Positions 1 to 64,000 of a stretch of 64,000 bases of DNA are shown here, in pieces. How positions within the stretch are numbered: position 1 is the stretch's first letter; each line of letters begins with the position of its first letter. Position numbers and translations under genes: made by a program. The notes below the pieces were generated by a model. The model made no database searches and had not been told where the DNA came from. It was given only the letters and a program-made list of their open reading frames with translations. Location of the stretch: the NCBI GenBank assembly GCA_013626165.1, contig NDHX01000006.1:2060-66059 (forward strand), given 5' to 3'. Origin of the DNA: Candidatus Velesiimonas alkalicola (lineage in GTDB: Bacteria > Omnitrophota > Gorgyraeia > Velesiimonadales > Velesiimonadaceae).

Positions 1-44
1 TGGTGGTTAACAGCCACTCGCTCTACCAACTGAGCTACGGGGGA
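1..44 (-). tRNA. tRNA-Asn (anticodon GTT), 3' part truncated by the window start
   Basis: The reverse complement reads TCCCCCG-TA-GCTCAGTTGGTAGAGC-G-AGTGG-CTGTTAA-CCACC..., giving a D-arm and an anticodon loop with GTT. The 5' U is as in E. coli tRNA-Asn. Confidence 0.8.
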
Positions 45-98
45 ATACAATAAAATAGCAAATGACAAATATCAAAATATCAAAATCCTCAATAAAAC

Positions 99-1688
99 TT
101 AAAAACTTAATTTGATAAGTTTCACACCGGTTATATTTTTAGAATTTTTAATTTGTTCAAGTACATTATCAGGCACTGCACTATCAATATTTAAAACTGT
201 TATTGCTTTTCCACCCGGTTTTTCTCTTCCAAATGTCATACCTGCTATGTTTATGTTATTCTTACCTAATATACTCCCTACACTTCCTACAATACCCGGA
301 ACATCTATGTTGTCAATAAGAAGCATATTGCCAGAAGGACTCACATCAACATAGAACTGATTTATTTTTACTATCCTTGGGTTTTTCTTTGTAAAAAGTG
401 TGCCTGCAACGGTATTCTCTACTTTGTCTGTTTGGACACAAACAGATATAAGATTTGCAAAATCTGAAAAAGTTGTTGATTTGGATTCAACAATCTTTAA
501 GTCTCTTTCCTGTGCTATTATCATTGCATTTACATAATTAACAGAACTTCCTACAACAGGAGTAAGAAATCCCTTTATAGCTGCGCGGCTTACCATACCA
601 ACATCAAGCAAAGACACATCTCCACTGTAGACTATGGATACTTCTGATACATACCCTGTTAAAATTTGCGCTTGAATAAGCCCTATCTTTTCTGCAAGGT
701 AAAGATAAGGCTCAAGCCCTTTCATTGCCTCTATCCCCAATGATGGTATATTTACAGCATTCTTAATCCCTTTTCCTGTTAGCGCATCTTTTATAAGATA
801 AGCAATCTCAACTGCAACAGCAGCCTGTGCCTCTTCTGTAGAAGCCCCCAGGTGCGGGGTCATAATCACATTTTCAAGTGAATAAAAAGGGTGTTCTTTT
901 TGAGGAGGTTCTTTTTCATACACATCAAATGCTGCACCGGCAACCTGTTTGCTTTTTATAGCCTCTGCCAGAGCAGTCTCATCTATGATGCCGCCTCTTG
1001 CACAGTTTATTATACGAACACCTTTTTTTGTAATGGACAGTTCTTTTGCTCCTATTATATACTTTGTTTCTTCTGTTAGAGGTACATGAACGGTTATGTA
1101 GTCTGCCTTATCAAGCAGTGTGTTTAATTGGACAAGTTCTATATCCATCTTTGATGCCTTGTCCAATGAAATAAAAGGATCATATGCCAGAACCCTCATT
1201 CCAAAAACGGATGCCCTTTTTGCAACTTCTGTTCCGATTCTCCCAAGCCCTATGATACCAATGGTTTTGCCTTGAAGTTCAACACCCATCCATTTTTTTC
1301 TATCCCATACACCAGACTTTAAAGATATATTTGCCTGGGGTATATTTCTTGAAAGTGCAAGCATCATACTGAAAGTGTGTTCTGCTGTTGAAATGGTATT
1401 ACCGCCCGGTGTATTGATAACAACAATACCCTTTTTTGTTGCAGCATCAACATCAATGTTGTCAACCCCTACACCTGCTCTTCCGATATACTTTAAATTT
1501 TTACCAGCGGATATAACCTCTTTTGTAACCTTCGTGCTACTTCGGACAATAAGGGCGATATACTCGCCTGCACAGTTCAATAACTGCTCGGGGGTTAGTT
1601 TTGTATGGACATCTACCTGAAAAGTTTTTTCCTGTTTTAAAATATTTATACCCTCTTCTGAAAGAGAATCGCTTATAAGTATTTTCAT
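99..1688 (-). CDS. serA: D-3-phosphoglycerate dehydrogenase with C-terminal ACT domain
   Basis: 529-aa ORF with a 2-hydroxyacid dehydrogenase NAD-binding core (GLGRIG motif) and a C-terminal ACT-like region. Its stop overlaps the next gene's start. Confidence 0.9.
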   Translation of the reverse strand: MKILISDSLSEEGINILKQEKTFQVDVHTKLTPEQLLNCAGEYIALIVRSSTKVTKEVISAGKNLKYIGRAGVGVDNIDVDAATKKGIVVINTPGGNTISTAEHTFSMMLALSRNIPQANISLKSGVWDRKKWMGVELQGKTIGIIGLGRIGTEVAKRASVFGMRVLAYDPFISLDKASKMDIELVQLNTLLDKADYITVHVPLTEETKYIIGAKELSITKKGVRIINCARGGIIDETALAEAIKSKQVAGAAFDVYEKEPPQKEHPFYSLENVIMTPHLGASTEEAQAAVAVEIAYLIKDALTGKGIKNAVNIPSLGIEAMKGLEPYLYLAEKIGLIQAQILTGYVSEVSIVYSGDVSLLDVGMVSRAAIKGFLTPVVGSSVNYVNAMIIAQERDLKIVESKSTTFSDFANLISVCVQTDKVENTVAGTLFTKKNPRIVKINQFYVDVSPSGNMLLIDNIDVPGIVGSVGSILGKNNINIAGMTFGREKPGGKAITVLNIDSAVPDNVLEQIKNSKNITGVKLIKLSF

Positions 1689-2833
1689 AAATCTGCTCTT
1701 TCTATAAATACTTTTTCTGCTGCTTTTAATCCAACGCCTGCCTGCATTTTATAACCCATCTTTATCAAAACAATCTCTAATGCGCATAATGCTACACAAA
1801 CATCCCATTGCGTCATATAACCCATTGTTGCAATCCTGAATATCTTTCCTTTAAGTTCTTCCTGTCCACCTGCAATTCCGACCCCATATCTGTCTCTAAG
1901 TGTTTGGACAAGTTTTTCACCATCTATACCGGCTGGAACATTTACAGCGGTAACCGCATTGCTTGCGCCTTGCTTGGGGAAAAGACACAAACCCATGGCC
2001 GCAATAGCCGCTCTTATTGCATCTGCCATTGTTTCGTGTCTGTTCCATATATTTTCAAGGCCATCTGATTTTATCATTTTCAAGGCCTCGGCAAGCCCTA
2101 TGATAAGGCTTACTGCTGGTGTAAATGGTGTGTCTGTCTTATCAAGTGCTTCTTTTGCCTTTCTCAAATCAAAATAGTATCTGGAAGATTTTGAAGACTC
2201 TACTGACTTCCATGCTTTTTGATTCAATGCAATAAATGATAATCCCGGCGGTATCATTAAACCTTTTTGTGAACCTGCAACAACAACATCCACTTTCCAT
2301 TCATCCATATGAAACGGAACAGAACAAAGCCCGCTTATGGCATCTACAACAAGAACCGCATCTGTTGAAGAAACAACACTTGCAATCTCTTTTATATTAT
2401 TTGTAACACCCGTTGATGTCTCAACAAGTGTAGTAAAAACAGCCTTTACACCTGGATTTTTATTAAGTAATTCCTTTATCTGATATGCTGAAACAGCCTC
2501 ACAGGATGGGATATCTATATAAAGGCAGGTTATATTGTAAGCCTCACATATTTCACCAAATCTTTCGCCAAATTTTCCACCTCTTACAATAATTGCCTTA
2601 TCTTCTGCAGATAAAAGATTTGCAACCGATGTTTCCATTGCACCTGTTCCGCTTGAAGCAAAGATATACACATTTTCTTTTGTCTGAAACACATACCTTA
2701 AATCTTCTTCAACCTCTTTCAGTACTGCCTGAAATTGAGGTGTTCTGTGATGAATAATCGGTTGCGCCATTGCAAGAAGAGCACTTTCCGGGACAGGTGT
2801 AGGACCTGGGGTCAGAAGGTAATTTTTTTGCAT
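1685..2833 (-). CDS. Class V aminotransferase, probably phosphoserine aminotransferase (serine-pyruvate/alanine-glyoxylate aminotransferase family)
   Basis: 382-aa PLP-dependent fold-type I class V pattern. It is translationally coupled to serA. Confidence 0.7.
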   Translation of the reverse strand: MQKNYLLTPGPTPVPESALLAMAQPIIHHRTPQFQAVLKEVEEDLRYVFQTKENVYIFASSGTGAMETSVANLLSAEDKAIIVRGGKFGERFGEICEAYNITCLYIDIPSCEAVSAYQIKELLNKNPGVKAVFTTLVETSTGVTNNIKEIASVVSSTDAVLVVDAISGLCSVPFHMDEWKVDVVVAGSQKGLMIPPGLSFIALNQKAWKSVESSKSSRYYFDLRKAKEALDKTDTPFTPAVSLIIGLAEALKMIKSDGLENIWNRHETMADAIRAAIAAMGLCLFPKQGASNAVTAVNVPAGIDGEKLVQTLRDRYGVGIAGGQEELKGKIFRIATMGYMTQWDVCVALCALEIVLIKMGYKMQAGVGLKAAEKVFIERADL

Positions 2834-2841
2834 TTCTCTTT

Positions 2842-3438
2842 CTATTTTTTAGTTTTTCTTAAAAGCACAACCTCATCTATTATTCCGTATTCTTTTGCCT
2901 CCTGTGAGGACATATAAAAATCCCTGTCTGTATCTTTCTGTATTTTTTCAAGAGACTGTTCTGTATGTTTGGCAATAATAGTATTAAGGTTGTCCCTTAA
3001 TTTTAGTATCTCTTTTGCCTGTATGCTTATGTCTGCTGCGGCGCCATGCACTCCTCCCCAGGGCTGATGTATCATAACCCTTGCATTGGGAAGAGAATAC
3101 CTTTTACCTTTTGTACCTGCGGCAAGAAGAACAGCTGCCATACTTGTTGCCATGCCGACACAATATGTTGCAACATCGCACTGTACATATTGCATTGTAT
3201 CATATATGGCAAGCCCGCTTGATACAGAACCACCTGGGCTATTCAGATATATGTTTATGTCTTTAGAAGGGTCTTCCATCTGTAAAAAAAGCATCTGGGC
3301 TATTACAAGATTTGCAACTATATCATCAATAGGAAAACCAATAAATATAATTCTCTCTTTAAGTAATCTTGAATATATATCATATGCCCTTTCTCCGCGT
3401 CCTGTTTGTTCAATGACCATTGGTATCAATCCATCCAT
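2842..3438 (-). CDS. clpP: ATP-dependent Clp protease proteolytic subunit
   Basis: 198 aa with ClpP motifs (GxSxAA with the active-site Ser, MIHQP). It lies downstream of tig in the canonical order. Confidence 0.95.
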
Positions 3439-3484
3439 ATTTCCCCCTCTTTTCTCTTGCTTGTGAGCCGATTACTTGTTATCT

Positions 3485-4780
3485 TTAGTTTCTCAGAGTC
3501 TCTATCTGTTCAACATTTGCGTTTTCCAAAAGAAAATTTAAGACCTTGTCTTCCGTAATTCTGTCATAAAGCCCATCAATTGCATTTTCCTTTTCTAAAA
3601 TCTTACGCATTTCAGAAGGTTTTTGGTCGTAGTGAAGTGCCATTTGTAAAACAGCACCGTTCACCTCTTCTTCTGTTGCTACAAGATTTTCTTTTTGTGC
3701 AATTGCGGTAAGTAAAAAATTTTGTTTAGTAAGACGGTCGGCAACCGGTTTTAGTTCTTCTAGGATTTTTTCTTCCTGCTTATTTATCTCTTCTACCGGA
3801 ACACCTTTTTTAAAAAGATCCACTTTTTGTTCCCTTACAAGTCTTTCAAGTTTAAATTTTGCCTGGCTCTGCGGAATATCTATACTTGTTTTTTCAAGTA
3901 AATGGTCAATAATCTGCTGGAAGCAATCTGCCTTGCTCTGGTTTCTTACGTTTTTTTCAACATTTTTTTGAACAAACTCTTTCAATTGCTCAAGGTTGGA
4001 AAATTTCATCTTCTTTGCAAGTTCATCATTTAATTCAGGAATACTTCGTTCCATTATTTCTCTAATATTTATTTTAAATTTTGCATCCTTTTCCCAATAT
4101 TCTACTTTTCCAACACGCTTTGGAACCTTTGCATCTATTTCTTTTGTAGCACCTGTATTAAGTCCCACCAATTGAAAAAGAACCTCCCGTAGATCAGAAC
4201 TTGCATCAACAAAAAACCATACACCTTTTTGTTTTTCTTCTCCTACACCGGGAACAGTAAAAACTATATCACACCGTATATAATCCCCGACTTGAATGGC
4301 CCTTGACTTAACCTTTTTAAAAACAGCAAACTTGTCCTGTAATTCTTTTAACACACCCTGAATATTCTCGTCTTTTACCTGTATCTTCTGTTTTTTTACT
4401 TTTATATTTTTATATTCAGGAAGATTAACCTCGGGGGCAACATCTACTATCATTGAAAACTGTAAAGAACCTCCCGGGTTATAATCAACCTTTGTAATCT
4501 CAGGAATGCTCACAGGTGTGAATTTTAAATTTTCCCATGCAATTGTAGATGCTTCCGGGATAATTTTTTTAATGGTTTGTTCAACTGCAAAAGAATTAAA
4601 CTGTTTTTCTACAATTTCACGAGGAGCATTTCCTTTTCTGAAACCAGCAATTTGGGCATTTTTAAAAATATCTTCAAAAATCCGTTTATATACTACCTGA
4701 AAATCCTGTTGTGAAACCTCTGCAAACACTTCTTTCCTGCAACCTTCGGAACTCTGTACTTTCGCACTTAAAAGATTCAT
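3485..4780 (-). CDS. tig: Trigger factor (ribosome-associated chaperone/PPIase)
   Basis: 431-aa ORF with trigger-factor domain organisation, in tig-clpP synteny. Confidence 0.9.
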   Translation of the reverse strand: MNLLSAKVQSSEGCRKEVFAEVSQQDFQVVYKRIFEDIFKNAQIAGFRKGNAPREIVEKQFNSFAVEQTIKKIIPEASTIAWENLKFTPVSIPEITKVDYNPGGSLQFSMIVDVAPEVNLPEYKNIKVKKQKIQVKDENIQGVLKELQDKFAVFKKVKSRAIQVGDYIRCDIVFTVPGVGEEKQKGVWFFVDASSDLREVLFQLVGLNTGATKEIDAKVPKRVGKVEYWEKDAKFKINIREIMERSIPELNDELAKKMKFSNLEQLKEFVQKNVEKNVRNQSKADCFQQIIDHLLEKTSIDIPQSQAKFKLERLVREQKVDLFKKGVPVEEINKQEEKILEELKPVADRLTKQNFLLTAIAQKENLVATEEEVNGAVLQMALHYDQKPSEMRKILEKENAIDGLYDRITEDKVLNFLLENANVEQIETLRN

Positions 4781-4925
4781 CTATTTCCTTTCTTTAATAT
4801 AATTCCGTTTACCGTTCTCCGTTCACCGTCACCAGTCACCTGTCGCCATTTTTCCCCTACCTATCACCTCCTACTTCTTATGCCAGTCACCAGAGCATCT
4901 GTTACCTGTCACCCATCGCCACATT

Positions 4926-4960
4926 TATATGGAGCGGGTGATGGGAAATTGAACCATCGC
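4926..4960 (-). repeat. Degenerate copy of the tRNA-Gly 3' end (acceptor/T-arm fragment)
   Basis: tatatggagcgggtgatggga matches the 3' end of the intact tRNA-Gly at 5077-5152, and the following 14 nt are similar. It has the same orientation and lies ~115 bp distal. Confidence 0.6.
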
Positions 4961-5076
4961 TTATGCTCTTTAAGGGAAAACCAATGTTTTTCCCTTAATG
5001 TTCTCTTTCCTTTTAAAACACAGGGGAAAACTAACCTTTTCCCCTGAGACCCCTTTGGTGGTTCAAATCCCTTATA

Positions 5077-5152
5077 TGGAGCGGGTGATGGGATTTGAAC
5101 CCACGACTTCCACCTTGGCAAGGTGGCGCTCTACCGGCTAAGCTACACCCGC
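5077..5152 (-). tRNA. tRNA-Gly (anticodon GCC), CCA encoded
   Basis: The reverse complement GCGGGTGTAGCTTAGCCGGTAGAGCGCCACCTTGCCAAGGTGGAAGTCGTGGGTTCAAATCCCATCACCCGCTCCA folds as a cloverleaf. Confidence 0.9.
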
Positions 5153-5177
5153 AGAAAAGTACAGAAACTACCCCAAG

Positions 5178-5260
5178 TGCGAGGGGCGGGAGTTGAACCC
5201 GCAATCGCAAAGCGAACTAGCTCCTAGGGCTAGCGCGTATGCCAGTTCCGCCACCCTCGC
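5178..5260 (-). tRNA. tRNA-Leu (anticodon TAG), long variable arm
   Basis: The reverse complement GCGAGGGTGGCGGAACTGGCATACGCGCTAGCCCTAGGAGCTAG... has a type II tRNA-Leu architecture with a T-arm GCGGGTTCAACTCCCGC. Confidence 0.85.
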
Positions 5261-5288
5261 TCAAAGCGGAATTTTGGCTCACACATAA

Positions 5289-5364
5289 TGGTACGCCCTG
5301 ATGGAATTGAACCATCAACCAACGGATTAAGAGTCCGCTGCTCTACCGATTGAGCTAAGGGCGC
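5289..5364 (-). tRNA. tRNA-Lys (anticodon CTT), CCA encoded
   Basis: The reverse complement GCGCCCTTAGCTCAATCGGTAGAGCAGCGGACTCTTAATCCGTTGGTTGATGGTTCAATTCCATCAGGGCGTACCA folds as a cloverleaf. Confidence 0.85.
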
Positions 5365-5446
5365 TAAAAAAACAGGACCTCCCTCGGATCTTTAATAATT
5401 TGGGAGCGTTTGTTTTTTCCCCTCTATAATGGTAGCATTGTCGGCA

Positions 5447-5746
5447 TTATCTGGGCAGGACAGGACCCGGTGGAACCCCCACATTAAGAGAGTCGCATTC
5501 TGGACACTTCTGTATCATAAGGCCTGGTCCTATCTCCATCGCCACAGGGTCATCAATGGGTTTAATTGCATAAATATAATCGCAATCAAAACACTTCATT
5601 GCTCTGTTAACTGTCATTTTCCTACAGACAGAGCATCTCATGGGGAATTCTTGCGCACCAGAAATTTTCTTAACTGACAAACTTGCTGGTCCACAAGGCT
5701 CACACACAAGGTTAGCCTCGTAATAATACTTTTTAGGAATAACCAT
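5447..5746 (-). CDS. Small cysteine-rich zinc-ribbon protein (four CxxC pairs)
   Basis: 99 aa with CEPC, CSVC, CFDC and CPEC motifs. It has no recognisable enzymatic domain. Confidence 0.5.
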   Translation of the reverse strand: MVIPKKYYYEANLVCEPCGPASLSVKKISGAQEFPMRCSVCRKMTVNRAMKCFDCDYIYAIKPIDDPVAMEIGPGLMIQKCPECDSLNVGVPPGPVLPR

Positions 5747-6189
5747 ACTAATGATTATCCACAGGCAGATAATGATAACTTCTACCTATTGGAAGAGTGC
5801 ATTTCACAATCTACCAAACATAAACACATGTGATAATACTTTTCAGGAAAAAATCTTACTGATGATTATCACCAGGCAGATAATGATAATACCTACCAAT
5901 ACTGCTGCTACCAGTTTATTTTTTTTCCACTCTGCTGCCATATACCCTCCTTGTTTTTTCCTCTTTTACCCACTTAGAAGCGAATATTTTATAGTTTACC
6001 AAACATAAACATAAAAGTCAATATTTTTGGATTTGCGAGGGCTCAGGCCTGAAGTAATCCTGTCGTTGCGAGGGCTCAAGCCCGAAGCAGTCTCATCTTT
6101 ACTGTGATTGCCACGTTCTTTTCAGTTGCTCGCAATGACTAACAAAAAAACGTGCCTGACTTTAATAATAAGCCAAGACAGGGCTCTGT

Positions 6190-9100
6190 CTATTTCTTAA
6201 ACTTAACGGAGACAACTTTTGAAATTCCATGTTCTGCCATTGTAACACCATATATAACATCTGCAATTTCTATGGTTTTTTTATTATGTGTAATTATCAG
6301 AAACTGTGAGTCTCTGACAAAGTCTTTTAAAAGTTTTATAAATCTTCCGATATTGCTTTCATCAAGGGGGGCATCTATTTCATCTAATATACAAAACGGA
6401 CTGGGCTTTACCTTGAATATGGCAAATAAAAGAGAAACTGCTGTAAGAGCTTTTTCACCTCCTGAAAGAAGTGCAATGCTTTGAAGTTTTTTACCCGGCG
6501 GCCTTGCAACAATTTCAATACCACTTATAAGGGAATTTGCAGGGTCTAAAAGAAAAATATCAGCCTCGCCTCCACCAAACAATTGTCCGAAATAGGTTTT
6601 GAAATGTTCTCTGACTTTTTCAAATGTTTGTGTGAACATCTCTTTTGCGGTTTTATCTATTTTTTCTATGGTCTTTAAAAGTGAGTCTTTTGATTGTACA
6701 AGGTCATCATGCTGTTGGGTTAAAAAATCAAATCTTTCTTTCAGTTCCCTGTTCTCCTCTATGGCACCCATATGGACCTGACCCATCTGTGCAATCCGCT
6801 CTTTTGATTGACCTATCTGAGTTGCTATCTGGTCCCAATGTTCAAGAGTATCTCTTCCTGTTAAATCAATCTCAATGTGATATGCTCCTTCTATGTGCAT
6901 TTTTATTGTTTCTATATTCTTGTCTATCTGGATAATTTCTATTTCAACATCTCTTTCTTGATTTTTTAAATCTTCTATCAGATTTCTTATATTTTGTAGC
7001 ATATTGCTATTTTCTTCAAAAGATTGTCCTGCTTTGTTCTTACTGTCTTCTTTTTCAGAAAGGATTTTCAAAAAATCATTTTCTTTTTGCCTGAATATCC
7101 AAAGTTCCTGTTCTAACTGAAAGTTATTATTTCTTATATCTTCAATTCTTGTTTTATTTTGCTCAATCTCTGCGGTTTTATCCTGTAAAGAATGATTTTC
7201 TGTTTCAAGGGATTTTTGCAAGACATGCACCGTTTCAAAAAAATGTTTTTCCTGATTTTTAAGGTTTGCCAGATGCCCTTCAATTTTAGTTTTATGAATA
7301 GCAATTTCCTGTTTTGAAAGATTTATCTGTTGTATGGATTTTTCGGCATCTAAAAGTTGATTTTCTGCAGTTTTTAGCTCAGACTCTATTTTTGATATAT
7401 CCGAATTAAGGATGTTGTTTTTGGTTTTTATCTGTTCAGCTTCTTCCTGTGTCTGAACTATATCAGTTTCTATGATTTTTTGCTCCTGCGTTATTTTTTC
7501 CATATTCTGTTTTGCAATGTTAAGGACTGTAAGCAGATGTGCCAGTCGTTCGGACTTTTGTCTTATCATTTCCGTAAAACCTGAAATCTCTTTGTTAAGA
7601 CTGTTTTCTTTATCTGTCAAAAAAAAGATCTGACTTTTCATTTCTGAGATACTATGTTCAATCTGTGATGTTTCTTTTTCTGCCTGACTTAATCTTGCCT
7701 GCCTTCCTATAACGCTTATATCTGAGATGTTTAAAGAACCGGTTGTAATGGTATATCTTGTTATGATATCTCCGTCTAATGTAACAAGTTTTATCATATC
7801 AGGACAGTCTTTTAAAATATTCTTTGCCTCTTCTATATTTTTTACACACCATACATCTTTTAATATCTCTTTAAACATTTTCTCCATCTCTTCCGGGACC
7901 TGTATACAAGAGGTGAACCTGCAGGCTCCCTGAATCTGCATATTATCATTTATAAGGGACGGGTCAATGCTGTCAGAGAGAATAAATGTTGCTTTTCCTA
8001 GGTCTTTTTGTTTTAATATCTGTGCTGCAATAAGTGCGGTATCTATATCTTTACAGATAAGAAATTTTGCAATTTCTTCAAGTTGTGATTCAACTGCTTT
8101 CTCAAATCCTTCCCTGGCCTGCATATACTGTGCAAGTGTCCCTTTAATATTTGATAACCTGCCGGCATCAACCTCGTCAAGTACTGCCTTTACACCGCTT
8201 TTGTATCCCTGATGATCTTTCTCAAGGGTTTTAAGCATTTCTGTTTTAGAAATACTTGCAGAATGCCTTTTTTCATATTCTAAAAGTTTTTCTGCCTTGT
8301 TTTTTTTCTCGGTTGATATAATCTGTATTTGCGAAAGAATACCATCCCTGCCCACTTGAGCCTTCTGTATTTTTATGTTTATTTTTTCAATATCGGCACC
8401 GAGTGTATCTATGTTTTGTAAAACAGTATCTTTTTGTTTCTGTATCTGCTCTGTATCTGCTCTGTATCTTTGAAGCCTTATACCGAGTTCATTAAGTTTG
8501 GCATTTATATTTAGGTATTCGTTTCTTAGGTTTGCTCTTTTTGTCTGGAGTTCAAATATTTTTTCTTTTAACTGTTTTAAGACAGATTGCTTTGCTTCAA
8601 ACTGGTCTATAATTGTTTTTTCTTTATCTGCCACAGAAGAAATCTCTGTCTCTATGTTTGCTATATCTAATTTTGTCTGCTCCTTTTTTTTTATAATTTC
8701 TGAAATCTGAGATTCAAGTGCATCTTTTCTTACCCCCAAAGATTCTATATCAGATAAAATCTTCAGGTTTGAAGAATTTAATTTATCAGACCATTCTTTG
8801 TTTGTATTTATCTTTTCCTGTGCTGAAAGTATAGAACCTTGAAGAGCTATCTGTTCAGCCTTTGTATTGGCAAGTTTTTGTTCTAACTGAAAAAATTCAT
8901 TTTTTAATTTTTCTTCATCTTCCTGTGATTTTTTAAGCTCATCAGATTTGGCTTTTATCTGTGCTAATATCTGCTCTGCTTTATCTTTAACACAGGCCCT
9001 CTGTGCCATAAGAAGAAGTCCTTTGTGCGTTGCTAATTTAACTTCCATAGAACGAAGAGTTTCAAATTCTTCTTTGTATCTTTGCGCCTTGACAACCTGT

Positions 9101-9768
9101 CTCTGTATAGAATTTAACTGCCTGTTTACTTCTGTAATTATATCATTTATACGAAGTATGTTATCTTCTGTTTCTATGAGTTTTCTTTCTGCCTCACTTC
9201 TTTTTGTCTCATACATTGTAATTCCTGCTGCTTCTTCAAACACAACTCTCCTGGATTCCGGTTTTGATTCAATAATCTGTGCCATCCTTCCCTGATCCAT
9301 AAATGAATAAGCAGATGCTCCTATACCTGTGCCTGCCAAAAGTTGTTCAATATCTCTTAGCCGCACAACAGTGCCATTTAACCAGTATTCACTTTCGCCC
9401 GCCCTGAACAGTTTTCTTGTAATTGTAACCTCATCATAGTCAATGGGAAGAATTTTTGAAAAGTTGGAAAAAACTACGCTTAATTCCGAAAGGTTCATAG
9501 GGGGGACCGTCTTGGTTCCGTTGAATATAAGGTCTTCCATTTTTGAAGCCCTTAAAAGGCGAGGATTTTGCTCGCCGAGGACCCATCTTAAACCATCGGA
9601 TATGTTTGATTTACCACAGCCATTCGGACCAACGATTGAGGTAATACCGGGTTCAAATACCAGTTCTGTTTTGTCTACAAAGGATTTAAAACCCAATAGT
9701 GTAATACGCTTTAAAAAATGCTTATCTTCCAATGCATCTCCTGTTTTAAGAGCCTGTGAGCACAACAT
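6190..9768 (-). CDS. smc: Chromosome segregation protein SMC
   Basis: ~1190 aa with an N-terminal Walker A (GPNGCGKSN), long coiled coils, a hinge, and C-terminal ABC signature/Walker B (LSGGEK, ILDEIDAPLD). The true start is probably slightly internal, near FLKRITLLGFKSF. Confidence 0.95.
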   Translation of the reverse strand: MLCSQALKTGDALEDKHFLKRITLLGFKSFVDKTELVFEPGITSIVGPNGCGKSNISDGLRWVLGEQNPRLLRASKMEDLIFNGTKTVPPMNLSELSVVFSNFSKILPIDYDEVTITRKLFRAGESEYWLNGTVVRLRDIEQLLAGTGIGASAYSFMDQGRMAQIIESKPESRRVVFEEAAGITMYETKRSEAERKLIETEDNILRINDIITEVNRQLNSIQRQVVKAQRYKEEFETLRSMEVKLATHKGLLLMAQRACVKDKAEQILAQIKAKSDELKKSQEDEEKLKNEFFQLEQKLANTKAEQIALQGSILSAQEKINTNKEWSDKLNSSNLKILSDIESLGVRKDALESQISEIIKKKEQTKLDIANIETEISSVADKEKTIIDQFEAKQSVLKQLKEKIFELQTKRANLRNEYLNINAKLNELGIRLQRYRADTEQIQKQKDTVLQNIDTLGADIEKINIKIQKAQVGRDGILSQIQIISTEKKNKAEKLLEYEKRHSASISKTEMLKTLEKDHQGYKSGVKAVLDEVDAGRLSNIKGTLAQYMQAREGFEKAVESQLEEIAKFLICKDIDTALIAAQILKQKDLGKATFILSDSIDPSLINDNMQIQGACRFTSCIQVPEEMEKMFKEILKDVWCVKNIEEAKNILKDCPDMIKLVTLDGDIITRYTITTGSLNISDISVIGRQARLSQAEKETSQIEHSISEMKSQIFFLTDKENSLNKEISGFTEMIRQKSERLAHLLTVLNIAKQNMEKITQEQKIIETDIVQTQEEAEQIKTKNNILNSDISKIESELKTAENQLLDAEKSIQQINLSKQEIAIHKTKIEGHLANLKNQEKHFFETVHVLQKSLETENHSLQDKTAEIEQNKTRIEDIRNNNFQLEQELWIFRQKENDFLKILSEKEDSKNKAGQSFEENSNMLQNIRNLIEDLKNQERDVEIEIIQIDKNIETIKMHIEGAYHIEIDLTGRDTLEHWDQIATQIGQSKERIAQMGQVHMGAIEENRELKERFDFLTQQHDDLVQSKDSLLKTIEKIDKTAKEMFTQTFEKVREHFKTYFGQLFGGGEADIFLLDPANSLISGIEIVARPPGKKLQSIALLSGGEKALTAVSLLFAIFKVKPSPFCILDEIDAPLDESNIGRFIKLLKDFVRDSQFLIITHNKKTIEIADVIYGVTMAEHGISKVVSVKFKK

Positions 9769-9804
9769 TCCTGTTTTTGTAAGAATAGGAATGAAAACTT
9801 AAAA

Positions 9805-11043
9805 TTAGTTAAACGGCGTCATTGTAAGAATTTTTTTAGCAATATCGGGATATTTTGCAATAAACCAGAGTTCTTCTTCCACAAGCGGTTTCTGATTGTG
9901 CACATTAGCGTATCTTGCAAGTTCAAGAATATTTGTGGCTTCCTGTTCATCTTTAAACTCTACTTCCATTTTATCGTATACATTTCTGAACCCTTTTATA
10001 CCAGAATATTCTCCAATAGTAATCTGCCTTCCGGTTTCAATAATTTCAGGCTCACCTCTTCCCAATTCCTCAAAATCATATAGTTCATAGTTTCGTCTAT
10101 TTTTAAGAGCACCATCAGCATGTATACCTGACTCATGAGCAAAAGCATTTGCACCAACGCCCGGCTGATTAATAGGAATGGGTATCCCAAATGCATATGA
10201 TGCATATTTACACAACTTCCATGCCATCTTTAGGTTAATTCTTTCATCTAAAATATACCTATCCTTATAACCGCTCCCGTGTTTTAATGCAAGAACAACT
10301 GCCACAAGGTCGGCATTGCCTGCTCTTTCACCCATACCATTGATACAGGTATTGATATAGGCATCTACTCCAGAGTCAACAGCCGCCATAGCGCCTACAA
10401 CGGAGTTCGCAACCACCATCCCAAGGTCATTATGACAATGCAGTTCAATTGGAATTTTGACCTGTCTTAAAATTTTTTTAATATTTTTGTATATTGTAAA
10501 CGGAGTATCATATCCTAATGTATCGCAATACCTGAATCTGTCTGCCCCTGATTTTTTTGCTGCTTGAACAAACTCAATCAAATATTCTATCTGTGTTCTA
10601 GATGCATCTTCAGCATTTACTCCTAAGATTTTTATGCCCATCTTTTTTGCCAGTTGGACAGCACTGCTCATTTCTTTTATTACAGCCACATAGTCCATCT
10701 TATCCTTGAATTTATGTGTAATCATCTGGTCAGATGTTGAAATTGAAAGATTCAAGTATTTTATATCAGGACATCTTTGCACCGCAGTTTGAACATCTTT
10801 TTCAATTGCTCTTATCCACCCGCTCAGTCTGATGGGAGACAGCACACCTCTTTTTGCTAATTCAAGATTAGCATTAAGATAATTTGTCTCATGAGATGTA
10901 ACGGGAAAACCAAATTCGCTTTGAAGCACGCCAAATTTATTCAAGTGTATATTAAGAAGTGTCTTCTGAAGTTTTGAAAGACAAATCCTTGATGTTTGCA
11001 CTCCATCTCTGTTTGTTACATCAATAATATAAATCTTCGGCAT
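9805..11043 (-). CDS. HMGL-like 2-oxoacid C-acetyltransferase (homocitrate/2-isopropylmalate/citramalate synthase family)
   Basis: 412 aa with an N-terminal DVTNRDGVQ motif (DxTxRDGxQ), an HxH metal site (LHCHNDLGM) and a TIM-barrel aldolase-like pattern. Confidence 0.7.
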   Translation of the reverse strand: MPKIYIIDVTNRDGVQTSRICLSKLQKTLLNIHLNKFGVLQSEFGFPVTSHETNYLNANLELAKRGVLSPIRLSGWIRAIEKDVQTAVQRCPDIKYLNLSISTSDQMITHKFKDKMDYVAVIKEMSSAVQLAKKMGIKILGVNAEDASRTQIEYLIEFVQAAKKSGADRFRYCDTLGYDTPFTIYKNIKKILRQVKIPIELHCHNDLGMVVANSVVGAMAAVDSGVDAYINTCINGMGERAGNADLVAVVLALKHGSGYKDRYILDERINLKMAWKLCKYASYAFGIPIPINQPGVGANAFAHESGIHADGALKNRRNYELYDFEELGRGEPEIIETGRQITIGEYSGIKGFRNVYDKMEVEFKDEQEATNILELARYANVHNQKPLVEEELWFIAKYPDIAKKILTMTPFN

Positions 11044-11122
11044 AAGACCCCTTTATAATAAAGATAATAAAAAAATAACAAATGACAAATGACAAATGGC
11101 GGTTTCCTGAACTGACAAAAAT

Positions 11123-12313
11123 TTAACCAATTCCCCTGATAAATTTTTCAAGTCTGTTTAATCCTTCAATAATATTTTCCATAGATGTTGCATATGAAAA
11201 CCTCAAATAATTATCATCGCCAAATACACAGCCTGGTACCACAGCAATATGGGCATAACTTAAAAGTAGGTCTGCCATTTGTAAAGAGTTTTCAATTGCA
11301 CGACCATTGAATTTTTGCCCTAAAATATCTGATATATTAACCCAACAATAAAATGCACCCTGCGGCATCACAGCAGATAATCCATTTATAGAATTTATCC
11401 TGCTAATAATATAATCCCGTCTTTTCTTAAACTCCATAACCATTTTACTTAAATCGCCTTGATCTCCTGTTAGAGCCTCCACTGCTGCTTTCTGCGAAAT
11501 TGAGACAGGATTTGAGGTAGAATGGTCTTGCAGATTAGACATTGCTTGAATAATCTGTTTTGGTCCTGCTGTCCAACCTATACGCCAGCCCGTCATAGCA
11601 TATGCCTTTGAAAGACCGTTCACAACCAATGTGCGTTCTTTAATTTCTTTACCAAGACAAGCAATACTGGTATGCTTTGTGTCATAGACAATCTTTTCAT
11701 AGATTTCATCCGAAATACAGTAAATACCGGATTGGATAATAATCTTGCTTATCTGTTCCATCTCACTTTTGGTATAAACCATACCTGTGGGATTAGAAGG
11801 AGAATTAAGTATAAAAAGCTTTGTTTTTGGAGTAATGGCATATTCAAGTTGATGGGGTGTAATTTTAAAATTATGTCTTTGTGTCGTTTTAAGAACAATT
11901 TCTTTTGCCCCGACTATTTGAATCATTTCCGGATAGCTTACCCAGTAAGGGCTTGGTAAGATTATCTCACTTTTTTCATCGCAAAGAGCAAAAATTATAT
12001 TAAATATAGAATGTTTTGCACCGCAGGATACAATGATCTCATCAGGTTGATATTCTAATTGATTGTCAGACTTAAACTTTTGACAGATTGCATCCTTTAG
12101 CTCTTTTATACCTGAACTTGCAGTGTACTTGGTAAAACCCTTATCAATAGCAGTTTTTGCCGCTTTTTTAATATTTATTGGCGTATCAAAGTCCGGTTCG
12201 CCTGTACCAAAATCAATAACATCAATACCCTCTGCTTTCATTTTCTTGGCTCTGTCAGTGATATTTAAGGTAGGCGAAGGATTGATATGACTTACCCTTT
12301 TTGAAATCAACAT
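11123..12313 (-). CDS. Aspartate/aromatic aminotransferase (class I PLP aminotransferase)
   Basis: 396 aa with the PLP-lysine region SKAYAMTGWRIGW typical of the AspC family. Confidence 0.8.
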   Translation of the reverse strand: MLISKRVSHINPSPTLNITDRAKKMKAEGIDVIDFGTGEPDFDTPINIKKAAKTAIDKGFTKYTASSGIKELKDAICQKFKSDNQLEYQPDEIIVSCGAKHSIFNIIFALCDEKSEIILPSPYWVSYPEMIQIVGAKEIVLKTTQRHNFKITPHQLEYAITPKTKLFILNSPSNPTGMVYTKSEMEQISKIIIQSGIYCISDEIYEKIVYDTKHTSIACLGKEIKERTLVVNGLSKAYAMTGWRIGWTAGPKQIIQAMSNLQDHSTSNPVSISQKAAVEALTGDQGDLSKMVMEFKKRRDYIISRINSINGLSAVMPQGAFYCWVNISDILGQKFNGRAIENSLQMADLLLSYAHIAVVPGCVFGDDNYLRFSYATSMENIIEGLNRLEKFIRGIG

Positions 12314-12615
12314 TCATAACTCCTGTACATCGCATAGAGAGGGTCACAAAAAACCCCATATGTGGGGAGCCATATTGTAGATAAAAGAAAGTTGCCGAAG
12401 GCAATTTGGGCGAAGGTGCGAAGTGGCTGAGCTGTATAGCCCGCTGTTAGGCGACGTGCCCAGCAAACCTTCATTAATCTCATTTTACTAATACCATCTC
12501 AGGGAGAATCCTCCCATAATACGAACAGCCAAATCCTTATGAATTGCAAAAAAGAGTTTTCGTGGTAGTCTTGCAACATAGCTTTCTATTGATTTGTAGG
12601 AAATAGGGGACGGAG

Positions 12616-13221
12616 CTAACTTAATAATTTAATCTTCCTCTTTTCCACTGCCATTTCCCCTTTAACTATATTTTTAGATACGGCAGGTTGGGAGATCTCT
12701 AAAAATCGCCCAATCTCTGTCGTGCTTATCCCTAACTGTTTACTTGCGAAATAACAAACTATTCCCTTAGCATCTGATATTAAATTAGCGCGTCCCTTTC
12801 TTTTTAAATCTCTGGTTTCCATGTTTAGTAACGCGCAAATCTTCTCAGATATGGTTTCCAAGCCCCATCCTTCTTTTTGGAACTTATCCCTTCTGTCTAA
12901 GGTTTCTTCTGCGTCCCGCAGTACCTTATTAACAAAATCACTATCTCCCAATATGCGTTCATCACCCCGCCAATATTCTTTCTTGCGTCTCATATTAATC
13001 AATTCAGACCAACCTCCTGCGCTTCGTAATAGTCCCCCCCCTGAAAAATCTATTGCAGCGATTTTACCAATGCCGTCAGCGATAAATTCTCTGTATTTCT
13101 TCACAGCTTCTTTTTTATTTTTTCCAAACCACAGCAAAAGTTCATCTACGCTCTGCCAGCTGCGTTTTTTATTACCCATTATAACGGCGTGTCCATTTTG
13201 TCTCTTATTCTTTCTTTCCAA
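12616..13221 (-). pseudogene. C-terminal fragment of an IS200-like (Y1) transposase-like protein with a DnaA_C-type HTH; the HuH domain is missing
   Basis: It contains DERILGDSDFV and a C-terminal HTH (GISTTEIGRFLEISQPAVSKN) typical of Y1_Tnp+Bac_DnaA_C proteins. No HuH/Tyr catalytic region is present, and it overlaps the neighbouring fragment out of frame. Confidence 0.45.
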
Positions 13222-13802
13222 TTTATAATATCTGCCAAAACATCTATAGATTCAACTTTAACTTTGCTTTGAAGCACACAAAGAGGAGATATATCAATAC
13301 CAACACAGTTTATACCCAAAAGTTGAGCCTCTAAGGCAGTTGTTCCACTTCCTATAAAGGGATCAAGAACACTATCACCTTGATTAAGTCCTATTATATT
13401 CAAAAGAGCCCTAATCATTTGGGGATGAAATTTACCTTTGTAAGGGTAAATCCAATGAGTAAGGTATTGATTGACAGACCTTGTTCTGTTTTTCTGAATT
13501 ATTTGAAGATAATCGGTAAATCTTTTACCAACGGATTTTAAGTATGCTGTTCGTTTTATCAATTTTTCGTCCAACTCATTTGATTTGTTACTCACTTTAA
13601 ACTCTCTCAATCCATTTGTGGTAACAAAATTACCGCCTAATGCCCTTAATTCTAATTGTGCCAATGACAGTTCATAGATAAATTGAACATTATCCAGCAA
13701 TGTTACATCTGAATTCACTGATTGTTTCATATCATAAGCCCAGAATTCTTGAATTTCCTCTGTTTTTTTCATCATCTTTTGTCCTTTATATGTTTCTGTC
13801 AT
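13179..13802 (-). pseudogene. C-terminal fragment of an N4/N6 DNA methyltransferase (motif I only)
   Basis: HPxxKP-like region plus VLDPFIGSGTT...GINCVGIDISP (AdoMet motif I of the beta-class N6_N4_Mtase family). No D/NPPY motif IV lies upstream, and the preceding sequence is AT-rich non-coding. Confidence 0.5.
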
Positions 13803-14018
13803 TAGTTTATCTCTTTATATTTATGGGCGAAATGGCGTATAACCGTTGGATAACCTGCAATCCCACTGATTTCAAATTTTAAATCCCCGTTTTCACAAAG
13901 ACAAGTTTTGATTGAATTCTTAAATTATTTAATTTTTAAACATTTAAAATTTAGAGTAAAGTATTGTTATAGCACTAAATATTATTAAGTTTATAATTAA
14001 AAAGCAATTTCAAAACTT

Positions 14019-14072
14019 TTGTCATTTGACACTTGTCATTTAACATTTGTCATTTGAGATTTGTCATTTTTT
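14019..14072. repeat. Four tandem 14-bp repeats TTGTCATTTNNNNN
   Basis: ttgtcatttgacac / ttgtcatttaacat / ttgtcatttgagat / ttgtcattt, immediately 3' of the oxidoreductase operon. Related TTTGTCATT runs occur at 11062-11085 and 58-85. Confidence 0.8.
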
Positions 14073-14089
14073 TATCAGAACGGCTAAGG

Positions 14090-14362
14090 TTAAACCATAG
14101 AGACAACAGATACAGCCTTAAATGGGCAGGTTTCTATGCACAACCTACAATTTTTACATCTACTTGTGTTAATAACTATCTTCTTCTCTTCGGGCTTAAA
14201 AATAATTGCATTAGGTTCGGGGCAGGCAAAAATACATAACCTGCACCCTTTACATTTTTCTTTATCAACCCCCGCGGCAAAATACATATCCTCTTTTTTA
14301 CCTTTCCTAATTAATATTCCTTTACCCGTTAGAAATATCAATTTTGCTATCTGGTTAAACAA
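14090..14362 (-). CDS. 2-oxoacid:ferredoxin oxidoreductase delta subunit (2x[4Fe-4S] ferredoxin)
   Basis: 90 aa with two CxxCxxCxxxCP motifs, as the last gene of the operon. Confidence 0.8.
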   Translation of the reverse strand: MFNQIAKLIFLTGKGILIRKGKKEDMYFAAGVDKEKCKGCRLCIFACPEPNAIIFKPEEKKIVINTSRCKNCRLCIETCPFKAVSVVSMV

Positions 14363-15077
14363 AATTTCTAACGGGGTTTATCTTCTCACTTGCCTTTCTA
14401 ACAATTTCCATATTTTTTTCTATCAGTTGGGCTACATTAGCAAATTTACTCTTCATAGTGTCATCAAGAGCGGCGGTGGTTGCAGAAGCCACGAATTTCT
14501 TTTTGCCAAACCTTTCTTCTAAAGACTCCTGCAGGGCTTTCAAAGAGACAACCTTAGTAATACCCACCAATGCTCCTAACATCGCAATATTGGTTGAAAG
14601 TTCCGTCCTGGCTATATCCATAGCAATAGAGGTAGCCGGGATATAAAACAGTTTTACCTTCAGTGTGATTAAGTTGCTCTTGTCCTCATCGGATAGACTT
14701 AAAGGTTCACTTGCATTAATTATCAACAGCCCTTCCTTCTTCAGTCCATCATAAAAAGGCATTGTATAACACTTTCCCAAGGTAATCACATGAGGATGAA
14801 AAATCATAATTATATTGGGATAAATGATTTCACCCCGCTCGTATATCTTCTCTGATGAGATGCGCACATAACTTTCAGCAGGAGCAAGCCTTTTTTCTGC
14901 CCCAAAGAAGGGATTGACAGTGCTAAATTTGCCGTCTCTAACCACGGCCCCGCCAAGTATATGGGCAGCGGTTACCACTCCCTGTCCTCCCAGTCCAGAC
15001 ATTCTAATGGTTAAATCATCTTGTTTTACCCCATTAAAAATATTCTTATCAACTACTGTCGTATTTTTTATCAGCAT
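14355..15077 (-). CDS. 2-oxoacid:ferredoxin oxidoreductase gamma subunit
   Basis: 240 aa with the GLGGQGV motif of the POR/KOR/VOR gamma family. It overlaps the delta gene. Confidence 0.8.
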   Translation of the reverse strand: MLIKNTTVVDKNIFNGVKQDDLTIRMSGLGGQGVVTAAHILGGAVVRDGKFSTVNPFFGAEKRLAPAESYVRISSEKIYERGEIIYPNIIMIFHPHVITLGKCYTMPFYDGLKKEGLLIINASEPLSLSDEDKSNLITLKVKLFYIPATSIAMDIARTELSTNIAMLGALVGITKVVSLKALQESLEERFGKKKFVASATTAALDDTMKSKFANVAQLIEKNMEIVRKASEKINPVRNFV

Positions 15078-15106
15078 TTTCTCCTTATATGTCCCAGCCA
15101 GAATTT

Positions 15107-15970
15107 CTAACGGGGTTTATTTACCACCTCCAATCCTTCCACAAATTCCTTTGCAGGAGGGCTTAAATATTCCTTTATTGGATAAGAACCATCTTTTTCT
15201 TTTTCTTTTGCTCTTTTTAAGGATTCTTGAGGCTTAAATTTGTAATTGGTGGGGCAGGGACAATAAATTTGAACATATGTTGGGCCTAGTTCTCTGGCAA
15301 TAAGAATTGCCTGTTTGACTACCTTTCCTAAACGTTTGGGACTGGCCGGAGTTATCGTTGCTGAATAGACACAGCCTGCATCGCGGGCAATCTCGGGCAG
15401 AGAAATCTTGGGGAATTTTTTCCCCGTAGGAGCCATATTAAGCACCGCTCCCTCACAAGACATACCGCTTTCCTGGCCGCCAGTATTGGAGTAAGACTCA
15501 TTGTCAAGCATTATGGTAGTAATCTTCTCTCTTCTGAACCAGGAGTGCATTACCATGCCTAATCCAATATCGCCAATTCCGCCATCTCCGCCTATTACCA
15601 CTACATCTTTTGCTTTTTGAGGAAACCGTATCTTTAAAGCACGCTTTAATCCTGTAGCAACCGCATTCTGGTTGCCAAAGAGAGAGTGGATATTGTGGAT
15701 GGCTACCTGAGAAAAGGATAGACTATTACAACCGGTTGTCCCCACAATCACTGTATCCTCAGGGTTGGGCAAGGATGCTAAAATTAACCGCAGGGAAAGA
15801 GCCAATCCGCAACCGGCACACAGAGGATGCTCTTCTATCAACTCTTTAAAAGTTCCTAATTTATCAACATCCAATCCCCTGCCATATGGGCCATCTTTAA
15901 CCAGGTTACGATAATCCTCAGGCATTATCTCTTCAAATCCGGGTGAGATTTTAACTATATTTGCACTCAT
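15107..15970 (-). CDS. 2-oxoacid:ferredoxin oxidoreductase beta subunit (TPP-binding)
   Basis: 287 aa with Cys ligands for the proximal cluster (CAGCG...GTTGC) and a TPP motif GGDGGIGDIG. Confidence 0.85.
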   Translation of the reverse strand: MSANIVKISPGFEEIMPEDYRNLVKDGPYGRGLDVDKLGTFKELIEEHPLCAGCGLALSLRLILASLPNPEDTVIVGTTGCNSLSFSQVAIHNIHSLFGNQNAVATGLKRALKIRFPQKAKDVVVIGGDGGIGDIGLGMVMHSWFRREKITTIMLDNESYSNTGGQESGMSCEGAVLNMAPTGKKFPKISLPEIARDAGCVYSATITPASPKRLGKVVKQAILIARELGPTYVQIYCPCPTNYKFKPQESLKRAKEKEKDGSYPIKEYLSPPAKEFVEGLEVVNKPR

Positions 15971-17132
15971 TTAAGGCCTCCTGCTGTTTTTTTATTTCAT
16001 TAGATATCAGTTCTACAGGCATTGTCATTCCGCCAAACACCCTCGGAGCACCAACCACCCTGGAATTATCTTCAATAACTGATTTAATCTCTCTTGCTAA
16101 CCAGCCAGTGATATTAAATTCAGGAACAATGATGGCTTTTTTGTTTTTGACCAATCTTCTAATCTCTTCTGCGGGAAAAGGTCTGAGTACTTTCAATTTC
16201 GCCAATCCTACTTTTATTCCCTCTTTTTCGGCTCTAATTATAGCCTCCTTTGCCTGGGAAGCCGCTGTTCCGGAGGCCACGATCAGGATATCGGCATCTT
16301 CGTTTTCAGTTTCAAGAAAACCACCTAAATATTTTTTTATATGTTTTCTTGCCCTTTCACCAGCAGCACGTACTTCCTGCTGCCAGGAGGCATGAGCAGC
16401 ATAACTTATAAAATTTGACTTCATCACAAAAGGATCCCGCATCTGTCTTACCGGTGGGGTTTCCATATCCATTACCGGAACAGGAGACATGTAAGGGTTA
16501 TATGAAGGAAGTTTAATATCCTCGGGAGGTACTTCTACAAGTTCTCTGGTGTGGGTAACAAAGAAACCATCAGCAAATACCCCGATGGGCAAATGGACAT
16601 CTGGCTTTTCAGCAATAATAAAACTTTTAAGAATCATATCAAAAAGATCCTGGGCAGTCTCTGCATGAAATATAAGCATCCCGGTGTCTAACATAAACCC
16701 TATTTCAATAGTATCCGGCTGGATAGTCAAAGGAGAGTTTACTCCCCGGCAAAAAAAAGCGCAGACAACAGGCAGTCTTGCCCCGGCCCAGGTAGGAAAC
16801 ATCTCAAATGCGCGCAATGTTCCTGGACCTCCGGTTGCGGTAAAAACTCTTACCCCTCCCATAGAAGCACCGGCAACTGCTGACATTACACCCAATTCAT
16901 CTTCTCCCCGGTAATAGTCTTTAAGATAGCCTTGGGCATAAATATCCCCTACTAAATGCATACTCTCTGACTGAGGGGTAATTGGATAAGAAACAGCCAT
17001 ATCTACATTGGCTCTTTTAATTGCTTCCCGGACTGCTTCACTACCTGTAATAAACTGTTTCTCTCTTCTGGCTTTAAAAAAGATCTCCTCTGGCTCTACT
17101 ATTTTTTGCTCAATCACTTTCTGTTCTATCAT
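15951..17132 (-). CDS. 2-oxoacid:ferredoxin oxidoreductase alpha subunit
   Basis: 393 aa with an N-terminal ITGSEAVREA...SYPITPQSE pattern of POR/VOR/KOR alpha. It overlaps the beta gene. Substrate specificity (pyruvate, 2-ketoisovalerate or 2-oxoglutarate) cannot be resolved from sequence. Confidence 0.85.
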   Translation of the reverse strand: MIEQKVIEQKIVEPEEIFFKARREKQFITGSEAVREAIKRANVDMAVSYPITPQSESMHLVGDIYAQGYLKDYYRGEDELGVMSAVAGASMGGVRVFTATGGPGTLRAFEMFPTWAGARLPVVCAFFCRGVNSPLTIQPDTIEIGFMLDTGMLIFHAETAQDLFDMILKSFIIAEKPDVHLPIGVFADGFFVTHTRELVEVPPEDIKLPSYNPYMSPVPVMDMETPPVRQMRDPFVMKSNFISYAAHASWQQEVRAAGERARKHIKKYLGGFLETENEDADILIVASGTAASQAKEAIIRAEKEGIKVGLAKLKVLRPFPAEEIRRLVKNKKAIIVPEFNITGWLAREIKSVIEDNSRVVGAPRVFGGMTMPVELISNEIKKQQEALNECKYS

Positions 17133-17782
17133 CTCCTGCCTTTTCTTTCTGCTTTTGCTCTTTTTATCACCTCTGTTAGTTGTCTTACCTTTTCAGTATG
17201 TACATCCCTTAATGTAATCATCGCATCTTCATGACCGTATTCTCCGCACAAAGCTATAGTATAACAATTGGTTCCACCGCGGACAATTTTTAAGGCAAGA
17301 TTAGCGTAATGACAGTGCACGCCTATAAAGACACAAACATCAATCTTATTATGCCATATGGTAAGGTTGGGATGGTTGGGATTGATTTCTTCTCTGGGAT
17401 TAATCGTTGGATATTTTGGCCTGTAATCAGGCATAGGAATTATCTTTGCAGGAACCACCTCTGTCATTTCTTTTACTGCTTTTGCTTTTTCTACTGCTTT
17501 CTCATTCCAGGCCCAGAGAATGAGCGGTCCTGGAAAAAAGAAAGGGTTTTTTGCAGAAAGTAATTTCTCCGCTATTTTTTCCATTGCCTCTTCTTCAGGC
17601 ACAATCCTACCTTCCACCAATGCCTCTCCTTCATCAGGAAGCACCACTCCCATAGAAGCCGCAGATGGTGATAAGTAGCCCTCTGGCCCAGCAAGAACAG
17701 GGTAATCAACTTTTTGCATTTTTCTTCCTATGTTAAAAGTCAAATAATTCCACACCGAAGACCCGTGTTCCTTAAGAGACAA
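17129..17782 (-). CDS. Uncharacterised protein, possibly CdhB/CO_dh-like (DHS-like NAD/FAD-binding fold)
   Basis: 217 aa. The AKNPFFFPGPLILWAW and IDVCVFIGVHCHYANL segments resemble the CODH/ACS epsilon subunit and the ETF-alpha C-terminal fold. It is translationally coupled to the alpha subunit gene. The assignment rests on motif recall only. Confidence 0.3.
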   Translation of the reverse strand: MSLKEHGSSVWNYLTFNIGRKMQKVDYPVLAGPEGYLSPSAASMGVVLPDEGEALVEGRIVPEEEAMEKIAEKLLSAKNPFFFPGPLILWAWNEKAVEKAKAVKEMTEVVPAKIIPMPDYRPKYPTINPREEINPNHPNLTIWHNKIDVCVFIGVHCHYANLALKIVRGGTNCYTIALCGEYGHEDAMITLRDVHTEKVRQLTEVIKRAKAERKGRR

Positions 17783-17856
17783 GTTGGAACAGGGGCAAAA
17801 GAAGAGGAATTGTGAAAACTATGATATAACATTGTTTAAGATGTGTCAAGAAAAAA

Positions 17857-19038
17857 TTACTTTCCAAACAATTTTTTCAAGTTTAAGATCAAGACCGGGA
17901 CAATCTCATTTAAGTCTCCTACAATCCCATATGTTGCAAACTGAAATATAGGTGCATTGGGGTCTTTGTTTATTGCAATGATTACACTTGAGGATTGCAT
18001 ACCTGCAAGGTGTTGTATTGCCCCTGATATTCCAACCGCAATATATAATTTTGGACATACTGTCCTACCTGTCTGCCCAACCTGGTGAGAATACGGCATC
18101 CAACCAGCATCCACCGCCGCCCTTGATGCACCGACAGCACCACCTAATACTGATGCAAGTTCCTCAATCATCTTAAAGTTTTCCTGCTTGCCAAGCCCTC
18201 TGCCACCTGATACGATTATATTTGCCTCTGAAAGATTTGCGGTTGATATGGTTTCGTCAAACCTATCAAAAAATTTCACTCTTGAATACATTATTCGTGG
18301 TTCAATACTTTCAATTATTACCTCTCCTTTTCTTGAAGTGTCTGGGGTTGCCTCTTTCATTACCTTGTGTCTTACTGTTGCCATCTGTGGTCTTTTATAA
18401 GGGCATAGTATTGTTGCCATAATATTACCGCCGAATGCAGGTTTTGTCTGCAACAATAATTTTTTTTCTTTATCAATATCAAGCCCTGTGCAATCTGCTG
18501 TAAGACCGGTTTTTAATTGAACAGCAACCCTTGGTATAAGAGATCTTCCGATAAATGTAGCGCCTGTAAGAACAATCTCAGGTTTATATTTATTTATAAG
18601 ATATGTTAATACATTACTGTATGCCTCATCTAAATAATCTCTTAAAACAGTGTCATCTACAACATATACCCTGTTAGAACCCTTTGATATAAGTTCTGCT
18701 GCATGCTGTGTTATATTTTCACCCAAAAGGACACTGCATAGTTCTGTATTAAGTTTATCTGCAAGTTCTCTTCCCTCCCCAAGAAGCTCATATACCACTG
18801 TCTGAATCTTCCCTTGTTTTTGTTCTGCAAATACCCACACACACCCATATTGTACGGATTTTTCATCTCTTACAATTGTAATAGCATTAAACTTACAAGC
18901 CTTTATACAGGCATTGCAGAGCGTGCGGTTTTCATTGATAACAGTAATCTTATCTATAACACCAATTGCATCAGACAAGCAAGCCTTTATACACAAGAGG
19001 CAACCGATACTCTTGTTCTTATCAACATTTATTGACAT
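17857..19038 (-). CDS. Electron transfer flavoprotein alpha subunit with an N-terminal 2x[4Fe-4S] ferredoxin domain (LctC/CarE-like EtfA)
   Basis: N-terminal CLLCIKAC...CNACIKAC. The C-terminal FAD-binding signature is YIAVGISGAIQHLAGMQSSSVIIAINKDPNAPIF. No etfB is adjacent. Confidence 0.8.
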   Translation of the reverse strand: MSINVDKNKSIGCLLCIKACLSDAIGVIDKITVINENRTLCNACIKACKFNAITIVRDEKSVQYGCVWVFAEQKQGKIQTVVYELLGEGRELADKLNTELCSVLLGENITQHAAELISKGSNRVYVVDDTVLRDYLDEAYSNVLTYLINKYKPEIVLTGATFIGRSLIPRVAVQLKTGLTADCTGLDIDKEKKLLLQTKPAFGGNIMATILCPYKRPQMATVRHKVMKEATPDTSRKGEVIIESIEPRIMYSRVKFFDRFDETISTANLSEANIIVSGGRGLGKQENFKMIEELASVLGGAVGASRAAVDAGWMPYSHQVGQTGRTVCPKLYIAVGISGAIQHLAGMQSSSVIIAINKDPNAPIFQFATYGIVGDLNEIVPVLILNLKKLFGK

Positions 19039-19317
19039 ATCATCTCCTTATTTTAATGCAGGGTTGACTTTTGAATATTATAACAAAAAAAGATTAAGAC
19101 AAATAAAAATGTTTCTATTATTCCCGTGTAAGATTACCCCTACGAAAATAGAGGTTTGCTCCTGCTTGCAAGAAAAATTTTAAAAGCCGAATTTCCAAAT
19201 TGAATTGGGGAATAACACAAAGACTTCCCCCTTTTTTGACTTACACTTTCTTTAGAATACAATTCAATAGGTAAAGTTTTACCCATTGAAATAAACTTAA
19301 AATATTTTAACCAAGAT

Positions 19318-20360
19318 TAGAAGTATCGCATAAATTGTTTTACAACTATAGGTTAAACTAAATAAAAATAGATAATTACCGATAATATATATAAGAGGAT
19401 ATATGGAAATAAGGTTACATAAGAATGCTACTACCTTAAAGATAAGGGATGAGATAAAGAAAAGTAAATTAAGTATAAATGCATTAGCAACTAAATACAA
19501 TATAGGTTGGCATACAGCAAAAAGATGGAGGGAAAGAGAGGATATTCAGGATAGGACATCTCGTCCACACAAATTAAATATAACCTTAACTAAAGAGGAA
19601 GAAGACCTAATATTATTTGAGCGCAAACAAAAGAAATTATCTTGTGAGGATATATATTGTATCCTAAAAGATAAAATCCATAATTTATATCCTATGAAGG
19701 TATATAGATGTGTAGCAAGGAATGGGTTTGGGATAATACCAGAAGAATTTATAAAAGAAGAGAGAAAAATTAAGAAGTTCAAGAAATACACAATAGGGTA
19801 TTTGCATGTAGATACACTCTATGCGCCTAAAATAAACACGACCCAAAATCAAAGATTTTGTGTGCCCGGGCATTATATCTTCACCTGTATAGACAGAGTA
19901 TCAAAGTTAGCATATGTGATAGTAGTAAAGAATAAAAATATGAAAAATAGCAAGATATTATTAGAGAAGGTATTAAAATTTTATCCATATAAGATAAATT
20001 ATATTTTAACAGATAACGGACAAGAGTTTTGTTATAATGCCTTACCAAAGAGTAAAAAGACTAAAAAGATGCATCCATTTGTTAAAGTATGTAAGGATAA
20101 TAAAATACAGCACAGAACAATAAAATTTAAGCACCCATGGACAAATGGACAGGTAGAAGCAATAAATAAGAAAATTAAGCAAAGGGTATTGACAAAATAT
20201 ATTTTTTCTGATACATTAGATTTAGAAAATAAATTGATAGAGTTTACAGAGTATTATAACAAGGAGGCAAAATTAAAAACTTTGGGATATAGGTCTCCCA
20301 AAGAGTACTTAATTGAGAAATATAATATTCAACTAACGTAGCGTTGTAAAACAATTAAAG
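19318..20360 (+). mobile_element. IS481/IS3-like insertion sequence with 14-bp terminal inverted repeats
   Basis: Left end aattgttttacaac (19322-19335) and right-end reverse complement aattgttttacaac (20343-20358). The AT-rich content (~28% GC) carries a single DDE transposase. Confidence 0.75.
19403..20341 (+). CDS. DDE transposase (integrase-core rve domain), IS481-like
   Basis: 312 aa with an N-terminal HTH and a catalytic region with TDNGQEF and HPWTNGQVE motifs. Confidence 0.8.
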   Translation: MEIRLHKNATTLKIRDEIKKSKLSINALATKYNIGWHTAKRWREREDIQDRTSRPHKLNITLTKEEEDLILFERKQKKLSCEDIYCILKDKIHNLYPMKVYRCVARNGFGIIPEEFIKEERKIKKFKKYTIGYLHVDTLYAPKINTTQNQRFCVPGHYIFTCIDRVSKLAYVIVVKNKNMKNSKILLEKVLKFYPYKINYILTDNGQEFCYNALPKSKKTKKMHPFVKVCKDNKIQHRTIKFKHPWTNGQVEAINKKIKQRVLTKYIFSDTLDLENKLIEFTEYYNKEAKLKTLGYRSPKEYLIEKYNIQLT

Positions 20361-20488
20361 AAAAGACTAAAATCTATTCTGTTAGCAGGCAGGTAAAAAG
20401 GCAAAGAAAATTGTTTGACAGTTTAAGAAAGAAGAGTTAAAATAAAGTGGTCTTTTGAAAAAGTAATATGGGGTTTACTGAATTTACA
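20355..20488 (+). repeat. 134-bp direct repeat, copy 1, abutting the IS right end
   Basis: Near-identical to 23676-23808, with 2-3 mismatches. Confidence 0.9.
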
Positions 20489-20678
20489 CTATCCCCGGTC
20501 TTCTTATTTTTGTAACGGTTCTGACTTATAACCTTTTCGGCGACGGACTTCGCGAAATTACCACTACCACTGCCTAAGGCATACAGGGGCAAGTCCCTTT
20601 TTTTGTCATTCCCGCATGCAGTAAGCGGGAATCCAGTTTGTCCCCTGTATTCACTTTGAGTTATAATATCAAAAGATT

Positions 20679-21800
20679 ATGGAGATACCAAATAAGGCAA
20701 AAGAGGAGATATTTGAGATAAAGAAAAGAATTACCAGCCTTTACGAGAGAAAACCGTTGGACCGTCTACCGTTCTTCTTCAACATCGGTAAGTATGAAGG
20801 CTTCTCTTTAGAAAAACAGGCAGAGGGTGGCCGGAACGCAGCCCGAGCGATGAAAGACCATCAGTTTCATTTAGAAGAGCAGATTAAGGGATTCCAACAG
20901 AAGTTGTCCGCTAAATTTAAGGACGACGCCCTCTTTTCTTTATCTCCCATCGCGGGAGTTGGTACTATCGCCTCAGCCTTTGGTTGTCCAACCAGATTTC
21001 TTGATGATAACATGCCCTGGACCGAACATATCATTGATGACCCGAAAGATATTATTCATCTGAAGCCGGAAATAAAGAAAGCCGAGATATTCAACTTAGC
21101 GTTAGAGAAGGCGCTTTACTTCCGGAATAAGGTCGGTTCTGGCTTTCCGATATCCCTTCCCGATATTCAGGGTCCGGTGGACACCGCAGGTATTGTGATG
21201 CAGGATACCCGGTTGTTTGAAGCGGTTTACACCCATCCTCAAGAGGTCCACCTCCTGATGAAGATGGTTGCCGAAACCATAATCAGGATGGTACGCACTT
21301 TTGAAGAGAAGGTAACCAATCTCTTCTGCTATAGCCACAGCAACTGGCTTCCCTACGGAATTTATATGAGTGACGATTATTTAGCGGTAATCTCACCCAA
21401 GATATATGCGGAGTTTGTGGTACCTTACAACGAGATGATTGCCCGTGAGTTCGGCGGTGTATTCCTCCACTCCTGCGGCGATTACACCCACCAGGCCGGG
21501 AACCTTTTAGGGACGAAGGGACTTATGGGTGTGGATTTCCACGAGTTTCCCATCAACAAGATGGCGGAGAAAACCAACGCCAAAATCGTCTTTGTTTCCG
21601 GATATGTGGATGACGCGTACATGAATTTTAATGAACGAGCCAGTAACACAAAAGAACAGATTATCCGGCGTTCCTGGCAGGATTTAGAGAAACTGAAAGA
21701 AGTAAAAAACAAAAGAATTATATTCACGGGGACCTGCTGGGAAGAAGAAAGAGCAGTAGAATATTACCATAAGATGGTTTCTTATTTAACAGGTGCGTAA
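20679..21800 (+). CDS. Uroporphyrinogen decarboxylase (URO-D) family protein, MtaA/methylcobamide methyltransferase-like
   Basis: 373 aa with the URO-D family pattern (QGPVDTAG..., C-terminal Zn/His region). Its GC content is much higher than the flanking DNA. Confidence 0.65.
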   Translation: MEIPNKAKEEIFEIKKRITSLYERKPLDRLPFFFNIGKYEGFSLEKQAEGGRNAARAMKDHQFHLEEQIKGFQQKLSAKFKDDALFSLSPIAGVGTIASAFGCPTRFLDDNMPWTEHIIDDPKDIIHLKPEIKKAEIFNLALEKALYFRNKVGSGFPISLPDIQGPVDTAGIVMQDTRLFEAVYTHPQEVHLLMKMVAETIIRMVRTFEEKVTNLFCYSHSNWLPYGIYMSDDYLAVISPKIYAEFVVPYNEMIAREFGGVFLHSCGDYTHQAGNLLGTKGLMGVDFHEFPINKMAEKTNAKIVFVSGYVDDAYMNFNERASNTKEQIIRRSWQDLEKLKEVKNKRIIFTGTCWEEERAVEYYHKMVSYLTGA

Positions 21801-23675
21801 GAGGAGAGGAGATGGCAAAGATTAAGGGAGTAAAGGCGAGGATGTGTGCTGGCTGACCACATAGGTAACACTGGACTACGGATTTTAGCAAGTTCCTTTT
21901 CAATATATTCTACGAGAAAGTTCACTGAACCCCATCAACCTTATCTATTTGCCCCCTGAATCTCACAAGCCAATTTCTTATTCATCGCTTTTCTAAAACA
22001 GAAGTCTGTCATTAAGTGGAAAAAGACAAAAGTATACCCCTGACCTGTTGTGAATTTTCCAAAAAACTTCACATTACAGATGATAGATAATAGGACAGGA
22101 TAATTGTAATTATAAGTAGCACATTGCCCCCGAAGAAGCTACTCAGGTGCCTGTTGTTCAGGCTTACCCATTGTCCCAGACAATAGTTGTAATTTCAGGT
22201 GTGGTGGTCTCTTTTCCTTAAATAGCCTGCAGTAAGAATCTTCTCAAGTCTTTAGAAAGACCATTTCCTTAGCATATTCTTCAAAGTAGTATTCTAAACA
22301 GCTGCAAGAGTCTGATCCATTAAAAGATAGCTCTGGGTCATTGTAAAAAAACAGCTTTTATTTCTTCCCCTATCTTAGAGTAATTACTGTAGTAATTTTT
22401 CCTGCCAAGAACTGACATCTTAAAACACCTTTCTGCCAGATTATTATCTATAGGTACAAAAGATGCTTTACAAAGATAGTTAATCTTTTCCAATGTTCTT
22501 TAAGACTTTCTATTGCTTTAATCTGCTCTGGATGTTCATATTTTTGCCGGCTACGTTCTTTTGTCTTTTCCAATTTCTCTACCAACTGCTCCTGATAGAT
22601 AGAAAACTTATCAGGATTATTTAGCTGTGCCAGATGTTTTTCATTGATAAGATAGAGATTGGCAATATTATTTATTCATTCCTGTACCCAATAAGTAAGA
22701 ACATAGTGTCTTCTGGATATTTATCCTGTATCTTGATAAAATCTTTTCTTATAAAAATATCCAGGTCTGAAAGTTTCACCTGGAAGACCTGCCTTTGTAA
22801 AAAAAGACTGAAAAGATACTTATTCAGAATTACCTTAACCCAAAAGCTTACATCAAATTTACCCTTCTATGTATAATCTTTGGAGAAAAGAAGAAGTTAT
22901 AATAGGATTTAGACAAGAACAGGTTTTCTTATATTTCCTGCTCTGCTTTCTTCTTAAGAAAATAGGTCTTTCTTACCACTATCTTATAGGAATCTTCTGC
23001 AGTAGATAATTCTTCTAAAGACAATCTACATCTTTTACAATATCTTTCTTCTTTGGGTAATTTACAGAACTTTTCTACTTTTGGTAAGTTTTCAGGAGTC
23101 TTTTGTCTATAATACTTGGTAACTATCCTGAGCTTCTTGTTCTCTCCTTTCTGCTTTTACTTTTTAGACAGGTTTACTATCTTAAGTAAGAACAGGCATC
23201 TTTCTTGTAGCTTTGTTTTTCTATACTTTCTATTTTTATTTTTAGAATTCTATTTTCTTTTCTAAGTTTTTGATTTTTTCTCTTAAACTTTCCTTGTAAA
23301 CCAGTTGCATCTTTTACTTCTTTTTCTTTAGTATCTTCAAAGCATCCTTACATATTAGAGGCTAAATTCTTTATCTTTACCCAGGGGAAAATCAAAAAAA
23401 GAGGGAGGGGAGTTTAATTATTCTTTCTTTCTCTATTTGCAAGAAGAGCCTTTTTTAATGCATGCTGTTTTAATTGAGCATTTTGACCAGGCCAATTTAT
23501 CTTTTCACAAATTATTTAAGAGAGTTTGGTTTGAGAAAGATGAAAGTTCTTCTTTATAATCTTTTTTATTTCTTTTATTTTCTCTTTCAGTAAATTGCCG
23601 ACCATGATATATATTTTTCATCTTACAATAAATTATCATAAAAGAAAAAGCAATGTAAGTTTTTAGAATTATTTA

Positions 23676-23808
23676 TTAAAGAAAAGACTAAAATCTATTC
23701 TGTTAGCAGGCAGTTAAAAAGGCAAGGAAAATTGTTTGACAGTTTAAGAAAGAAGAGTTAAAATAAAATGGTCTTTTGAAAAAGTAATATGGGGTTTACT
23801 GAATTTAC
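23676..23808 (+). repeat. 134-bp direct repeat, copy 2
   Basis: Matches 20355-20488. It is preceded by ORF-poor AT-rich DNA (21.85-23.67 kb) containing stop-ridden reading-frame fragments. Confidence 0.9.
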
Positions 23809-24671
23809 GCCCCACCGGACCCATTTTTTCTATGAGTACTTTAACAGATTTCTTTATTACAACTTTTTCATCCATATATTTTTCTTTCACTTTAAACCCT
23901 CCTTTTGACAAAAAACAACAGGGTTGCCACACCATGTATTTATCTCTTATGAAACAGACACTTAGTGATATCCGGAATAGCTTCTATTTCTTGGAAATGA
24001 ACCAGCAAGACTAACAATCTATAAATACTTTCCCTCACTTTTGATTGTATCAAATTAGCAGCTTCTGTTTCCATGTGGATTCTCAAATAATTTTGTTCAT
24101 CAAAAGGTCTACCTAACGCGCACACATCAAGGTAAACATATTCCGATTTCACTTTCATTTTCTGATATTTTCTCGTCTTCCACATGAAATTCTACCACGA
24201 AAAGATAATATTGTCAAATAGTTGTATAAGTCATACATATATGCATCAGGGTTAGTACTTTCAATAAAATACTTCATTTTGCTTAATTCACATGATGGTT
24301 CACCTCATAGAGACGAGATCTCACCAAAGTAGGACGGAGTTTTCAATCAGTTGATTATTCAATTACCTAAAATTAAACCAAAAAAAATCAGAAAAAAAAC
24401 CTAACCTTCAACGTCGTATATGTATCTTAACTTTTTCACCACTGTTAGAAAATATTATTGTCGTTTCTAACAGGGTCAAGCACTTATTTTTTAATTTTTT
24501 TAAGGGGAATGGAAACAGACATATATTAAAAACCTCGCTCATTTAGTATAATGAGGTTGTTGAAAAACCCTTCACAATCTCTGATTGCTTAGATTTTTGA
24601 AAGAGGACATCGATTTTAGGGTCTGATGAGTTTTTCACCCTGTCATCTAAAACGAGGAGAAAAATATTCTT

Positions 24672-25430
24672 ATGAAAAATAAAATAATTATTTCAGTAAT
24701 AATTCTTATTTTTTCTATATTGATACTTTTCTTTTATTTGCCCAATCAGTATGTTGTTCCTGTGCTTGTGTATCATAGAATAGGAGAGCCTGCTGACGGT
24801 TTAACGGTGTCTGCTGAAACATTTGAAAAACAGATTAAACACTTAAAGCAAAACAATTACAAAATATGGAGCCTTTATGATTATATAGAGTATACAAAAA
24901 ATATCCCTGCCAGAAATATACCGAGAAAATCTGTTGTCATAACATTTGATGATGGATGTAAGAGTATTGCAGATTATGCATACCCTGTAATATTACAACA
25001 CAAAGCCCCTATAACAATCTTTGTTATATCTGGTTTTATTAATAATATAAGTTATATAGGGAAAGAAAAATTAAAAGAGCTCCATGAAAGCGGACTTGTA
25101 ATAATAGGAAGCCATACTGTCCATCATATGGCACTTACAGACTTAACAGCTCAAGAGGTAAAATATCAGGTCAAAACCTCAAAGTCAGATTTAGAAAGTA
25201 TATTAGACACAAAAATAGATTTTTTCTGCTATCCCTTTGGGGCATTTAACGAAGACATAAAAAATGAAGTAAAAAAGGCAGGTTATATGCTTGCCTGTGC
25301 AACAAAAGTAAGAGGAAAAAGAGCTGATATATTTTCTGTCCGAAGAATAAAAATAACAGAAAGAAATAAGATAGGGCCATCGTTCCGCATAAAATTAAGC
25401 GGGTATTATAATTTTTTGAAAAGAAGATAA
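24672..25430 (+). CDS. Polysaccharide deacetylase (NodB-homology domain) with an N-terminal membrane anchor
   Basis: 252 aa with a TM helix followed by VLVYHRI...ITFDDG...GSHTVHH motifs of the CE4/PgaB-like deacetylases. Confidence 0.75.
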   Translation: MKNKIIISVIILIFSILILFFYLPNQYVVPVLVYHRIGEPADGLTVSAETFEKQIKHLKQNNYKIWSLYDYIEYTKNIPARNIPRKSVVITFDDGCKSIADYAYPVILQHKAPITIFVISGFINNISYIGKEKLKELHESGLVIIGSHTVHHMALTDLTAQEVKYQVKTSKSDLESILDTKIDFFCYPFGAFNEDIKNEVKKAGYMLACATKVRGKRADIFSVRRIKITERNKIGPSFRIKLSGYYNFLKRR

Positions 25431-25454
25431 AGAAAACAGATGACAAGGTGACAG

Positions 25455-25530
25455 GCATAAGAGGCAGGAGGTAGTAGGTAGTAGGCAGTAGATAGTAGGT
25501 AGGAAGTAGGAGTCAAGGTGGGGGACTGGC
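25455..25530. repeat. Low-complexity intergenic repeat shared with 4855-4915 in inverted orientation
   Basis: The reverse complement contains cctcctgcctcttatgcctgtcacc, against cctcctacttcttatgccagtcacc at 4868-4892. Both are embedded in degenerate short tandem repeats (gtaggtag / gtcacc). Confidence 0.7.
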
Positions 25531-25653
25531 GACTGGAACCCCGGGCACCAGGGTATCCTTCAGATGGGGCGTGGATTATGTTTTGAATTTATTTGTGATG
25601 TGAAAATTGGAAATTGTTTATACCTTGGTGGCGCCCTACAGGCAGTAGTCTAC

Positions 25654-26631
25654 TTACCTAGGTGTTTTGCTTATAACTAAACTTGCCGCTCCGAGAACAC
25701 CTGTGTCATCACCTAATTTTGCCCTTAAAATCTTGCAGGATTCAAATGGCCTTTTCCATGTGAATTTTTTAACGCTATCTTTCAGGGGTTTTAAAAAAAG
25801 CGCACCCATCTTCATAACGCTTCCTCCAAAAACCACAACCTCCGGATTGACAATCTGTATAACTGCTGATGTTGCAAACCCTAAATAGTATGCGGCCTGC
25901 TCAATAACATACCTTGCCGTCTTGTCACCTAACATTGCAGCTTCTGCAACAACTTTTGTACTGATGTTTTCCCGTATGCCTGCAATCTTTAATATCTTAG
26001 AATCGAGGCGCCTACGAAAAGTGGGTCGTACCATCTGGCGCGCAAATCTTGCAATAGATGTTCCGCTTGAGTACATCTCAAGGCATCCAACCTTCCCGCA
26101 ATTGCACACAGGCCCTTCGAGGTTAACCGTCATGTGACCTATTTCTGCCGCATCAAAGGTAAAGCCATGATGAATCTTTTTATCTATTATAAGTCCACCA
26201 CCTATCCCGGTACTTACTGTAAAATAAAAAAGGCTGTTTGCCCCAATTCCTGCACCAAATATATTTTCACCAAGTCCGGCTGCATTTGCATCATTGTCCA
26301 TAATTGTAGGGAGTTTAATTTTTTTCTTTAAACAGTCAACAAAAGGAACATAATCCCATCCGAACATATTGGGTGGAGAAAGTATCATCCCCTTTTCAAA
26401 ATCCATAGGACCGGGCGCTCCTATACCTATACCCATTATCCTGTCCTTTTTTTTAATATGTTTTTTATGCAAATTATTTATTACATCTATTATATTTGTA
26501 ATATTAGCCTTCCATCCCCCTACTTTAAAGGTGTTCCACCTTATTTTTTCAACTACTGAACCGTTCAGTGTTATAAGTCCAACATCTGTTTTTGTGCCAC
26601 CTATGTCAACTCCGAAAACATATTTTTTCAT
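25654..26631 (-). CDS. ROK-family sugar kinase (glucokinase/N-acetylglucosamine kinase-like)
   Basis: 325 aa with an N-terminal GVDIGGTKT and a zinc motif CNCGKVGCLE. Confidence 0.8.
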   Translation of the reverse strand: MKKYVFGVDIGGTKTDVGLITLNGSVVEKIRWNTFKVGGWKANITNIIDVINNLHKKHIKKKDRIMGIGIGAPGPMDFEKGMILSPPNMFGWDYVPFVDCLKKKIKLPTIMDNDANAAGLGENIFGAGIGANSLFYFTVSTGIGGGLIIDKKIHHGFTFDAAEIGHMTVNLEGPVCNCGKVGCLEMYSSGTSIARFARQMVRPTFRRRLDSKILKIAGIRENISTKVVAEAAMLGDKTARYVIEQAAYYLGFATSAVIQIVNPEVVVFGGSVMKMGALFLKPLKDSVKKFTWKRPFESCKILRAKLGDDTGVLGAASLVISKTPR

Positions 26632-26682
26632 ACAATTCTTTGTAACCCAACCCCCTGCTCAACCTCGCAAATAAGGTATGGG

Positions 26683-27240
26683 TTACCGCCTCAACAACCC
26701 CCTTTTCATTTTCAACAGGTTAATCTTTTCATTTAATTGTGAAAGTGTCATCTCCTCAGATGAGAGACTTTTCCTTAAATTCAACAATTCCTCACCCCAT
26801 TTTTCAGATTTAATATCAGATTTTCCATTCAGTCTTTCCAGTGCTTCTATTGCCTGTTTATGTCTTTTTATATTGTCCCTCACATATTTGGTCTGTGCCA
26901 CTGCATCTTTTATTTGTTCATTTATTTTCTGCCTGTAAGGGTCAATTTCTGCTTTTATACTTTTTATATCCATATCAGCCTGTTTTTTCTCCATCACTAT
27001 TTGTGCCTGAATATCCTTTATTTTATCTTGCAATTTTCTTTTTTCGTTTTGATATTCTTCTCTTCTATATCTTACTCTTTCATCAACATCTTTCTTTTTA
27101 TCAAGCACGTCCTTAAAATCCTTATCTGCTGACAACACCTTTTCTTCTGTTGATGATTTATTAAAAAATTGCAAACCCTCCATCCCGCAACCACAAAGGA
27201 TAAAGATACACATTATTAAACATACATACATTTTATTCAT
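26683..27240 (-). CDS. Coiled-coil lipoprotein of unknown function
   Basis: 185 aa with a signal peptide and lipobox (LCGCG), followed by K/E-rich coiled coil. Confidence 0.5.
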   Translation of the reverse strand: MNKMYVCLIMCIFILCGCGMEGLQFFNKSSTEEKVLSADKDFKDVLDKKKDVDERVRYRREEYQNEKRKLQDKIKDIQAQIVMEKKQADMDIKSIKAEIDPYRQKINEQIKDAVAQTKYVRDNIKRHKQAIEALERLNGKSDIKSEKWGEELLNLRKSLSSEEMTLSQLNEKINLLKMKRGLLRR

Positions 27241-28717
27241 TATTCCCCCCTATAAAGAGCCTTCCGGATTGTTCTAATTTTTGAAGGCCCGATTTTGAAT
27301 CCGCCTCATAATAACACCTCACAACAGGCTCTGTCCCCGATACTCTGAACATTGCCCAGGAATTATCTTCGAGCAAAATCTTTACACCGTCTATCCTGTT
27401 TATTTTTATTACCTTTTTACCTGCAAATTCTCTTACATCAGATCCTGAAAGTTTTTCCAGAACCTTAAAACTATAGGACGGGTTCAAATAAATATCAACC
27501 CTTTTTGTAAGAAATGTCCCATATTTTTTATACAGTTTCTGAAGTATCTGTTTTGGGCTTTTTCTTTTTATGGCAATCATCTCAAGTATCAGAAGATTGG
27601 CAAGAATCCCGTCTTTTTCAGGCAGGTGTTTATATATTGAAAGTCCTCCCGACTCCTCACCCCCTAAAATACAATCTCCTTGTTTTAGTCTTTCACCGAT
27701 ATACTTAAAACCCACGGGTGTCTCATAAACACAAAGTCCGTTATATTGAGCAATTGCATCTATCATATGTGTTGTTGCAAGTGTCCTTGCCACACATTTT
27801 ATTTTTTTTCTCCATTTAGGCAGCCTTGTTAAAATAAGGTGCTCAAGCACAAGACATATTACCTGATTTGCGGTCAGAAGTGTTCCGTCTCTATCAACTA
27901 TACCAAACCTGTCGGCATCCCCATCTGTGGCAAGTCCTGCAATAAGTTTTTTATTTTTAACAATTGAACAAAGTTCAAACAGACTTTCTGCATCAGGCTC
28001 TGGTCGTTTTCCTCCAAACATCGGGTCCGGATAACTGTGAATAACAGTGGCCCTACAACCTGAACCTTCTACAAATCTATCAAGATACCCCCTGGCTGTC
28101 CCGTAAAGGCAGTCCACACCGATTTTTAAATGTGCTTTTCTTATTGCAGAAACATCTATAACAGTATGAAGATGCCTGATATACGCTTTTCCCATTTCAA
28201 CCTGTTTAACAGTAGAAGGTGTCGCACATTCAGATATATATGTTTGTTGTGTGATTCTTGTTTCAATCTCAGATGTAACCTCAACAGGCGCAGGACCTCC
28301 GTAAGAAGATGAAAACTTTATTCCGCTATAATATGCCGGATTATGACTTGCAGTAATATTCACTCCTCCTGCACATTTTTCCCTTACTATATAAAACGCA
28401 ATAACAGGGGTGGGAACATCTCTTGATGAGAGAAGAACACTGATACCTGTTTTTGATAAAACATCTGCGACTGTTTTTGCAAATTCACCAGAAAGAAATC
28501 TTGTATCATATCCTATTACCACACCTTTTTTTGCAAGACCATTTGAGTGCAGATACCCTGCAATCCCTGTTGCAACTTTTGCGACATTTTCCTTTGTAAA
28601 CTCATCGGCAATAATTGCCCTCCAGCCACTTGTCCCGAATTTTATTGGCATATAATCCTTCTCATATAATTTGGCAAGGCCCACCGTATGGGCTCCCTCT
28701 CGTGTTCGTAAGGACAC
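27233..28717 (-). CDS. Phosphoglucomutase/phosphomannomutase (alpha-D-phosphohexomutase family)
   Basis: 494 aa with the active-site TASHNP, a metal loop DGDADR, and sugar-binding GEESGG. Confidence 0.85.
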   Translation of the reverse strand: MSLRTREGAHTVGLAKLYEKDYMPIKFGTSGWRAIIADEFTKENVAKVATGIAGYLHSNGLAKKGVVIGYDTRFLSGEFAKTVADVLSKTGISVLLSSRDVPTPVIAFYIVREKCAGGVNITASHNPAYYSGIKFSSSYGGPAPVEVTSEIETRITQQTYISECATPSTVKQVEMGKAYIRHLHTVIDVSAIRKAHLKIGVDCLYGTARGYLDRFVEGSGCRATVIHSYPDPMFGGKRPEPDAESLFELCSIVKNKKLIAGLATDGDADRFGIVDRDGTLLTANQVICLVLEHLILTRLPKWRKKIKCVARTLATTHMIDAIAQYNGLCVYETPVGFKYIGERLKQGDCILGGEESGGLSIYKHLPEKDGILANLLILEMIAIKRKSPKQILQKLYKKYGTFLTKRVDIYLNPSYSFKVLEKLSGSDVREFAGKKVIKINRIDGVKILLEDNSWAMFRVSGTEPVVRCYYEADSKSGLQKLEQSGRLFIGGNNE

Positions 28718-28733
28718 TCAATTGGAGGCGCCT

Positions 28734-30095
28734 CTAAAGACAATACCCAACCAGTGTGCAATTGTGAACATCTTTGACAAGAACATTGAAAATCTGCCCC
28801 GGTATAAACCTCGTTGGATATGGCAAGCTATCCAGTGGGGTAAACCTATCAACAGGGAAAACAATATTTCTGTTCTTTCTTGTATGTCCTTTTGCCCATA
28901 TGTTAGCGTCTATAGATTTTTTGACAATTTTTTCAACAAGGACTTCCTGTTCTGTGCCTATCAATCTTCTTAAATTATATTTTGCTATAGAAGAAACAAG
29001 GTCAAGTGCTACCCTGTGCCTTGACTTTTTATCGTTTATACTTACATCATCGGAAAGATTATAGGCAGATGTTCCTTTCCTCGTAGAATATTTATACACA
29101 AATGCACCGTCAAACCTTATTTGCTTTAAAACAGAAATCGTATCTTTGAAATCTGTATCTTTTTCCGATGGAAAGCCTACAATTATATCCGTTGTTATAG
29201 AGCACTGCGGAATTATAGACTTACATTTTTCTATCAGTTTAAGATAATATTCCCTTGTATATCCTCTGTTCATAAGCGTTAATATCCTGTCTGAACCGGA
29301 CTGTAAGGGAAGATGGATATGTTCGCACACATTGGGAAGTTCAGCAATTGTTTTAAGAAGTTTTTCATCCACATCCCTTGGATGGCTTGTCAAAAACCTT
29401 ATCCTTTTTATATCAGTTTCTTTATTTATGATTTTCAAAAGTTCAGTGAAATCACATTCTTGATATTTATATGCAGACACATTCTGTCCTAAGAGTGTAA
29501 CCTCCTTTACTCCTTTATTTGTCAAATCTTTTATTTCCCGGACAATCTCTTGCACCGGACGGTTTTTTAATTTTCCTCTTGCATAAGGAACAACACAATA
29601 TGAACAAAAATTTTCGCACCCCTTTGCAATATTTACAAATGCCGATACTTTGCTGTTTACAGATATACTTGTATTATCAGGATAATTCCTTCCAACCTCA
29701 AGTATATTTTTCTCTCCGTTTATTACTCTCTGAATAATATTGCCCATTAAACCTGTATCATCAGGTCCACATGCGAAAGAAAGTCCGGGTATTTTTTCAA
29801 AAACTTCCTCCCTGAGCAACTGCACAGAACATCCTACAAGCCCAACAACCGCCCCTGGTTTCTTTGATATTACATCTTTTGCATACTCTATCGCCCTGTT
29901 TTGAGCATGCTCTCTTACGGAACAGGTATTAAATAGGACAACATCAGCATCCTCAATACCATCAGACACAACAAATCCATCTGTCAGAAGACAGGACAAA
30001 ATCATCTGACTATCCCTTTTATTCATCTGACATCCGAAGGTACGGATAAAGATTTTTTTTGGCATATTTTTATAAGTTTTTGATTCTTTTGACAT
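28734..30095 (-). CDS. miaB: tRNA-i6A37 methylthiotransferase
   Basis: 453 aa with an N-terminal MTTase domain (TFGCQMN), a radical-SAM CxxxCxxC (CENFCSYC) and a TRAM domain. Confidence 0.9.
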   Translation of the reverse strand: MSKESKTYKNMPKKIFIRTFGCQMNKRDSQMILSCLLTDGFVVSDGIEDADVVLFNTCSVREHAQNRAIEYAKDVISKKPGAVVGLVGCSVQLLREEVFEKIPGLSFACGPDDTGLMGNIIQRVINGEKNILEVGRNYPDNTSISVNSKVSAFVNIAKGCENFCSYCVVPYARGKLKNRPVQEIVREIKDLTNKGVKEVTLLGQNVSAYKYQECDFTELLKIINKETDIKRIRFLTSHPRDVDEKLLKTIAELPNVCEHIHLPLQSGSDRILTLMNRGYTREYYLKLIEKCKSIIPQCSITTDIIVGFPSEKDTDFKDTISVLKQIRFDGAFVYKYSTRKGTSAYNLSDDVSINDKKSRHRVALDLVSSIAKYNLRRLIGTEQEVLVEKIVKKSIDANIWAKGHTRKNRNIVFPVDRFTPLDSLPYPTRFIPGQIFNVLVKDVHNCTLVGYCL

Positions 30096-30219
30096 TGTAG
30101 TTTCTTTTCTGTTTCTGAAAACAAAAAATTAAAGTGGGCAAAAAGAAAAAAAGAAATTTTTTTGTGGTAACGCCCCGCCGATGGCGGGGGCGATCTTGAT
30201 GTTTTTAAAAAGCAGCCCG
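30053..30219. repeat. 167-bp direct repeat A (terminator hairpin + miaB promoter + first 14 codons of miaB)
   Basis: Identical, with one substitution and a poly-T length difference, to 37856-38021. It contains the GC hairpin cgccccgccgatggcgggggcg followed by a T-run. Confidence 0.9.
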
Positions 30220-31712
30220 GCGAGCTGTTTCTTATCAGCAAAGTCTATTTTTTCTTTGCTGTCATCGTACCCATCAAGAAAGTCTTTTACTCTGTTAATA
30301 TAGCCCTCTGAGTGTTCTCGTTCAATTTCTCTAAGTTCATATCCTGCAAAGAGTTTTTTCAAGTTTTTTTCTTCGTTTCTGAGGCTTGAATTTTTCTCGC
30401 GATAGACATCTTCGCCAAGCAAATTTTCCAGATAAGCGTCTGTAAGTCTTGACTGTTTTTCTTGGTTAATTTTCAGCTTATCTTTGAACAAACCCACGTC
30501 ATTGCGAGGTGTTGACATCCCTGATGTCAACACCGAAGCAATCTCAAGACCAGTCCCTGTCGTCCATCGGCTCTGTTTTAGGCGTTCGTTTTGGACCAAC
30601 TGAGCAACTATTTTTGTGGCCTCCGGCTCTATATCCTCTGCCTTCACTGCCCTGTTGGTACAATTTATATGGCTTGAATAAGGACCTGAACACCTATACT
30701 AACGTTTCTTCCTATTCAAGCGATGGTTTGATATGGACGATACACCTGTATACCTATGATTGCACTTAGCACAAGCGATAAGACCTGTCAAAAGATACTC
30801 TTGACTTTTTGTTCTCGGTCGCCATGTTCGTGTCTTGTTCGCCAGCAGCTTCTGAACTTCTACAAAATCTTCTCCATCTATGATAGGCTTATGCCTTCCC
30901 TGTGCAACAAGAACTTTAGAAGGATCATTTCTGATATATTTGTAATGTTTTTTGGTTTTCTGATTCTTGTCATAGTGTTTTTTATTCCAAACAATCTTAC
31001 CGGTGTAAATCTGATTCTTAAGTATGTCACAAACAAACTTGTTGTAAAATTGTTTGCCTGTCCTTGTCTTGTATCCTTTCCTATCAAGGTATGCTGCTAT
31101 GTCGTGTGTGCTCTTGCCGGAAATATACATCGTATATATCAGCTTAACGATATTCGTTTCTCTTTCTTCAACCTCTAATAGCTTCTTGGTTTTGTTATAA
31201 GCATAGCCGAATGGCGCAAATCGTGCGCCTTGCCAGTTGCCTTGTTGAACGCCTTTCATCATGCCAGGGAATACCCTTTCAGCAATCCGGTTTCTTTCAA
31301 ACTCGGCAAACGAGCCAAGCTGCTGAAACATCAGTGTCCCTGCTGATGTCGTTGTGTCAAAAGGTTCTGTTGCAGATTTGAAGCCAACGCCATAGGAAGA
31401 TAGCTCATCCACCAGCATAAGCAAGTCTTTAAGGTTGCGACTAAAGCGATCGATCTTATGGACCAACACAAGCTCAAACCTCTTTGCCTTCGCATCAGCA
31501 AGCAACTGTTGTAAAGCCGGGCGACGCGTGGAATATGCACTTATGCCATCATCGCAATACACCTTGAAAACTTCATATCCTTCACGATTAGCAAAGGATT
31601 CAAGGTATTCTTTTTGTACTTCTAAAGAATAACCTTCTTTGGCTTGGTCTTCAGTAGATACTCGTGTATAAATTGCTATTCTTAGCTTTTCATTCATTTT
31701 TAATATCCACAA
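30129..31712 (-). pseudogene. Large serine recombinase (integrase), split by a frameshift into 337-aa and 172-aa ORFs
   Basis: The N-terminal resolvase catalytic domain (IYTRVSTEDQ, Ser nucleophile) is followed by a recombinase domain and a zinc ribbon (CAKCNHRY). The coiled-coil C-terminal part continues in another frame from 30647. The last ~30 codons run into repeat A. Confidence 0.75.
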
Positions 31713-31733
31713 TATTATTAGCGCACAATAGAC

Positions 31734-32318
31734 TTATTTTAATCCCTTTATTAAACTTTCTATCGTATCAACAAAATCTATCGCATTTTTATAAACCTTT
31801 TCAGCATCTTTTTGCGCAATAACTGCATCTGCCTTATACTGTGCTGTATTTCTTTTGGATTTCGTGGCCCACATTCTATTAACATATTTCTCATCAAGCT
31901 TTTTTGCAGATTTTATCTTCTCGATGTCCTCTGATTCTATGGTCTTTTCTTTGAAAACAAAATGATATTCTAAACCCTCAATAAGGCTTTCATGGCTTTG
32001 GGCTTTTATCCCTATTGCGGCCAACGCAGCTGTTGCCGCATGAAACATTGCATAATATCCACAGCTTATAGTCCAATCATATCCAATATAATCGGCACTT
32101 ACTTTTAGTCTTTTCTTGCTCTCGTTATCTTCCGAAACCTCCATAAGTAAAGAACCTGTCTCGATATTATGCCTTGCTTTATCAACATGATATTTTACCA
32201 GCGCTGTAATTGTGGGGTCTACTTTTAAATCGCCATTATCAAAATAACCTTTTACTTTTATTTTTAGCATTTCTTTCTTCAAATCACTCATTTTATTACC
32301 TCCAATATTAGTTCCCAA
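31734..32318 (-). CDS. HEPN-domain protein (partner of the upstream nucleotidyltransferase)
   Basis: 194 aa with an all-helical HEPN-like pattern and a KRNTAQY segment. It overlaps the upstream MNT gene. Confidence 0.6.
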   Translation of the reverse strand: MGTNIGGNKMSDLKKEMLKIKVKGYFDNGDLKVDPTITALVKYHVDKARHNIETGSLLMEVSEDNESKKRLKVSADYIGYDWTISCGYYAMFHAATAALAAIGIKAQSHESLIEGLEYHFVFKEKTIESEDIEKIKSAKKLDEKYVNRMWATKSKRNTAQYKADAVIAQKDAEKVYKNAIDFVDTIESLIKGLK

Positions 32319-32911
32319 AATTTCTCTGCACCAAACAATATTACTTTATTTTTTAAGATCTCCTTGGCTACATTATGCTCCTTATCTTTTAACATTGTTA
32401 ATAAATTTGTTGGCTCAGAAACCAAAGGGTTTATTTCGACACCAAAACCTTTTGACAAGGCGACACATTCCATATCAATAATTTCATCATATTTCTTTTT
32501 TGAAGGGATAAGGATAAAAAGATCGATATCGCTTTTTTTAAAGTCGGTCCCTTTAGCCAAAGATCCAAATAGAACAACAGAAAGTAAGTTAAAATCTGTT
32601 TTCTTAGGCAATACCGAAAGAAGCTTTTCAACTACGAAGAAAATTTTATCCCTCTTCTTTAAAAAATCTTCGGCTATCTGATTCGATATTTTAACAAAAC
32701 TCGTTTTGACTTCTGGATTCTTGTAGTTAGGCCTGCAATACTTGCGGTTCGAACGCTGGTCGACAATTATAATATCCTTCTCTTTTAATTCTTCGACCTG
32801 CCTGTATACATAACTATAAGAAATATTTGTTTTCGTTGCTAACTCATTTATTGTAAACTGGGCATATACATCATCATAGAATAGCCTTATTATTTTATCT
32901 TTCATGTTCAA
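32288..32911 (-). CDS. Winged-HTH + minimal nucleotidyltransferase (MNT) protein
   Basis: 207 aa with an N-terminal wHTH and an NTase motif LFGSLAKG...DIDLFIL (GS...DxD). Confidence 0.7.
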   Translation of the reverse strand: MNMKDKIIRLFYDDVYAQFTINELATKTNISYSYVYRQVEELKEKDIIIVDQRSNRKYCRPNYKNPEVKTSFVKISNQIAEDFLKKRDKIFFVVEKLLSVLPKKTDFNLLSVVLFGSLAKGTDFKKSDIDLFILIPSKKKYDEIIDMECVALSKGFGVEINPLVSEPTNLLTMLKDKEHNVAKEILKNKVILFGAEKFWELILEVIK

Positions 32912-33042
32912 CCTCCATTATCACTTGTGGTGATAATATTATCACCAACGCTGATATATGTCAAGCTAAATTTTGAAGAGTGAAATTTTGAAGAGGGCTG
33001 GGAAATATGCGCACGCCCGTTTTGGGTGGGGAATTTCCTTTC

Positions 33043-33503
33043 CGGCTGCTTTTTAGCAGCGGCTAGGGAGCTGATGCAGTCCCGCCGCAGGCGGGGCAAA
33101 AACATCAAAATCGCCCACAAAAAGCTCTTTTCTTTTGAATTTTTTGCCCCCTTTAATTTTTTATTTTTTGAGGAAAAACAAAAATGCCAAACCAAGAACC
33201 TAAAAAGAGTTACAAATTTTTTGCCTCCAAAGTCTTTATCCGGACTTTCGGCTGGCCTTATGCTTCGGCTTTACAATATACTTTATTTGTTCTTTAAGAT
33301 TCAATGAACTTTAGGCACCGCCTGCTTAGGCAGGCTCCCGGTGTGGTGTTTGCACCGTTCAGCTTCGCTGTCGCTCAGCTTCACTCCACGCTCGCTTGGA
33401 CGCTCGCTAAAGTGGTAATGCAATAGTCCGATTCGGCTTTGTGTTGGACGCATTTTGGGTGGCGGCAAAATGCGCCCAACACCCTGCGTCCTCAACCTCG
33501 CAA
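33043..33503. repeat. Inverted copy (B) of the ~450-bp unit that is also present at 37584-38021
   Basis: It holds a diverged reverse complement of the 167-bp miaB-promoter repeat (33043-33200), then cttcggctttacaatatactttatttgttctttaagattcaatgaac, then a GC-rich ~190-bp segment (33315-33503) nearly identical to the reverse complement of 37584-37772. Confidence 0.85.
33315..33503 (+). ncRNA. Candidate structured ncRNA, copy 1 (unknown class), GC-rich with nested stems
   Basis: ~60% GC in a ~35% GC context. Multiple perfect stems (CACCG-CCUGC-UUAG-GCAGG-..-CGGUG; GCAUUUUG/CAAAAUGC inside GUUGG/CCAAC). It is duplicated exactly, and the only ORF is a duplicated composition artefact. Confidence 0.4.
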
Positions 33504-33594
33504 AAACTAAATCCGTTTTCCTTTTTTATTGCGGCCGCCGCCTGAACCGCCGTTTAGAAGAATTTTTAAAGTTTAACATATATGGGACCCTCCC

Positions 33595-34059
33595 TCAAAA
33601 TTTAAATTGAGCCGGAGGAGAATCTTTTTTGATAATCTCTTTAATTAAATCAACAAACTTTTCAGCCATATTCAAGGCATTGCTGGCTTCTGTCTTTGAA
33701 ATAGATATATCAACATCGTATGTAAATATGTTGCGCTTCTTCCTCATCTCGTCAAAACGAGCTACGATGATTTCAAATTCTTTTCCTAAGAAATGCGACA
33801 TAAATTCCACAACGGTTTTGTGCTGATAGCCGTCTGTAGGACGAAAACCTTTTAGGAGCATAAATGCTCTTCCCGCATGCAACATTGCTAAATATGCGAC
33901 TGTATAAGCAATACCTTCATCGATATCCAAATTAGCTTTTGATGTTTTTAAATCTTTAAATGAACGCGAAATAAGCTTTTCGACTGCACGGTAATTGCAT
34001 TTCTGTCTCTTTAATAGCCCTTTATTTAGGTATTCTTCAATAAATTTTTCAAAAGTCAT
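33595..34059 (-). CDS. HEPN-domain protein
   Basis: 154 aa with the R-x4-6-H-like motif region RKKRNIFTYD and a helical bundle. It overlaps the MNT gene. Confidence 0.65.
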   Translation of the reverse strand: MTFEKFIEEYLNKGLLKRQKCNYRAVEKLISRSFKDLKTSKANLDIDEGIAYTVAYLAMLHAGRAFMLLKGFRPTDGYQHKTVVEFMSHFLGKEFEIIVARFDEMRKKRNIFTYDVDISISKTEASNALNMAEKFVDLIKEIIKKDSPPAQFKF

Positions 34060-34621
34060 TTTTATCTCCTACTAAAAATATTTTCGAATCCTCTAAAAGG
34101 TCTGATATGAAGGGATCCTTTTCTCTCTTCTTCTTTATAAAATCTCTCTTCGAATATAAGCTATAATTTATTTCTCTTTTTAGAACTTTTTCTAATTTTC
34201 CTATTCCTGTTACTAATTTATCTTCGTCTACTTTGCCTATTATAAACAAATCAATGTCGCTTTTAGCGTTCTCTTCATTTTTGGCGAACGAACCATAAAT
34301 AAAAGCTGCTTCAACACCTTTTATCTTTTCAAGGATATCTTTTAACAACCCTTTTATGCCGATTGTTTTAAACACCATGCTTTTCATCTCTTCAAATAGC
34401 GGATAAGACTTGTTGAGAAAGAAATAAACGAGATTCCCTTTTCTGGATGAGGCAAAAATGCCAGCTTCTTCCAGATGAAGCAATTCCTTGCGAATCATAC
34501 TTACAGGGATATCGAGAATACGCTCAAGCTCTCTCAGGTAATATTCGCTCTGTGGATTTGTGTAAAATAGCCTAAACAGCGCCTTTCGTGTTTTAGATTT
34601 GAAAACGTTTGTTATATCCAT
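34049..34621 (-). CDS. HTH + minimal nucleotidyltransferase (MNT) protein
   Basis: 190 aa with an NTase motif YGSFAKNE...DIDLFII and an N-terminal HTH. Confidence 0.7.
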   Translation of the reverse strand: MDITNVFKSKTRKALFRLFYTNPQSEYYLRELERILDIPVSMIRKELLHLEEAGIFASSRKGNLVYFFLNKSYPLFEEMKSMVFKTIGIKGLLKDILEKIKGVEAAFIYGSFAKNEENAKSDIDLFIIGKVDEDKLVTGIGKLEKVLKREINYSLYSKRDFIKKKREKDPFISDLLEDSKIFLVGDKNDF

Positions 34622-34737
34622 CTCTTGTAATCCTTTCGTATTACAATTGTAATACTTTTATATAACAATGTCAAACTAAAATTTCACCGTTTTCCTCATT
34701 TATGCTGGTCAAGCAGCATGTATTATAGAAATGCGAT

Positions 34738-36030
34738 TTATATATTTAAAACCTCTCCATCGGTTAGAATCCTGACATTTTTGAAAAGATTAGGATAACT
34801 GTTCGGGTCAAAAGTATGAATCGGAATTAGTATTCTTGGCTTCATTGCTGATGTAAAGGCTTTTAGATCCTCTGGCTTGGCATGCCCGCTTGTATGAATA
34901 TATTCCAGAGTCAGTCTCTTGCTTTTACAAAACGCCCTAAATCCTATGGAAAGATATCCATCCCACATAGAATAAGCTATTGTGGCACCTGCTACATCAA
35001 TGATCTTTTTTAGTATCAAAGGGAAAACAGAATTATCGCGTGCGAGCATAAGAATCCTATTTTTATTTTTGCTAATTTCAGGCATTTCAATCTTTCTTTT
35101 GTTGTAAGCATAGAGCAGGTTTTTATGGCCTGCCTGAGCAAGCGCCTTCGCGTGTGCATCGAGAAATTTAACTCTCACATTTTTCCAATTAAACTGAGGA
35201 ATTTTCCCAGAGACTTGCTTGAGTTTATCCAGAATAAAGGCGGTATAAATATCAATAACAAAGGTTGAATCTGTTTTGAGGCACGCCCTATACGCCGACA
35301 CTATCCGGTCAATATTTTGCGATGAGGCAAATAGAAAGGTTATATTTCTTCTCTCTGATATAATTTCTTCTAGCCGCCTTTCAACGTCTTCCTCAGTTTT
35401 ATACTGGGCATCCTCTCTGCCAAGAGCCGAACCCTCCATAAGCAGACAGTCTATATTTTGAGGTGGTCTCTTGACTATTTGATTAAATAATATTGCTTTT
35501 CTCCCATGGGCCCTGAAATCTCCTGAATAAAATAGCCTCTTGCCTTCTGTCTCAATTAGGAATGCAAGCGCATCAAAGGCAGAATGGTCAACCAGAAAAG
35601 GCGTAACATTAAAATCGCCTATGTTCAACTGCTTTTTATTACTAATCACCTTTGTATTTAGCTTGCCAACTTTGGTGGGAACAAAAATATTTGAAACTTC
35701 AATAAGAAGCTCGGCGCCCTTACTTAAATAAATCGGTATCTCTGGATTTACGTACTGAAGGAAGCCGTAATGATCAAGGTGGGAATGAGAAATCAAGATT
35801 CCATCAATGCCTTTTTTCTCATCCTTAAAAAGCCCTTTTATATCGGGAAGGATCTTCTGCTCTTTAAGCTCTTGAAGGGACTTACCTTTAAGCTGTTTTA
35901 CTTCGAACGGCTGATGGTCACGAGAAACCAAAGGTATGCCAAAATCGACTAGGATTCTATTATTGACTGTCTTTAACTCAACACAACTTCCGCCAATCTC
36001 ATGAGTACCACGATGGATGATTATTTGCAT
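34738..36030 (-). CDS. Metallo-beta-lactamase fold nuclease of the beta-CASP type (RNase J/CPSF/SNM1-like)
   Basis: 430 aa with HxHxDH (SHSHLDHYG), downstream His/Asp motifs (VDHSAF, YSGDFR), and C-terminal TSGHA/IPIHT beta-CASP-like motifs. Confidence 0.7.
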   Translation of the reverse strand: MQIIIHRGTHEIGGSCVELKTVNNRILVDFGIPLVSRDHQPFEVKQLKGKSLQELKEQKILPDIKGLFKDEKKGIDGILISHSHLDHYGFLQYVNPEIPIYLSKGAELLIEVSNIFVPTKVGKLNTKVISNKKQLNIGDFNVTPFLVDHSAFDALAFLIETEGKRLFYSGDFRAHGRKAILFNQIVKRPPQNIDCLLMEGSALGREDAQYKTEEDVERRLEEIISERRNITFLFASSQNIDRIVSAYRACLKTDSTFVIDIYTAFILDKLKQVSGKIPQFNWKNVRVKFLDAHAKALAQAGHKNLLYAYNKRKIEMPEISKNKNRILMLARDNSVFPLILKKIIDVAGATIAYSMWDGYLSIGFRAFCKSKRLTLEYIHTSGHAKPEDLKAFTSAMKPRILIPIHTFDPNSYPNLFKNVRILTDGEVLNI

Positions 36031-36896
36031 TGCTTAATCAAATTCTCCAATTTTATCGACGACACACTACCTATTGGATAATAAGTAATGGCTCTCTCGA
36101 TTTTTTCTTTAAATAAATCCTTAAACCTTCCTTTCAACTGATCGCGGTCAAATCCAAATATTATCAAAGGAACTGTAGGGCATATCTTCTCCGGTTCAGG
36201 TAAGGATATCTGGAATAAATCATTAACTATCTTCGTATAATTGTTATATGCCGCGATGATTTGGCCCTCTTTATCTTTGATTTGGTCAGTATATCTTCTT
36301 ATCTGTTCCACTACTTTTATGTTCTCAACCTTTTCTGCCCATATCTCGCTGTTTGAAAAGTGTTTTACCTCACAGAAGATTAATCTATTCTTTTCTTTTT
36401 CAAATAAGAGTATATCGATTCTATCCTGCAACCTATCTTCTTCTATCGCCTCAAATGAAACTTCGATATCCAAAACCACAACGCTCGAATTTTTCGTTTT
36501 TGAACTCGCGAACGAATGATTTTCATATATTTTAGAAACTCCTTGAGCTTCAACTCCTGAATATAAAGAACAATTTTCTTTTATCCTTTCATAGCCGTCG
36601 GTAAAACTTTGTATTTGTTTCAGATTCCCAAGCATTAGCTCGGTAATATACGCTTCGGGATATTCTTTATATGCCGAAGCATACTTAACGTGCGTTTTAA
36701 ATCCTTCTTTGTCATATGAGAATAATCTGCCACCATAATGATAAAAATCTATTACTTCATTTCGTATTGCCGGAAAAACTTCGCCATTATCCTTAATATC
36801 CGGCAACAATTGTTTATATAAAGGCTCCTCTATCAACTTTTTCTTCAATTCTTCATTCATTGTCCGCTTAAACTTCCACTTCTCTTCCTTGCTCAT
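36021..36896 (-). CDS. Hypothetical protein with a possible PD-(D/E)xK nuclease core
   Basis: 291 aa. The central VVLDIEVSF...DRIDILLFEKEKNRLIFCEVKH resembles a D...D/E-x-K restriction-endonuclease-fold motif. It overlaps the MBL gene by 10 nt and the TPR gene by 4 nt, so the three are translationally coupled. Confidence 0.35.
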   Translation of the reverse strand: MSKEEKWKFKRTMNEELKKKLIEEPLYKQLLPDIKDNGEVFPAIRNEVIDFYHYGGRLFSYDKEGFKTHVKYASAYKEYPEAYITELMLGNLKQIQSFTDGYERIKENCSLYSGVEAQGVSKIYENHSFASSKTKNSSVVVLDIEVSFEAIEEDRLQDRIDILLFEKEKNRLIFCEVKHFSNSEIWAEKVENIKVVEQIRRYTDQIKDKEGQIIAAYNNYTKIVNDLFQISLPEPEKICPTVPLIIFGFDRDQLKGRFKDLFKEKIERAITYYPIGSVSSIKLENLIKQCK

Positions 36897-37410
36897 GTTA
36901 ACCTCTCTGGTTTAATTAGCCTCTTCATAATGTCATCCACGCATCGCAGGGCATCTTTATCATTTGGACAAAGCTCAAGTCCTTTATCAAAAGAAAGTAA
37001 TGCGTCCCAATATCTGCCTTTCTTTTTTAACGCCATGCCCCTGTTAAACCATATGCAGACATTGCGTTGCGCTATTTTAAGCGCTTCCTCAAAACACTCC
37101 ATTGATTCTTGTTCTCTACTCATCCTTAATAAACACGCCCCTTTATTTTCTAGGGCATCAATATTTTTTGGATTAATCTCCAGGGCTTTATTATAGCACT
37201 TTAACTCTTCAGTATTCTTATCAAGAAGAAAAAAGCATATCCCTTACGAAACCACGCCACGTCATCTGATGGATTTAGTTCTATGGCGCGATCATAACAA
37301 GCAACGGCATCCTCGTACATTTCTGCCTTACAGTAAATCTCTGCTGATTCATGCCAGTTAACAGCTTCTTTCATTATTTCTCCAAAAATAAAAAATCCTC
37401 CGCCGGTCAT
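36893..37410 (-). pseudogene. TPR-repeat protein, apparently split into two ORFs (37410-37201 and 37123-36893)
   Basis: Both fragments show TPR consensus (W-LG-Y-A-F-A-P). A ~75-bp gap with a frame change lies between them. Confidence 0.5.
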
Positions 37411-37583
37411 AACTTTACCAACGAAGGTTTTACTTTTTTAACGTCCGGGATTTCCCCCCTTCAAACACGGAACAAATATCTAATTTTAACTTTATTATAT
37501 CAAGTTTATTTACTTTGTCAACGATTTTCAGGACCATTTGACTTACCCAGCAGACACACGAGAATACAGTGTAAAATACTACA

Positions 37584-37772
37584 TTGCGAGGTTGAGGACG
37601 CAGGGTGTTGGGCGCATTTTGCCGCCACCCAAAATGCGTCCAACACAAAGCCGAATCGGACTATTGCATTACCACTTTAGCGAGCGTCCAAGCGAGCGTG
37701 GAGTGAAGCTGAGCGACAGCGAAGCTGAACGGTGCAAACACCACACCGGGAGCCTGCCTAAGCAGGCGGTGC
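37584..37772 (-). ncRNA. Candidate structured ncRNA, copy 2 (reverse complement of copy 1)
   Basis: Near-identical to the reverse complement of 33315-33503. It is positioned ~90 bp downstream (minus sense) of the duplicated miaB promoter copy. Confidence 0.4.
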
Positions 37773-37855
37773 CTAAAGTTCATTGAATCTTAAAGAACAA
37801 ATAAAGTATATTGTAAAGCCGAAGCATAAGGCCATCCGAAAGTTCGAATGTAGAC

Positions 37856-38021
37856 TTTTTTTGGCATATTTTTATAAGTTTTTGATTCTTTTGACATTGT
37901 AGTTTCTTTTCTGTTTCTGAAAACAAAAAATTAAAGGGGGCAAAAAGAAAAAAAGAAATTTTTTTGTGGTAACGCCCCGCCGATGGCGGGGGCGATCTTG
38001 ATGTTTTTAAAAAGCAGCCCG
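37856..38021. repeat. 167-bp direct repeat C (copy of the miaB terminator/promoter/first 14 codons)
   Basis: Matches 30053-30219, including atgtcaaaagaatcaaaaacttataaaaatatgccaaaaaaa (MSKESKTYKNMPKK). Confidence 0.9.
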
Positions 38022-38177
38022 CACATCTCTTTCTTGGTAGCAAAATCTATTTTTTCCTAAACGTGCGGGTTTAATTAATCCTTTTCTCTCCCAGATCCCA
38101 AGTGTAGCTGGGCAAACTTTTAAAGACTTGGAGACTATACCGATAGTATAAACTGGTTCTTTATATCCATATTCCAT
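38007..38177 (-). CDS. Small MerR-family HTH protein (56 aa), candidate excisionase/recombination directionality factor
   Basis: MEYGYKEPVYTIGIVSKSLKVCPATLGIWERKGLIKPARLGKNRFCYQERDVRAAF has a MerR/Xis-type HTH. It is below the 60-aa cutoff of the ORF track, and its last codons lie inside repeat C. Confidence 0.45.
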   Translation of the reverse strand: MEYGYKEPVYTIGIVSKSLKVCPATLGIWERKGLIKPARLGKNRFCYQERDVRAAF

Positions 38178-38254
38178 CCTAAACCTCCTCTTTTTCTCAA
38201 TATAGAGGTTTTTATATCATATATAAATACTATTGTCAAATGGATTGCAAGTAA

Positions 38255-38494
38255 TTACTCTACAATGTCTCCAACTACTGGCTCAACCTTTACGCCTTGT
38301 CGTTCCAAATACCTTCTTCCCTTTTCCAAATTCTCCTTTGTGCCACTCAACTCTAAAGTTACTTCTCCTATTTTTTCTGTAACCTTTGCCCTGCGGATAT
38401 TCGGGACTACTTCATACTTCTTTGCCATAGTATAAATCACAGGCTTCTTAATTAGCCTTTGGGGAAATACTAAATGTACCATTTTCTTTGCCAT
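38255..38494 (-). CDS. NIL-domain protein (MetN C-terminal-like small ferredoxin-fold domain)
   Basis: 79 aa with the PNI(R/L) signature region. It sits in a sulfur-carrier gene context. Confidence 0.5.
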   Translation of the reverse strand: MAKKMVHLVFPQRLIKKPVIYTMAKKYEVVPNIRRAKVTEKIGEVTLELSGTKENLEKGRRYLERQGVKVEPVVGDIVE

Positions 38495-38497
38495 AGC

Positions 38498-39313
38498 TTA
38501 CTCCTCCTTTATTTTCTTGAGACTACAAAACTCCTCATAATCTATTAGTTTTGTAACTGTTGGGCTTTCTCCGCAAATTTGGCATTTTGGATCTTTGGGA
38601 ACCTTAACCTGCCGAAAAGAAGAATCCAAAGCATTAAATACTAAAAGCTTCCCTGCTAGAAGATTTCCTATTTCTAAGATATATTTTAGTGCCTCATTTG
38701 CTTGGATTGTGCCAATTATCCCAGCAACTGCCCCCAATATGCCTGCTTCTTGGCAACTTGGCACAAGGCCAGGTAGTGGTGGTTCTGGAAATAAACATCT
38801 ATAACAAGCGCTTTGATGCGGCAATATTGTGATTGCCTGACCGTCAAATCTAAATATGCCTCCATGAGATAATGGCTTACGAGATATGACACAGGCATCA
38901 TTTACCAAATAGCGCGTTGGAAAGTTATCCGAGCCGTCAACAATAATGTCGTAATTCCGAATAATATCCAATATGTTTTCTGAAGTAAGCCTGAGGTTAT
39001 AAGTAATAACTTCCACATCGGGATTTATACCAGTCATTCTCTCCTTTGCGGATTCAACCTTAGTCTTTCCCACGTTTGAATTCGAATGGAGAATCTGTCT
39101 TTGAAGGTTATTAAGTTCAACCTTATCTGAATCTACAATCCCGATCTTACCAATTCCTGCAGAAGCTAAGTATAATGCGCAAGGAGACCCTAATCCACCT
39201 GCACCTATTATTAAGACTTTGGCATTAAGTAATTTCTCTTGGCCTTTTCCGCCTACATTGGGTAGTATTATCTGCCGTGAATATCTTTCAATTTGGTCTT
39301 CGCGTAATTTCAT
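38498..39313 (-). CDS. E1-like adenylyltransferase of the MoeB/ThiF/MoeZ family with C-terminal CxxC zinc motifs
   Basis: 271 aa with a Rossmann ATP-binding GAGGLGS motif and downstream CYRC and CQIC pairs. Confidence 0.85.
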   Translation of the reverse strand: MKLREDQIERYSRQIILPNVGGKGQEKLLNAKVLIIGAGGLGSPCALYLASAGIGKIGIVDSDKVELNNLQRQILHSNSNVGKTKVESAKERMTGINPDVEVITYNLRLTSENILDIIRNYDIIVDGSDNFPTRYLVNDACVISRKPLSHGGIFRFDGQAITILPHQSACYRCLFPEPPLPGLVPSCQEAGILGAVAGIIGTIQANEALKYILEIGNLLAGKLLVFNALDSSFRQVKVPKDPKCQICGESPTVTKLIDYEEFCSLKKIKEE

Positions 39314-39591
39314 TATCTTCCTCCTGCTATTGCTGGAATTATCGAAACTTCATCGCCATCTTCCAGGAGAGTTTGGTCTTGTTGCAGGAATCGTACATCC
39401 TCTTCATTTACATAGATGTTTATAAATCTACGAACCTTACCTGTTTCATCACAAATTCTTCCTTTAATCCCTGGAAAATTTCTCTCTAAATCATCGATTA
39501 ACTCTTTTATGTTTGTGCCATTTGCTTGGATCTCTGACTGGTTTTTAGTTAATTTCTGAAGTGGTGCTGGAACTCTAACTTTAATTGCCAT
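39313..39591 (-). CDS. MoaD/ThiS/CysO-like sulfur-carrier (ubiquitin-fold) protein ending ...AGGR
   Basis: 92 aa with a beta-grasp pattern and a C-terminal Gly-Gly followed by one extra residue. It overlaps the E1 start. Confidence 0.75.
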   Translation of the reverse strand: MAIKVRVPAPLQKLTKNQSEIQANGTNIKELIDDLERNFPGIKGRICDETGKVRRFINIYVNEEDVRFLQQDQTLLEDGDEVSIIPAIAGGR

Positions 39592-39604
39592 CTTTGCAAC
39601 CTCC

Positions 39605-40303
39605 TTATTCCTTTACGTTTTCTTTAAAAGAAGCGATATTAGGTTTAATTTTAATTGGCTTTCCTATCTTCTCTACAACAGCTTCCTGAGTCTTCAAACC
39701 ATTGCCTGTTACGCATACAACAATAGATTCATCTTTAGGTATCTTGCCTTGCTCAATGAGCTTCTTTGTTGCACCTAAAGTCACACCCCCTGCTGTCTCA
39801 GCAAATATTCCCTCTGTTTCTGCTAGAAGTTTTATTGCCTCAACAATTTCATCATCAGTCACGTCTTCAGCATAACCGCCAGACTCCTTTACAGTTCCAA
39901 CTGCATATACACCATCTGCTGGATTCCCAATAGCTAAAGATTTAGCGATTGTGTTCGGCTTAACTGGTCTTATGATATCGGAATCTTCTTTAACGGCAGT
40001 AACTATAGGACAACAGCCTGTGGCTTGAGCCGCATGAATTTCTGTATCAACTTTGTCAATCAATCCTATGGTCTTAAATTCTTTTAACCCTTTCCAGATT
40101 TTGGTGATTAAAGAACCGCCGGCACAGGGAACTATAAAGTGTTGACTAACGATACATTAAGTATACAACTTAATGTATCGTTAGTCAACACATAATCAAC
40201 CTCTAAGGGGCCAAAGCAGTACTCGCATACATAGAGAGGCTTTTTTGGATATGTTCTTTGGCATTCTCTGCACTTTAATCCTTTAACATAACTTATATTT
40301 TCA
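39605..40303 (-). pseudogene. thrC: Threonine synthase (zinc-ribbon-containing type) remnant with an internal deletion and stop
   Basis: The N-terminal zinc ribbon LKCRECQRTYPKKPLYVCEYCFGPLEVDY (40197-40300) runs in-frame into the 53-bp palindrome and a TAG stop. The C-terminal part (QHFIVPCAGGSLITKIWKGL...VVCVTGNGLKTQ, 39605-40138) is in another frame. About 200 aa, including the PLP-lysine region, are missing. No ATG is in frame at the 5' end. Confidence 0.7.
40139..40191. repeat. 53-bp near-perfect palindrome (24-bp arms, 5-nt centre), copy 1
   Basis: gtgttgactaacgatacattaagt-ataca-acttaatgtatcgttagtcaacac. A second copy lies at 58141-58191. Confidence 0.9.
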
Positions 40304-40305
40304 CC

Positions 40306-40542
40306 TCAGGCTTTCTTAATTAACAGTCTCCACTTATTATCTAATTTTTCTACTTTCATGATTTCATGCCCTTCTTCTTTCACAGCCCGAGGAACATTTT
40401 TAATAGGCTCGCCATCATCTAAAATCACCTCTAAAACTTGCCCCTGCTCCATCTCTTCAAGTTTAAGCTTTGTTCTAACAAAGCTGTTAGGACACGCTAC
40501 TTTTTCCAAATTTAAAGTCTCGCGCGGCTTTATAGCATTCAT
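40306..40542 (-). CDS. TusA/SirA-like sulfurtransferase
   Basis: 78 aa with a conserved Cys in a VACPNSF (CPx[P/S]) motif and a two-layer alpha/beta pattern. Confidence 0.65.
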   Translation of the reverse strand: MNAIKPRETLNLEKVACPNSFVRTKLKLEEMEQGQVLEVILDDGEPIKNVPRAVKEEGHEIMKVEKLDNKWRLLIKKA

Positions 40543-41396
40543 CGGACGTACTCCTTATAATTATCCAACCCGACCCTGTCTAAGGTGTCCCTGAACCGCT
40601 CGCCTTGTTTGCCGAATTCTTTGTAAAACTGCAATGTTTTTTCTATAATCTTGAATACCTCTTCCTTTGTTTCCACAAAATCAAATGCCCTTATGCCTAA
40701 TTTCGGGAATTTGCCCATCTTTCCACCTACGGAGATAGTGTAACCATCCTGCCTTTTCTGCCAGGCATTGGTTGGACAAGAGTATACACAGTCACCGCAA
40801 CCTATGCACTTATCTTCATGAAATATAATCTTTTCGTTGTCTTTATCCACCTCTATTGCACCCACTGGGCAAACTTGCGCACATAAACCACAGTAATCGC
40901 AGTTTTCCTTTACGAATCTCTTCTTCAGCCGACCCATTATTCCTAAGTCATTCTCCTGGGGTTTAATACAGGCATTTGGACAGCCGGTAATTCCTATCTT
41001 AAATTTATGTGGGTATCCCCCTATGCCAAAGAATTTTTTGTCAATCTCTCTTGCCAAAAAGAGACAATCTATTAAACCGTGGCTGCACTCTTTGCCTTGA
41101 CAGGCAGTTACAGTCCTTACCCTCTGGCCGCAGGCGCCCATTTCAAGCTCAACCTCAGCAAGTTCTTTTCTTACTTTCTCAAAGTCCTTAAAGTTTATGT
41201 TGGGGATCTCAACACCCTGTCTTGTGGTCAAATGGATATATCCTTTGCCATATTTATTGGCGATTTCTGAAAGTATAACTAATTGTTCAGACTTAACATA
41301 TCCACCCACAACTCGCAGGCGCAGAGAAAATAAATCCTTTTCCTTTTGCTTCATTAAACCACCACTTTTTAATTCTTTTATATTGTATTCAGCCAT
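40539..41396 (-). CDS. Small sulfite/nitrite-reductase-like protein (siroheme/[4Fe-4S] Cys motif) with a C-terminal 2x[4Fe-4S] ferredoxin domain
   Basis: 285 aa with a NIR_SIR-type Cys cluster (TACQGKECSHGLIDC...GCPNAC) and two ferredoxin motifs (CDYCGLCAQVCP, CIGCGDCVYSCP). It is AsrC/Fsr-like and small. Confidence 0.6.
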   Translation of the reverse strand: MAEYNIKELKSGGLMKQKEKDLFSLRLRVVGGYVKSEQLVILSEIANKYGKGYIHLTTRQGVEIPNINFKDFEKVRKELAEVELEMGACGQRVRTVTACQGKECSHGLIDCLFLAREIDKKFFGIGGYPHKFKIGITGCPNACIKPQENDLGIMGRLKKRFVKENCDYCGLCAQVCPVGAIEVDKDNEKIIFHEDKCIGCGDCVYSCPTNAWQKRQDGYTISVGGKMGKFPKLGIRAFDFVETKEEVFKIIEKTLQFYKEFGKQGERFRDTLDRVGLDNYKEYVR

Positions 41397-41408
41397 ATTA
41401 ACTACCTC

Positions 41409-42548
41409 TTACGCTTCGAAATACTGTTCCATAGAAAAATATCTCTCACCTGTGTCAGGTAAGACTACAACTACTCTTTTACCCTCTCCTAAGTCTTTGG
41501 CTACCTTTAATGCTGAATATGCTGCTGCGCCTGCTGATATACCTACGAATAACCCCTCTTCCCTAGCTAGCCTTCTTGCTGTTCTGAATGCATCATTATC
41601 ATCAACCTGAATTATCTCATCAATTATGCCCTGGTTTAAAACATCGGGAATAAAGCCTGCACCAATACCCTGAATCTTATGTGGGCCCAGTTCTTTTCCC
41701 GAAAGAACAGCACTTGCCGCAGGCTCAACTGCAACTATTTTTATCTTCGGATTATTCTTCTTTAAAACCTCACCTACTCCGGTTATCGTTCCTCCTGTGC
41801 CAACTCCCGCAACAAAGGCGTCAATTTTTCCATCTGTAACAATTAGAATTTCTTTTGCAGTCGTCTTCCTGTGAATCTCAGGGTTAGCCTCATTTTTAAA
41901 CTGTTGAGGCATAAAACTATTTGGAATCTTCTTCAGAATCTCCTCCGCTTTTTTAATAGAACCCCTCATCCCTTCGGCCCCAGGAGTAAGCACCACTTCT
42001 GCACCGTAAGATTTAAGAATATATATTCTCTCTAAACTCATTGTCTCGGGCATAGTAAGAATACATCTATAGCCTTTGACCGCTGAAATCATCGCCAGTC
42101 CTATACCAGTATTACCGCTTGTTGGCTCGATTATGGTTGCACCTGGTTTAAGCAAGCCTTTATCTTCAGCATCTTCAATCATTGAAAGGCAGATTCTATC
42201 TTTAACGCTCCCCCCGGGGTTAAAAGACTCTAATTTTGCCAGAATTTCCGCAGAACCTCCTCCTGCAATCTTATTGAATCTTACCATAGGAGTCTGACCT
42301 ATTAATTCTAATACATTTTCTGCTATTCTTTCCGAAAAAGGCAAACCTCCACCCATATAGTAAACGAACTCTAGCCTATCGTTTGGCTTAAGTTGGGTAG
42401 ATTGATACTTATCTTTACCAATGATTTTATCGTTCAATTCTACTGTAACCACTTCAGGCCTCATCTTTTTAGCGTCCAAAAGACCTGATATGCTAATATT
42501 ATTCTTAATCTCTTCTTTTTTTCCATTTAAGAAAATAGTTATAGCCAT
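41409..42548 (-). CDS. Fusion protein: N-terminal ThiS/MoaD-like domain ending GG(G), followed by cysteine synthase (O-acetylserine/O-phosphoserine sulfhydrylase, CysK/CysM)
   Basis: Residues 1-68 form a ThiS beta-grasp ending YYMGGG. Residues ~70-379 are a full CysK/CysM fold-type II PLP enzyme (SVKDR, GIGLAMI, TSGNTG). Confidence 0.8.
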
Positions 42549-42549
42549 T

Positions 42550-43851
42550 TTAACTCCTCCTTAAAATTTCTAGTGCTTTACTAATAGCCCGTAAGGTATA
42601 CTTTAAATCTTTTTCTGTATGCGCAGTAGATAAAAAATTTGCTTCAAATCCTGAAGGAGAAAAATAAACTCCTCCTTTTAGCAAGTTGTGGTAGAATCGT
42701 TTAAAGGACTTTAAATCTTGATTTTGTGCGGTCTGATAATCCGTAACATCCTTACCTGTAAAAAATATGCTAAACATAGAACCGATGTGATTGACTTTAA
42801 TCTTTATTTGATATTCTTTGGCTTTTAATTCTAAATACTGGCTCAATTCTTCGGCCTTTTTTTGCAAATCATTATAAGGGTTATTTTCTTTAAGCAACTT
42901 TAAAGTAATTATTCCTGCTGTAACCGCTACGGGATTTCCTGATAATGTGCCTGCCTGATAAACTTCACCTTCCGGAGAAAGATACTGCATTATTTCTTTC
43001 CTTCCTCCAAATGCGCCTACAGGTAAACCTCCTCCGATAATTTTACCTAAACAAGTTAAATCTGCTTTTACGCCAAAATAACCTTGAGCACCGCCATACG
43101 AAAGACGAAAGCCGGTAATCACTTCATCAAAAATAAGAACGATATTATATTTATCAGCTATCTTTCTTAAGCCTTCGAGAAATCCAGGCAAAGGTCTAAT
43201 CACTCCACAATTTGCCTGCACCGGTTCAACAATTATCGCTGCTAAATCTTTTTGAAACTTTTTTGCTGTTTCTTTAGCTCTCTTTATATCGTTATAAGGA
43301 AGTACTATTGTATGTTTAATAAAATCTTTCGGCACACCTGAACTGGCTGGAATACCCAACGTCGCCTGACCTGAACCTGCTTTTACCAAAAGATAATCTA
43401 CGTGACCATGGTATGCGCCTGCAAATTTTATAATCTTATCTTTTTTTGTACAGGCGCGGGCAAGCCTAATTGCGCTCATTACTGCTTCTGTGCCAGAATT
43501 AGTAAGTCTAACCTGGTCTATAGAAGGTATTGCCTCTACAATAAGTTTTGCCAATTCTGTCTCTAATTTTGTCACTGTGCCAAAACTGGTTCCATTTTTT
43601 ATGGTTCGTGATAATGCCTCTATAACCTTCGGATGCGCATGGCCCAAAATCAATGCTCCCCAACTCAGGCAGTAATCAATGAACCCCTTGCCGCATTCTC
43701 CGTAAATTTTTGAACCTTTTGCCTCTTTTACAAAAACAGGCAATCCTCCCACTGCCTGAAATGAACGCACCGGGCTATTTACTCCTCCGGGAATATACCT
43801 TTTGGCTTCACCAAAAAGTTTATGGTTTATAGTTGATAGTTTATGGCTCAT
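42550..43851 (-). CDS. hemL: Glutamate-1-semialdehyde 2,1-aminomutase
   Basis: 433-aa class III aminotransferase with an N-terminal [10 protein letters not shown] signature. Confidence 0.9.
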
Positions 43852-43951
43852 TGACTATCCCGTGATTTAGAAAGTTTACTAAGCATTTTAGCTATGATTT
43901 CAGCCCTCAAGTTTCTCAAAACTAAACATTTATTCTCCTTTTTGCTATAAA

Positions 43952-44932
43952 CTATACACCATCAACCATCAACCATTTCCCAACCTCTTTTCCAAAATAA
44001 CTAATAATGAAATCTGCGCCAGCCCTTTTTATGGAGGTAAGCACCTCAAGAGCTAACTCCTTCTCCTTTGTTTTATCGCCTTCGCTTAACTTTTTTATTG
44101 CGCTATATTCTCCACTCACATTATATGCAGCTATAGGTATATTAAACTTTTCTTTTGCCCTATAGATAATATCTAAATACGCTAATGCTGGCTTAACCAT
44201 AACCATATCTGCACCTTCATCAATATCTTGACCTATCCGTTTTAATGCTTCACTCGGATCACCGAAGTCAAGTTGATAACTCATTCTGTCCCCGAAGCGG
44301 GGAGCTGAATTAAGCGCTTCTCGGAATGGTGCATAAAAATTTGAGGCGTATTTTGCCGAATAGGCAAATATTTTAGTCTTTACGAAATCATTCTTGTCCA
44401 AGGCCTTTCTTATCGCCTTAACCTGGTGAAGCATCATTGCTGAAGGCGCAACAAAATCCGCTCCTGCCTGAGCGTGAGAAACAGCTATTTTAGCTAAAGT
44501 ATCTAAAGTTCCATCAACATCTACATCAAGAACTTCGGCATTTTTTTTCAATATCCTGCAATGACCATAAGGAGTATATCCGCATAAACAAACATCGGTA
44601 ATAATTATTATATCTTTTATTTCTTTTCTGATTGCTCTTACAGTCTTCTGAATAATGCCACCTTCGGCGTAAGCTTCGGTTCCTTTCTTATCTTTTTTAC
44701 GCGGAATTCCAAATAAGAGTATTGCTTTTATATCCAAAACTTTAGTCTCCTTGATATCCTTAAGCAAGTTGTCGATAGATAGCCGATAAACTCCAGGCAT
44801 GGACTTAATGACTTCTTTTTTATTTTTTCCTTCAATAACAAAATAAGGCTGAATCAAATCCGAAGCTACAAGCCTTGTTTCGCTAACCAAATTCCTAATT
44901 ATTTGATTTCTTCTTAATCTATTAAATGCCAT
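43952..44932 (-). CDS. hemB: Porphobilinogen synthase (delta-aminolevulinate dehydratase)
   Basis: 326-aa ALAD TIM-barrel pattern with Cys-rich metal site DVCLCGYTPYGHC. Confidence 0.9.
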   Translation of the reverse strand: MAFNRLRRNQIIRNLVSETRLVASDLIQPYFVIEGKNKKEVIKSMPGVYRLSIDNLLKDIKETKVLDIKAILLFGIPRKKDKKGTEAYAEGGIIQKTVRAIRKEIKDIIIITDVCLCGYTPYGHCRILKKNAEVLDVDVDGTLDTLAKIAVSHAQAGADFVAPSAMMLHQVKAIRKALDKNDFVKTKIFAYSAKYASNFYAPFREALNSAPRFGDRMSYQLDFGDPSEALKRIGQDIDEGADMVMVKPALAYLDIIYRAKEKFNIPIAAYNVSGEYSAIKKLSEGDKTKEKELALEVLTSIKRAGADFIISYFGKEVGKWLMVDGV

Positions 44933-46314
44933 TTTTTTGCCTCTTTTAAGGTTACATCACCAATACATCTAACTTTTACACTTTGGGGTATTTTTTTATA
45001 TCTTCGCTTAAAATTTCTAACCGCAGAGGGGCTGGTAAACATAATCTCATTAAAAGTATTTAACTCTAAGTCTGGCAAATCCTCAGGCATTACATTTTTA
45101 TAAGCGAAACTGGTAGTTACTCTTGCTCCTAATTTTTTGAATGCCTTCTCCAAACCTTTATCCGAAATATCTGAACGGGGTAAAAATATCCTTTTGCCTT
45201 CTATGTCTAAGTTCTTAAATTCCGTAACCAAGCCTTCCGCGGATTCTTTCTTAGGTACCAAATCCGCTATAATTCCAAAGTCTAAGAGTCTATTTTTTGT
45301 AGAATTCCCGATAGCTCCAATCTTTATATTTGAAAGCAACCTTGAATCATAACCTATCGCTTTCAACCTCTTGAAGAAGTACTCTACGCCGTATCGGCTG
45401 GCAAATACTATCCAGTCAAAATTCCTGATATTCTCTACATAATTATCAAATTCCCTATAGTTATATAAGGGCTCGATCTTAATTAAAGGAAGATGAAAAT
45501 AAACGCCTTTATTGAAAAATCTCTCCTGCGACAAACCGGTAAACAAAACCCACTTACCTTTCCTCAGCCAGTTAAATTCCTTCTCTAACTTTGCTATCTT
45601 GCCAACAATAACTATTGCCGGCGGTTTTAAACCTTGCTCTTTGGCCTTTTTCGCAATATTTTTTAAGGTGCTGGTTAAAATTCTCTGGGTTATTAAACTG
45701 GCATCCTGGATTATTGCCACTGGTGTATTCTCATCCCTTCCGCACTTAAGTAACTTGGAAACTATTTCATCCAAATTCTCTATTGCCATATAAAGAACTA
45801 ATGTGCCAATTTTTGCCAGTGAATCCCAATCAAGCAAACTTTCTTTCTTCGTCGGGTCCTCATGACCGGTAACAAAGACACAACTGGAAGCAAGTTTTCT
45901 ATCGGTTAAAGGTATGCCACTTAGACCCGCAGCCGCAACTGCGGCAGTAACCCCCGGGACTACTTCAAATTCTATTTTATTTTTGGTTAAGACCTCAAGT
46001 TCCTGAGAATACCTGCTAAATATTGAGGGATCACCGTTCTTTAGCCTTGCCACCTTCTTTTCTTCTTTGGCCTTCCTGATTAACAAATTATTAATTTTAT
46101 TCTGATGAACTAAAAAACCATTAGCGTAGCGTTTCTTACCTAATTCATCGCAACAGATTAATTCTGCGCCATCTTTTGTATATCCTAAAAGACTCTTATC
46201 TACGAGGTAGTCATAAATAACCACATCCGACTCTTTAAGGATATTAAGTCCTCTTACAGTTATTAAATCAGGCTTACCAGGTCCTGCACCCACTAAATAA
46301 ACTTTGCCTTTCAT
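44914..46314 (-). CDS. cobA: Uroporphyrinogen-III C-methyltransferase fused to uroporphyrinogen-III synthase (CobA/SUMT + HemD)
   Basis: The N-terminus VYLVGAGPGKPDLITVRG belongs to the tetrapyrrole methylase family, and the C-terminal half is HemD-like. ATGA start/stop overlap with hemC. Confidence 0.85.
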   Translation of the reverse strand: MKGKVYLVGAGPGKPDLITVRGLNILKESDVVIYDYLVDKSLLGYTKDGAELICCDELGKKRYANGFLVHQNKINNLLIRKAKEEKKVARLKNGDPSIFSRYSQELEVLTKNKIEFEVVPGVTAAVAAAGLSGIPLTDRKLASSCVFVTGHEDPTKKESLLDWDSLAKIGTLVLYMAIENLDEIVSKLLKCGRDENTPVAIIQDASLITQRILTSTLKNIAKKAKEQGLKPPAIVIVGKIAKLEKEFNWLRKGKWVLFTGLSQERFFNKGVYFHLPLIKIEPLYNYREFDNYVENIRNFDWIVFASRYGVEYFFKRLKAIGYDSRLLSNIKIGAIGNSTKNRLLDFGIIADLVPKKESAEGLVTEFKNLDIEGKRIFLPRSDISDKGLEKAFKKLGARVTTSFAYKNVMPEDLPDLELNTFNEIMFTSPSAVRNFKRRYKKIPQSVKVRCIGDVTLKEAKKWHLID

Positions 46315-46991
46315 AATAAAACCGCCTCCCGGGAATCGATTGCTGAAAGCAAGTTATGCAGATGTAAATCTTCGGCTCTTCTGACAACTGCCAAAGACCC
46401 TTGTAAAGGATGAGGAATAAGGATCTCAAATGGTATCCTTTGGGAAATCCTATCTTCCAGCCCCAACCTAATCAGGCCACAAGCAGCAACCACAATAGCA
46501 TCTAAGTCTGTTTCATCAAGCATCTTTAATCTCTCCCCGATATTACCGCGGATATCCACAATATGAAAATCATCACGATAATTTTTAAGATGGGTTTTTC
46601 TTCTCAAACTACTTGTCCCTATTTTTGCGCCCACCTTCAGTTCATCAAGGGTTAGATTATTCTTTGAAACCAGGGCATCGTAAGGATCAATAGACTTTGT
46701 AATGGCCGCGATAAAAAGTCCAGGCGCCAAATTATCCGGTAAGTCCTTTGCACTGTGGACAGAAAAATCAATCTCACCCCTTAAAAGTGCCTCATCTATT
46801 TCTTTTGTAAAAAAGTCTGTTCCTTCTATTTGCGATATAGGCGTAAACTTATCCTTATCGCCATATGTATCTATACCTATAATCTTTACATTAAGATCAG
46901 GGTAGAATTTCTTTAAATTGTTTACAACCTCTTCTACCTGCTTAAGTGCAAGAGGGCTGGTTCTTGTTCCAACTCTGTAATTCTTTCCCAT
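46311..46991 (-). CDS. hemC: Hydroxymethylbilane synthase (porphobilinogen deaminase), C-terminally short (226 aa)
   Basis: Domains 1-2 are recognisable. The protein ends where domain 3 (with the cofactor-binding Cys) would start, at the overlap with cobA. Confidence 0.75.
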   Translation of the reverse strand: MGKNYRVGTRTSPLALKQVEEVVNNLKKFYPDLNVKIIGIDTYGDKDKFTPISQIEGTDFFTKEIDEALLRGEIDFSVHSAKDLPDNLAPGLFIAAITKSIDPYDALVSKNNLTLDELKVGAKIGTSSLRRKTHLKNYRDDFHIVDIRGNIGERLKMLDETDLDAIVVAACGLIRLGLEDRISQRIPFEILIPHPLQGSLAVVRRAEDLHLHNLLSAIDSREAVLL

Positions 46992-47971
46992 AATCTTTCC
47001 ACCTCTATATCTATAATCTTTTTAGCCTTTTGTGCTTCTCGTTTCTTTATCTTCATATTTTCTTCAATTACAGTATCTAAATCTTCTAAACAAAAAAGCT
47101 CAATACCCATTATCTCTTTTACTAGAGGATCAACGTCTCTTGGTAAAGCAAGGTCAACTATAAGAAGCTCCCGATTAATAAGGCCTGCTAAGGTCTCCTT
47201 TTTAATAATAAAATGTGGGCTTGCTGTAGCGGTTATGACTACATCCGCCATTTTCAAAGACTCTCTTAATCTATCGAATCTTACAGCCACAGCATTAATC
47301 TGACTTGCCAATGCCTTTGCCTTTTCAAAAGATCGACTGGAGATAAAGACCACATTGGGTTTTTCTTTTTTTAGGTACCTCAAAACTAATTCTGTAACCT
47401 TCCCTACTCCAATAATTAGAATGCTCTTGTGCGATAGGTTGCCTAATCGCTTTCTTATAAAATCTATAGCAATGCCTCCTACCGAAATTTTTCCTTCAGA
47501 TATTTTGGTCTCTTTGTGTATCATACTAGCTAAAGTTAGAGCATGATTAAAAATCTTGGTCAAGAACTTATCAGCAAAAGCAATATCTTCTGTTTCAAGA
47601 TATGCATGTTTAACTTGCCCTGAAATTTGTGTCTCACCAAGAATCAACGAATCTAGACCGCAAGTGACCGAAAATAAGTGTCTAACCGCTTCTTCGCCCT
47701 CATATATATAGAGATAAGGTAAAATTTTTTCTATCTCAATCTCATGGTATCGCGAAAGAAAATTTATTATATGGGCTCTTGCAACTTTGAGATTTTCTGT
47801 GCTAGCATAAATCTCCACTCGGTTACAAGTAGAAAGAATAACCGCTCCCTTAAATATTTGCCATTCCCTTAAGAGAGAAAGTGCATCTTTTAACCTCTTT
47901 TTGGAAAAAGAAAGCCTTTCTCTTAATTCAATGGGGCTAAATTTATGATTTGTGCCTACTAGCATCAACAT
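46934..47971 (-). CDS. hemA: Glutamyl-tRNA reductase
   Basis: 345 aa with an N-terminal catalytic domain (GTNHK) and an NADPH-binding domain (GVGKV). The C-terminal dimerisation region is short. Confidence 0.85.
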   Translation of the reverse strand: MLMLVGTNHKFSPIELRERLSFSKKRLKDALSLLREWQIFKGAVILSTCNRVEIYASTENLKVARAHIINFLSRYHEIEIEKILPYLYIYEGEEAVRHLFSVTCGLDSLILGETQISGQVKHAYLETEDIAFADKFLTKIFNHALTLASMIHKETKISEGKISVGGIAIDFIRKRLGNLSHKSILIIGVGKVTELVLRYLKKEKPNVVFISSRSFEKAKALASQINAVAVRFDRLRESLKMADVVITATASPHFIIKKETLAGLINRELLIVDLALPRDVDPLVKEIMGIELFCLEDLDTVIEENMKIKKREAQKAKKIIDIEVERLWERITELEQEPALLHLSR

Positions 47972-47981
47972 CGTCTATCGT

Positions 47982-48365
47982 CTATAGTCTATTGTCTATG
48001 GATTGGGATTTAGAGAGATTGCAAAGCATTTTAGCAATATTCTCGGATTCAGAATAGAGTTCGTTGAATGCCCGCTGGGTTAAGAAATCATTATCTAGGG
48101 CAACAAATAATTGCGTTACCGTCTCATATAGAGAACCAAGAGAAATTTGAATATATCGCTTAAAATCGACTTTACTAAACCGGCTACTCCCTTCTGCAAT
48201 GGCTGACAACGCGGAAATCGCACTTTTTCGAGTATGTTGAGCTAAACCAAATTTCTCTTCTGGTGGATAAGTTGCCGTAAGTTCATAAATCCTTTTCACA
48301 AACTTCCTTGTCTTTTGCCAAACTTCGAGTTTTTCAAACCCATACATTTTTACCTCCTCCATCAA
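47982..48365 (-). CDS. Four-helix-bundle protein (PF05635, '23S rRNA intervening-sequence protein' family)
   Basis: 127 aa in the family pattern (EKL.VWQ...LS.LA.IAEG......F..Y..IS.GS..E). The gene is flanked by inverted TATAGAC-containing short tandem repeats that overlap its start and end. Confidence 0.7.
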   Translation of the reverse strand: MMEEVKMYGFEKLEVWQKTRKFVKRIYELTATYPPEEKFGLAQHTRKSAISALSAIAEGSSRFSKVDFKRYIQISLGSLYETVTQLFVALDNDFLTQRAFNELYSESENIAKMLCNLSKSQSIDNRL

Positions 48366-48389
48366 CTATAGACCATCAACTATAGACCA

Positions 48390-48794
48390 TCAACTATCAG
48401 CCAGTTCGATTTCTTCTTCTGTAATTTCACCATTAACAATTCTAAATGACCTTATGCTTGGATTTTCTTTATCCTTTATTGAAGCAATTACGTAAGAAGC
48501 ATCCGGATAATAGGCTAACTCCACATCATGCGCCGAAGGATAAGCCTCTGTATCAAGATGTGAATGGTATATACCTACCATCTCTAATCCTAAATTACGC
48601 ATTTCTTTAAATACTTTTAATTGTTCTTTCGGGTCCATAAAATAACAAGTAGCCGGATTATCAGAGATATTCTCCATTTGATAAATTTTCTCAATTTTTT
48701 CTTCTTTGCCAGCCAATATTCCGCAAGATTCACGAGGATATTCTCTACGAGAATGTTTTACAATTTGCTCTAATTTATTTTTTTTTATAATCAT
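48390..48794 (-). CDS. JAMM/MPN+ metalloprotease (Mec+/QbsD-like)
   Basis: 134 aa with E-x(n)-HSHLDTEAYPSAHD (the JAMM motif HxHx7Sx2D). Confidence 0.8.
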   Translation of the reverse strand: MIIKKNKLEQIVKHSRREYPRESCGILAGKEEKIEKIYQMENISDNPATCYFMDPKEQLKVFKEMRNLGLEMVGIYHSHLDTEAYPSAHDVELAYYPDASYVIASIKDKENPSIRSFRIVNGEITEEEIELADS

Positions 48795-49695
48795 GGAAAT
48801 CTTTTAAATACCTCCCCCCATCGGAAACTTTTCCTGTTAAATCAAAAGTTCGTTTTACCCAAATTTCATCTAAAAACTCACCATTTATGTACGCAGACGT
48901 CATCTCTTCTTTTGGTTTCTTGAAAACATTCTTCGCCAAATCATTTTCAATCAACTGGCCTAAATAAAGAAAAATTACGTAGTCTGCAAGCCGCATTGCT
49001 TGTTGAATGTTATGAGTAACTATTATTACAGTATAGTCTTTCTTTAATTCCAACAATTTCTTTTCTATACGTTCCGATGAAACGGGATCTAATGATGAAG
49101 TGGGTTCATCGGCAAGAATTGCTTCCGGTTCAACGGCAAGTCCTCTTGCAAGGCATAATCTTTGCTGTTGCCCTAACGATAATTTTGCCGCAGATGTCCT
49201 TAATCTATCTTTTACTTCATTCCATAGACCTGCTTCTTTCAGATAATGCCGGACTTTTTCATCCAGAAATTTTTTTCCTGTGCGACCGTGAATCCTCAAA
49301 CCATATGCAACATTGTCATATATTGACATCGGCAGTGGATACGGTTTCTGGGGAAGCAATCCTATCTTTTTTCTGAGATAAATTACATCGGTTCTATTAC
49401 CGTAAATATTTTCACCGTTAAATAAAATCTCCCCTGATATTTTAACACTGTTTTGCAACTCCAAGAGTCTGTTAAATGACTTCAATAAAGTTGTTTTGCC
49501 GCAACCGGACGGTCCGATTATAGCAGTTATATTTTTCTCCGGAATATCGACAGTTATATCCTTTAATGCGTGATGATCGTCATAAAATACATTAAGATTT
49601 TTTATGTTTATATGCGTTTTCGCAGATTCCATCCCATTTTCCTCTCTATCTAATAATATGTTTACTAAATTTTTTTGACAATAACCTGGAAACAA
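48775..49695 (-). CDS. pstB: Phosphate ABC transporter ATP-binding protein
   Basis: 306 aa with Walker A GPSGCGKTT, an ABC signature and PstB-like spacing. It overlaps pstA. Confidence 0.8.
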   Translation of the reverse strand: MFPGYCQKNLVNILLDREENGMESAKTHINIKNLNVFYDDHHALKDITVDIPEKNITAIIGPSGCGKTTLLKSFNRLLELQNSVKISGEILFNGENIYGNRTDVIYLRKKIGLLPQKPYPLPMSIYDNVAYGLRIHGRTGKKFLDEKVRHYLKEAGLWNEVKDRLRTSAAKLSLGQQQRLCLARGLAVEPEAILADEPTSSLDPVSSERIEKKLLELKKDYTVIIVTHNIQQAMRLADYVIFLYLGQLIENDLAKNVFKKPKEEMTSAYINGEFLDEIWVKRTFDLTGKVSDGGRYLKDFHDYKKK

Positions 49696-50518
49696 TACTG
49701 ATAGTTAAAAGCAGGACCGTCAACACTATAGCCGAGGCATATCCGCGCTGCTGCACTTCCGGAAAAGGAGTTCCCAACTGGAAAAATATCGCCAGAGGTA
49801 AAGTCGCAACCGGCCTAAACAACGAATAAGGCAGGAAATCGGTAAAACCTGCTGTGAATAATACCGAGGCAGCGTCACCGATACCGCGTCCGAAAGCAAT
49901 AAGGACTGCCGTTAATATCCCGGGCATCGCCTGCTTAAAAATAATTTTTGTTGCGGTCTCTAATCTGGTTGCCCCCAAACTAAAAGATGCCTCTTTCAAT
50001 TCCAGCGGTATCATTTTTAAGATCTCATCCATACTTCTTGCCATTATCGGAATTATCAATAAAGCAACGGTAATCATACCTGCTAATAGCGAAGCGCGAA
50101 GTCCAAAAAATACCATTAAAGTAAAGCCGAATGCTCCGTAGACGATTGATGGAATGCCCCACAAAATATCAAGGAAAAGCCGCACAACCAAAGCAAGTTT
50201 TGAATTTTTTTTCAAATACAAATTTAAGTAAAAAACCATCGGCATACTGACTAAAAAAGCCAAAAATGTTGCTCCAAATCCCAAAACAATTGAACCTAAA
50301 ATAGCATTGAGTATACCGCCTTCTTTACCTATATAATATCCGCCTTCTGGTGTCTTAATAAGCATATCCAGATTCAGCGCCGGCAACCCTTTCAAAAAGA
50401 TTACCGCAAGAATCAGAACTAAACTTCCAACAACTATAAATGTAGAAAAGAGCATAAGAAACTTAAAAAAAATTTCTTCAATTCTCTTGCCGTGCATATC
50501 AGGATTCTCCTCTTTCAA
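49646..50518 (-). CDS. pstA: Phosphate ABC transporter permease
   Basis: 290-aa polytopic permease with an EAA-like loop, in pstCAB order. Confidence 0.75.
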   Translation of the reverse strand: MKEENPDMHGKRIEEIFFKFLMLFSTFIVVGSLVLILAVIFLKGLPALNLDMLIKTPEGGYYIGKEGGILNAILGSIVLGFGATFLAFLVSMPMVFYLNLYLKKNSKLALVVRLFLDILWGIPSIVYGAFGFTLMVFFGLRASLLAGMITVALLIIPIMARSMDEILKMIPLELKEASFSLGATRLETATKIIFKQAMPGILTAVLIAFGRGIGDAASVLFTAGFTDFLPYSLFRPVATLPLAIFFQLGTPFPEVQQRGYASAIVLTVLLLTISIVSRLLSKKFSKHIIR

Positions 50519-51422
50519 TGTGAAATAAAATTACCCGACCAAGTATATTGAATAAAATTGTCACTATCAGAAGGATAAATGCTACCAGAAGCAGCGCCGA
50601 ATCGTATAAAGGTATAGACATCATCTCGCCGTAAGTATTTGCAATAAGTGCAGGTAAAGGATAGACAGGATCAAAAATTGATTTAGGAAATATGTGCATA
50701 GCACATCCGGCGACCATCAAGACAGCCATTGTTTCGCCAAAAGCCCTGGATAACCCTAAAATTACTGCTGCAATAATGCCTGAACGCACTTTTCTTAAGA
50801 CGACAAACCTTGTTGTCTGCCACTGTGTGGCACCTAAAGACAATGATGCCTCTCTCATCTCAACAGGAACTGCTCCGATTACTTCTTCAACAACGGAAAT
50901 AATTAAGGGGAAAACCATCACTGCCAAAACGATACCGGCGGTTAAAGCGGTAAAACCGGTATAATTATTGGAGCGAAACGGAAAAAACGGCAATCCCTCG
51001 CTGAAAAAAGGCATAAGATAGTCCCGCACCAACGGCACGATGGCAATCATCCCCCAAACGCCGTAGACAACCGGCGAAATTCCTGCTAATAAATCAATTA
51101 TCGGTTTAATAACTTCACGAATCTTTTTCGGCGCATATTCAGAAAGAAAAATTGCTGTCAAAACACTTAAAGGCACCGCAATAACCATTGCAATTACGGT
51201 CACCCAAAAAGTTCCAACAATAAAACTTGCCAGACCGAATTGCCCGGAAGTAGGAGACCATGTTACTGAAAAAAGTATCTCTTTTAAGTTATTTACCGCC
51301 AATACCGGTTTTGACCTCCAATATAAACCAAATACCATCAGAAAAGTAATACTCAAAACAAATAAACAGAATAAAAACATTACTCTCTGCGCAACAATAT
51401 CTTTGAATTTTCTGGCATTCAT
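50499..51422 (-). CDS. pstC: Phosphate ABC transporter permease
   Basis: 307-aa polytopic permease, first gene of the pstCAB block. Confidence 0.75.
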   Translation of the reverse strand: MNARKFKDIVAQRVMFLFCLFVLSITFLMVFGLYWRSKPVLAVNNLKEILFSVTWSPTSGQFGLASFIVGTFWVTVIAMVIAVPLSVLTAIFLSEYAPKKIREVIKPIIDLLAGISPVVYGVWGMIAIVPLVRDYLMPFFSEGLPFFPFRSNNYTGFTALTAGIVLAVMVFPLIISVVEEVIGAVPVEMREASLSLGATQWQTTRFVVLRKVRSGIIAAVILGLSRAFGETMAVLMVAGCAMHIFPKSIFDPVYPLPALIANTYGEMMSIPLYDSALLLVAFILLIVTILFNILGRVILFHIERGES

Positions 51423-51463
51423 TTTTTTATCCTAAATTAGCAGGGGGTTCTGTCAAAATCTAA

Positions 51464-51503
51464 CCACAGAGAACACAGAGAATTAACTCTGTGCCCTCTG
51501 TGG
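51464..51503. terminator. Hairpin ccacagag-aacacagag-aattaa-ctctgtgcc-ctctgtgg between the efflux pump gene and pstC
   Basis: An 8-bp perfect outer stem plus an inner stem, flanked by T-rich tracts. It is a plausible intrinsic terminator for the RND operon. Confidence 0.4.
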
Positions 51504-51562
51504 TTTATTTTGTGGTCTATTTATCATTTTTCCGTCATTACTGCAAGTTTATTTTACATTTT

Positions 51563-54500
51563 TCAGTAAGCTCCATTTACTATCTTTTTTCTTGAAGACA
51601 TCCAGCTATAAATCACGGGTAAAACAATCAGGGTTAGTAAAGTAGAGGAAACAAGTCCGCCTACTACTACAATGGCTAAGGGTCTCTGTATTTCCGAGCC
51701 CACTCCGGTAGTTATAATTAAGGGGAGTAATCCCAGTACAGTGGTTATCGTAGCCATTAAAACCGCCCTTAATCTTGACAGAGAACCCTCAATTATTACT
51801 TCTTTCAAAACAAGACCTTCTTTTTTTAGATATTCAAAACTCGTTATTAGTACCAAACCGTTTGTCATGGTAATTCCAAAAAGCGCGATAAATCCAATAG
51901 AAGAGGGGATACTCAAATTCTCCCCAAACATAGCAAGGGCAAATATCCCGCCTACCAATGCCAACGGTATGTTCAGTATAATTAAAAGAACATTCTTAAA
52001 TGAATTAAATAAAATGTAAAGGAGCACGAGAATCAGAAACAGGGTAATCGGAACGACAACCGATAATCTCCGGTTTGCTGCCTGATGCAATTCAAATTGT
52101 CCACCCCAGGAAATCCTGTACCCCGAAGGAATGCTTACCGCCTCTGCTATTCTTTTCTGCGCTTCCTCTACAAAACCACCGGCATCCCGTCCTCTGACAT
52201 TACACTGAATGGAGATAAACCGGCGGGCATCTTCACGGGTTACCTGTCTAATGCCGGTAACCGTGCCGATGTCCGCCAGTTGTTCAAGCGGCACATTATA
52301 CCCGGCAGGAGTGCGAACAAGTAGGTTTCTTATTGACTTAATGTCTTTGCGGTAGGGCTCGGCAAATCTAACCGTGATGCCGAATATTTTCTCTTCTTCA
52401 AAAACCTTGCCGACCTCCTCTCCCCCTATGGCGTCGTGGATTGCATGCTGTATCTCGTAAATATTCAGTCCATGACGTGCTACTTCATCACGGTTTATAT
52501 CTATCTGGACCTGGGTTTGGCCAACTACCTGCTCGGTCCTTAAATCAGCCACTCCCTTTATTGTGGAAAGGACTCCTTCTATTTCCGCTGCTTTTTGACG
52601 GAGAATATCAAAATCCAGTCCAAATAGTTTCACTACCACCTGGGTCCCGGCACCGGCTATCAAATCATCAATCTCGTGCTGGATTGGCTGGGAAAAACTG
52701 ATTGAAGCGCCTGGAAAATCAGCAATACGGCGGTCAATTTTGGAAACAAGTTCTTCCTGGGTTTTAACCGTTTTCCACTTATCCCTGGGATATAGGTCAA
52801 CGGTTATACAGGCAAAATTGGTGTGATGTATATGAGGACCAACCTCCCCGTAACCAATGTCGGAAACAACCCGTTTAACCTCTGGAATAGTCAAGATCTC
52901 TTTTTCTAATTTTGTTGCAATACTACTGATTTCTTTCAAGGATATGTTGGGGTCCATATATACTAAGACCTGAATTGTCCCTTCCTGAAGGGTAGGGATG
53001 AACTCTTTGCCAAGCCGGGTAAAAACCAGCCCGCCCAAGACAAGTAGAATAACCATTGTAGAAACAACCAACAAGCGGCGGGGGAGAAAAAACATCAACA
53101 CTGCCCTGTAAAATTTAAGGGCTATGGAAAAAATGGGTTTCTTTTTCTTCTCTTCACTCTTCCTTTTGTGGAGTAAACTGCAAAATGCGGGAGCGACAAT
53201 CAGAGAATAGAGCAAAGAACCGAGCATAGTCATAGTCACCGCAAAAGCCAGCGGTCTAAACATTTTTCCTTCCACACCCCCAAGAGTAAAGATGGGTATA
53301 AAGACAGCAATGATAATAAAAACGGCAAAAAGTATGGGAGGTCCAACTTCTTTACCAGCAGATAAAATCACTCCTGTGACTGAACCGGTATCAGAATTCT
53401 CCTGCAGGGATGATTGGATCTTTTCTACCATTATAATAGTGGCATCAACTATCATACCCAGAGCAATCGCTACTCCCCCAAAAGATATCAGGTCGCCGGG
53501 TATTCCATAGCGGTGCATCAAAATAAATGCCAATAACATTGAAAAAGGCAGTGAAAAGACCACTATTAAGGTATTGCGGAATTTACCCAAAAAAACAAAT
53601 ACAACAAGAGAAACCAAAATAAACCCTAAAGTAAGTGCTTCTCTGACGGTGTGTATACTGCTTTTAACCAGAGAGGACTGGTCGTAGAAAGTAATTATTC
53701 GGACACCGGGAGGTAAGATTTCATTGATCTCTTTTATTCGTTCTTTCAGACGGCCAATCACCTCAAAGGAATTTGCTCCATGAAGTTTATAGACGCTTCC
53801 GGTCACAATCTCCTTTTGACCATCCATAGAGGCAATGCCGCGCCTAAAAGCGGCTCCAAATTCCACCCTTGCCACATCCCTTACATAAACAGGAACTCCA
53901 TCTTCAATACCGATAACAATATTCTCAATATCACTAACGGTTTCAATCAACCCCAAACTTCGGATAATCCATTCTTCACTTCCTTTTTTCATAATACCAG
54001 CGCCTACATTCAGGTTATTTTGCTGAACCGCCTCAATTATATCCTCCATTGTTAAATCGTATTTCAAAAGTTGAGCGGGATATATCTTTATCTGATACTG
54101 TCTAACATTGCCTCCCTGAGTGATAACCTCGGCAACACCGGGCACAGTTTGAATGTCGGGTTTAATAATCCAGTCCTGAAATGTGCGCAAATCAACATTG
54201 CTATATTCGTCCCCTTCAACATAGTAGGAAAGGATTTTCCCCATTCCGCTGGCGATTGGTCCCATTTCCAGACCATGATGTATCTTTAATCCGTCCGGAA
54301 TAGCTTCTTCGGCTACTTTAAGTCTCTCGGAAACAAGTTGCCGGGCAAAGTATATGTCCACATCATCCTCAAAATAGACCTTTACCGTGGAGAGTCCAAA
54401 TGACGAGAGTGAACGGAGCCGTTGGACACCGGGCAGCCCTAACATCGCAACCTCAATTGGTCGGGTAACTAACGCTTCAATCTCTTCGGGAGCTGTTCCT

Positions 54501-54679
54501 TCAACCTCAGCAAATACCTGCACCAGGTTGGGACTGACATCGGGAAAGGCGTCAATAGGCAGCCGGGTAAGGGAGATAAATCCGGCAATACAAATCCCCA
54601 CAAACCCCAGCACTACTAAGAATTTGTGTCTTAATGAAAACTGAATAATTTTCTCAATCATATTCTCTCCTTCAGACAA
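51563..54679 (-). CDS. Heavy-metal efflux RND transporter (CzcA/CusA family)
   Basis: 1038 aa with 12 TM helices and two large periplasmic loops, showing HME-RND family conservation. Confidence 0.9.
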   Translation of the reverse strand: MSEGENMIEKIIQFSLRHKFLVVLGFVGICIAGFISLTRLPIDAFPDVSPNLVQVFAEVEGTAPEEIEALVTRPIEVAMLGLPGVQRLRSLSSFGLSTVKVYFEDDVDIYFARQLVSERLKVAEEAIPDGLKIHHGLEMGPIASGMGKILSYYVEGDEYSNVDLRTFQDWIIKPDIQTVPGVAEVITQGGNVRQYQIKIYPAQLLKYDLTMEDIIEAVQQNNLNVGAGIMKKGSEEWIIRSLGLIETVSDIENIVIGIEDGVPVYVRDVARVEFGAAFRRGIASMDGQKEIVTGSVYKLHGANSFEVIGRLKERIKEINEILPPGVRIITFYDQSSLVKSSIHTVREALTLGFILVSLVVFVFLGKFRNTLIVVFSLPFSMLLAFILMHRYGIPGDLISFGGVAIALGMIVDATIIMVEKIQSSLQENSDTGSVTGVILSAGKEVGPPILFAVFIIIAVFIPIFTLGGVEGKMFRPLAFAVTMTMLGSLLYSLIVAPAFCSLLHKRKSEEKKKKPIFSIALKFYRAVLMFFLPRRLLVVSTMVILLVLGGLVFTRLGKEFIPTLQEGTIQVLVYMDPNISLKEISSIATKLEKEILTIPEVKRVVSDIGYGEVGPHIHHTNFACITVDLYPRDKWKTVKTQEELVSKIDRRIADFPGASISFSQPIQHEIDDLIAGAGTQVVVKLFGLDFDILRQKAAEIEGVLSTIKGVADLRTEQVVGQTQVQIDINRDEVARHGLNIYEIQHAIHDAIGGEEVGKVFEEEKIFGITVRFAEPYRKDIKSIRNLLVRTPAGYNVPLEQLADIGTVTGIRQVTREDARRFISIQCNVRGRDAGGFVEEAQKRIAEAVSIPSGYRISWGGQFELHQAANRRLSVVVPITLFLILVLLYILFNSFKNVLLIILNIPLALVGGIFALAMFGENLSIPSSIGFIALFGITMTNGLVLITSFEYLKKEGLVLKEVIIEGSLSRLRAVLMATITTVLGLLPLIITTGVGSEIQRPLAIVVVGGLVSSTLLTLIVLPVIYSWMSSRKKIVNGAY

Positions 54680-54681
54680 TT

Positions 54682-55710
54682 TTAATGCGGATGGCCGTGG
54701 GCACCGAAGTCAATAGCCGCTTTCTGGAGTTCAGCTTTCAGGTGAAAACCACCTTTGGTCACTACCTGTTCACCAAGTTTAAGCCCGGCAATCACTTCTG
54801 AAAACTCCTCCCCTGTCGTTCCTAATTTGATTTCCCTCAGTTTGTATCTGTTGTCCCCTATTGGTATGAAAACAATTTCTTTGTTTTCCCATCTTTGTAT
54901 TGCTGAATTGGCAATAGATACCATTTTGTGAGGAGCCGTGTAAATTATATCTCCTGTAACAAACTTACCGAGTTTCAGCGTGTGGTCATAGTTATCAATA
55001 TCTACCCTTATTTTTATAGTTCTTGTTCTCCTGTCAACCCGTGGAGAGATGAATGTTATTTCACCGGGGTAAATCTTGCCGGGATATGCACGGGTTTTCA
55101 CTTTGACTTTTTGTCCCAATTTTACAATGGCTATATCTTTTTCATAGACATCAAAACTTGCTTTCATCGTAGATATATCGGCTATTGTGAAAAGAGAAGT
55201 AAGCATGTCCACTTCTTCTCCCTCAGAAATACGTTGTCCTATAATTAGTGTCCCACTGGGAGATTTTATCTCTTCAATTTTCCCGTCTTTACTGCCTTTG
55301 ACAAGTGCCAGTAAAGTTCCTTTTTCCACATTATCCCCCAAACCAACTTTAACTTCAACTATCTCACCCGGAATATTGGAAGTGACATGGAATAATTTCT
55401 CGCTATCCTGGGCTATCTCTCCGGTAATTCGTAGACTTTTCTTTATATGCCGCATAGCAACCTTATCTGTTTTTAATCCTATCATCTTCTTGCCCCGAGT
55501 AGATATTTGGACAACACCTTCCTCCTCGTGCTCGTGATGAACTCCTTCATCGTGCCTGTGTGGATGTCCCTCTTCAAAACACCAGCAATGGCAGCCCTCT
55601 CCATGTTTATGCGGATGCTCCTCTTCCCTGAATCCTCTCCACACTAATATTCCCACAATTAAACAAACTATACCTACAATTAACAGCCACGGCCAATAAG
55701 ACCTTTTCAT
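54682..55710 (-). CDS. Periplasmic adaptor (membrane fusion protein, CzcB/CusB-like) with a His/Cys-rich N-terminal metal-binding segment
   Basis: 342 aa with a TM anchor, then HPHKHGEGCHCWCFEEGHPHRHDEGVHHEHEEEG, then lipoyl/beta-barrel MFP domains. Confidence 0.85.
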   Translation of the reverse strand: MKRSYWPWLLIVGIVCLIVGILVWRGFREEEHPHKHGEGCHCWCFEEGHPHRHDEGVHHEHEEEGVVQISTRGKKMIGLKTDKVAMRHIKKSLRITGEIAQDSEKLFHVTSNIPGEIVEVKVGLGDNVEKGTLLALVKGSKDGKIEEIKSPSGTLIIGQRISEGEEVDMLTSLFTIADISTMKASFDVYEKDIAIVKLGQKVKVKTRAYPGKIYPGEITFISPRVDRRTRTIKIRVDIDNYDHTLKLGKFVTGDIIYTAPHKMVSIANSAIQRWENKEIVFIPIGDNRYKLREIKLGTTGEEFSEVIAGLKLGEQVVTKGGFHLKAELQKAAIDFGAHGHPH

Positions 55711-55766
55711 AGTTCACCTCCTGTTGTTTTTTCTAAAATCGCCAACTTTGTTTGATGGTCAAGTAT
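55604..55766. repeat. 163-bp direct repeat (adaptor-gene 5' end + upstream region); second copy at 56777-56939
   Basis: Near-identical copies. A third partial copy at 55921-56017 lies inside the coding region of the 321-aa paralogue. Confidence 0.9.
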
Positions 55767-55917
55767 AGACATAGTGTACCGTCCCATAAGTCCCTTTACA
55801 TTTGTCATTGCGAACAAAGTGAAGCAATCTTGTTTTCTGAACCAAAAAGTGAGATTGCTTCGTTGCATCGCCCCTCGCAATGACAGCCAAATGTCAAGAA
55901 ACGTTAGGGACACTACA

Positions 55918-56883
55918 CTAGTGCTCGTGATGAACTCCTTCATCGTGCCTGTGTGGATGTCCCTCTTCAAAACACCAGCAATGGCAGCCCTCTCCATGTC
56001 TATGCGGATGTTCCTTTTTTCTTTCAGCTTCAGCAATGGCATAGGCGCCTTTGGTCACAACGCGCTCACCATCGGATAGACCAGACAAAACCTCTACAAA
56101 GTCATTATCTCTGTTGCCCAGTTCCAGATAACGTTTCTCAAAGGTTTCGCCGGCTACCTGGACGAAAGCTACTGGCTTGCCGTTTTCATCAATCAGAGCC
56201 GACTCTGGTACAACCAAGGTCTCCTGTCCTATCGCTTTTCGTCGTCCCACAGGTTCGGCCCTGGTTAGCATTTTCCATTGCTGTTCCTTGAGAAAACTTA
56301 TGCCAGCGATCTCTTTAGGAAATGGAGCACGGTCAACTTCTTCATGGGAACCATATACCTCAAAAGGCGGCAGTTCGACGAGATGATCTTTGCCTTCAAG
56401 GGGGATAACCAGCGACAGACTCCACTCACCAGGTAGTGGAAAAGTTAGTTCTGGAATGTAAATACCGTCTCTAACCGGAGCCCGTGCGATATGCTTGTCC
56501 GGTGTCTCGGAGCCGCGACGCAAAATGAAAGTAACGGGTCCTTTTCCCCGAGGCTTAAGTGTTTGCAGGTCGGAGACATGGGTGATAAATTTGGTTGGTG
56601 TATTTGCCACGATAAATGCATGCTCAAGGAAAATTTCGAATCGCTCGGTCCAAACCGTGACCTGGGACGATTTTTCTGCGCCATGACCAATATGGACAGG
56701 ATGCTCTGCGTCATGTTTGTGTGCATCTTCCTCCTTCCCTTGTTGTTCGAAACAATAGCAATGGCATACCTCTCCGTGTTTATGCGGATGCTCCTCTTCC
56801 CTGAATCCTCTCCACACTAATATTCCCACAATTAAACAAACTATACCTACAATTAACAGCCACGGCCAATAAGACCTTTTCAT
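55918..56883 (-). CDS. Chimeric, shortened periplasmic adaptor paralogue with His/Cys-rich segments at both termini
   Basis: The N-terminal 38 aa and the C-terminal HPHRHGEGCHCWCFEEGHPHRHDEGVHHEH are identical to the neighbouring adaptor. The middle has a unique domain plus an MFP C-terminal beta-barrel-like segment (ETLVVPESALIDENGKPVAFVQV...GERVVTKG). Confidence 0.6.
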   Translation of the reverse strand: MKRSYWPWLLIVGIVCLIVGILVWRGFREEEHPHKHGEVCHCYCFEQQGKEEDAHKHDAEHPVHIGHGAEKSSQVTVWTERFEIFLEHAFIVANTPTKFITHVSDLQTLKPRGKGPVTFILRRGSETPDKHIARAPVRDGIYIPELTFPLPGEWSLSLVIPLEGKDHLVELPPFEVYGSHEEVDRAPFPKEIAGISFLKEQQWKMLTRAEPVGRRKAIGQETLVVPESALIDENGKPVAFVQVAGETFEKRYLELGNRDNDFVEVLSGLSDGERVVTKGAYAIAEAERKKEHPHRHGEGCHCWCFEEGHPHRHDEGVHHEH

Positions 56884-58115
56884 AGTTCACCTCCTGTTGT
56901 TTTTTCTAAAATCGCTAACTTTATTTGATGGTCAAGTATGGACCTAAAATAACTCAATCGAGTCCCTTTGAATGTTGTTAGAACTTCAAGATAGGTTAAA
57001 AAATCGGTTTTTCCTTCCGCATATTGCATCTCAATCAGCCTGATTAATTCGCTTCCTTTCTTTACAGATTTTTCCATCAGTGCCACTTGCCTATCAGATA
57101 AAACAACCTCCCCAAAGGCATTGTTAACTTCTAATTCTATCTGCCTTTTGAGGAAATTTATTTGATATTCTATCTTTTGTGACTCATTTCTTGCCTCTGC
57201 AATCTCACCTTGTTTTCTATACCAGAAAGGTAAAGGTATTCCCAGGGTGACTCCCAATCTCTGTTCTCTGTCTTCCCGTTCTGCCCAAAAACCGACGGAG
57301 GGGTTAGCAAACCTCTCTTTTCTCATCAATTTTACCTCCATATTTTTTGAATCAAGCATCAGTTTTTTAGCCTTAAGGTCTGGCCTGTTTATCAAAGCAT
57401 TTTTTATAAGCGTGTCTAAATCAAACCGCCTCTCTTTATAAACAAATTCATCGGTGCAAACGAATTTATGAGAGACCGATCTCCCGAGTAAAATATTTAA
57501 TTTTGCCTTATTAAGAGAGAGATCTTTTTCGGCTACTAATAACTCATTTTGAGCGTAAAACATCTCAATCTCCGCCCTGAGTAATTCACTCCTTAAAACT
57601 TCTCCAAGATTAAATTTCTCCCGGACTTTATCCAAAAATTTCCTGGTTAGATTTAAAGACTCCTCAGCAAGTTCCTCTATTTTTCTTGCCAACAATATCT
57701 GAGCATATGATTCCTTAACCTTAAAAGAGACCCCCAAGTGGATTAACTCCAACTCACTTTCGTAGATTTTAATCTCATTTCTTGCCATATTTCCCCGGAG
57801 TGTTCTTTTCCCAAAGAGTTCCAATTCTTGACTGACTTCAACTTCTACACCTCCGGAAGGATTTTTCATTACCGTCTCAAGTTCAGGATTAGGATAAGCC
57901 AAAGCCTGAACAACTCTTGCCCTTGCTGATTCAATATTTTTTTCTGCTGTCACTATTTCAGGATTATTTATAAAAGCGATTTTCAATGCCTCTTCCAAAG
58001 AAAGTTTTTCCAACTCTTCCCCTCCGGCTATCTTAATATGGAAGGACATCAATGTTAACACGATAAGAACGACCTTCATCACAACCTCCTCTGGTATAAT
58101 CTTCACCCTAGACAT
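56880..58115 (-). CDS. Outer-membrane efflux protein (TolC/CzcC/CusC family)
   Basis: 411 aa with a signal peptide and two OEP repeats. It is translationally coupled to the downstream adaptor gene. Confidence 0.8.
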   Translation of the reverse strand: MSRVKIIPEEVVMKVVLIVLTLMSFHIKIAGGEELEKLSLEEALKIAFINNPEIVTAEKNIESARARVVQALAYPNPELETVMKNPSGGVEVEVSQELELFGKRTLRGNMARNEIKIYESELELIHLGVSFKVKESYAQILLARKIEELAEESLNLTRKFLDKVREKFNLGEVLRSELLRAEIEMFYAQNELLVAEKDLSLNKAKLNILLGRSVSHKFVCTDEFVYKERRFDLDTLIKNALINRPDLKAKKLMLDSKNMEVKLMRKERFANPSVGFWAEREDREQRLGVTLGIPLPFWYRKQGEIAEARNESQKIEYQINFLKRQIELEVNNAFGEVVLSDRQVALMEKSVKKGSELIRLIEMQYAEGKTDFLTYLEVLTTFKGTRLSYFRSILDHQIKLAILEKTTGGEL

Positions 58116-58140
58116 CCTAGAGCGAATTGGTTAGTAAATT

Positions 58141-58191
58141 GTTAGATAACGATACATTAAGTATACAACTTAATGTATCGTTAGTCAACAC
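58141..58191. repeat. Second copy of the 53-bp palindrome (left arm slightly degenerate)
   Basis: ...aacgatacattaagtatacaacttaatgtatcgttagtcaacac, with a ~46-nt identity to 40146-40191. It lies between the OMP gene start and pstS. Confidence 0.9.
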
Positions 58192-58258
58192 ATATTCTTT
58201 CATATTATTTTTGACAGTATCTAGCGGGGAGAGGCAAATGCCTCTCCCTTTGTTTGCT

Positions 58259-59194
58259 TTATTCCATTGCGTTCAAAACTTCTTCTCTTTCCGTCTTTGA
58301 CAGCGACAAACTTGTTTGTATTTCGTCAACAATTTTTGTGCCTTCATCAGAAAGAGCAAACTTAATGAACTCTTTTACTAATCCTTTTGGTTTACCTTTG
58401 ACAAAGAAATAATTTTTTCTTGTCACCGGGTATCTACCTGCACGGATTGCTTTGATTGCGGTTTCACGGTCGTTGTAAATTTCATCCGGGTCAGCGAGAC
58501 CATTTTCATTGGAATCAATTGGAACTAACTTCACACCTTTTACTACTGTCCCTTCCCTTGTAAAGACAAAACTAAAGTTAGAATATCCAATCCCAATTGG
58601 GTCTCTTCTAGATGCTTCAAGTAATCCTGGGTCACCAAATATACCCACACCACGCAAATCTTCTTGCTTCTTACCTAAGTATGCTGCCCAAGTTGCTGCC
58701 GCACCGCAAGAATCAGAGCGGGTATAGACATGGATTGGTCTACCTACCTTCCGTCCAACTACTTCATCCCAAGTAGTAATTATGCCGCTGATATAAATGT
58801 CAATCCAGGTCTGTCTCTTTACACCTTTTTTTAGAAGGTCTTGCAGTACTGGATTTTTATCACTTATCGTTGGATATACTGCATCATGCAAAATGTAAAT
58901 TGGCACTATCCCTTTCTTAATCTCTGCCGGGTCAGGGTCACGAGAGACCATTCCGATATCAACTAATCCGGCAATCGCATCTGCCGCGCCTTTTCCGGCG
59001 CCGCCGGCAGAGACATCAATTCTCACACCGGGGTGTTTTTTCCGGAATGCTTCCGCCCAAGCAACCGCAGTCGGATAAATTGCCCAGGCTCCCGATAACG
59101 TTACCGTTCCTTTGAGTTCTTTTTCCTGACTAAACCCAATTTTTCCGCTTAACAACAAAACAACTATTAATAAAATATTTATCATTTTAGTCAT
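58259..59194 (-). CDS. pstS: Periplasmic phosphate-binding protein (PBP-fold)
   Basis: 311 aa with a signal peptide and a type-2 PBP pattern of the PstS family (SGAWAIYP...SAGGAGKG). Confidence 0.6.
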   Translation of the reverse strand: MTKMINILLIVVLLLSGKIGFSQEKELKGTVTLSGAWAIYPTAVAWAEAFRKKHPGVRIDVSAGGAGKGAADAIAGLVDIGMVSRDPDPAEIKKGIVPIYILHDAVYPTISDKNPVLQDLLKKGVKRQTWIDIYISGIITTWDEVVGRKVGRPIHVYTRSDSCGAAATWAAYLGKKQEDLRGVGIFGDPGLLEASRRDPIGIGYSNFSFVFTREGTVVKGVKLVPIDSNENGLADPDEIYNDRETAIKAIRAGRYPVTRKNYFFVKGKPKGLVKEFIKFALSDEGTKIVDEIQTSLSLSKTEREEVLNAME

Positions 59195-59307
59195 CTGATT
59201 TCCCTCCGTTTTTTATTTTTCCGATCATCTGCTCATCAATTTTACTATTTTGTTTTATTTCCATATTCTTAAATATTATATTTTGTGATTTTTGGTTTCT
59301 CTACCAC

Positions 59308-60036
59308 TCAAATCCCATCTCCATCTACATTTTTCAAAGGCCGCGTATGGATTCCGCATTCGCCGCCGCATTTGCTTGTGCCAACCCAGCGTCCGGCACG
59401 CTCATTTTCGTCGGTGGTAATTTGCGTGCAGGTAAAACAATCAAGAGAGCGGTAGCCTTCTTGATAAATCGGATTTACCCGCACAGAATATACTGCCAGA
59501 TATTGCCAGACCTCCCGTTCTTTCCAGATTAAAATCGGATTTAATTTAAGCAACCCTTTATCGCGCTCCTCTACCTCTTTATAATCGGTACGGGTGCGGC
59601 CTTCGGTGCAACGTAAACCCGTTACCCAGCAGGTCGCCTCCATCTCTCTAATTGCGCGACTGGTCGGCTCTACCTTTAATAAATCGCAGCATCGGTTTGG
59701 ATCTGTCCGATACAGCCCTTCGGGAATATCCGCATCATTCTTATAGATTTTTAGTTCCGGATATCTTTCAACCTCCTGGAACATAAATTCAATGGTCTCT
59801 TTGTGTTGGAATCTGGTGGTGACAATAAACCCTCTTATTTTGGGGCTGACACGCTTGGCTAGATCCCATACCGCCACTGAATCTTTACCCAGGCTGTTGG
59901 CCACAACCAATCCGTCACCGTAAACTTTTAATGCTTCGGAGATGAGTTCAATTGACCTGTCCACTTTCTGCTTGAAACTCAATGTTTCCACCAACACCTT
60001 CACATCAGCAGTTTTTGCCTTTTCTAACAATCCCAT
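59308..60036 (-). CDS. cysH: Phosphoadenosine-phosphosulfate/adenylyl-sulfate reductase (thioredoxin-dependent)
   Basis: 242-aa PAPS_reduct fold (SLGKDS) with a C-terminal KCGGECGIH, equivalent to the ECGLH catalytic Cys motif. Confidence 0.75.
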   Translation of the reverse strand: MGLLEKAKTADVKVLVETLSFKQKVDRSIELISEALKVYGDGLVVANSLGKDSVAVWDLAKRVSPKIRGFIVTTRFQHKETIEFMFQEVERYPELKIYKNDADIPEGLYRTDPNRCCDLLKVEPTSRAIREMEATCWVTGLRCTEGRTRTDYKEVEERDKGLLKLNPILIWKEREVWQYLAVYSVRVNPIYQEGYRSLDCFTCTQITTDENERAGRWVGTSKCGGECGIHTRPLKNVDGDGI

Positions 60037-60099
60037 TTTAACTTCCTCCTTTTTTGATTATTTTGTCTATTATATTAGTAGACAAATATGGTAAAAAAA

Positions 60100-60408
60100 T
60101 TACGACAGCGCCTTTGCCAAATCATCTTTTAAGTCAATTTTATTTTCAATGCCGACGGATAGACGGATAAGATTTTCTTTTATCCCCCGTTTTGACCTCT
60201 CTTCTGCAGATAGAGAACTGTGAGTCATTTTTGTAGGATAACAGGCGAGCGATTCAACCCCGCCCAGCGACTCCGCCAGCAGGAACAATTTTAATTTTGA
60301 TACGAATTTTTCAACGGCGGGAAAGCCGCCTTTTATCTCAAAACTTATCATCCCTCCGAAACCGCTCATCTGTTTTTTTGCAAGATTATATTGTTTACTA
60401 CCCGGCAA
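60100..60408 (-). pseudogene. C-terminal ~100-aa remnant of a Cys/Met-metabolism PLP enzyme (cystathionine gamma-synthase/lyase family)
   Basis: 102 aa matching only the C-terminal domain (GFGGMISFEIKGG...LAESLGGVESL...HPATM-like). Its AT-rich codon usage is like the host. It lies 30 bp downstream of a complete GC-rich homologue. Confidence 0.7.
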
Positions 60409-60438
60409 TCCCGGATAATAGACTCGTTGTCGGGCTGA

Positions 60439-61578
60439 CTAACCTTCAGTTTTTGCCAGCGCCTGCTCCAAATCCTCGATTATATCCTCGATATTCTCCA
60501 ATCCCACGGAGAGTCTCACCAGGTTATCGAAGATACCCACCTTCTCCCGGAACTCCTTCGGCATCGAGGCATGGCTCATGGTAGCCGGGTGCTCTACGAG
60601 GGAATTAGCGCCGCCAAGGGACTCCGCTAGAATGAATAGCTCGACACCTCTCAAGAACGAGTTAACCTCGCCATTTATCTCGAAGGACACCATCCCGCCG
60701 AAACCGTCCATCTGCCGGGCGGCGATCTCATGACCCGGATGAGACTTCAGTCCGGGATAGAATACCCTGCTTACCCGGGGGTGTTTCTCCAGAAATGAGG
60801 CGACCGCGGCAGCAGACATCGCATGCTGCTTAACCCTCAAAGGCAGGGTCTTGATCCCGCGAAGCACCAGCCAGCAGTCAAAGGGTGAGGCACAGGTGCC
60901 CAGAGCATTCAAGAGAAATTGCACCTTTTGGGTTAGATCATCGGTAGCGGTCACTATCGCCCCACCGACAACATCGCAGTGGCCGTTGAGATACTTGGTA
61001 GTAGAATGCACCACCAAATCAACGCCATACTCAATTGGCCGCAGGAAACAGGGCGTGGGAAAGGTATTATCCGCCATGGTCAACAGATTATGCTTTCGGG
61101 CAATATCTACCACCATCTCTACATCCGTGATATTTAGCAGCGGATTGGAGGGGGTCTCGATCCATATCATCCTGGTATTGGGCCTTATGGCATCCTCGAT
61201 CTCCCGTCTGTTATTCAGACGTAGGAAGGTAAACTCCAATCCGAAGTTGGTCATCACATCTTGAAACAGACGGTAGGTTCCGCCGTAGATGTCATCTCCG
61301 GAGATCACATGGTCTCCGGCCTTCAGCAAATATATTGCGGTGGCTTCGGCAGCCATGCCGGTGGCAAAGGCAAATCCCGCCTTTCCGCCCTCGAGCCTGG
61401 CGATGGTCTCCTCCAACACCTTCCTGGTGGGGTTGGAGGTGCGAGAATAGTCGTAGCCCCTGGTCTTGCCCACATCCTCAAAGGCAAAGGTGGAGGTCTG
61501 ATAGATCGGTGTGATTAATGCGCCGGTGGTGGGATCGGGCTTTTCGCTGCCATGAATCGCTAATGTTTCGAATCTCAT
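60439..61578 (-). CDS. Cystathionine gamma-lyase/gamma-synthase / O-acetylhomoserine sulfhydrylase family PLP enzyme
   Basis: 379 aa, full-length Cys_Met_Meta_PP pattern, ~55% GC. Confidence 0.85.
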   Translation of the reverse strand: MRFETLAIHGSEKPDPTTGALITPIYQTSTFAFEDVGKTRGYDYSRTSNPTRKVLEETIARLEGGKAGFAFATGMAAEATAIYLLKAGDHVISGDDIYGGTYRLFQDVMTNFGLEFTFLRLNNRREIEDAIRPNTRMIWIETPSNPLLNITDVEMVVDIARKHNLLTMADNTFPTPCFLRPIEYGVDLVVHSTTKYLNGHCDVVGGAIVTATDDLTQKVQFLLNALGTCASPFDCWLVLRGIKTLPLRVKQHAMSAAAVASFLEKHPRVSRVFYPGLKSHPGHEIAARQMDGFGGMVSFEINGEVNSFLRGVELFILAESLGGANSLVEHPATMSHASMPKEFREKVGIFDNLVRLSVGLENIEDIIEDLEQALAKTEG

Positions 61579-61720
61579 ATTTCTTCTCCTTCCTTTTCTC
61601 TTTGCAGGGGGGCTTCTCTATCCCCACTGAAGCCTCCAACATCTCCGGTCGCCTTTCGAGCCTGTCCTGATACTCATCAGCACCGGTCCGATCGCCTCAG
61701 CCGTGGGATCGGGTAGCCTT

Positions 61721-62737
61721 TCATGCAGTTGCTTCCGAATCGAAAGAGAATAACGGAGTGGACACATATCTCTCACCCGAGTCAGGGAAGACAACGACAA
61801 TGAGTTTCCCCTTGTTTTGCGGCCTTTTCGCCACCTGTAAAGCTGCCCACATGGCTGCCCCCGAAGATATGCCACAGAGTATCCCTTCTTCTTTAGCCAC
61901 TCTTCTGGCTGTAGTGAAGGCATCTTCATTTGTTACAGTGATGACCTCATCAAGAATTTTGCGATTTAGCACCTTCGGCACAAAACCAGCGCCAATCCCC
62001 TGTATACGATGCGGTCCTGGTCTACCTCCGGAAAGCACCGGAGATGCTTCTGGTTCCACCCCGATTGCTTGAAAAGAAGGCTTGCGCTTCTTAATTACCT
62101 CCGATACCCCGGTAACCGTCCCTCCTGTACCGATACCTGCAACCAGGATATCCACTCTACCACCGGTATCCTCCCAGATTTCCTCCGCCGTGGTTAGACG
62201 ATGGACATGTGGATTAGCCAGATTTTCAAACTGCTGGGGGACAAAGCTGCCCCGGATCTGGCGATGCAGCTCCTCTGCCTTGCTAATAGCGCCCTTCATC
62301 CCCTCTGAACCTGGTGTAAGTACAACCTCAGCCCCTAATATCTGCAGAATCTTCCGGCGCTCTATCGACATCGTCTCGGGCATAGTTAAAACCAGGCGAT
62401 ATCCCATGGCGGCGCAGGCAAGAGCCAACCCAATCCCGGTGTTCCCGGAGGTAGGCTCTATAATCACCATCCCCGGCTTAAGCAACCCCACTCTCTCTGC
62501 TGCCTCGAGCATGGCTGCGCCGATTCTATCCTTCACGCTGTTTAAGGGATTAAACGACTCCAGCTTGGCTACTACCTCGGCTCCGCAATCGCGTGTCAGC
62601 CGATTTATCCTGACAAGAGGAGTGCAGCCAATTACCCGGGTTATATCCTGGTAAATCTTACCTCGAAAATTCTTCTCCCGAATCGGAACTTCATCCGGAG
62701 ATTCAATTTGATTTATGTTCATCCATCTTCTCCTCAA
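61721..62737 (-). CDS. cysK: Cysteine synthase (O-acetylserine sulfhydrylase)
   Basis: 338 aa with SVKDR PLP-lysine and TSGNTG motifs. GC-rich. Confidence 0.85.
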
Positions 62738-63613
62738 TTAAATAACATAATCTAAAGCCTCGCCAATAACATCGAAGCGATAAATCTGGAAAATACGGTT
62801 CTCCAACTCCACTAATTCTTTGTTGCCACGCATTCTCGGTCTGGGGACATCTACGGAAATGATATTGCGGACCGTACCCGGCTGAGGTGAAAATACGATT
62901 ATGCGGTCAGCAAGATATACCGCCTCCTCAATGTCATGAGTTACGAAAACGACAGTCTTTTGCATAATTTTCCAGATGTTTAAAAGATCATCCTGTAGTT
63001 TTTCCCGCGAAAGAGCATCAATTGCCGCAAAGGGCTCATCCATCAGGATAATCTTTGGTTCCACCGAAAGAGCCCTAGCCAGGGCAACACGCTGACGCAT
63101 TCCTCCTGAAAGTTGGGAGGGATATCTATTTTCAGCACCGCTCAAACCCACAAGGCTTAAGTACCTTCTAGCCAGTTGCTCCCTTTCCCCGCTCAATACA
63201 CCACGCAGTTTCAAGGTAAAAAGCACGTTTTCTAATGCGGTCATCCATGGATAAATACTATAATCCTGGAAAATCATAGCAATATCAAACTTCGGGGTGT
63301 CTCGAAACAGGTTATTGGCGATCGGTGACAGGAAGCGGTATTTCTTTTGATAAGCATCCATTTCCTTGCGTGTGTGAGGGAGTGGTTCTAATACCATCTT
63401 ATCCTGCATGTAGACCTGTCCCTCAGATGGGGCCTGTAACCCTGCCAGGATTTCCAGGAAAGTAGACTTGCCGCAACCGGTAGGACCAACGATAGCCACA
63501 AACTCGCCATCTTCGATTTTTAATGAGACGGATAAAACTGCAGTATTCCCCTCGGCTATTCCATTAGGGTTAATTACTGAAAAGAACTTGGTGATTTCCC
63601 TGGCTTCGATCAT
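62738..63613 (-). CDS. ABC transporter ATP-binding protein of the nitrate/sulfonate/taurine (NitT/TauT) type
   Basis: 291 aa with Walker A GPTGCGKST, signature LSGGMRQR and Walker B ILMDEPF. Confidence 0.8.
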   Translation of the reverse strand: MIEAREITKFFSVINPNGIAEGNTAVLSVSLKIEDGEFVAIVGPTGCGKSTFLEILAGLQAPSEGQVYMQDKMVLEPLPHTRKEMDAYQKKYRFLSPIANNLFRDTPKFDIAMIFQDYSIYPWMTALENVLFTLKLRGVLSGEREQLARRYLSLVGLSGAENRYPSQLSGGMRQRVALARALSVEPKIILMDEPFAAIDALSREKLQDDLLNIWKIMQKTVVFVTHDIEEAVYLADRIIVFSPQPGTVRNIISVDVPRPRMRGNKELVELENRIFQIYRFDVIGEALDYVI

Positions 63614-63619
63614 GGCTGA

Positions 63620-64000
63620 TTACCTCCCCGCCTTCCAGAAAGCGAGTTTAAGTTCAAGGTGCTTCATGATTTCAATGAGAAACCAGCCCATAAAACCCAG
63701 GGTAAGCATACAAACCACCATCCTGTCTATGCGAAAGAATTCCTTGGATTCCACCAAAAGCCAGCCAATGCCATTAGGGGCGCCGTACATCTCGGCTATT
63801 ACCAGCATCACCAGCCCCAGGGCTATGCCGATTTTAATCCCCATAATCACAGAGCCAAGCGCAGCAGGAACATAGACATGCTTAATCAAAGTAAATTCAC
63901 TGGCACCATAAACCCGCGCCGAGGCAATATACCTTGGCTCAGTATCTTTCACCGCCTGATAAGTGTTAAAAAGAATGGGATAAAAAGCACCCAGGAAAAC
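63620..64000 (-). CDS. ABC permease (SsuC/TauC-like), 5' end beyond the window
   Basis: C-terminal TM segments of a binding-protein-dependent permease. The reading frame stays open to position 64000. Confidence 0.7.
   Translation of the reverse strand, partial: VFLGAFYPILFNTYQAVKDTEPRYIASARVYGASEFTLIKHVYVPAALGSVIMGIKIGIALGLVMLVIAEMYGAPNGIGWLLVESKEFFRIDRMVVCMLTLGFMGWFLIEIMKHLELKLAFWKAGR

Follow-up and report, generated by a model that had tools for sequence, protein, structure and literature searches.

The skin element, with its recombinase SpoIVCA, inserts site-specifically into conserved coding sequence (sigK), leaving hybrid attL/attR-type junctions and no target duplication. This accords with the established mechanism of large serine recombinases (LSRs), in which exchange occurs at a 2-bp core and no target is duplicated. 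The same traits have been described for SPbeta, inserted in spsM by SprA, and for A118 in comK (PMC5499854, PMC3556126). All three recombinases combine Resolvase and Recombinase domains with a zinc ribbon, as does the enzyme considered here. These elements split their target gene, which is restored only by excision, whereas the present element appears to bring a replacement 5' end and to leave miaB intact; its family further differs in having an attP-type site within the recombinase's own 3' coding region and, in most copies, an inverted second site. Insertion at the 5' end of a housekeeping gene with a replacement start is a resemblance to the SXT/R391 ICEs, which reportedly supply prfC with a new promoter and N-terminal codons, the gene still being functional. 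Those ICEs differ, however, in their tyrosine integrase, short identical core and large conjugative body, and they have neither a dual-coding overlap with the integrase gene nor an inverted partner.

Other systems share single features with the family. In the integration-dependent immunity of mycobacteriophages, attP is said to lie inside the repressor gene, with the recombination state setting the C-terminus of the protein. There, the integrase is usually a tyrosine enzyme, whereas here it is the C-terminus of the recombinase that changes, and the other frame encodes the start of the target. The serine invertases Hin, Gin, Cin, Pin and PinQ also lie within inverted sites, swap gene 3' ends by inversion and have been linked to defence genes (PMC12529663). 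However, Hin, Gin, Cin and Pin are small serine recombinases that use 26-bp sites under Fis/enhancer control, while the present enzymes are of integrase type (550-583 aa) with repeats of 146-210 nt, and the gene with the alternating 3' end is the recombinase itself. Like integrons, the family has a fixed recombinase beside a docking site that could collect promoter-proximal cassettes, and several loci look stacked; unlike integrons, it has no tyrosine IntI, attC-type folded sites or common cassette promoter, and its cassettes would carry their own miaB start.

The window, i.e., the whole 64,000-nucleotide stretch analysed, contains a 7.8-kb island upstream of miaB (Table 1) that is probably the fossil of a miaB-specific LSR element, lying atop the stump of an earlier one. 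A sequence-only reading had recognised a repeat-bounded accessory island at this place, and that observation is confirmed: the repeat is real and longer than claimed, and the gene content is mostly as listed, with Resolvase and Recombinase domains, two HTH-nucleotidyltransferase/HEPN pairs, a beta-CASP/MBL protein and a TPR gene found. Contrary to what had been stated, the island is not AT-rich compared with its flanks (GC 0.31-0.48 inside vs 0.34-0.43 outside), and the label 'PD-(D/E)xK-like' given to the second operon protein found no match in Pfam, PADLOC, NCBIfam, PHROGs or PDB.

Table 1. Features of the miaB island, in window coordinates.
Feature	Coordinates	Strand	Details and basis
miaB, intact, 453 aa	28734..30095	-	TIGR01574 MiaB 394.5 bits (cut-off 355.3); ORF list; junction alignment
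Large serine recombinase pseudogene	30023..31697	-	Pfam Resolvase 3.6e-41, Recombinase 2.1e-22
Arm A, recombinase 3' tail from ...EKIDFADKKQLAGLLFKNIKIA	30031..30290	-	attR-like site, arm + miaB
Cargo pair 2	31734..32911	-	HTH-nucleotidyltransferase 32288-32911 + HEPN 31734-32318 (Pfam); PADLOC PDC-M05A 1.4e-17, PDC-M05B 1.9e-09; promoter-like site 32964-32936
Site B, left half	33040..33254	+	Inner flank 33040-33089 (GGCTGCTTTTTAGCAGCGGCTAGGGAGCTGATGCAG + hairpin) and arm B 33090-33254
P' at site B	33255..33545	+	17 codons in recombinase frame encode GLMLRLYNILYLFFKIQ and stop; then conserved non-coding block
Cargo pair 1	33595..34621	-	HTH-nucleotidyltransferase 34049-34621 + HEPN 33595-34059 (Pfam); PADLOC PDC-M05A 2.5e-50, PDC-M05B 8.1e-18; promoter-like site 34674-34646
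Cargo operon	34738..37521	-	Consensus promoter 37521-37494, TTGACA-16-TATAAT (promoter scan); TPR gene split into two ORFs (37201-37410, 36893-37123); 291-aa protein of no assigned family (36021-36896); beta-CASP/RNase J-like metallo-hydrolase (34738-36030)
P' at site C	37584..37832	-	249/249 identical to 33255-33503, inverted; truncated exactly at CCTCGCAA
Arm C, stump of earlier recombinase gene	37833..38092	-	Reads EKIDFATKKEMCGLLFKNIKIAPAIGGA...; miaB-type start ATG 37897
Truncated host HspR/MerR-like gene, 56 aa	38007..38177	-	Pfam MerR_1 1.3e-08; NCBIfam HspR 1.9e-06 to 1.2e-08

The direct repeat comprises 30031-30254 and 37833-38056 (224 nt, 93%, spacing 7802). Within the narrower limits first proposed (30053-30219 and 37856-38021), 165/167 positions are identical; six mismatches fall in the 23 nt adjoining the junction, and weaker similarity extends to ~30290/38092, for a total of ~260 nt. 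An ATG followed by MSKESKTYKNMPKK is present in both copies, which had been interpreted as a duplication of the miaB promoter and first 14 codons. Both copies are instead element-derived recombinase 3' tails, and the supposed terminator/promoter stretch is conserved recombinase coding sequence; nor is the repeat a target-gene duplication, since serine recombinases make none. Read in the frame of ORF 30023-30241, arm A gives the consensus recombinase C-terminus of the homologs, and in another frame it overlaps the miaB ATG (30095) and codons 1-21. These codons come from the arm, which ends after TTCGGATG, between 30031 and 30030; host sequence begins at codon 22 (CQMN...). A three-way alignment of copies A, B and C gives a single common junction, and all three end where >100 other loci do. 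On these alignments, the recombination point would be the end of the arm at miaB codons 21-22, TTCGGnTG/yCArATGAA (FGCQMN; slash, junction).

The recombinase gene belongs with homologs that are up to 90% identical, and PHROGs labels it an integrase (1e-105). It had been called frameshifted; the gene is indeed broken, but its two ORFs share one frame and are separated by an in-frame TAG (30699-30701) in the zinc ribbon (NRKKR*YRCSG). TAG serves as an ordinary stop here, since it terminates 13 of the window's 55 long ORFs. The tail also carries a 2-nt deletion relative to L004/L006, at ~30164 in the A-run, and the ancestral stop is TGA 30023-30025, within miaB codons 23-24.

Arm C carries the same 2-nt deletion and is joined to P' in an attL-like site, in direct orientation relative to A. 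Over 38056-37991 it matches the 3' ends of the L006 and L008 recombinases at 98.5% identity. Copy C is what remains of an earlier recombinase gene, and it is fused to a host HspR-like gene, itself truncated, at which element-derived DNA reaches its outer limit. In the fused gene, roughly codons 1-42 are host and the rest is read from the stump; L094 and L081 have full-length HspR-like homologs in their host flanks. This ORF is the MerR-like gene once proposed as a directionality factor, which it is not. The family's own conserved Xis-like HTH gene, which 105 loci carry, does not occur in the window. With the recombinase dead (TAG and 2-nt deletion) and this gene missing, the arrangement of the island is frozen. 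None of three other assemblies of the species contradicts it: one runs from B to miaB, and two begin within the repeat. Together with the dead recombinase, this makes the suggestion that the element is now fixed a reasonable one.

The two-copy layout first described lacked a third, inverted copy at 33090-33503, a family-typical partner that alters the likely mode of action. Arm B, which faces the opposite way to A and C, is a recombinase tail of another subfamily (KNIKIAHKKLFSFEFFAPFNFLFFEEKQKCQ...) and contains a miaB-type start of its own (ATG 33185, MPNQEPKKSYKFFASKVFIRTFG); it shares 95-99% identity with the arms of L024, L027, L020 and L016 and 68% with arm A. The inner flank of this inverted repeat is also typical of the family. 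The adjoining non-coding block of P' ends with CCTCGCAA at 33503, while homology to the P' of other loci reaches ~33545. P' peptides are conserved within each class, and a stop always follows after 16-28 codons, a coding-like pattern. P' is borne by the element and lengthens the recombinase by a conserved extension of 17-28 aa. Its consensus fold has 14 compensatory pairs in 7 sequences, and no Rfam family matched. The window holds arm + miaB at A, arm + P' in direct orientation at C and arm + P' inverted at B. The presence of B suggests that many family copies may flip rather than excise.

A one-genome-per-species collection yielded 146 relatives, and metagenome contigs at least 446. Relatives are found in Omnitrophota, Elusimicrobiota, Margulisiibacteriota/WOR-1, Saganbacteria and Auribacterota, where they occupy the same codon of miaB. 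The family, with an LSR inserting at the miaB start, is widespread, with apparently no prior description. Of 143 non-redundant related loci, 83 have the recombinase tail running into miaB, and 41 have it running into other sequence, chiefly P' classes. Where recombinase pairs are 85-95% identical, the adjoining miaB genes have a median identity of 48% (n=87). Likewise, the window recombinase is 82-88% identical to those of L001-L008, and its miaB merely 37-46%. These comparisons show the family to be horizontally mobile. In L029/L138, L105 and L136, a native short miaB start (MK(K)[VI]YI[RK]TFG) joined to P' lies in direct orientation upstream of the recombinase; such loci are classical attL/attR arrangements with a displaced native start. 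L007 and L093 have native starts that are unoccupied.

In this family, the last ~60 codons of the recombinase gene (the arm) also encode, in the other frame, a replacement translation start and miaB codons 1-21. With the arm joined to the miaB body, the recombinase ends two codons on and miaB is intact; with the arm joined to P', the recombinase gains its extension. In the mechanism proposed here, arm + P' would serve as the attP-like site and miaB as attB. Integration would place arm + miaB at the recombinase end and the previous miaB start + P' at the far end; as junction anatomy and the relatives suggest, no target would be duplicated and miaB would never be inactivated, and the site regenerated at miaB could accept the next element. 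In the window, a 7,802-bp element (37832 down to 30031) lies between C and A, the left half of C being the tail of the older, deleted recombinase gene. The cargo of the element consists of the two MNT/HEPN-type pairs and the beta-CASP operon, all with separate promoters. Where copies are live, the recombinase-plus-cargo segment is probably flipped by recombination across the inverted pair; miaB would then stay intact while the recombinase alternated between short and long forms. Of the loci described below, L084/L085 speak for activity, the inverted arms of relatives, L142 and L088 for the flip, and L003, L093 and L032 for stacking. The earlier proposal of an integrative element at the miaB 5' end is therefore partly supported: an LSR-built island, the target and a replacement 5' end stand, whereas the duplication, the directionality factor and the frameshift do not.

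Some observations count against the fossil-element reading. Homologous recombination anywhere within perfect repeats would yield the same products as site-specific exchange at the arm end. The A and C arms are nearly identical but B is divergent, which calls for an extra gene-conversion or duplication step. In addition, P0107 and P0116 have identical recombinase bodies with different arms, which may point to a further exchange at the inner edge of the arm.

The view of the family as chiefly a resident invertible switch of the Hin/Gin kind, not an integrating element, is a serious competitor, somewhat short of an even chance. Here, the inverted arm pair would be the working unit, a flip would change recombinase isoform and cargo orientation, and direct copies like C would be by-products. 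Of the 143 loci, 69 carry an inverted arm upstream of the recombinase; most of these arms are 98-100% identical over 146-210 nt and end exactly at the junction. Where a locus has the inverted pair alone, no displaced native miaB start lies within 2.5 kb; this commonest architecture fits a switch and counts against the fossil-element reading. A curated complete WOR-1 genome contains a minimal module, P'-arm-HTH-recombinase-arm-miaB, adjoined on its P' side by host genes. Two orientations would also fit L084 and L085, which match at 100.000% identity for 1,923 nt as far as TTCGGCTG and then continue into miaB in one and P' in the other; L142, with miaB inverted upstream of HTH-recombinase; and L088, where a long-form recombinase and P' are followed by 10 kb of host pst/pho genes without miaB. 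However, the strong discordance between recombinase and miaB demands transfer between hosts, classical direct attL/attR loci exist, the enzyme is an integrase-type LSR rather than a small invertase, and the inverted arms of the window are just 68% identical. The flipped left junction, with the arm joined to inverted miaB, occurs only in L142, L021 and perhaps L150; given its rarity against the 41 recombinase-P' loci, many P' junctions must come from stacked or other arrangements and not from simple flipping, a point that also counts against the fossil-element reading.

An integron-like docking platform is unlikely, although several loci resemble one. In such a platform, the recombinase and arm-miaB site would be fixed and recombinase-less circles (short miaB start + P') would be captured between recombinase tail and miaB, building defence/toxin-antitoxin arrays. 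For example, L093 and L007 have a recombinase tail with class-3 P', then 1.6 kb of cargo and a short-start miaB; in L003, as in L093, a tail joined to P' is followed by cargo (stacking), as is copy C in the window. P'-type sequence flanks the recombinase on both sides in L003, L052, L089, L126 and L028, and varied cargo of 0.5 to 6.4 kb lies between HTH gene and recombinase. That, however, is where most loci hold their cargo, rather than between recombinase and miaB; the 7.8-kb insert of the window carries its own recombinase, and no free cassette circle was seen.

The original model, in which one integrative element duplicated the miaB promoter and first 14 codons on inserting, with a recombinase at one end and a MerR/Xis-like factor at the other, is now improbable. 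Direct repeats 7,802 bp apart, a recombinase beside miaB and a miaB-specific, mobile family agree with it. Against it stand the LSR mechanism, the recombinase coding sequence in the repeat, the continuation of copy C upstream as a recombinase stump and the host origin of the MerR-like gene, and it ignores inverted site B.

Finally, it is very improbable that the repeats stem from assembly error or from a plain segmental duplication through homologous recombination, unrelated to the recombinase. Mis-joins at repeats are frequent in metagenome assemblies, and A and C are nearly identical with different flanks. However, an independent scaffold (L169, GCA_002581705.1) matches window 33275-25312 at 99.9%, with an N-gap covering the arm; L170 and L171, Logan contigs of other runs, also bear out the window, their first base lying exactly at 30219, the edge of the near-perfect (one-mismatch) repeat; all three copies share their junction with >100 loci, and L032 repeats the three-site layout of the window, its recombinase likewise disrupted.

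The direct repeat proposed by the sequence-only reading is borne out: positions 30031-30254 and 37833-38056 are 93% identical over 224 nt at a spacing of 7,802, and over the shorter interval described at first, copies A and C agree at 165/167 bases. Six mismatches between these copies are bunched in the last 23 nt, and weaker similarity extends to ~30290/38092. A third, inverted copy (B) at 33090-33503 had been overlooked; its distal 249 nt match the reverse complement of 37584-37832 at 249/249 positions. An assembly artefact as the origin of the repeats is ruled out by scaffold L169 of a separate assembly, which equals window positions 33275-25312 at 99.9% with an N-gap over the repeat, and by two Logan contigs that start precisely at 30219. 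Alignment of the three copies reveals one common junction (marked by a slash). In copy A, ...ATCTTTATCCGTACCTTCGGATG/TCAGATGAAT runs into miaB (protein MSKESKTYKNMPKKIFIRTFG/CQMN), and copies C and B join a left part of the same kind to /GCCTTATGCTTCGGCTTTACAATATAC..., an element-borne sequence termed P'. Across the related loci (L numbers), every such left part, or arm, stops at TTCGGnTG/, followed by either miaB or P'. These joins of an arm to miaB or to P' may represent hybrid attL/attR junctions with exchange at a short common core.

The arm is the 3' end of a large serine recombinase (LSR) gene, since the consensus C-terminus of homologous enzymes (...AGLLFKNIKIAPAIGGAxPxKRISFxLFxPFNFLFSETExKxQCQKNQxxxKIxxKKSTS..) is exactly what the supposed promoter part of the repeat encodes in the frame of ORF 30023-30241. 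It overlaps the start codon and first 21 codons of miaB in a different frame, and intact relatives end the recombinase at the TGA within miaB CAG-ATG-AAT. What had been described as a duplicated miaB promoter is DNA encoding the recombinase C-terminus in the frame of that ORF. On this evidence the long repeats are element-borne arms and not duplications of the target. The sole consensus-like promoter match within the arm overlaps the miaB ATG and was discarded.

The window recombinase matches PF00239 (3.6e-41) and PF07508 (2.1e-22) in Pfam as well as a PHROG integrase family (1.3e-105); intact homologs additionally contain PF13408, completing the LSR domain set. Homologs number in the hundreds, are 550-583 aa long and at most 90% identical, and come mostly from Omnitrophota MAGs. 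In the window, the zinc ribbon is interrupted by TAG. The enzyme had been called frameshifted; instead, its two ORFs share one frame and are split by this single codon (between NRKKR and YRCSG), at a position occupied by W or Y in homologs. Recoding of TAG was rejected, as it terminates 13/55 long ORFs in the window and is an ordinary stop. The recombinase tail is also 2 nt shorter than in loci L004 and L006, at an A-run near 30164, and copy C has the same deletion. An Xis-like HTH gene, a candidate for the cognate recombination directionality factor, is conserved at 105 loci of the family, lying 0-38 nt upstream of the recombinase in 52/105; elsewhere, cargo of 0.5-6.4 kb comes between the two. 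This gene is missing from the window, and the MerR-like ORF once proposed as the directionality factor is a truncated HspR-like host gene. The window copy is a decayed example of a miaB-linked LSR family.

All genes of the island region lie on the minus strand (Table). The window miaB clears the curated equivalog cut-off for MiaB, the tRNA i6A37 methylthiotransferase, and a miaB-type gene was found downstream in related loci by tblastn. The two HTH-nucleotidyltransferase/HEPN pairs, candidate MNT/HEPN-type toxin-antitoxin or defence pairs, are recognized by adjacency and by both PADLOC profiles, PDC-M05A and PDC-M05B (2.5e-50 and 8.1e-18 for pair 1; 1.4e-17 and 1.9e-09 for pair 2), which define a PADLOC candidate system only (PDC families); they also match Pfam NTP_transf_2/Polbeta and HEPN. 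A 430-aa cargo protein is an RNase J-like beta-CASP hydrolase with scores well under the family cut-offs. The neighboring 291-aa protein has no match in Pfam, PADLOC, NCBIfam, PHROGs or PDB, leaving its former PD-(D/E)xK-like label without support. In a promoter scan, each cargo block has its own consensus-like promoter, the best being TTGACA-16-TATAAT at 37521-37494. Among the cargo carried by relatives are pairs of the MNT/HepT, RES-type and HigBA-like kinds, one diversity-generating retroelement and an IS110. The TPR protein is represented by two short ORFs, 36893-37123 and 37201-37410, 77 nt apart, which are probably a single decayed gene and fit an ageing island. Elsewhere in the window, ARAGORN finds tRNAs at 5077-5364 only: three genes (Gly-GCC, Leu-TAG, Lys-CTT; minus strand) that are not the attachment site and are unrelated to the island.

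Table. Sites and genes of the island region in the window, with the positions of two non-coding elements in related loci
Feature	Position	Strand	Remarks
Site A	30031-30290	-	Arm + miaB
Site C	37584-38092	-	Arm + P', direct orientation
Site B	33040-33545	+	Inverted arm + P'
Phosphoglucomutase-like gene		-	First in the region's listed order, before miaB
miaB	28734-30095	-	TIGR01574, 394.5 bits (cut-off 355.3)
Serine recombinase	30699-31712, 30129-30647	-	After miaB; two ORFs
Two HTH-nucleotidyltransferase/HEPN pairs		-	After the recombinase
Beta-CASP protein, 291-aa protein of no matched family, TPR fragments		-	After the HEPN pairs
MerR-like ORF, 56 aa		-	Distal end of the island
NIL, MoeB/ThiF and MoaD/ThiS-like host genes		-	Beyond the MerR-like ORF
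Non-coding P' block, window	33312-33503, 37584-37775
Non-coding P' block, related loci	L006 60-302; L085 2336-2590; L003 7255-7447; L075 1565-1758; L013 2775-2972; L010 6470-6672
75-nt motif, related loci	L010 2721-2800, 6274-6347; L013 ~2692; L017 ~2957; L018 ~7190; L032 ~7469; L085 ~2652		Not in the window

A scan of one-genome-per-species contigs yielded 146 relatives, and a metagenome scan at least 446. They fall in Omnitrophota, Elusimicrobiota, Margulisiibacteriota/WOR-1, Saganbacteria and Auribacterota; among them are L053, from a complete, curated WOR-1 genome, and L036, from that of Ca. Velamenicoccus archaeovorus, also complete. A phage origin was rejected, with only 2 distant relatives in 2.9 million viral contigs. 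Among the 143 non-redundant loci containing the recombinase tail, the tail joins the miaB string GGnTGyCArATGAA in 83, other sequence in 41 and a contig end in 19. Among 120 listed homologous proteins, ~65 stop two residues beyond the junction and ~35 have an extension. The target string encodes FGCQMN, a motif that in MiaB-family enzymes holds the first cysteine ligand of the N-terminal iron-sulfur cluster. Conservation of this cluster-ligand motif would explain the broad host range, and an attachment site on such highly conserved codons of a near-universal gene would explain the reach of the family over five phyla. Owing to the dual-coding arm, the target miaB is never inactivated.

Several comparisons bear on mobility. 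In 87 locus pairs whose recombinases share 85-95% identity, the neighboring MiaB bodies are 48% identical at the median and 33% at the minimum; the window recombinase is 82-88% identical to those of L001-L008, and the window MiaB only 37-46%. This discordance indicates that the element moves between hosts. In four loci (L029/L138, L105 and L136), a native short miaB start (MKVYIKTFG, MKKIYIRTFG, MKKVYIRTFG) joined to P' lies upstream in direct orientation, with recombinase-arm-miaB at the other end, which on the evidence of these joins is the textbook integrated form. An unoccupied native start is found in L007 and L093 (GTGAAAGTCTTTTTGAAAACCTATGGGTG/TCAGATGAAC). Occupied and empty sites in unrelated hosts are thereby represented across the family; among the assemblies of the window's own species, no empty-site variant was found. 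Loci L084 and L085, from different assemblies, are 100.000% identical over 1,923 nt, a stretch that takes in the upstream gene, the full recombinase and its arm, and diverge exactly after TTCGGCTG: the continuation is miaB in one locus and P' in the other. The protein bodies of database recombinases P0005 and P0007 show the same pattern. Identity up to such divergent joins implies a recent rearrangement at or within the arm.

Two further observations concern the same region. The recombinases P0107 and P0116 have 100% identical bodies and wholly different C-terminal arms, one being long and joined to P' and the other short and joined to miaB; this contrast suggests that exchange may also occur at the inner arm boundary (LLF/KNIKIA), beside the outer junction. 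In the WOR-1 contigs L035 (1989 and 3033) and L140 (2086-2173 and 3130-3217), miaB carries a ~1-kb insertion ~20 nt past the junction, flanked by an 88-nt direct repeat that is 97.7% identical; it appears to be an insertion of another type that used this hotspot.

P'-type joins form classes, in each of which the recombinase frame is open for just 16-28 codons and encodes a conserved peptide. These peptides are DPWFVLYKLAKPFFFTAFQVELAAM in Omnitrophota class 1, GLMLRLYNTLYSFFKIQ in class 2 (window version GLMLRLYNILYLFFKIQ), GRWPxYSKSMxSLAEALxE in class 3 and DLWIRFRSTLYKFLKTLYA in Elusimicrobiota, each followed by a stop, and DPWSRIYHKLKTVLEFI... in Margulisiibacteriota. Their residues vary and the hydrophobic pattern is retained, which is read as selection on the protein. 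The recombinase thus comes in two forms, a short one where the tail runs into miaB and a long one where it runs into P'. The possibility of a protein-coding remnant in P' was rejected, because indels between loci do not amount to whole codons and the recombinase frame is open over its initial 16-28 codons only. Also rejected was a free-standing "tail protein" read from the inverted arm and P': as read by eye, the window and L003 have their upstream ATG in frame, and L006, L008 and L012 have it out of frame.

Past the stop, P' is a conserved non-coding block, which in the window ends exactly at CCTCGCAA, where the identity between copies B and C ends too. The consensus fold of seven copies contains several hairpins, 14 compensatory pairs and variable hairpin insertions; the single-sequence fold is not significant (z = -1.2). 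Rfam searches of the window and nine loci at gathering and E-value thresholds returned no match to P'. As a lead only, the block may be an undescribed structured RNA or protein-binding region tied to the recombination site. Separately, a 75-nt motif (GGGTGAAGGCAAGCGCACAAAG...GGACGACTGCGATTGCCGAG), also with no Rfam match, has an inner hairpin that varies in sequence and keeps its pairing. It forms the outer limit of homology between loci, ~270-500 nt past the junction. L010 has two divergent copies on either side of a 3.5-kb insert that carries HigB/HigA-like genes, as though insertion had used the motif as a secondary site.

An inverted second arm lies upstream of the recombinase in 69/143 loci, usually 98-100% identical to the first over 146-210 nt. 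Its outer end is the exact junction, its inner end is sharp at the LLF/KNIKIA codons, and its visible flank is P' in 40 loci. The minimal module is P', inverted arm, HTH gene, recombinase, arm and miaB; in the complete WOR-1 genome it spans ~2.7 kb, with host genes immediately past P'. Recombination between the inverted sites would flip the recombinase-plus-cargo segment. As both arms bear the miaB start, miaB would be intact in either orientation, and the flip would change the recombinase tail alone, from short to long. Such a widespread inverted partner suggests natural LSR-driven inversion of defence cargo.

Several arrangements support real flipping, as far as contig structure can indicate it. 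In addition to the L084/L085 pair, L142 has an inverted miaB upstream of the HTH-recombinase unit, joined via the arm; L088 has a long-form recombinase followed by P' and 10 kb of host pst/pho genes, with no miaB; and in L150 the inverted arm runs into 26 nt of miaB-like sequence. Homologous recombination between the perfect repeats would give the same products as site-specific exchange. Both complete orientations within one population were not found among the loci compared, nor were near-identical partners of L142 in opposite orientation among those examined. Since a flipped left junction is rare (2-3 loci) and P'-joined tails are common, many of the latter are read as stacked arrangements. 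Examples of stacking are L003, L052, L089, L126 and L028, where P' occurs on both sides of the recombinase, and L093, where 1.6 kb separates the recombinase tail from native miaB. A second P' copy to the left of inverted-repeat loci was found only in L126, L052, L003, L158 and element 2 of L010. No displaced native miaB start was found within 2.5 kb of inverted-pair loci, the commonest architecture, among which homology stops ~500 nt past the junction, at the 75-nt structured motif.

Two unusual layouts were also observed. In L021, two different miaB genes (5645-6954 and 11471-11955) point towards each other from either side of the recombinase segment, both with an arm attached. They share ~86% DNA identity in the first 123 nt of their bodies and may be two host paralogs or reflect a chimeric contig of two strains in opposite orientations. 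In L093 (11640-13275) and L007 (~3312-4929), the recombinase tail and class-3 P' (...TTCGGAATGGCCGATGG...) are followed by 1.6 kb with a secreted-looking protein and then by miaB with a short native-type start. This insert looks like a recombinase-less cassette captured between recombinase and miaB.

The window combines three such sites. Upstream of the near-perfect repeat, copy C consists of recombinase coding sequence (EKIDFATKKEMCGLLFKNIK...) 98.5% identical to the L006 and L008 recombinases, and at ~38056 it fuses to an HspR-like gene of the MerR family, represented by its first ~42 codons; L094 and L081 have full-length relatives of this gene among their host genes. Site C is accordingly what remains of an older element's recombinase, attached to P', as would follow from integration of a later element at the arm-miaB site of its predecessor. 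The later element would measure 7,802 bp (37832 to 30031), in agreement with the island of the sequence-only reading. Site B has an inner flank typical of the family's inverted repeats and a fuller P' copy than site C. Its arm is of a different subfamily and shares 95-99% identity with those of L024, L027, L020 and L016. The distant Omnitrophota locus L032 shares the three-site layout and a disrupted recombinase, and L126 may be a third case. Several schemes on paper gave no derivation of inverted site B and the 249/249 inverted P' copies by serine-recombinase chemistry alone. Arms A and C are nearly identical and share the 2-nt deletion, which implies that copying or gene conversion took place once the deletion was present. 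A dead recombinase, a missing HTH gene and the lack of conflict with three other assemblies make fixation the best reading of the island. At 38020-38056, the recombinase-derived part of the truncated HspR-like ORF (KNRFCYQERDVRAAF) resembles the MerR wing of HspR (KSRLYSLKDIRRLEY), probably by chance at a microhomology junction.

Parts of this organization are familiar from other systems. Large serine integrases share the enzyme class and apparently the junction logic. SXT at prfC likewise keeps a 5'-targeted gene alive with an element-borne new start, and in mycobacteriophage integration-dependent immunity a site in the coding region also sets the C-terminus of a protein. As in the Hin/Gin/Pin switches, inverted sites surround the recombinase gene, site B of the window being inverted relative to A with arms only 68% identical; unlike the small invertases of ~190 aa with a C-terminal HTH and ~26-bp sites, the family has enzymes of 550-583 aa and repeats of 146-210 nt. 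The elements are not integrons, which use a tyrosine IntI and attI/attC: the sole recombinase is a serine enzyme and the sites are arm/P'/miaB junctions. Full-text literature searches and recent Omnitrophota genome preprints yielded no mention of miaB-linked recombinases. In the literature searched, no description was found of the combination of an LSR acting on a site inside the dual-coding 3' part of its gene, strict miaB FGCQMN targeting, two conserved isoforms and a usual inverted partner site.

LSRs are a major route of gene flow and valued genome-engineering tools. With the site inside the enzyme's own frame, the state of the DNA sets the isoform, which would amount to an intrinsic feedback that the literature searched does not report for serine integrases. 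A tentative overall reading, less likely than not, is that of a self-rewriting LSR platform in which each inversion, integration or cassette capture would toggle the short form and a form with a conserved amphipathic C-terminal extension, always regenerating intact miaB from the dual-coding arm. In at least five phyla it would offer defence and toxin-antitoxin cargo a docking site of an invertible or integron-like type, with the ~200-450 nt of conserved, structured-looking non-coding P' as a functional RNA or protein-binding partner.

The overlap also affects annotation. Because the true start of miaB overlaps the recombinase tail, public gene calls place it at the Met of CQMN in L001 (2631), L002 (2021) and P0121. 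The window miaB is called from M24, which is why its full-length protein gave no exact-sequence match in databases, and MiaB N-termini are systematically shortened in annotations of these phyla. The family further explains why many contigs of these uncultivated phyla break just 5' of miaB.

Follow-up and report, generated by a model that had tools for sequence, protein, structure and literature searches.

Inverted repeats around a HEPN/MNT and nuclease gene block beside miaB resemble junction modules of large serine recombinase elements

Results

Gene content of the locus

The window analyzed here is the whole 64-kb stretch of the Candidatus Velesiimonas alkalicola contig. Upstream of miaB, it contains a large serine recombinase (LSR) gene with its own cargo (U1) and a second cargo block (U2), the latter enclosed by two inverted sequence units, copies B and C (Table 1). 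Both MNT/HEPN pairs of the window match the A/B components of the PADLOC candidate defence system PDC-M05, a HEPN-MNT toxin-antitoxin type, with best E-values of 2.5e-50 and 8e-18 for pair 2 and 1.4e-17 and 1.9e-9 for pair 1. These genes are cargo and stand outside the repeat mechanism. An intact relative of the U1 cassette is found in locus L125, and the cargo varies among relatives, where it includes SIR2-HerA, DUF4238, an ion-channel-like protein, and others.

The recombinase gene encodes Resolvase (E = 3.6e-41) and Recombinase (E = 2.1e-22) domains on 30699–31712 by Pfam and a zinc-ribbon C-terminus, which its homologues share as PF13408 (Zn_ribbon_recom). Its best NCBIfam matches are CcrB, CcrC, and XisF, but all scores are far under the cut-offs, so it belongs to none of these families. 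The gene is not intact: homologues are 550–580 aa long with W at the position of the in-frame TAG, which here splits the zinc ribbon. The same split calls (332 + 172 aa) are present in assemblies BBPE and BBPD, and the BBPF contig lists the 332-aa call only.

Table 1 Features of the miaB locus (window coordinates)
Feature	Position	Strand	Description
miaB, target gene	28734–30095	-	Pfam UPF0004 + Radical_SAM; first ~20 codons would be supplied by the element
Copy A, resident LSR tail	30031–30254	-	Overlaps functional miaB start; breakpoint TTCGGATG at 30038–30031
LSR pseudogene	30129–31712	-	One in-frame TAG, 30699–30701 (...KKR*YRC...); 2-nt deletion in tail, early frame end
Cargo U1 of LSR cassette	31734–32911	-	Second MNT 32288–32911 + HEPN 31734–32318; Pfam, PADLOC
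U1 predicted own promoter	32964–32936	-	Promoter scan
Copy B, tail part	33026–33254	+	Inverted LSR tail/miaB-5′ module, other LSR lineage; ends in TTCGGCTG (33247–33254)
G element, copy B	33255–33503	+	Inverted relative to C; 100% identical to copy C
Remnant of module following G	33504–33574	+	T-run plus GCGGCCGCCGCC; L004 1–71 is a 91% inverted copy
Cargo block U2	33595–37410	-	Pfam, PADLOC, NCBIfam
U2: HEPN	33595–34059	-	Pfam; PADLOC candidate system PDC-M05 A/B
U2: MNT	34049–34621	-	Pfam; PADLOC candidate system PDC-M05 A/B
U2: beta-CASP/RNase J-like MBL nuclease	34738–36030	-	Pfam; NCBIfam RNase J family, below cut-off
U2: 291-aa protein	36021–36896	-	No assigned family (Pfam)
U2: two TPR fragments	37201–37410, 36893–37123	-	Pfam
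Predicted U2 operon promoter, sigma-70-type	37494–37521	-	TTGACA-16-TATAAT with TG extension, 12/12 consensus
G element, copy C	37584–37832	-	Half-site GCC-N12-TTTACAA, AT-rich linker, structured GC-rich core
Copy C breakpoint	37840–37833	-	TTCGGATG; end of tail part
Copy C, tail part	37833–38090	-	Orphan LSR 3′ end (encodes ...EKIDFATKKEMCGLLFKNIKIAPAIGG...) over surrogate miaB 5′ end
MerR-like HTH ORF, 56 aa	38007–38177	-	Truncated, fused frame-independently to orphan LSR tail

Anatomy of the inverted repeat

A repeat search of the window placed the two arms at 33204–33503 (B) and 37584–37883 (C), 300 nt each and 94% complementary at a spacing of 4080 nt, with a weaker 56-nt extension (33129–33184 and 37903–37958, 77%). 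A three-way alignment divided each arm into two zones. Zone 1, running from the TG of TTCGGNTG to ...CCTCGCAA, is 100% identical over ~250 nt (B 33253–33503, C 37834–37584). Zone 2, the tail part of ~200 nt (B ~33041–33252, C ~37835–38060), is 70% identical, with 103/147 positions in the best local alignment. The two zones are present at both ends of the 33.5–37.6 kb block. The tail part occurs once more in direct orientation, as copy A, which lies at the real miaB start (30031–30254) and is 93% identical to C 37833–38056. Two probes of 30–38 nt from the GC-rich part each matched the B and C sites and nowhere else, with 0/100 hits in shuffled controls. The repeat search and the alignment thus bear out the preliminary description in three respects: the inverted repeats around the 4-kb HEPN/MNT and nuclease segment are real, each arm consists of a tail (then called a promoter), a ~70-nt AT-rich linker and a ~190-nt GC-rich element, and B and C are convergent.

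Contigs of BBPE and BBPD both include the segment, copy B, and the LSR–miaB side, and BBPE also spans copy C; in the BBPF scaffold, the upstream genes are joined to the segment across N gaps. On this basis, an assembly artefact is unlikely.

The tail module is the 3′ end of a recombinase gene

Alignment with full-length LSRs identified the repeat that had been described as a miaB promoter as the last ~55–75 codons of an LSR gene. The tail extends over the 5′ end of miaB in a different reading frame, as far as a conserved breakpoint, TTCGGNTG, and its translation is the conserved LSR C-terminus ...LLFKNIKIAPAIGGALPPKRISFFLFAPFNFLFSETEKKLQCQKNQK... The tail of copy C, when translated, matches the C-termini of full-length LSRs; its sequence has 91% identity with the tails of the L010 and L008 LSRs. 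Tail_B shares only 70% identity with tails A and C, against 99.4% with the L028 LSR tail and 95.6% with both inverted-repeat copies of L024. The MerR-like ORF at copy C covers positions 1–44 of the 69 in Pfam MerR_1, and most related loci have a MerR-like gene of 60 aa upstream of the LSR; the ORF would be what is left of an older element that has lost its central portion (MerR′–deleted LSR–tail). On the miaB side, several loci have extra tail copies in which the first 21 amino acids are 71–95% identical, whereas MiaB is otherwise only ~40–45% identical.

A miaB-type promoter had been assigned to each arm, with C driving the operon in the sense direction and B reading antisense into the HEPN/MNT pair. 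The arms are LSR 3′ coding tails, and a promoter scan found only a weak sigma-70-like match (TTTTCA-16-TACAAT, 9/12) in copies A and C and predicted no promoter on the inward strand of copy B. Copy C is unlikely to drive the operon because the structured G element, terminator-ending in related copies, intervenes and the operon has its own consensus promoter at 37521–37494. The latter lies downstream of G, so no promoter in copy C is required.

The G element combines a half-site with a structured core

The part of each arm beyond the breakpoint, termed G, begins with a putative P′ half-site of the form TTCGGNTG/RMC-N12-TNTACA, found in >40 loci; no obvious dyad symmetry was seen in the half-sites. 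The first ~22 nt of G are common to distant lineages that have no G core (L055). Copy C matches the covariance model of G at 108 bits. Across 36 distinct sequences in alignment A8, 93% of the cells are paired and 10/17 pairs carry compensatory changes on both sides. The covariation score of 0.272 compares with 0.121 in shuffles, none of which reached it (0/500), and ≤0.072 in a slid control; A8 was fitted to the covariance model, and the same signal was obtained on the MAFFT alignment A7. The excess of compensatory base pairs over controls points to a structured RNA or single-stranded DNA, the helices being strand-symmetric except for a minority of G–U pairs. Related G copies end in an intrinsic terminator, and the core of ~100 nt is probably transcribed in the tail-to-G direction. 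Rfam 15 gave no match to G at E ≤ 1 in 32900–38200; across the window and seven related loci, no match reached the gathering score, and those in L089 were at chance level only. The conserved module that follows G is absent at copy C of the window, where another assembly has a 204-nt version, and L002 begins as a chimera of both alleles of this module.

The junction modules recur at miaB in several phyla

About 70 of 80 GTDB loci, from several phyla, have an LSR homologue immediately upstream of miaB, as do L005–L007. The LSRs are 85–91% identical between genomes whose MiaB proteins are only 40–48% identical. About 45 of the miaB-adjacent LSR loci carry a near-perfect inverted tail copy upstream of the recombinase gene; these tail′/tail repeats measure 146–218 bp and share 98–100% identity at most loci, among them that of the complete WOR-1 genome L055. 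Copies A, B, and C and >40 loci have the breakpoint in common, as befits a site-specific junction. In L032 and L033, which are true attL junctions, G is joined at TTCGGNTG to a short native start of miaB that has a TATAAT of its own. The C..B..A layout of the window recurs in L035. In two further lineages (L130 versus L122, and L126 versus L134/L102), one and the same tail/G unit (549 and 582 bp) is found once on the MerR side and once on the LSR side, and the sequences part after G. Tail/G junctions are attached to the LSR in 10/39 metagenome loci. In loci such as L022 and L089, the 2–5 kb to the left of G contained neither a second G nor an attL, and the genes that follow are host-like.

Both orientations of the recombinase cassette occur in relatives

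Between L105 and L022, identity is 100% over the LSR end, the inverted repeat, G, and a 7.4-kb flank, and the cassette is linked in opposite ways; a second opposite-linkage pair, L130 and L016, is 99.96% identical. Because a perfect 177-bp inverted repeat can mislead short-read assemblers, this evidence, drawn from assemblies of relatives only, may include mis-joins. As the LSR cassette (tail′...LSR tail) is the part seen in both orientations in relatives, the likeliest invertible part of the window would be the B–A interval (30.0–33.25 kb) and not B–C. The repeats around the cassette are not near-identical in the window, however, with tail_B and tail_A at 70%. The 33.5–37.6 kb segment was not seen in both orientations: contigs of the three assemblies and of Logan run DRR093103 have one arrangement or end in the repeat, a weak negative result. 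The earlier suggestion that inverted repeats beside a serine recombinase mark an invertible segment thus holds at the level of the family and is not supported for 33.5–37.6 kb. In this genome, the array is most likely frozen, given the recombinase pseudogene, the dissimilarity of tail_B and tail_A, and the single arrangement in three assemblies.

Discussion

A probable mosaic of attP-type junctions

It is likely, in our judgment, that the arms are tail/G attP-type junction modules of LSR elements whose integration target is the start of miaB, preserved here as a decayed, frozen mosaic. The left half, or tail, would comprise the last ~55 LSR codons, a replacement upstream region, probably with a weak promoter, and the first ~20 miaB codons; because the tail supplies the miaB start, miaB would remain functional after insertion. 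The right half, G, would provide the element-side recombinase half-site followed by the ~100-nt structured core. Recombination, probably catalyzed by the LSR, would occur within TTCGGNTG. The window may accordingly be described as a nested, decayed array at a hot spot, with the putative order MerR′–deleted LSR–tail_C/G (forward), cargo U2, G/tail_B (inverted), MNT1–HEPN1–LSR (pseudogene), and tail_A/miaB. Copy C would be the left, attL-like junction and copy A the right, attR-like junction, equivalent to attB, while copy B would be the inverted internal unit that members of the family typically have, here derived from a different LSR lineage. In intact relatives, the inverted tail′ and the LSR's own tail form the near-perfect 146–218-bp repeat around a MerR–cargo–LSR cassette that is found in either orientation, and a second arc (U2) may also be bounded by two inverted tail/G units, as in the window. 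LSRs normally do not pair attP-like with attP-like sites, so textbook LSR chemistry does not cover the origin of the inverted B module. The complete identity of G_B and G_C beside tails at 70% calls for an extra assumption: either the crossover was the site of a recent exchange, or gene conversion was confined to G.

Ongoing gene conversion or flip-flop recombination would also fit ~250 bp of perfect repeat beside diverged sequence, as would be the case if 33.5–37.6 kb were an active phase-variable segment, flipped by the LSR or by RecA acting on the 250-bp repeats and read in sense and antisense from facing promoters. Two inverted G arms surround a cargo arc in L035, L122/L130, and L126/L134 as well, and A and C have the weak promoter-like match. 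Nevertheless, we find active inversion improbable: the LSR is a pseudogene, both arms are of the attP type that LSRs do not normally recombine with each other, the contigs of three assemblies agree on one arrangement, B lacks a predicted inward promoter, and a structured G, terminator-bearing in relatives, separates tail from cargo. A flip would neither turn the operon off nor change promoter output, since the 12/12 promoter lies within the segment and flips along with it.

There is very little to recommend G as an autonomous small mobile element (MITE- or ribozyme-like) that inserted twice, independently of the LSR, into the FGC codons of miaB-5′ copies. G is a compact, conserved, structured unit whose B/C identity begins precisely at the conserved TTCGGNTG, and in L032 and L033 it sits in a native miaB 5′ end. 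Yet every G locus with enough flank has an LSR of this family on the contig, with G abutting a tail or tail copy (loci having been retrieved via the LSR or via the tail/G junction), its first ~22 nt look like a conserved protein-binding half-site shared with lineages without the core, and neither the rest of the 64-kb window nor related loci totalling about 1 Mb yielded further copies. Metagenome assemblies often mishandle repeats, the L003 scaffold is interrupted by N gaps at copy C, and the join at the start of L002 is chimeric; an inverted segmental duplication or assembly artefact devoid of mechanistic meaning is nonetheless scarcely credible when BBPE and BBPD contigs cross copy B, BBPE copy C also, and the modular layout recurs with the same boundaries in dozens of unrelated genomes and metagenomes.

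Comparison with known systems

The attP-type junction reading places the miaB family near LSR elements such as SCCmec (CcrAB/CcrC at rlmH), the Anabaena fdxN element (XisF), the B. subtilis skin element (SpoIVCA), and phage A118 at comK. Common to them are the Resolvase, Recombinase, and zinc-ribbon domains, a target that is one conserved protein-coding gene, a small partner gene with an HTH, and a short core at which hybrid junctions form. In the miaB family, however, the recombinase ORF continues past the attachment site into the target gene and its tail also serves as the substitute miaB 5′ end, attP-like and attB-like sites have identical left halves, and most copies have a 146–218-bp perfect inverted tail duplicate.

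Genomic islands specific for dusA likewise enter a tRNA-modification gene at its 5′ end, which they rebuild from their own sequence, and the study that describes them notes how few genes of this kind are known as targets, citing the MiaB-like rimO in Polaromonas (Farrugia et al. 2015, PMC4482086). The likeness to the miaB elements lies in this 5′-end restoration. The dusA islands differ in using tyrosine recombinases and in their target gene and host phyla, and neither an inverted att duplicate nor a linked structured RNA is reported for them.

The two orientations seen among miaB relatives recall serine-invertase switches. As in Hin/hix, Gin/gix, and engineered Bxb1 integrase-plus-RDF switches, inverted sites bound a segment that holds or adjoins the recombinase gene. 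Hin and Gin are small invertases with a Fis enhancer and 26-bp repeats, whereas the miaB family has a large serine recombinase and repeats of ~180 bp. In the miaB family, the two sites have one half in common and differ in the other (G versus miaB), and the miaB 5′ end is intact in both cassette states.

The yeast 2-micron plasmid is a circle with two large inverted repeats between two unique arcs. Its recombinase is of the tyrosine and not the serine class, and no replication function was identified in the miaB family. The layout is otherwise similar: U1 (MerR–cargo–LSR) and U2 (cargo) are parted by two inverted units of 250–580 bp, with the recombinase in one arc. The loci L122 and L130, a pair without a miaB body, may represent a free circular form of the element.

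The repeat arms carry the end of a recombinase gene

A repeat search of the window confirmed the inverted repeat around the second cargo segment; a weaker 56-nt stretch extends its arms, copies B and C. We defined the zones of the repeat by a three-way alignment of B, C and the true miaB upstream region. B and C are identical from the TG of a conserved TTCGGNTG through ...CCTCGCAA and share ~70% identity (103/147) beyond TTCGGNTG on the tail side. A third copy, A, lies in direct orientation at the real miaB start. Probes taken from the GC-rich part of the repeat matched at B and C only, and shuffles gave no match. Contigs of two other assemblies, BBPE and BBPD, cross copy B; copy C is crossed by a BBPE contig too and is covered across N gaps by a BBPF scaffold.

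The gene upstream of miaB encodes a large serine recombinase (LSR) and contains a single in-frame TAG, at a position where its homologues have tryptophan. A database search returned hundreds of homologues of 550–580 aa and 60–90% identity, and an alignment of their C-termini placed the end of the full-length proteins at ...LLFKNIKIAPAIGGALPPKRISFFLFAPFNFLFSETEKKLQCQKNQKLIKICQKKSTS..., an ending that copies A, B and C all encode in one frame. The repeat therefore comprises the last ~55–75 codons of the LSR gene, hereafter the tail. The first ~20 miaB codons are tail DNA read in a different frame from the LSR, and in full-length homologues the LSR stop codon falls past the breakpoint, within the miaB codons for GCQMN. 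A 2-nt deletion in the tail of the window LSR is also found in copy C, so it either arose before A and C split or was copied from one to the other.

The preliminary description had read the tail part of the arms as a promoter repeat (167 bp in C), with C driving the cargo operon and B expected to transcribe antisense into the HEPN/MNT pair. The arms are instead attachment-site modules, and the supposed promoter repeat is made of LSR tail codons, in which A and C hold only a weak sigma-70-like match (TTTTCA-16-TACAAT, 9/12). The operon has a 12/12 promoter of its own, independent of the arms, and a promoter scan predicted no sigma-70-like promoter on the inward strand of copy B.

Features of the window and of related loci (window positions unless a locus is named)
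Feature	Position	Detail
Inverted repeat arms, B / C	33204-33503 / 37584-37883	300 nt, 94% complementary
Identical zone, B / C	33253-33503 / 37834-37584	100%
Copy A	30031-30254	93% identical to C
TAG in LSR gene	30699-30701	Resolvase and Recombinase domains; homologues ..KKRWYRC..
Deletion in LSR tail	30150-30175	2 nt, within A-run; GTTACCACAAAAAAATTTC here and in copy C
Operon promoter	37521-37494	12/12
Module junction at copy C	37583/37584	204-nt G-downstream module absent; L004 1-204, L002 1-192 (partial)
Palindrome, MNT1 promoter region	32917-32964	Perfect, GTGGTGATAATATTATCACCAC; overlaps -10 element
291-aa protein gene	36021-36896	Overlaps start of beta-CASP nuclease gene
152-aa ORF	39605-40063	Matches profile positions 184-295 of 295 of PALP (pyridoxal-phosphate enzyme) domain
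Palindrome	40134-40196	29-nt arms, 93%, 5-nt loop; upstream of sulfur-carrier gene cluster
Copy of this palindrome	58135-58194	60 nt, 95%; 18 kb off
Direct repeat pair	55573-55770 / 56746-56943	198 nt, 95%
Direct repeat pair	20354-20487 / 23675-23808	134 nt, 98%
Imperfect palindrome	L009 78-565	491 bp, 84%; upstream of LSR
LSR cassette between MiaB-family genes	L025 5645-6954, 11471-11955	Inverted orientation; tail repeat 218 bp, 93%
GGCGGCGG block	L017 ~2400-2700; L022 ~7000-7250; L089 7440-7620	Also in L088 and L007

A recombinase family aimed at the miaB start

An LSR lies directly upstream of miaB in ~70 of the 80 loci drawn from GTDB genomes, as well as in three loci found via homologous proteins. 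The hosts include Omnitrophota, Elusimicrobiota, Margulisiibacteriota, WOR-1/Saganbacteria and Auribacterota. Across these genomes the LSR can be 85–91% identical where MiaB is merely 40–48% identical, and MiaB residues 1–21 go along with the LSR tail; the unit is therefore horizontally transferred, its own miaB start included. True left junctions are preserved in two related loci (L032 and L033). At both, TTCGGNTG joins G, the part of the repeat adjoining the tail, to a short native start of miaB that has a TATAAT of its own (MKVYIKTFG...); after G come a MerR-like gene, the LSR and then miaB. The MerR-like gene, which encodes a 60-aa helix-turn-helix protein, accompanies the LSR almost everywhere; because the protein gives weak excisionase-type matches, it is a candidate directionality factor.

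In locus L009, two divergent copies of the MerR-like gene sit within an imperfect palindrome upstream of the LSR. In L025 the cassette lies between two different MiaB-family genes, each of them linked to one copy of the tail repeat, so that a second methylthiotransferase gene stands where G would be.

Two G probes and the tail-G junction had no matches in IMG/VR, and hence there is no sign of phage carriage. Full-text literature searches found no report of a miaB-targeting LSR or of an LSR family at miaB, and neither the family nor the G motif appears to have been described. The nearest published analogue is the group of islands at the dusA 5' end, which carry tyrosine integrases (PMC4482086).

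G contains a structured core

G starts with a conserved motif, TTCGGNTG followed by RMC-N12-TNTACA, found in more than 40 loci, a distant complete WOR-1 genome (L055) among them; its sequence fits a recombinase half-site. Next comes an AT-rich linker, holding the stops of the run-on LSR and miaB frames, and then a GC-rich core. No Rfam family matched G in the window, the region or seven related loci. We built a covariance model for the core on three hairpins, and it matched in 39 places. Among 36 distinct sequences, 93% of cells are paired and 10 of 17 pairs have compensatory changes. The covariation score is 0.272; shuffles gave 0.121, with 0/500 reaching the observed score, and sliding the partners yielded no more than 0.072. 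Of the three hairpins, two are solid (P1 and P3) and one is weak (P2), and in some copies P1 is enlarged by an insert whose CCUGAACG loop is conserved. We conclude that G is a structured element, and its core is a new RNA candidate with good covariation support and no Rfam entry.

RNAalifold on MAFFT alignments also offered a long-range alternative to P1, composed of invariant G-U pairs. We set it aside, since no covariation stands behind it and locus L076 keeps a local P1 with a different sequence.

G is probably an RNA transcribed from the tail side. Several copies are closed by an intrinsic terminator in the tail-to-G direction, beyond which lie more conserved non-coding modules. Single-sequence folding is ambiguous (z = -0.7 on the tail-to-G strand, -3.4 on the opposite strand), and the strand assignment does not rest on it. 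The simplest guess at a role is that G would insulate the cargo from the orphaned miaB promoter region or terminate transcription between them.

One module downstream of G, absent at copy C in the window, is present at that copy in L004 and, in part, in L002. This insertion/deletion polymorphism falls between G and the cargo promoter. The longer allele adds 71 nt (91% identity) to the inverted repeat and holds a perfect hairpin, CCCCGCCCGCAACTT..AGTTGCGGGCGGGG; L002 appears to begin as a chimera of the two alleles. Beyond G lies a second block of conserved non-coding sequence, in which a T-run with GGCGGCGG precedes GGCAAGCGCACAAAGTCCGYTGYGGAAAT..GGACGACTGCGATTGC; Rfam gave no match for this block, which may be a further structured element.

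Inverted tails and probable cassette inversion in relatives

A second, inverted copy of the tail lies 0.85–8 kb upstream of the LSR in ~45 of 75 loci. Its inner boundary is constant (KNIK..., beside a GC hairpin), and it is mostly 98–100% identical to the LSR's own tail across 146–218 bp. Its outer end adjoins G or, in distant lineages, another arm of the P' type, the half-site motif that begins G. The typical unit thus reads: G and a tail copy, both inverted, then the MerR-like gene, cargo, LSR and tail in the direction of miaB, to which the tail is joined. Metagenomes contributed tail-G junctions at 39 loci, ~27 of the inverted-tail type and 10 in which the LSR body runs directly into G.

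Loci L105 and L022 are 100% identical in the LSR end, the repeat, G and 7.4 kb of flanking chromosome and have opposite cassette linkage, as do L130 and L016. This comparison suggests that the LSR cassette inverts in relatives, with the reservation that mis-assembly is possible across a perfect 177-bp repeat. The reciprocal junction of the alternative state, with the MerR-side tail joined to miaB, did not turn up in the related loci, a collection retrieved by routes that would miss it. Inversion would be the work of the LSR or of homologous recombination, and the exact crossover dinucleotide is a putative assignment. In two further lineages a tail-G unit, of 549 and 582 bp, is attached once on the MerR side and once on the LSR side, and the sequence after G differs between attachments (L130 versus L122; L126 versus L134/L102). 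Two inverted tail-G units can therefore bound a second arc, as in the window, whose C..B..A layout recurs in L035. Within 2–5 kb to the left of G in loci such as L022 and L089, we found neither a second G nor a native junction, and host-like genes follow.

Two other models were rejected. Simple tandem integration predicts direct repeats only and leaves the inverted B module unaccounted for, and antiparallel synapsis at a palindromic core predicts tail-tail and G-miaB junctions, which were not seen. The earlier suggestion that the segment between the arms is invertible holds as far as the architecture is recombinase-related, but in this family inversion is most likely for the neighbouring LSR cassette. 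Contigs retrieved through three proteins from three assemblies and one Logan run all have the one arrangement or end in the repeat, with no alternative orientation among them. The resident LSR is inactivated, copy B has no accompanying MerR-like gene, and its tail is too diverged from that of copy A for the usual repeat pair. The window copy looks frozen.

The window as a mosaic with defence-type cargo

In the direction of miaB, the order is NIL, then a truncated MerR-like gene fused to the last ~75 LSR codons (tail_C), joined to G. The operon promoter, TPR fragments, the 291-aa protein, the beta-CASP nuclease, MNT2 and HEPN2 follow, up to G and tail_B, both inverted. Beyond these lie a separate promoter with MNT1 and HEPN1, the LSR pseudogene, and tail_A joined to miaB. 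In sequence, tail_C is like those of the resident lineage (91–93%). Tail_B matches the tail of L028 at 99.4% identity and, at 95.6%, that of L024, a lineage whose LSR is just ~60% identical to the resident one. At least three generations of elements thus contribute to this mosaic locus. The identity of the two G copies outward from the breakpoint fits either an exchange at the breakpoint or a gene conversion confined to G.

In PADLOC, each of the two MNT/HEPN pairs matches the candidate system PDC-M05, and the metallo-beta-lactamase (MBL) protein is a beta-CASP, RNase J-like nuclease. Other cargo in relatives includes SIR2-HerA, DUF4238 and an ion-channel-like protein. With cargo so varied and of defence type (HEPN/MNT, SIR2-HerA, nucleases), the start of miaB may be a hot spot for defence islands in these lineages. 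Pfam, NCBIfam and PADLOC gave no match for the 291-aa protein, which may act with the nuclease as an uncharacterised partner. The palindrome in the MNT1 promoter region looks like a putative autoregulatory operator for the wHTH-MNT protein.

Reading the apparent duplicated promoter as the footprint of a recombinase attachment system matters for correct annotation and, in Omnitrophota and related candidate phyla, helps to tell mobile from host DNA. The family is a source of many closely related LSRs for which genomes reveal the target, the miaB 5' end, as well as both half-sites, the information needed for making integrases into genome-engineering tools. The LSR reaction is known as one-way; the shared half-site and the inverted duplicate suggest a route by which an LSR could perform reversible inversion, a possible natural switch. 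More broadly, and tentatively, since we give it somewhat less than even credence, these loci could form a so far undescribed class of LSR elements, spread across phyla and specialised for the miaB 5' end. The recombinase ORF itself would cross the att site, the element-side and host-side sites would have an identical half of ~180 bp in common, inverted att pairs would serve as a reversible inversion or cassette-exchange platform for defence cargo, and recombination would switch the new structured RNA G between partners.

Self-comparison of the window also returned the two direct repeat pairs in the table. The 152-aa ORF, which matches just the C-terminal third of its domain and stands beside ThiS/ThiF/NIL genes, may be a truncated or frameshifted gene. 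The palindrome upstream of the sulfur-carrier cluster, together with its distant copy, may represent either an operator or a small repeat element.

Follow-up and report, generated by a model that had tools for sequence, protein, structure and literature searches.

Introduction

Large serine recombinases (LSRs) are established tools for genome engineering, and we know of none that needs more than short double-stranded sites, with neither accessory sites nor RNA. The described systems that come closest to the locus reported here are varied. The bridge RNAs (seekRNAs) of the IS110/IS1111 elements are structured non-coding RNAs of about 150–250 nt encoded in non-coding DNA beside the recombination site of a DEDD recombinase. 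Transposon-end antisense RNAs, such as RNA-OUT of IS10 and art200 with the 5' structures of IS200, are small structured boundary RNAs that lie inside the element, overlap the promoter/start region in its terminal inverted repeat, and target the transposase start. Integron attC sites, which stand at the ends of variable cassettes near a recombinase platform, are single imperfect palindromes of 57–141 nt that a tyrosine integrase recombines in folded, single-stranded form. In the G segment of phage Mu and the C segment of P1, a serine recombinase gene lies beside a segment bounded by inverted repeats, which carry gene ends joined to constant parts outside. The dusA-specific islands enter a tRNA-modification gene at its 5' end, and sequence carried by the island takes the place of that 5' end and probably of its promoter (Farrugia et al. 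2015, PMC4482086).

We analyzed a 64,000-nt stretch of the Candidatus Velesiimonas alkalicola (Omnitrophota) contig NDHX01000006.1, hereafter the window, in which a GC-rich element occurs twice. A sequence-only reading had proposed that the element is a candidate structured non-coding RNA, lying downstream of a repeated promoter and possibly associated with a TPR/nuclease operon. Comparison with homologues suggests that the kind of molecule was judged rightly and that its strand and its associated genes were not. The element is probably the core of a conserved structured non-coding RNA, encoded on the + strand at copy C (Table 1), and we regard it as a credible new RNA family inside an undescribed mobile-element architecture, an island built around an LSR gene and placed at the start of the tRNA-modification gene miaB.

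The Duplicated Element

The intervals 33315–33503 and 37584–37772 are perfect reverse complements of each other (189 of 189 positions), as the sequence-only reading had it, and the identical run is in fact longer, covering 251 nt (33253–33503 and 37584–37834). The same reading described the element as GC-rich in a GC-poorer background, and the measured values are 0.582 for the element and 0.388 for the whole window. The hairpins that it named are present and recur in the minimum-free-energy fold of the opposite strand. It had also dismissed the open reading frame as an artefact, rightly: the 64/82-aa ORF has a single 71-aa match among 5.8 billion proteins, and that match is itself an ORF overlying a homologous element. 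A protein-coding element is ruled out, since the open frame falls in a different frame or on a different strand among the homologues and the one match is spurious.

In the window the RNA core comes to about 190 nt; relatives have additional modules at the 5' side. Searched at the gathering thresholds of Rfam 15, the whole window yields only three tRNAs, and the element has no family; at E ≤ 10 nothing credible appears in 32900–33700, and at E ≤ 1 the homologues from loci L027 and L008 have no match, so that no Rfam family fits it at curated or at permissive thresholds. BLASTN of the element against phage and plasmid collections also gave no match. A dispersed repeat of the MITE or REP kind is ruled out by the presence of just two copies in 64 kb, both at island junctions. 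Most other loci are single-copy, with one element per 10–20-kb locus and none further within 10 kb.

The window holds other repeats as well. A near-perfect palindrome of 63 nt that looks like an operator occurs twice between genes (40135–40197 and 58135–58197, 92% identical), adjoining sulfur-carrier and efflux genes. Two adjacent paralogous genes for His-rich HlyD-type membrane-fusion proteins (54682–56883, − strand) account for direct repeats of 100–200 nt at 55525–56946, and a 134-nt direct repeat, 98% identical, is found at 20354–20487 and 23675–23808, 3.3 kb apart.

Table 1. Features of the window and terminal repeats of two related loci (L025 and L027, in their own coordinates); RNA features and helices are predictions for the proposed strand
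Feature	Position	Strand	Remarks
RNA core, copy C	37584..37774	+ (proposed sense)	Candidate RNA by fold z-score, covariation and covariance model
P1 helix, copy C	37585-37591/37661-37668	+	
H1 helix, copy C	37605-37621/37630-37646	+	
H2 helix, copy C	37675-37679/37699-37703	+	Encloses loop GCGAGCG-UCCA-AGCGAGCG
H3 helix, copy C	37704-37710/37723-37729	+	With tandem G-A
H4 helix, copy C	37731-37742	+	
H5 helix, copy C	37744-37771	+	
RNA core, copy B	33313..33503	−	Identical to copy C; interval of the sequence-only reading, other strand
Spacer, copy C	37775..37832	+	AT-rich; between RNA core and recombination site
Spacer, copy B	33255..33312	−	Same as copy C spacer
Arm B	33098..33254 (approximate)	+	Left inverted repeat of LSR island, directed outward from island
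Arm A	30031..30254	−	Right repeat: end of LSR gene, miaB leader, miaB codons 1-21
Arm C	37833..38056	−	Direct repeat of arm A (93% identity)
LSR gene	30129..31712	−	Inactivated
miaB	28734..30095	−	Intact; TIGR01574 394.5 bits, cut-off 355.3
Cassette between RNA copies	33595..37521	−	Promoter, TPR, 291-aa, RNase J-like, MNT/HEPN
L025 terminal repeats	7554-7731/11477-11654		Perfect inverted
L027 terminal repeats	6932-7108/11466-11642		Perfect inverted

Homologues and Distribution

Homologues were found through the protein match to the spurious ORF, two exact-pattern scans and nhmmer, and come from loci L007, L008/L019, L021 (two copies), L025–27, L029, L030 and L032–38, that is, from Omnitrophota-type lineages, Planctomycetales and unbinned contigs. 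Exact-pattern scans returned one true homologue and ten chance 20-mers from metagenomes, two true loci and one chance match from genomes, and only a chance match from viral sequences; a scan of viral contigs for the LSR gave a single distant locus. When the genomic contexts of LSR relatives were read, the element was present in every locus that reached far enough (L025/26, L027, L029, L030, L032–34 and L035–38). Loci L030 and L031 are the same sequence, which voids an apparent cargo swap between them.

The TPR/nuclease operon, for which the sequence-only reading had suggested a check of co-occurrence, is absent from every homologous locus. Neighbors vary, among them restriction-modification, SIR2-HerA, radC and other cassettes, and the constant neighbor is the left repeat of an LSR island. 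In a JGI contig (L007) the element lies between radC and an arm of the B type; in a Candidatus Omnitrophica metagenome-assembled genome (L008, the same as L019) it stands beside restriction-modification genes; and in a Planctomycetales bin (L021) two direct copies surround a restriction-modification cassette.

Some relatives have a further GC-rich module of about 210 nt 5' of the RNA (L004, 1–230; L008, 3960–4200; L021, 740–960), with a covarying hairpin, CCCCGCCCGCAACU..AGUUGCGGGCGGGG in one form and CCCCGCCAGCAGGU..ACCUGCUGGCGGGG in another. A population variant of window copy C has this module (Logan DRR093103), whereas the window itself has it deleted. Past the RNA junction of L008, positions 3600–3640 hold a stub ORF (..FIRTFGCKDACLDCHNH.) with a CX3CX2C radical-SAM motif; here the recombinase may have recombined with the start of a different radical-SAM gene.

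Structure, Covariation and Strand

Helices H2, H3 and H5 keep their pairing through changes on both sides. RNAalifold applied to the window clade gives −64.3 kcal/mol on the proposed strand, with a favorable covariation term and three compensatory pairs, against −56.9 with an unfavorable covariation term on the other strand. A MAFFT alignment of nine 3' domains misplaced helix strands, so the strands of H2, H3 and H5 were extracted by hand; with these hand-picked strands from 10 sequences of two clades, 96.5% of positions are paired as against 83.4% in shuffles (0 of 500 as high), six pairs are changed on both sides, and covariation is 0.369 as against 0.131. An alignment to the covariance model, which was thus fitted to its own model, has 79.1% paired as against 72.0% in shuffles (0 of 500), seven double-change pairs (2 of 500), and at most 46% paired when partners are slid; the model matches copy C over 37668–37774 at 128.6 bits. 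Both pairing and covariation lie above every one of the 500 shuffles and above every control with slid partners. Most of the covariation separates the two clades, and the independent events are therefore few. The helices would thus appear to be maintained by compensatory change, as in a structured non-coding RNA, in a small number of independent lineages. For held-out homologues, a structure-aware model of the window clade scores 48, 42, 38, 37 and 20 bits and a sequence-only model 55, 38, 38, 35 and 39 bits, so that the structure-aware model does no better overall.

Hairpin insertions of differing length occupy the same loops, and the H2 loop, AGCGAGCG-N4-AGCGAGCG, is invariant across the homologues; a search for a conserved cis site complementary to this loop found none.

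The sequence-only reading had placed the RNA on the strand that is the reverse complement of the one favored by G-U pairs, tandem G-A/A-G pairs and fold energies. In the window, the fold z-score is −3.8 to −4.0 on the proposed strand and −0.9 to −1.6 on the other, and in all 10 homologues the proposed strand has the lower minimum free energy and the lower z-score. H2 contains eleven G-U pairs that become A-C mismatches on the opposite strand. The tandem G-A/A-G of H3 is conserved and is replaced by Watson-Crick pairs in L021, and the clade of L025, L027 and L035 has a 5' hairpin capped by GAAA. The two strands differ in the way that a structured RNA would make them differ.

LSR Islands at miaB

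The LSR has Resolvase, Recombinase and Zn_ribbon_recom domains and belongs to a family with 1327 matches at E ≤ 1e-30, the best 120 of these 1327 being 63–91% identical (about 553 aa). Named relatives are mostly from Omnitrophota, with Aureabacteria and Elusimicrobia also represented. In all nine distinct readable islands miaB lies directly 3' of the LSR gene (as a stub in L039), and the orientation is the same in all nine. The LSR frame remains open through the miaB leader and first codons, overlapping miaB in another frame, and the conserved LSR tail that results reads ..LLFKNIKIAPAIGGA.PQKRISFSLFAPFNFLFSE...

The islands end in perfect (100%) inverted repeats of 62, 176–178 or 208 nt, as in L025 and L027 (Table 1) and likewise in L029, L030, L032, L035 and L039. 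Encoded in them are the tail of the LSR and, for miaB, the leader with the first 19–21 or so codons. Each island sits at about codon 20 of miaB, and in every locus the right repeat supplies the miaB leader and first codons; on our reading of the alignment, the reconstructed empty site would have no start codon. We looked for hybrid attL/attR boundaries in direct orientation and found perfect inverted repeats, arms C and A of the window being the only direct pair. Sites in inverted orientation permit inversion and do not permit excision. Descriptions of an LSR at miaB, or of such islands in Omnitrophota, were sought in the searchable literature and none was found.

Inside the repeats, the LSR gene is accompanied by a gene for a 60-aa Xis/MerR-like helix-turn-helix (HTH) protein and by variable cargo of one to a few genes. 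At the LSR loci examined, the element is found immediately outside the left repeat, from which a spacer of 60–80 nt with a conserved end separates it, and it shares the strand of the LSR gene and miaB. The end of the copy C spacer (..GUAAAGCCGAAGCAUAAGGC) is kept in the homologue alignments, and the flank (A/G)CC(C/T)T..G..TTTA(C/T)A is conserved in all homologues; the spacer end is probably the outer half-site for the recombinase. On the 5' side of the element are unrelated defence cassettes, comprising type I/III restriction-modification, SIR2-HerA or DUF2130/AAA_15 genes, and in the window the TPR/291-aa/RNase J-like/MNT-HEPN cassette. The element is not a host leader of miaB: the junction lacks native 5' codons, two copies of the element can share a locus, copies are also found apart from miaB, and the reconstructed empty site, as we read it, has no start codon.

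A conserved GC-rich non-coding stretch separates the left repeat from the Xis-like gene in L027 (7109–7290), L030 (298–470) and L032 (6798–6990). In one portion of this stretch the 3' coding end of the LSR recurs as an inverted, diverged copy with inserted hairpins; after the stretch comes the promoter of the Xis-like gene, TTGACA-17-TAAAGT. A motif, CCACCC[AG]A, occurs on the RNA strand at 33022 (reverse complement) and 37625 in the window, at L023 192, L027 7194 and L030 335, and at 6220, 6296 and 6869 in L032, where two sites are upstream of the RNA. Its places are 38–86 nt inside the left repeat in several islands and the H1 loop of the window-type RNA, and these places, with the two sites upstream of the L032 RNA, take in 12 of 19 occurrences in 239 kb.

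Organization of the Window

What the sequence-only reading had called a promoter copy is a real repeat, present three times in the window (arms A, B and C); its identity is the LSR 3' tail with the miaB leader and about 19 codons. All three copies break at ..TTCGG(A/C)TG. The only sigma-70-like promoter in the arm is one weak match overlapping the ATG. Both RNA copies adjoin the repeat on their own outer sides, and the third repeat copy runs into intact miaB. Since the RNA would lie on the strand opposite to that first proposed, it would converge on the repeated miaB 5' region and would not be driven from it.

Copy B with arm B corresponds to the canonical left end of an island and arm A to the right end. 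Arm B repeats the LSR tail and the miaB leader with its first codons in diverged form and is of the same type as the arms in L007, L021 and L039; 33030–33097 corresponds to a conserved stretch found after the left repeat of other islands. Arm A is continuous with the remainder of miaB, the first 21 or so codons of which fall within it. Arm C is joined to RNA copy C and not to miaB; at its inner end the LSR 3' sequence extends for another 47 nt and is fused to a fragment of an HspR-like gene. Together, arm C and copy C look like the remaining stump of a second, oppositely oriented island. The HspR/MerR-type HTH fragment (38007–38177, − strand, 56 aa) has a 3' end that runs into arm C, and it appears to have been truncated by the stump.

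The LSR gene of the window is a pseudogene, with an in-frame TAG (30699–30701) at the first Tyr of the zinc-ribbon YYRC motif and also a frameshift within the conserved C-terminal tail. The region occurs in three NCBI metagenome assemblies, and the TAG split (gene calls of 332 and 172 aa) recurs in both other assemblies that cover the gene (L001 and L002).

The cassette between the RNA copies has a sigma-70 promoter that matches the consensus at 12 of 12 positions (37521–37494). In its operon (34738–37521, − strand) the TPR gene is split into two ORFs; the 291-aa protein matches none of the families of Pfam, NCBIfam or PADLOC; and there is also a beta-CASP RNase J-like metallo-beta-lactamase (MBL) protein of 430 aa. 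Two HEPN/nucleotidyltransferase (MNT) pairs (31734–32911 and 33595–34621, − strand) flank RNA copy B, and both match the PADLOC candidate defence system PDC-M05.

Transcription Signals

Taken as a whole, the transcription signals are ambiguous. In L035 the proposed strand has a good sigma-70-like promoter (TTCAAA-16-TATAAT) some 20 nt ahead of the RNA, and window copy C has only a weak match upstream. Promoter matches upstream of the RNA are not conserved among loci, and scans gave no consistent signal on either strand. The gene upstream is divergent in four contexts (L008, L021 copy 2, L029 and window copy C), in which the RNA would accordingly need a promoter of its own.

An intrinsic terminator is rejected as an identity for the element itself, because on neither strand is a hairpin directly followed by a U tract; there is no terminator-like site within the element on either strand, and its last hairpin has no U tract after it. 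In L027 the opposite strand carries a canonical intrinsic terminator immediately beyond the element, in keeping with the orientation of the sequence-only reading. In the RNA direction, every repeat has at its inner edge a hairpin (CCCCGCC-GAT-GGCGGGG) with a U-rich tail; since the stretch also encodes conserved residues of the LSR tail, the hairpin is not necessarily a terminator.

Proposed Mechanism and Alternatives

We favor, tentatively and with distinctly less than even confidence, the combination of a structured RNA with a boundary or antisense mechanism; the mechanism taken by itself is possible and on the unlikely side. The RNA would be transcribed toward the island, cross the spacer with the recombinase's outer half-site, and enter the left repeat, where it would be antisense to the duplicated miaB leader and start codon, which point outward, and to the duplicated LSR tail, before meeting the GC hairpin and U-rich tract at the repeat's inner end. 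It could thereby neutralize both the RNA made from the duplicated 5' region of miaB and the translation of that RNA. The identity of the two repeats would also allow pairing in trans with the LSR-miaB messenger. The structured 5' domain might confer stability or provide a platform for protein binding, for example through its invariant loop. It is the antisense position in the left repeat, together with the identity of the repeats, that leads us to favor a boundary or antisense RNA. A complex multi-helix domain is unnecessary for an antisense role, and antisense action does not explain the perfection of the repeats.

The main rival is that the element, as RNA or as DNA, might be an accessory of recombination that works with the LSR or the Xis-like HTH protein. 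In that role it could impose a direction, prevent or license recombination at the left site, or label the place where new cassettes are taken up. This we consider unlikely, although its distance and orientation to the left recombination site are fixed in every island, its invariant direct repeat resembles a protein-binding site, and CCACCC[AG]A lies on the same strand in the RNA and within the left repeat. In L008 and L021 copy 2, unrelated DNA begins after the RNA, the spacer and just 11 or so nt of the arm, from which it follows that RNA and half-site move as one arm of a site. Against an accessory role, LSRs as we know them need neither accessory sites nor RNA, complementarity between RNA and site is not above chance, and strand-specific G-U pairs speak against a purely double-stranded DNA function. 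A bolder version, to which we give a low probability, makes the RNA a working partner of the LSR system, bound for instance by the unusual C-terminal tail of the LSR or by the Xis-like protein; it might control recombination at the left site or its direction, or direct the capture of defence cassettes.

The element might instead belong to the cassettes upstream and not to the LSR island, as a 3' end module that stabilizes or insulates or as a recombination module like integron attC. Variable defence genes do lie upstream on the same strand at window copy B and in L025, L027, L032 and L035, and both the window and L021 have cassettes enclosed by a pair of copies; we nevertheless hold this to be decidedly unlikely, as the upstream neighbor is on the other strand in the four divergent contexts listed above, most loci have a single copy within 10 kb, the last hairpin lacks a U tract, and the cassettes are wholly different while the relation of RNA to repeat is fixed. 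Very unlikely, in our estimate, is an RNA on the opposite strand driven outward from the duplicated miaB 5' region, as first proposed. The miaB leader and start codon of the repeat point toward the element, a TGA formed exactly at the junction cleanly ends the stub ORF in most islands, and the L027 terminator lies just beyond; on that strand, however, many conserved pairs turn into A-C or pyrimidine-pyrimidine mismatches, folding is weaker in all 10 homologues, and the arm offers no sigma-70-like promoter besides the weak match mentioned above. We give equally little credence to a DNA-level feature or decaying remnant, with hairpins that are by-products of a GC-rich att arm or of fossil foreign DNA. 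Sequence conservation alone does explain much of the model score, and the islands are rich in repeated and rearranged DNA, but the helices survive double changes, hairpin insertions of differing length fall in the same loops, and the element is kept across LSR clades with just 67–91% protein identity. The boundary or antisense RNA remains the account that we prefer.

Significance

If real, the element represents a new structured RNA family tied to a mobile element in the little-studied phyla Omnitrophota and relatives, and the first structured RNA adjoining a large serine recombinase site. Were it a working partner of the recombinase, it would be the first RNA-dependent LSR system and could account for perfect inverted repeats that hold the host's miaB hostage. 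The island context may matter more than the RNA: there are more than 100 close LSR relatives, every readable island precedes miaB, and very different defence cassettes accumulate beside the left island end. This raises the question of whether the islands are indispensable by owning the start of a housekeeping gene. An LSR family with an unusual site architecture and a possible RNA partner is also of practical interest.

Comparison with Known Systems

Like bridge RNAs, the element would be a structured non-coding RNA of similar size in non-coding DNA beside a recombination site; unlike them, its partner would be an LSR and not a DEDD/IS110 recombinase, and it lies outside the terminal repeat. 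A guide or bridge function is rejected, because the longest complementarity to the site, 6–8 nt in six islands, equals the shuffled expectation. A TnpB/IscB guide RNA (omega RNA/reRNA) is likewise rejected, with no tnpB or iscB in the window region or in any homologous locus.

The antisense RNAs of IS10 and IS200 have no sequence or Rfam relationship to the element. They resemble it as small structured boundary RNAs, and in our working model also by overlapping a promoter/start region in a terminal inverted repeat. They differ in acting from inside the element on the transposase start, whereas the RNA described here would start outside the island and target a duplicated 5' region of a host gene and the 3' tail of a recombinase.

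With integron attC the element shares its place at the end of variable cassettes (here for defence) near a recombinase platform, and a structure that in places is more conserved than sequence. It is a multi-helix domain with invariant loops that adjoins a serine recombinase, in contrast to the single palindromes and tyrosine integrase of attC.

The Mu G and P1 C segments share with the miaB islands the placing of a serine recombinase gene beside a segment bounded by inverted repeats that carry gene ends. Those systems use small invertases and an enhancer, and inversion swaps different gene ends; inversion of a miaB island would change nothing at the junctions, because both arms are identical. 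The miaB islands also resemble the dusA islands in supplying a new 5' end to a tRNA-modification gene. The dusA islands, however, have a tyrosine integrase and direct att repeats, and can be excised, whereas the miaB islands have an LSR, perfect inverted ends and a putative structured RNA flanking the far end.

What the first reader, a model, noticed from the sequence alone, without database searches (positions are those of the whole stretch)
34738..37410. Translationally coupled TPR / PD-(D/E)xK-like / beta-CASP MBL nuclease operon: candidate uncharacterised defence module
Three minus-strand genes overlap by 4 and 10 nt: a TPR protein (split), a 291-aa protein with a D...D/E-x-K-like core, and a 430-aa metallo-beta-lactamase beta-CASP protein.

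They sit between two MNT/HEPN modules on an integrase-bearing island. That context is typical for phage-defence or abortive-infection cargo.

I do not recognise this nuclease + nuclease + TPR-sensor arrangement as a named system. The operon lies directly downstream (minus sense) of a duplicated promoter and a structured RNA element.
Basis: inference. Interest (0 to 1): 0.75.

Follow-up and report, generated by a model that had tools for sequence, protein, structure and literature searches.

The report
Conserved two-nuclease gene pair, likely defence
Two overlapping genes, one for a restriction-enzyme-like nuclease from a family with no name and one for an RNase J-like metallo-nuclease, form a pair conserved across many bacterial groups and usually found among anti-phage genes, so it is a credible but untested new defence system.

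Summary
The MBL gene is at 34738-36030, the 291-aa gene at 36021-36896, and the two TPR pieces at 36893-37123 and 37201-37410, all on the minus strand, with 10-nt and 4-nt overlaps.

The 291-aa protein (P291) models confidently as a PD-(D/E)xK nuclease. Its catalytic residues E116, D161, E176-x-K178 and Q198xxxY202 are invariant. Its nearest solved folds are Shedu, Upx, NucS and Can2, all only distantly. It matches nothing in Pfam, NCBIfam, PADLOC or PHROGs.

The 430-aa protein is a complete beta-CASP nuclease, closest to PDB 2AZ4 and RNase J, but far below the RNase J family cut-off.

The real unit is the P291 + MBL pair. In 80 species-level genome loci, 62 of the 72 that can be assessed have the two genes adjacent on the same strand. 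Both gene orders occur, many bacterial groups are represented, and the link holds at 24-29% P291 identity. Neighbours are typically restriction, GmrSD, ABC-3C, WYL, toxin-antitoxin and transposon genes. No phage copies were found.

The TPR gene accompanies the pair only in the closest relatives found, and here it carries a frameshift.

The pair does not lie between the two MNT/HEPN modules. TPR is not a conserved sensor. The upstream element is not detectably structured RNA.

My reading is a new candidate nuclease-based defence module whose mechanism is inferred, not shown.

The parts
37494..37521 (-). Promoter-like site for the operon (TTGACA, 16 nt spacer, TG-extended TATAAT), about 120 nt upstream of the TPR start codon
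   Evidence: 12 of 12 consensus positions plus a TG extension, the best match in 33400-38200. This is a consensus match only and is not proof of function.
36893..37374 (-). TPR gene, about 154 aa when intact, broken by one frameshift in a T-run at about 37222-37243. Its stop overlaps the P291 start by 4 nt. It accompanies the pair only in the closest relatives found.
   Evidence: TPR_1, TPR_2 and TPR_11 hits on both pieces. (the intact 154-aa orthologue in L090, L091 and L092 aligns in two frames at 75-81% identity). (no TPR hit in 80 other loci).
36021..36896 (-). P291: a 291-aa protein with an N-terminal alpha/beta domain (about residues 1-130) and a C-terminal PD-(D/E)xK nuclease domain. 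Key residues are E116, D143/E145, D161, E176-x-K178 and Q198xxxY202. The family has no Pfam entry.
34738..36030 (-). A 430-aa beta-CASP metallo-beta-lactamase nuclease, RNase J-like but without the RNase J C-terminal domain. Its start overlaps the P291 stop by 10 nt.
   Evidence: Lactamase_B_2 and RMMBL. (TIGR00649 at 90.6 bits against a cut-off of 400). (H82xH84xD86H87, H149, D171, E199, H379-x-S381-G382-H383 and H405 at 95% or more across 48 partner-linked homologues). (nearest structures are 2AZ4, then RNase J, then aCPSF1/CPSF73).

Best explanation
The conserved unit is a two-gene nuclease module. One gene encodes P291, a roughly 290-aa protein with a small N-terminal alpha/beta domain and a RecB/Shedu-like PD-(D/E)xK endonuclease domain. 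The other encodes a 430-aa RNase J-like beta-CASP metallo-nuclease. In this lineage a small four-repeat TPR gene is translationally coupled in front of the pair, and here it is frameshifted.

The module is accessory, horizontally mobile cargo. In this window it sits on an element inserted in the 5' end of miaB, next to a serine recombinase and two MNT/HEPN pairs.

The most likely function is defence against invading nucleic acid from phages or plasmids. Proposed mechanism, which is inferred and not shown: the two proteins act together. P291 recognises the target through its N-terminal domain and makes the first endonucleolytic cut, leaving a 5'-phosphate end. The beta-CASP enzyme keeps the RNase J-type HxSGH motif, which I recall (from memory) contributes to 5'-phosphate binding in RNase J, and its His at motif C. 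It would then degrade the nucleic acid 5'-to-3' from that end. Whether the substrate is DNA or RNA is open.
For: Shown:
(1) Tight linkage. 62 of 72 assessable species-level loci have P291 and the MBL adjacent on the same strand, 36 in P-then-M order and 26 in M-then-P order. Many bacterial groups are represented, and adjacency persists at 24-29% P291 identity. Overlapping or near-abutting reading frames recur.
(2) No third conserved gene was found.
(3) Both active sites are intact and conserved.
(4) The folds are a PD-(D/E)xK nuclease and a beta-CASP of the RNase J/CPSF branch.
(5) Distribution is patchy and mobile. The pair occurs on Rhizobium, Ochrobactrum and Cereibacter plasmids, next to Tn3 and Tn7-like transposition genes (TniB/TniQ, Mu-type transposase), and beside a MobF relaxase.
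(6) Pfam-annotated neighbours include a type I specificity subunit and Eco57I-type methylases, GmrSD, ScoMcrA_N, ABC-3C genes (CTD12, MC6/8, DUF2326), DruA, NurA/DUF87, WYL regulators, AbiEi, Fic, HigB, MNT/HEPN and DEAD-MZB helicases. PADLOC hits among 150 nearest neighbours include IetA, DRT reverse transcriptases, BrxL, WYL and restriction enzymes.
(7) There are no relatives in 50,697 phage records or in 2.9 million viral contigs.
(8) The operon has its own consensus promoter-like site.

Inferred: complex formation, the order of action, 5'-phosphate hand-off, and target sensing by the N-terminal domain.
Against: There is no experimental evidence, and literature searches found no description.

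Defence enrichment of the neighbourhoods was not measured against a background. Many neighbours are housekeeping genes. One P291-only locus sits among the housekeeping genes der, plsY, mnmE and gidA/gidB.

Ten loci have P291 without an adjacent MBL. The MBL family (more than 5000 hits) is larger than the P291 family. Some of its members pair with roughly 300-aa proteins not detectably related to P291, or have no partner inside a prophage-like element. The pairing is therefore strong but not obligatory.

By fold the MBL sits nearest RNases, so a DNA-degrading role is uncertain.

In this window the leading TPR gene is frameshifted, which could impair coupled translation of the pair.
Confidence: 0.5

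Rival explanations
1. Same module, but RNA-directed. The beta-CASP enzyme is an RNase, as RNase J and CPSF73 are. The system would work by degrading transcripts, either as abortive infection or growth arrest, or by selective attack on phage mRNA. P291 would act as sensor, regulator or RNA endonuclease.
Against: The motif C rule is empirical and not absolute. I recall that some RNase J enzymes also degrade single-stranded DNA. The closest structural relatives of P291 (Shedu, Upx, NucS, MunI, AddB, HamA) are DNases. The QhxxY motif is, from memory, typical of RecB-like DNA nucleases.
Confidence: 0.25
2. The pair serves the mobile elements that carry it rather than the host. Possible roles are DNA end processing or recombination during transfer or integration, plasmid competition, or countering host defences.
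For: The pair is found on plasmids beside a MobF relaxase and among Tn3, Mu-type transposase and TniB/TniQ genes with a metallophosphoesterase. It lies next to a D5-type primase in L095. Here it sits on a serine recombinase element.
Against: No linkage to any particular mobility gene is conserved. The flanking mobility genes differ in every locus. The family is absent from phage and viral collections. Defence systems are themselves typical cargo of such elements.
Confidence: 0.15
3. A housekeeping RNase J paralogue with an accessory protein, used in ordinary RNA turnover.
For: There is a weak RNase J family match (TIGR00649, 90.6 bits) and the nearest known-function folds are RNase J. JGI labels some homologues 'ribonuclease J'.
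Against: The score is far below the family cut-off of 400 bits. The RNase J C-terminal domain is missing (430 aa against about 555 aa). Distribution is patchy, including on plasmids and among transposon genes. The flanks vary. The partner is a PD-(D/E)xK nuclease.
Confidence: 0.05

Closest known systems
Shedu (SduA, DUF4263 PD-(D/E)xK defence nuclease)
   Different: P291 matches neither Pfam nor any PADLOC model, which I expect include DUF4263 and Shedu models. The structural match is weak (TM 0.27-0.39). Shedu is a single-gene system, as far as I recall, whereas P291 is coupled to a beta-CASP nuclease.
RNase J / archaeal RNase J (beta-CASP 5'-3' exo- and endoribonucleases)
   Same: The MBL plus beta-CASP architecture is the same. 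All motifs are conserved, including HxSGH and His at motif C. Foldseek E-values are 1e-21 to 1e-19 with TM 0.65-0.75.
   Different: It scores 90.6 bits against a cut-off of 400 for TIGR00649. It lacks the bacterial C-terminal dimerisation domain. It is an accessory gene linked to a PD-(D/E)xK partner.
PDB 2AZ4 (Enterococcus faecalis EF2904, structural-genomics protein of unknown function)
   Same: It is the closest solved structure by sequence (E 4.8e-24) and by fold (E 1.6e-26, TM 0.75), and has the same length, about 430 aa.
   Different: Identity is only 21-23%. The Enterococcus gene lies inside an ABC transporter operon (ATPase, two permeases, a putative solute-binding lipoprotein and a 5'-nucleotidase-like gene, by my reading of the unannotated ORFs), with no P291-like neighbour. 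It is probably not a functional orthologue.
Cas14 of type VII CRISPR-Cas (beta-CASP effector)
   Same: It is a beta-CASP nuclease with an immune role; it is the only one I know of, and the only one my literature search returned. There is a weak NCBIfam hit (NF045584, E 1.6e-8).
   Different: The score is 33 bits against a cut-off of 800. No cas genes or CRISPR array were seen among the ORFs or repeats of 28-42 kb. The partner is a PD-(D/E)xK protein rather than a Cas5/Cas7 complex.
Upx (dual PD-(D/E)xK defence nuclease)
   Different: Upx is a single 1212-residue protein with two PD-(D/E)xK domains. There is no sequence-level match, and it has no beta-CASP component.

Membership tests
beta-CASP subfamily of metallo-beta-lactamase nucleases (430-aa protein) | MBL motifs 1-4 (D; HxHxDH; H; D) plus beta-CASP motifs A (D/E), B (H) and C (H or V) | tested here: met
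   H82xH84xD86H87, H149, D171, E199, H383 (within HTSGHA) and H405 are conserved at 95% or more across 48 partner-linked homologues. Pfam gives Lactamase_B_2 and RMMBL. The fold matches RNase J and CPSF73. Motif assignment follows Callebaut et al. 2002, from memory.
RNase J (TIGR00649 / NF047419) | Score above the curated family cut-off, and presence of the C-terminal domain | tested here: not met
   90.6 bits against a cut-off of 400, and 65 bits against 820. The protein is 430 aa and ends right after motif C.
PD-(D/E)xK nuclease superfamily (P291) | The alpha-beta-beta-beta-alpha-beta core, with E on helix 1, D on strand 2 and (D/E)xK on strand 3 | tested here: met
RecB-like clade of PD-(D/E)xK nucleases | A QhxxY motif after the (D/E)xK strand | tested here: met
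   Q198 and Y202 are invariant in 20 homologues, and AddB is among the Foldseek hits. The clade definition is recalled from the literature and was not checked here.
Shedu (SduA) | A match to DUF4263 or to the PADLOC SduA models | tested here: not met
   There was no Pfam hit at E <= 0.01 and no PADLOC hit at E <= 0.01. Only a weak fold resemblance exists. That these libraries hold DUF4263 and SduA models is my expectation, not something I checked.
Any named or candidate defence system in PADLOC-DB v2.0.0 | An HMM match of either core protein | tested here: not met
   There were zero families for P291, the MBL and both TPR pieces. The adjacent MNT/HEPN pairs do match candidate system PDC-M05A/B.
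Anti-phage defence system (functional class) | Enrichment next to known defence genes | tested here: inconclusive
   Defence, toxin-antitoxin or mobile-element genes lie within 6-10 kb in most of the Pfam- or RefSeq-annotated contexts. No background-corrected statistic could be computed.
Anti-phage defence system (functional class) | Protection in a phage challenge | not testable with these tools
   This needs cloning and infection assays.
TPR repeat proteins (upstream gene) | Matches to TPR repeat profiles, and an intact reading frame | tested here: inconclusive
   TPR_1 and TPR_2 score above their cut-offs on both pieces. The frame is broken once relative to the intact 154-aa orthologue. The break could be a real mutation or an assembly error.

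The most novel reading that the evidence does not exclude
The P291 + beta-CASP pair is a previously unrecognised, widespread, stand-alone immune system found in many bacterial groups and in more than 1000 sequence clusters. A Shedu/RecB-like endonuclease and an RNase J-like 5'-phosphate-dependent exonuclease would act as an obligate cut-and-degrade pair. That would make beta-CASP enzymes innate-immunity effectors outside CRISPR type VII, with lineage-specific adaptors such as the TPR protein tuning what is sensed.
Probability: 0.4. Interest if true: 0.7.

Novelty: new variant of a known kind. Interest (0 to 1): 0.58.

Why it matters
If the pair is a defence system, it adds a new and widespread family. 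The P291 family has 1086 clusters at 50% identity and no Pfam, NCBIfam, PADLOC or PHROG model.

It would also give a second, CRISPR-independent immune role to RNase J-like beta-CASP nucleases. The PD-(D/E)xK + beta-CASP combination suggests a simple, testable division of labour between an endonuclease and a 5'-phosphate-dependent exonuclease.

Whatever the function, the work defines a 'dark' protein family, its catalytic residues and its obligate-looking partner. This improves annotation of genes now labelled 'hypothetical protein' or 'ribonuclease J / MBL fold metallo-hydrolase'.

Tried and rejected
- **Family libraries for P291.** Pfam, NCBIfam, PADLOC and PHROGs gave no hit. A profile search against PDB sequences gave only noise.
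- **Structure library.** The afdb50 library was unavailable.
- **Literature.** Six queries were tried: beta-CASP with anti-phage, EF2904, MBL fold with PDDEXK, metallo-beta-lactamase with restriction-like and two-gene, RNase J with defence island, and the DefensePredictor text. None describes this pair. One query was rejected for syntax.
- **Structured RNA upstream.** Rejected on the strand tested: fold z-score -0.68, and only chance-level eukaryotic snoRNA and miRNA matches in Rfam.
- **TPR as a conserved third component.** Rejected: no TPR hit in 80 loci and no third conserved cluster.
- **EF2904 (2AZ4) as a functional orthologue.** Rejected: it lies in an ABC transporter operon with no partner, and the 'phage' record holding it is an unverified bacterial-looking contig.
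- **Phage-borne copies.** None in INPHARED or IMG/VR.
- **Unifying all MBL partners into one family.** An iterated local HMM recruits the L086, L097 and L098 partners. The L088 and L096 partners stay unrelated by hhalign, although both show D...ELK-type motifs by eye.
- **Counting defence neighbours.** The tool reports only the top families, so no enrichment statistic was obtained.
Full report
**1. Observation**

The 430-aa ORF is at 34738-36030 and the 291-aa ORF at 36021-36896; they overlap by 10 nt. A 76-aa ORF at 36893-37123 overlaps the 291-aa ORF by 4 nt. A 69-aa ORF lies at 37201-37410. All four are on the minus strand.

Pfam assigns Lactamase_B_2 plus RMMBL to the 430-aa protein and several TPR families to both small ORFs. 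It assigns nothing to the 291-aa protein, called P291 below. The window is identical to a metagenome-assembled genome named 'bacterium Unc6' (P0001 and P0121 at 100% identity).

**2. The TPR pieces are one frameshifted gene**

The closest relatives of P291 (88-90% identity; loci L090, L091, L092) carry an intact 154-aa gene. Its stop overlaps the P291 start by 4 nt, exactly as in the window.

Its product aligns to the window in two reading frames. Residues 1-51 align at 37374-37222 and residues 45-154 at 37243-36914, at 75-81% identity. One indel in the T-rich run near 37230 therefore splits the gene. The true start is the ATG at 37374.

No TPR homologue was detected in any of the 80 other genome loci. 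Clustering of all flanking ORFs found no third conserved gene. The TPR gene is therefore a lineage-specific addition, not part of the conserved core.

**3. P291 is a PD-(D/E)xK nuclease from an undescribed family**

P291 matches nothing in Pfam, NCBIfam, PADLOC or PHROGs, and nothing by sequence in the PDB. The family is nevertheless large:
- 576 hits in the 90%-identity database.
- 1086 clusters at 50% identity in a full HMMER scan, of which 689 have E <= 1e-10.
- Most members are 275-320 aa. Some have N-terminal extensions of 100-240 aa.

An alignment of 20 members shows these invariant residues: E116, D143, E145, Q157-D-R-I-D161, E176, K178, Q198 and Y202.

The AlphaFold2 model is confident (pLDDT 87.5, pTM 0.87) and places these residues on a canonical core:
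- Helix 115-127 carries E116.
- Strand 139-149 carries D143 and E145.
- Strand 157-166 carries D161.
- Strand 171-179 carries E176-x-K178.
- Helix 194-208 carries Q198xxxY202. As I recall it, QhxxY is the signature of RecB-like nucleases.

**4. The 430-aa protein is a complete beta-CASP nuclease of the RNase J/CPSF branch, but not RNase J**

Across 48 partner-linked homologues the following are conserved at 95% or more: H82xH84xD86H87, H149, D171, E199, H379-x-S381-G382-H383 and H405.

By sequence the best PDB hit is 2AZ4 (EF2904, unknown function, E 4.8e-24), followed by RNase J enzymes. The AlphaFold2 model (pLDDT 85.2) gives the same order by Foldseek: 2AZ4 (E 1.6e-26, TM 0.75), bacterial and archaeal RNase J, then aCPSF1 and CPSF73.

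Against the NCBI RNase J family model it scores 90.6 bits where the cut-off is 400. The protein also ends just after motif C, so it lacks the RNase J C-terminal domain.

The EF2904-type gene in Enterococcus sits inside an ABC transporter operon without any P291-like neighbour. The nearest structure is therefore not a functional guide.

**5. The two genes are a conserved pair**

A profile-guided scan of one genome per species returned 80 loci encoding P291 relatives. A tblastn search with the window MBL gave this tally:

| Category | Loci |
|---|---|
| Adjacent same-strand MBL, P-then-M order | 36 |
| Adjacent same-strand MBL, M-then-P order | 26 |
| No adjacent MBL despite room | 10 |
| Too close to a contig end to judge | 8 |

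- Of the 10 loci without an adjacent MBL, two have one 2.6-4.5 kb away.
- The 62 adjacent loci include L015 and L053, which keep only partial MBL matches.

The record titles span Planctomycetota, Bacteroidota, Desulfobacterales and other 'Deltaproteobacteria', Chlorobiota, Fibrobacter, Spirochaetota, Clostridia, Cyanobacteriota, Gemmatimonadota, Acidobacteriota, Alpha- and Gammaproteobacteria, Patescibacteria and others.

Adjacency holds even where P291 identity falls to 24-29% while MBL identity stays at 34-39%. Overlapping or nearly abutting frames recur.

The link is not absolute:
- The MBL family is larger, with more than 5000 hits.
- Close MBL homologues pair with other proteins of roughly 300 aa. 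Some of these are distant P291 relatives: the L086, L097 and L098 partners are recruited by an iterated HMM, and the L086 partner shows IDIE...RFDLV...IEMK.
- Others are not detectably related, although they show D...ELK-type motifs by eye (L088 and L096).
- One MBL, in a prophage-like element, has no such partner.

**6. Context**

In the window the operon has its own perfect sigma-70 consensus match at 37521-37494. This is TTGACA, a 16-nt spacer and a TG-extended TATAAT, about 120 nt upstream of the TPR start. The MNT/HEPN pair downstream has a separate 11-of-12 promoter match at 34674-34646. I therefore treat MNT/HEPN as a neighbour, not a component.

Both MNT/HEPN pairs match the PADLOC candidate system PDC-M05A/B. 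Both lie downstream of the operon, so the operon does not sit between them.

Elsewhere the pair sits beside the following:

| Locus | Neighbours |
|---|---|
| L090/L091 | ABC-3C genes, GmrSD, Eco57I-type methylase |
| L092 | AbiEi, Fic, MNT, GIY-YIG, NOV_C, a methylase |
| L004 | WYL, ParD, ClpP, AAA, ERCC4, HigB, a DEAD-MZB helicase |
| L086 | ScoMcrA_N, a DEAD-MZB helicase |
| L095 | Type I specificity subunit, DruA, NurA, DUF87, GmrSD |
| L094 | WYL, a helicase-nuclease, VRR_NUC |
| L093 | AAA_23, DUF87, HipA |
| L089 (Rhizobium plasmid) | Eco57I-like methylase, GIY-YIG, MobF |
| L097 (Cereibacter plasmid) | Tn3, Mu-type transposase and TniB/TniQ genes |

PADLOC models hit IetA, DRT reverse transcriptases, BrxL, WYL and restriction enzymes among the 150 nearest neighbours. 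Many neighbours are ordinary metabolic genes, however, and I could not compute a background-corrected enrichment. No P291 relative occurs in the phage collection or in 2.9 million viral contigs.

**7. Interpretation**

- **Shown:** a real, widespread, accessory two-gene module encoding two catalytically intact nucleases.
- **Inferred from context:** a role in defence against phages or plasmids.
- **Inferred from enzymology (family knowledge, from memory):**
  - PD-(D/E)xK enzymes leave 5'-phosphate ends.
  - RNase J-type beta-CASP enzymes are 5'-monophosphate-stimulated 5'-to-3' exonucleases that use the conserved HxSGH region.

The most economical mechanism is therefore an endonuclease and exonuclease pair that cuts and then degrades.

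The substrate is open. The fold neighbours of the MBL and its His at motif C point to RNA. The fold neighbours of P291 and its QhxxY motif point to DNA.

Rival readings are given with their weights in the rival explanations:
- RNA-directed abortive infection.
- A function serving the mobile element itself.
- A housekeeping RNase J paralogue.

**8. Comparison and novelty**

The module is not a member of Shedu, RNase J, Cas14/type VII or any PADLOC v2 system; each was tested and not met. It belongs to the broad and well-known kind 'nuclease-based defence-island cargo', but with a new protein family and a new combination of enzymes. I rate it a new variant of a known kind and of moderate to high interest. 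It is a solid candidate for experimental testing rather than a surprise in principle.

**9. State of this particular copy**

P291 and the MBL are intact. Two other genes on the island are damaged: the leading TPR gene has a frameshift, and the island's serine recombinase has an in-frame TAG. Either the island is decaying or the assembly contains errors. Read-level checks would decide.

Noticed in passing
window 30031-30254 and 37833-38056: A 224-nt direct repeat at 93% identity brackets the whole island. Both copies carry a promoter region plus the first 22 codons of miaB (gene at 28734-30095), and similarity ends at TTCGGATG. This looks like attL/attR of an element inserted in the 5' end of miaB that brings its own replacement promoter and gene start.
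   Followed up: partly
window 33129-33503 versus 37584-37958: A third, inverted copy lies inside the island. It has a diverged miaB-like 5' end (MPNQEPKKSYKFFASKVFIRTFGW) joined to the same roughly 250-nt GC-rich arm at 94% identity, which makes it attP-like. The 4.08-kb segment holding MNT/HEPN #2 and the operon is therefore bracketed by 300-nt inverted repeats. The origin is unexplained; nested or tandem elements, or an inversion, are possible.
   Followed up: partly
window 30129-31712 (-): The large serine recombinase (Resolvase and Recombinase domains) is split by a single in-frame TAG at 30699-30701, inside what looks like the zinc-ribbon region. The 172-aa ORF at 30129-30647 is its C-terminal part in the same frame.
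   Followed up: yes
window 31734-32911 and 33595-34621 (-): Two MNT/HEPN pairs both match the PADLOC candidate system PDC-M05A/B (best E 2.5e-50 for the second MNT). A near-consensus promoter match at 34674-34646 precedes the second pair.
   Followed up: partly
L090 8598-9364; L092 8581-9365: In the closest relatives, two further small genes (106-112 aa and 149 aa) precede the TPR gene. The 149-aa protein has a D...ECK restriction-endonuclease-like motif. Neither gene is present in the window.
   Followed up: partly
P0059, P0065, P0083, P0113 (about 500 aa); P0078 (392 aa); locus L093: Some P291 family members carry an N-terminal extension of 100-240 aa with no Pfam match. At least one (L093) is still followed by the MBL gene.
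   Followed up: partly
L025, L028, L034 (Bacteroidota-type record titles): Here P291 is followed by a second P291-cluster ORF in tandem instead of an MBL gene.
   Followed up: no
L099 2150-9221 (Enterococcus contig deposited as 'phage Efs 1-1-1', UNVERIFIED_ORG): The EF2904/2AZ4-type MBL lies inside an ABC transporter operon (ATPase, two permeases and a putative solute-binding lipoprotein) followed by a 5'-nucleotidase-like gene. The record looks bacterial rather than viral.
   Followed up: partly
L097 5024-7859 (Cereibacter azotoformans pORIO1): A distant P291 homologue, the MBL gene and a metallophosphoesterase gene overlap one another by 4 nt. They lie on a plasmid between a Tn3-family transposase and TniB/TniQ genes.
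   Followed up: no
window 38007-38177 (-): A 56-aa MerR-type HTH ORF ends exactly where the repeat begins. It may be truncated or may be an excisionase-like gene of the element.
   Followed up: no
window 5080-5364 (-): There is a cluster of three tRNA genes.
   Followed up: no
window 60001-64000: G+C rises to 0.48-0.50, against about 0.37-0.40 in most of the window (up to 0.44 just before). No Rfam family reached its gathering threshold there.
   Followed up: no
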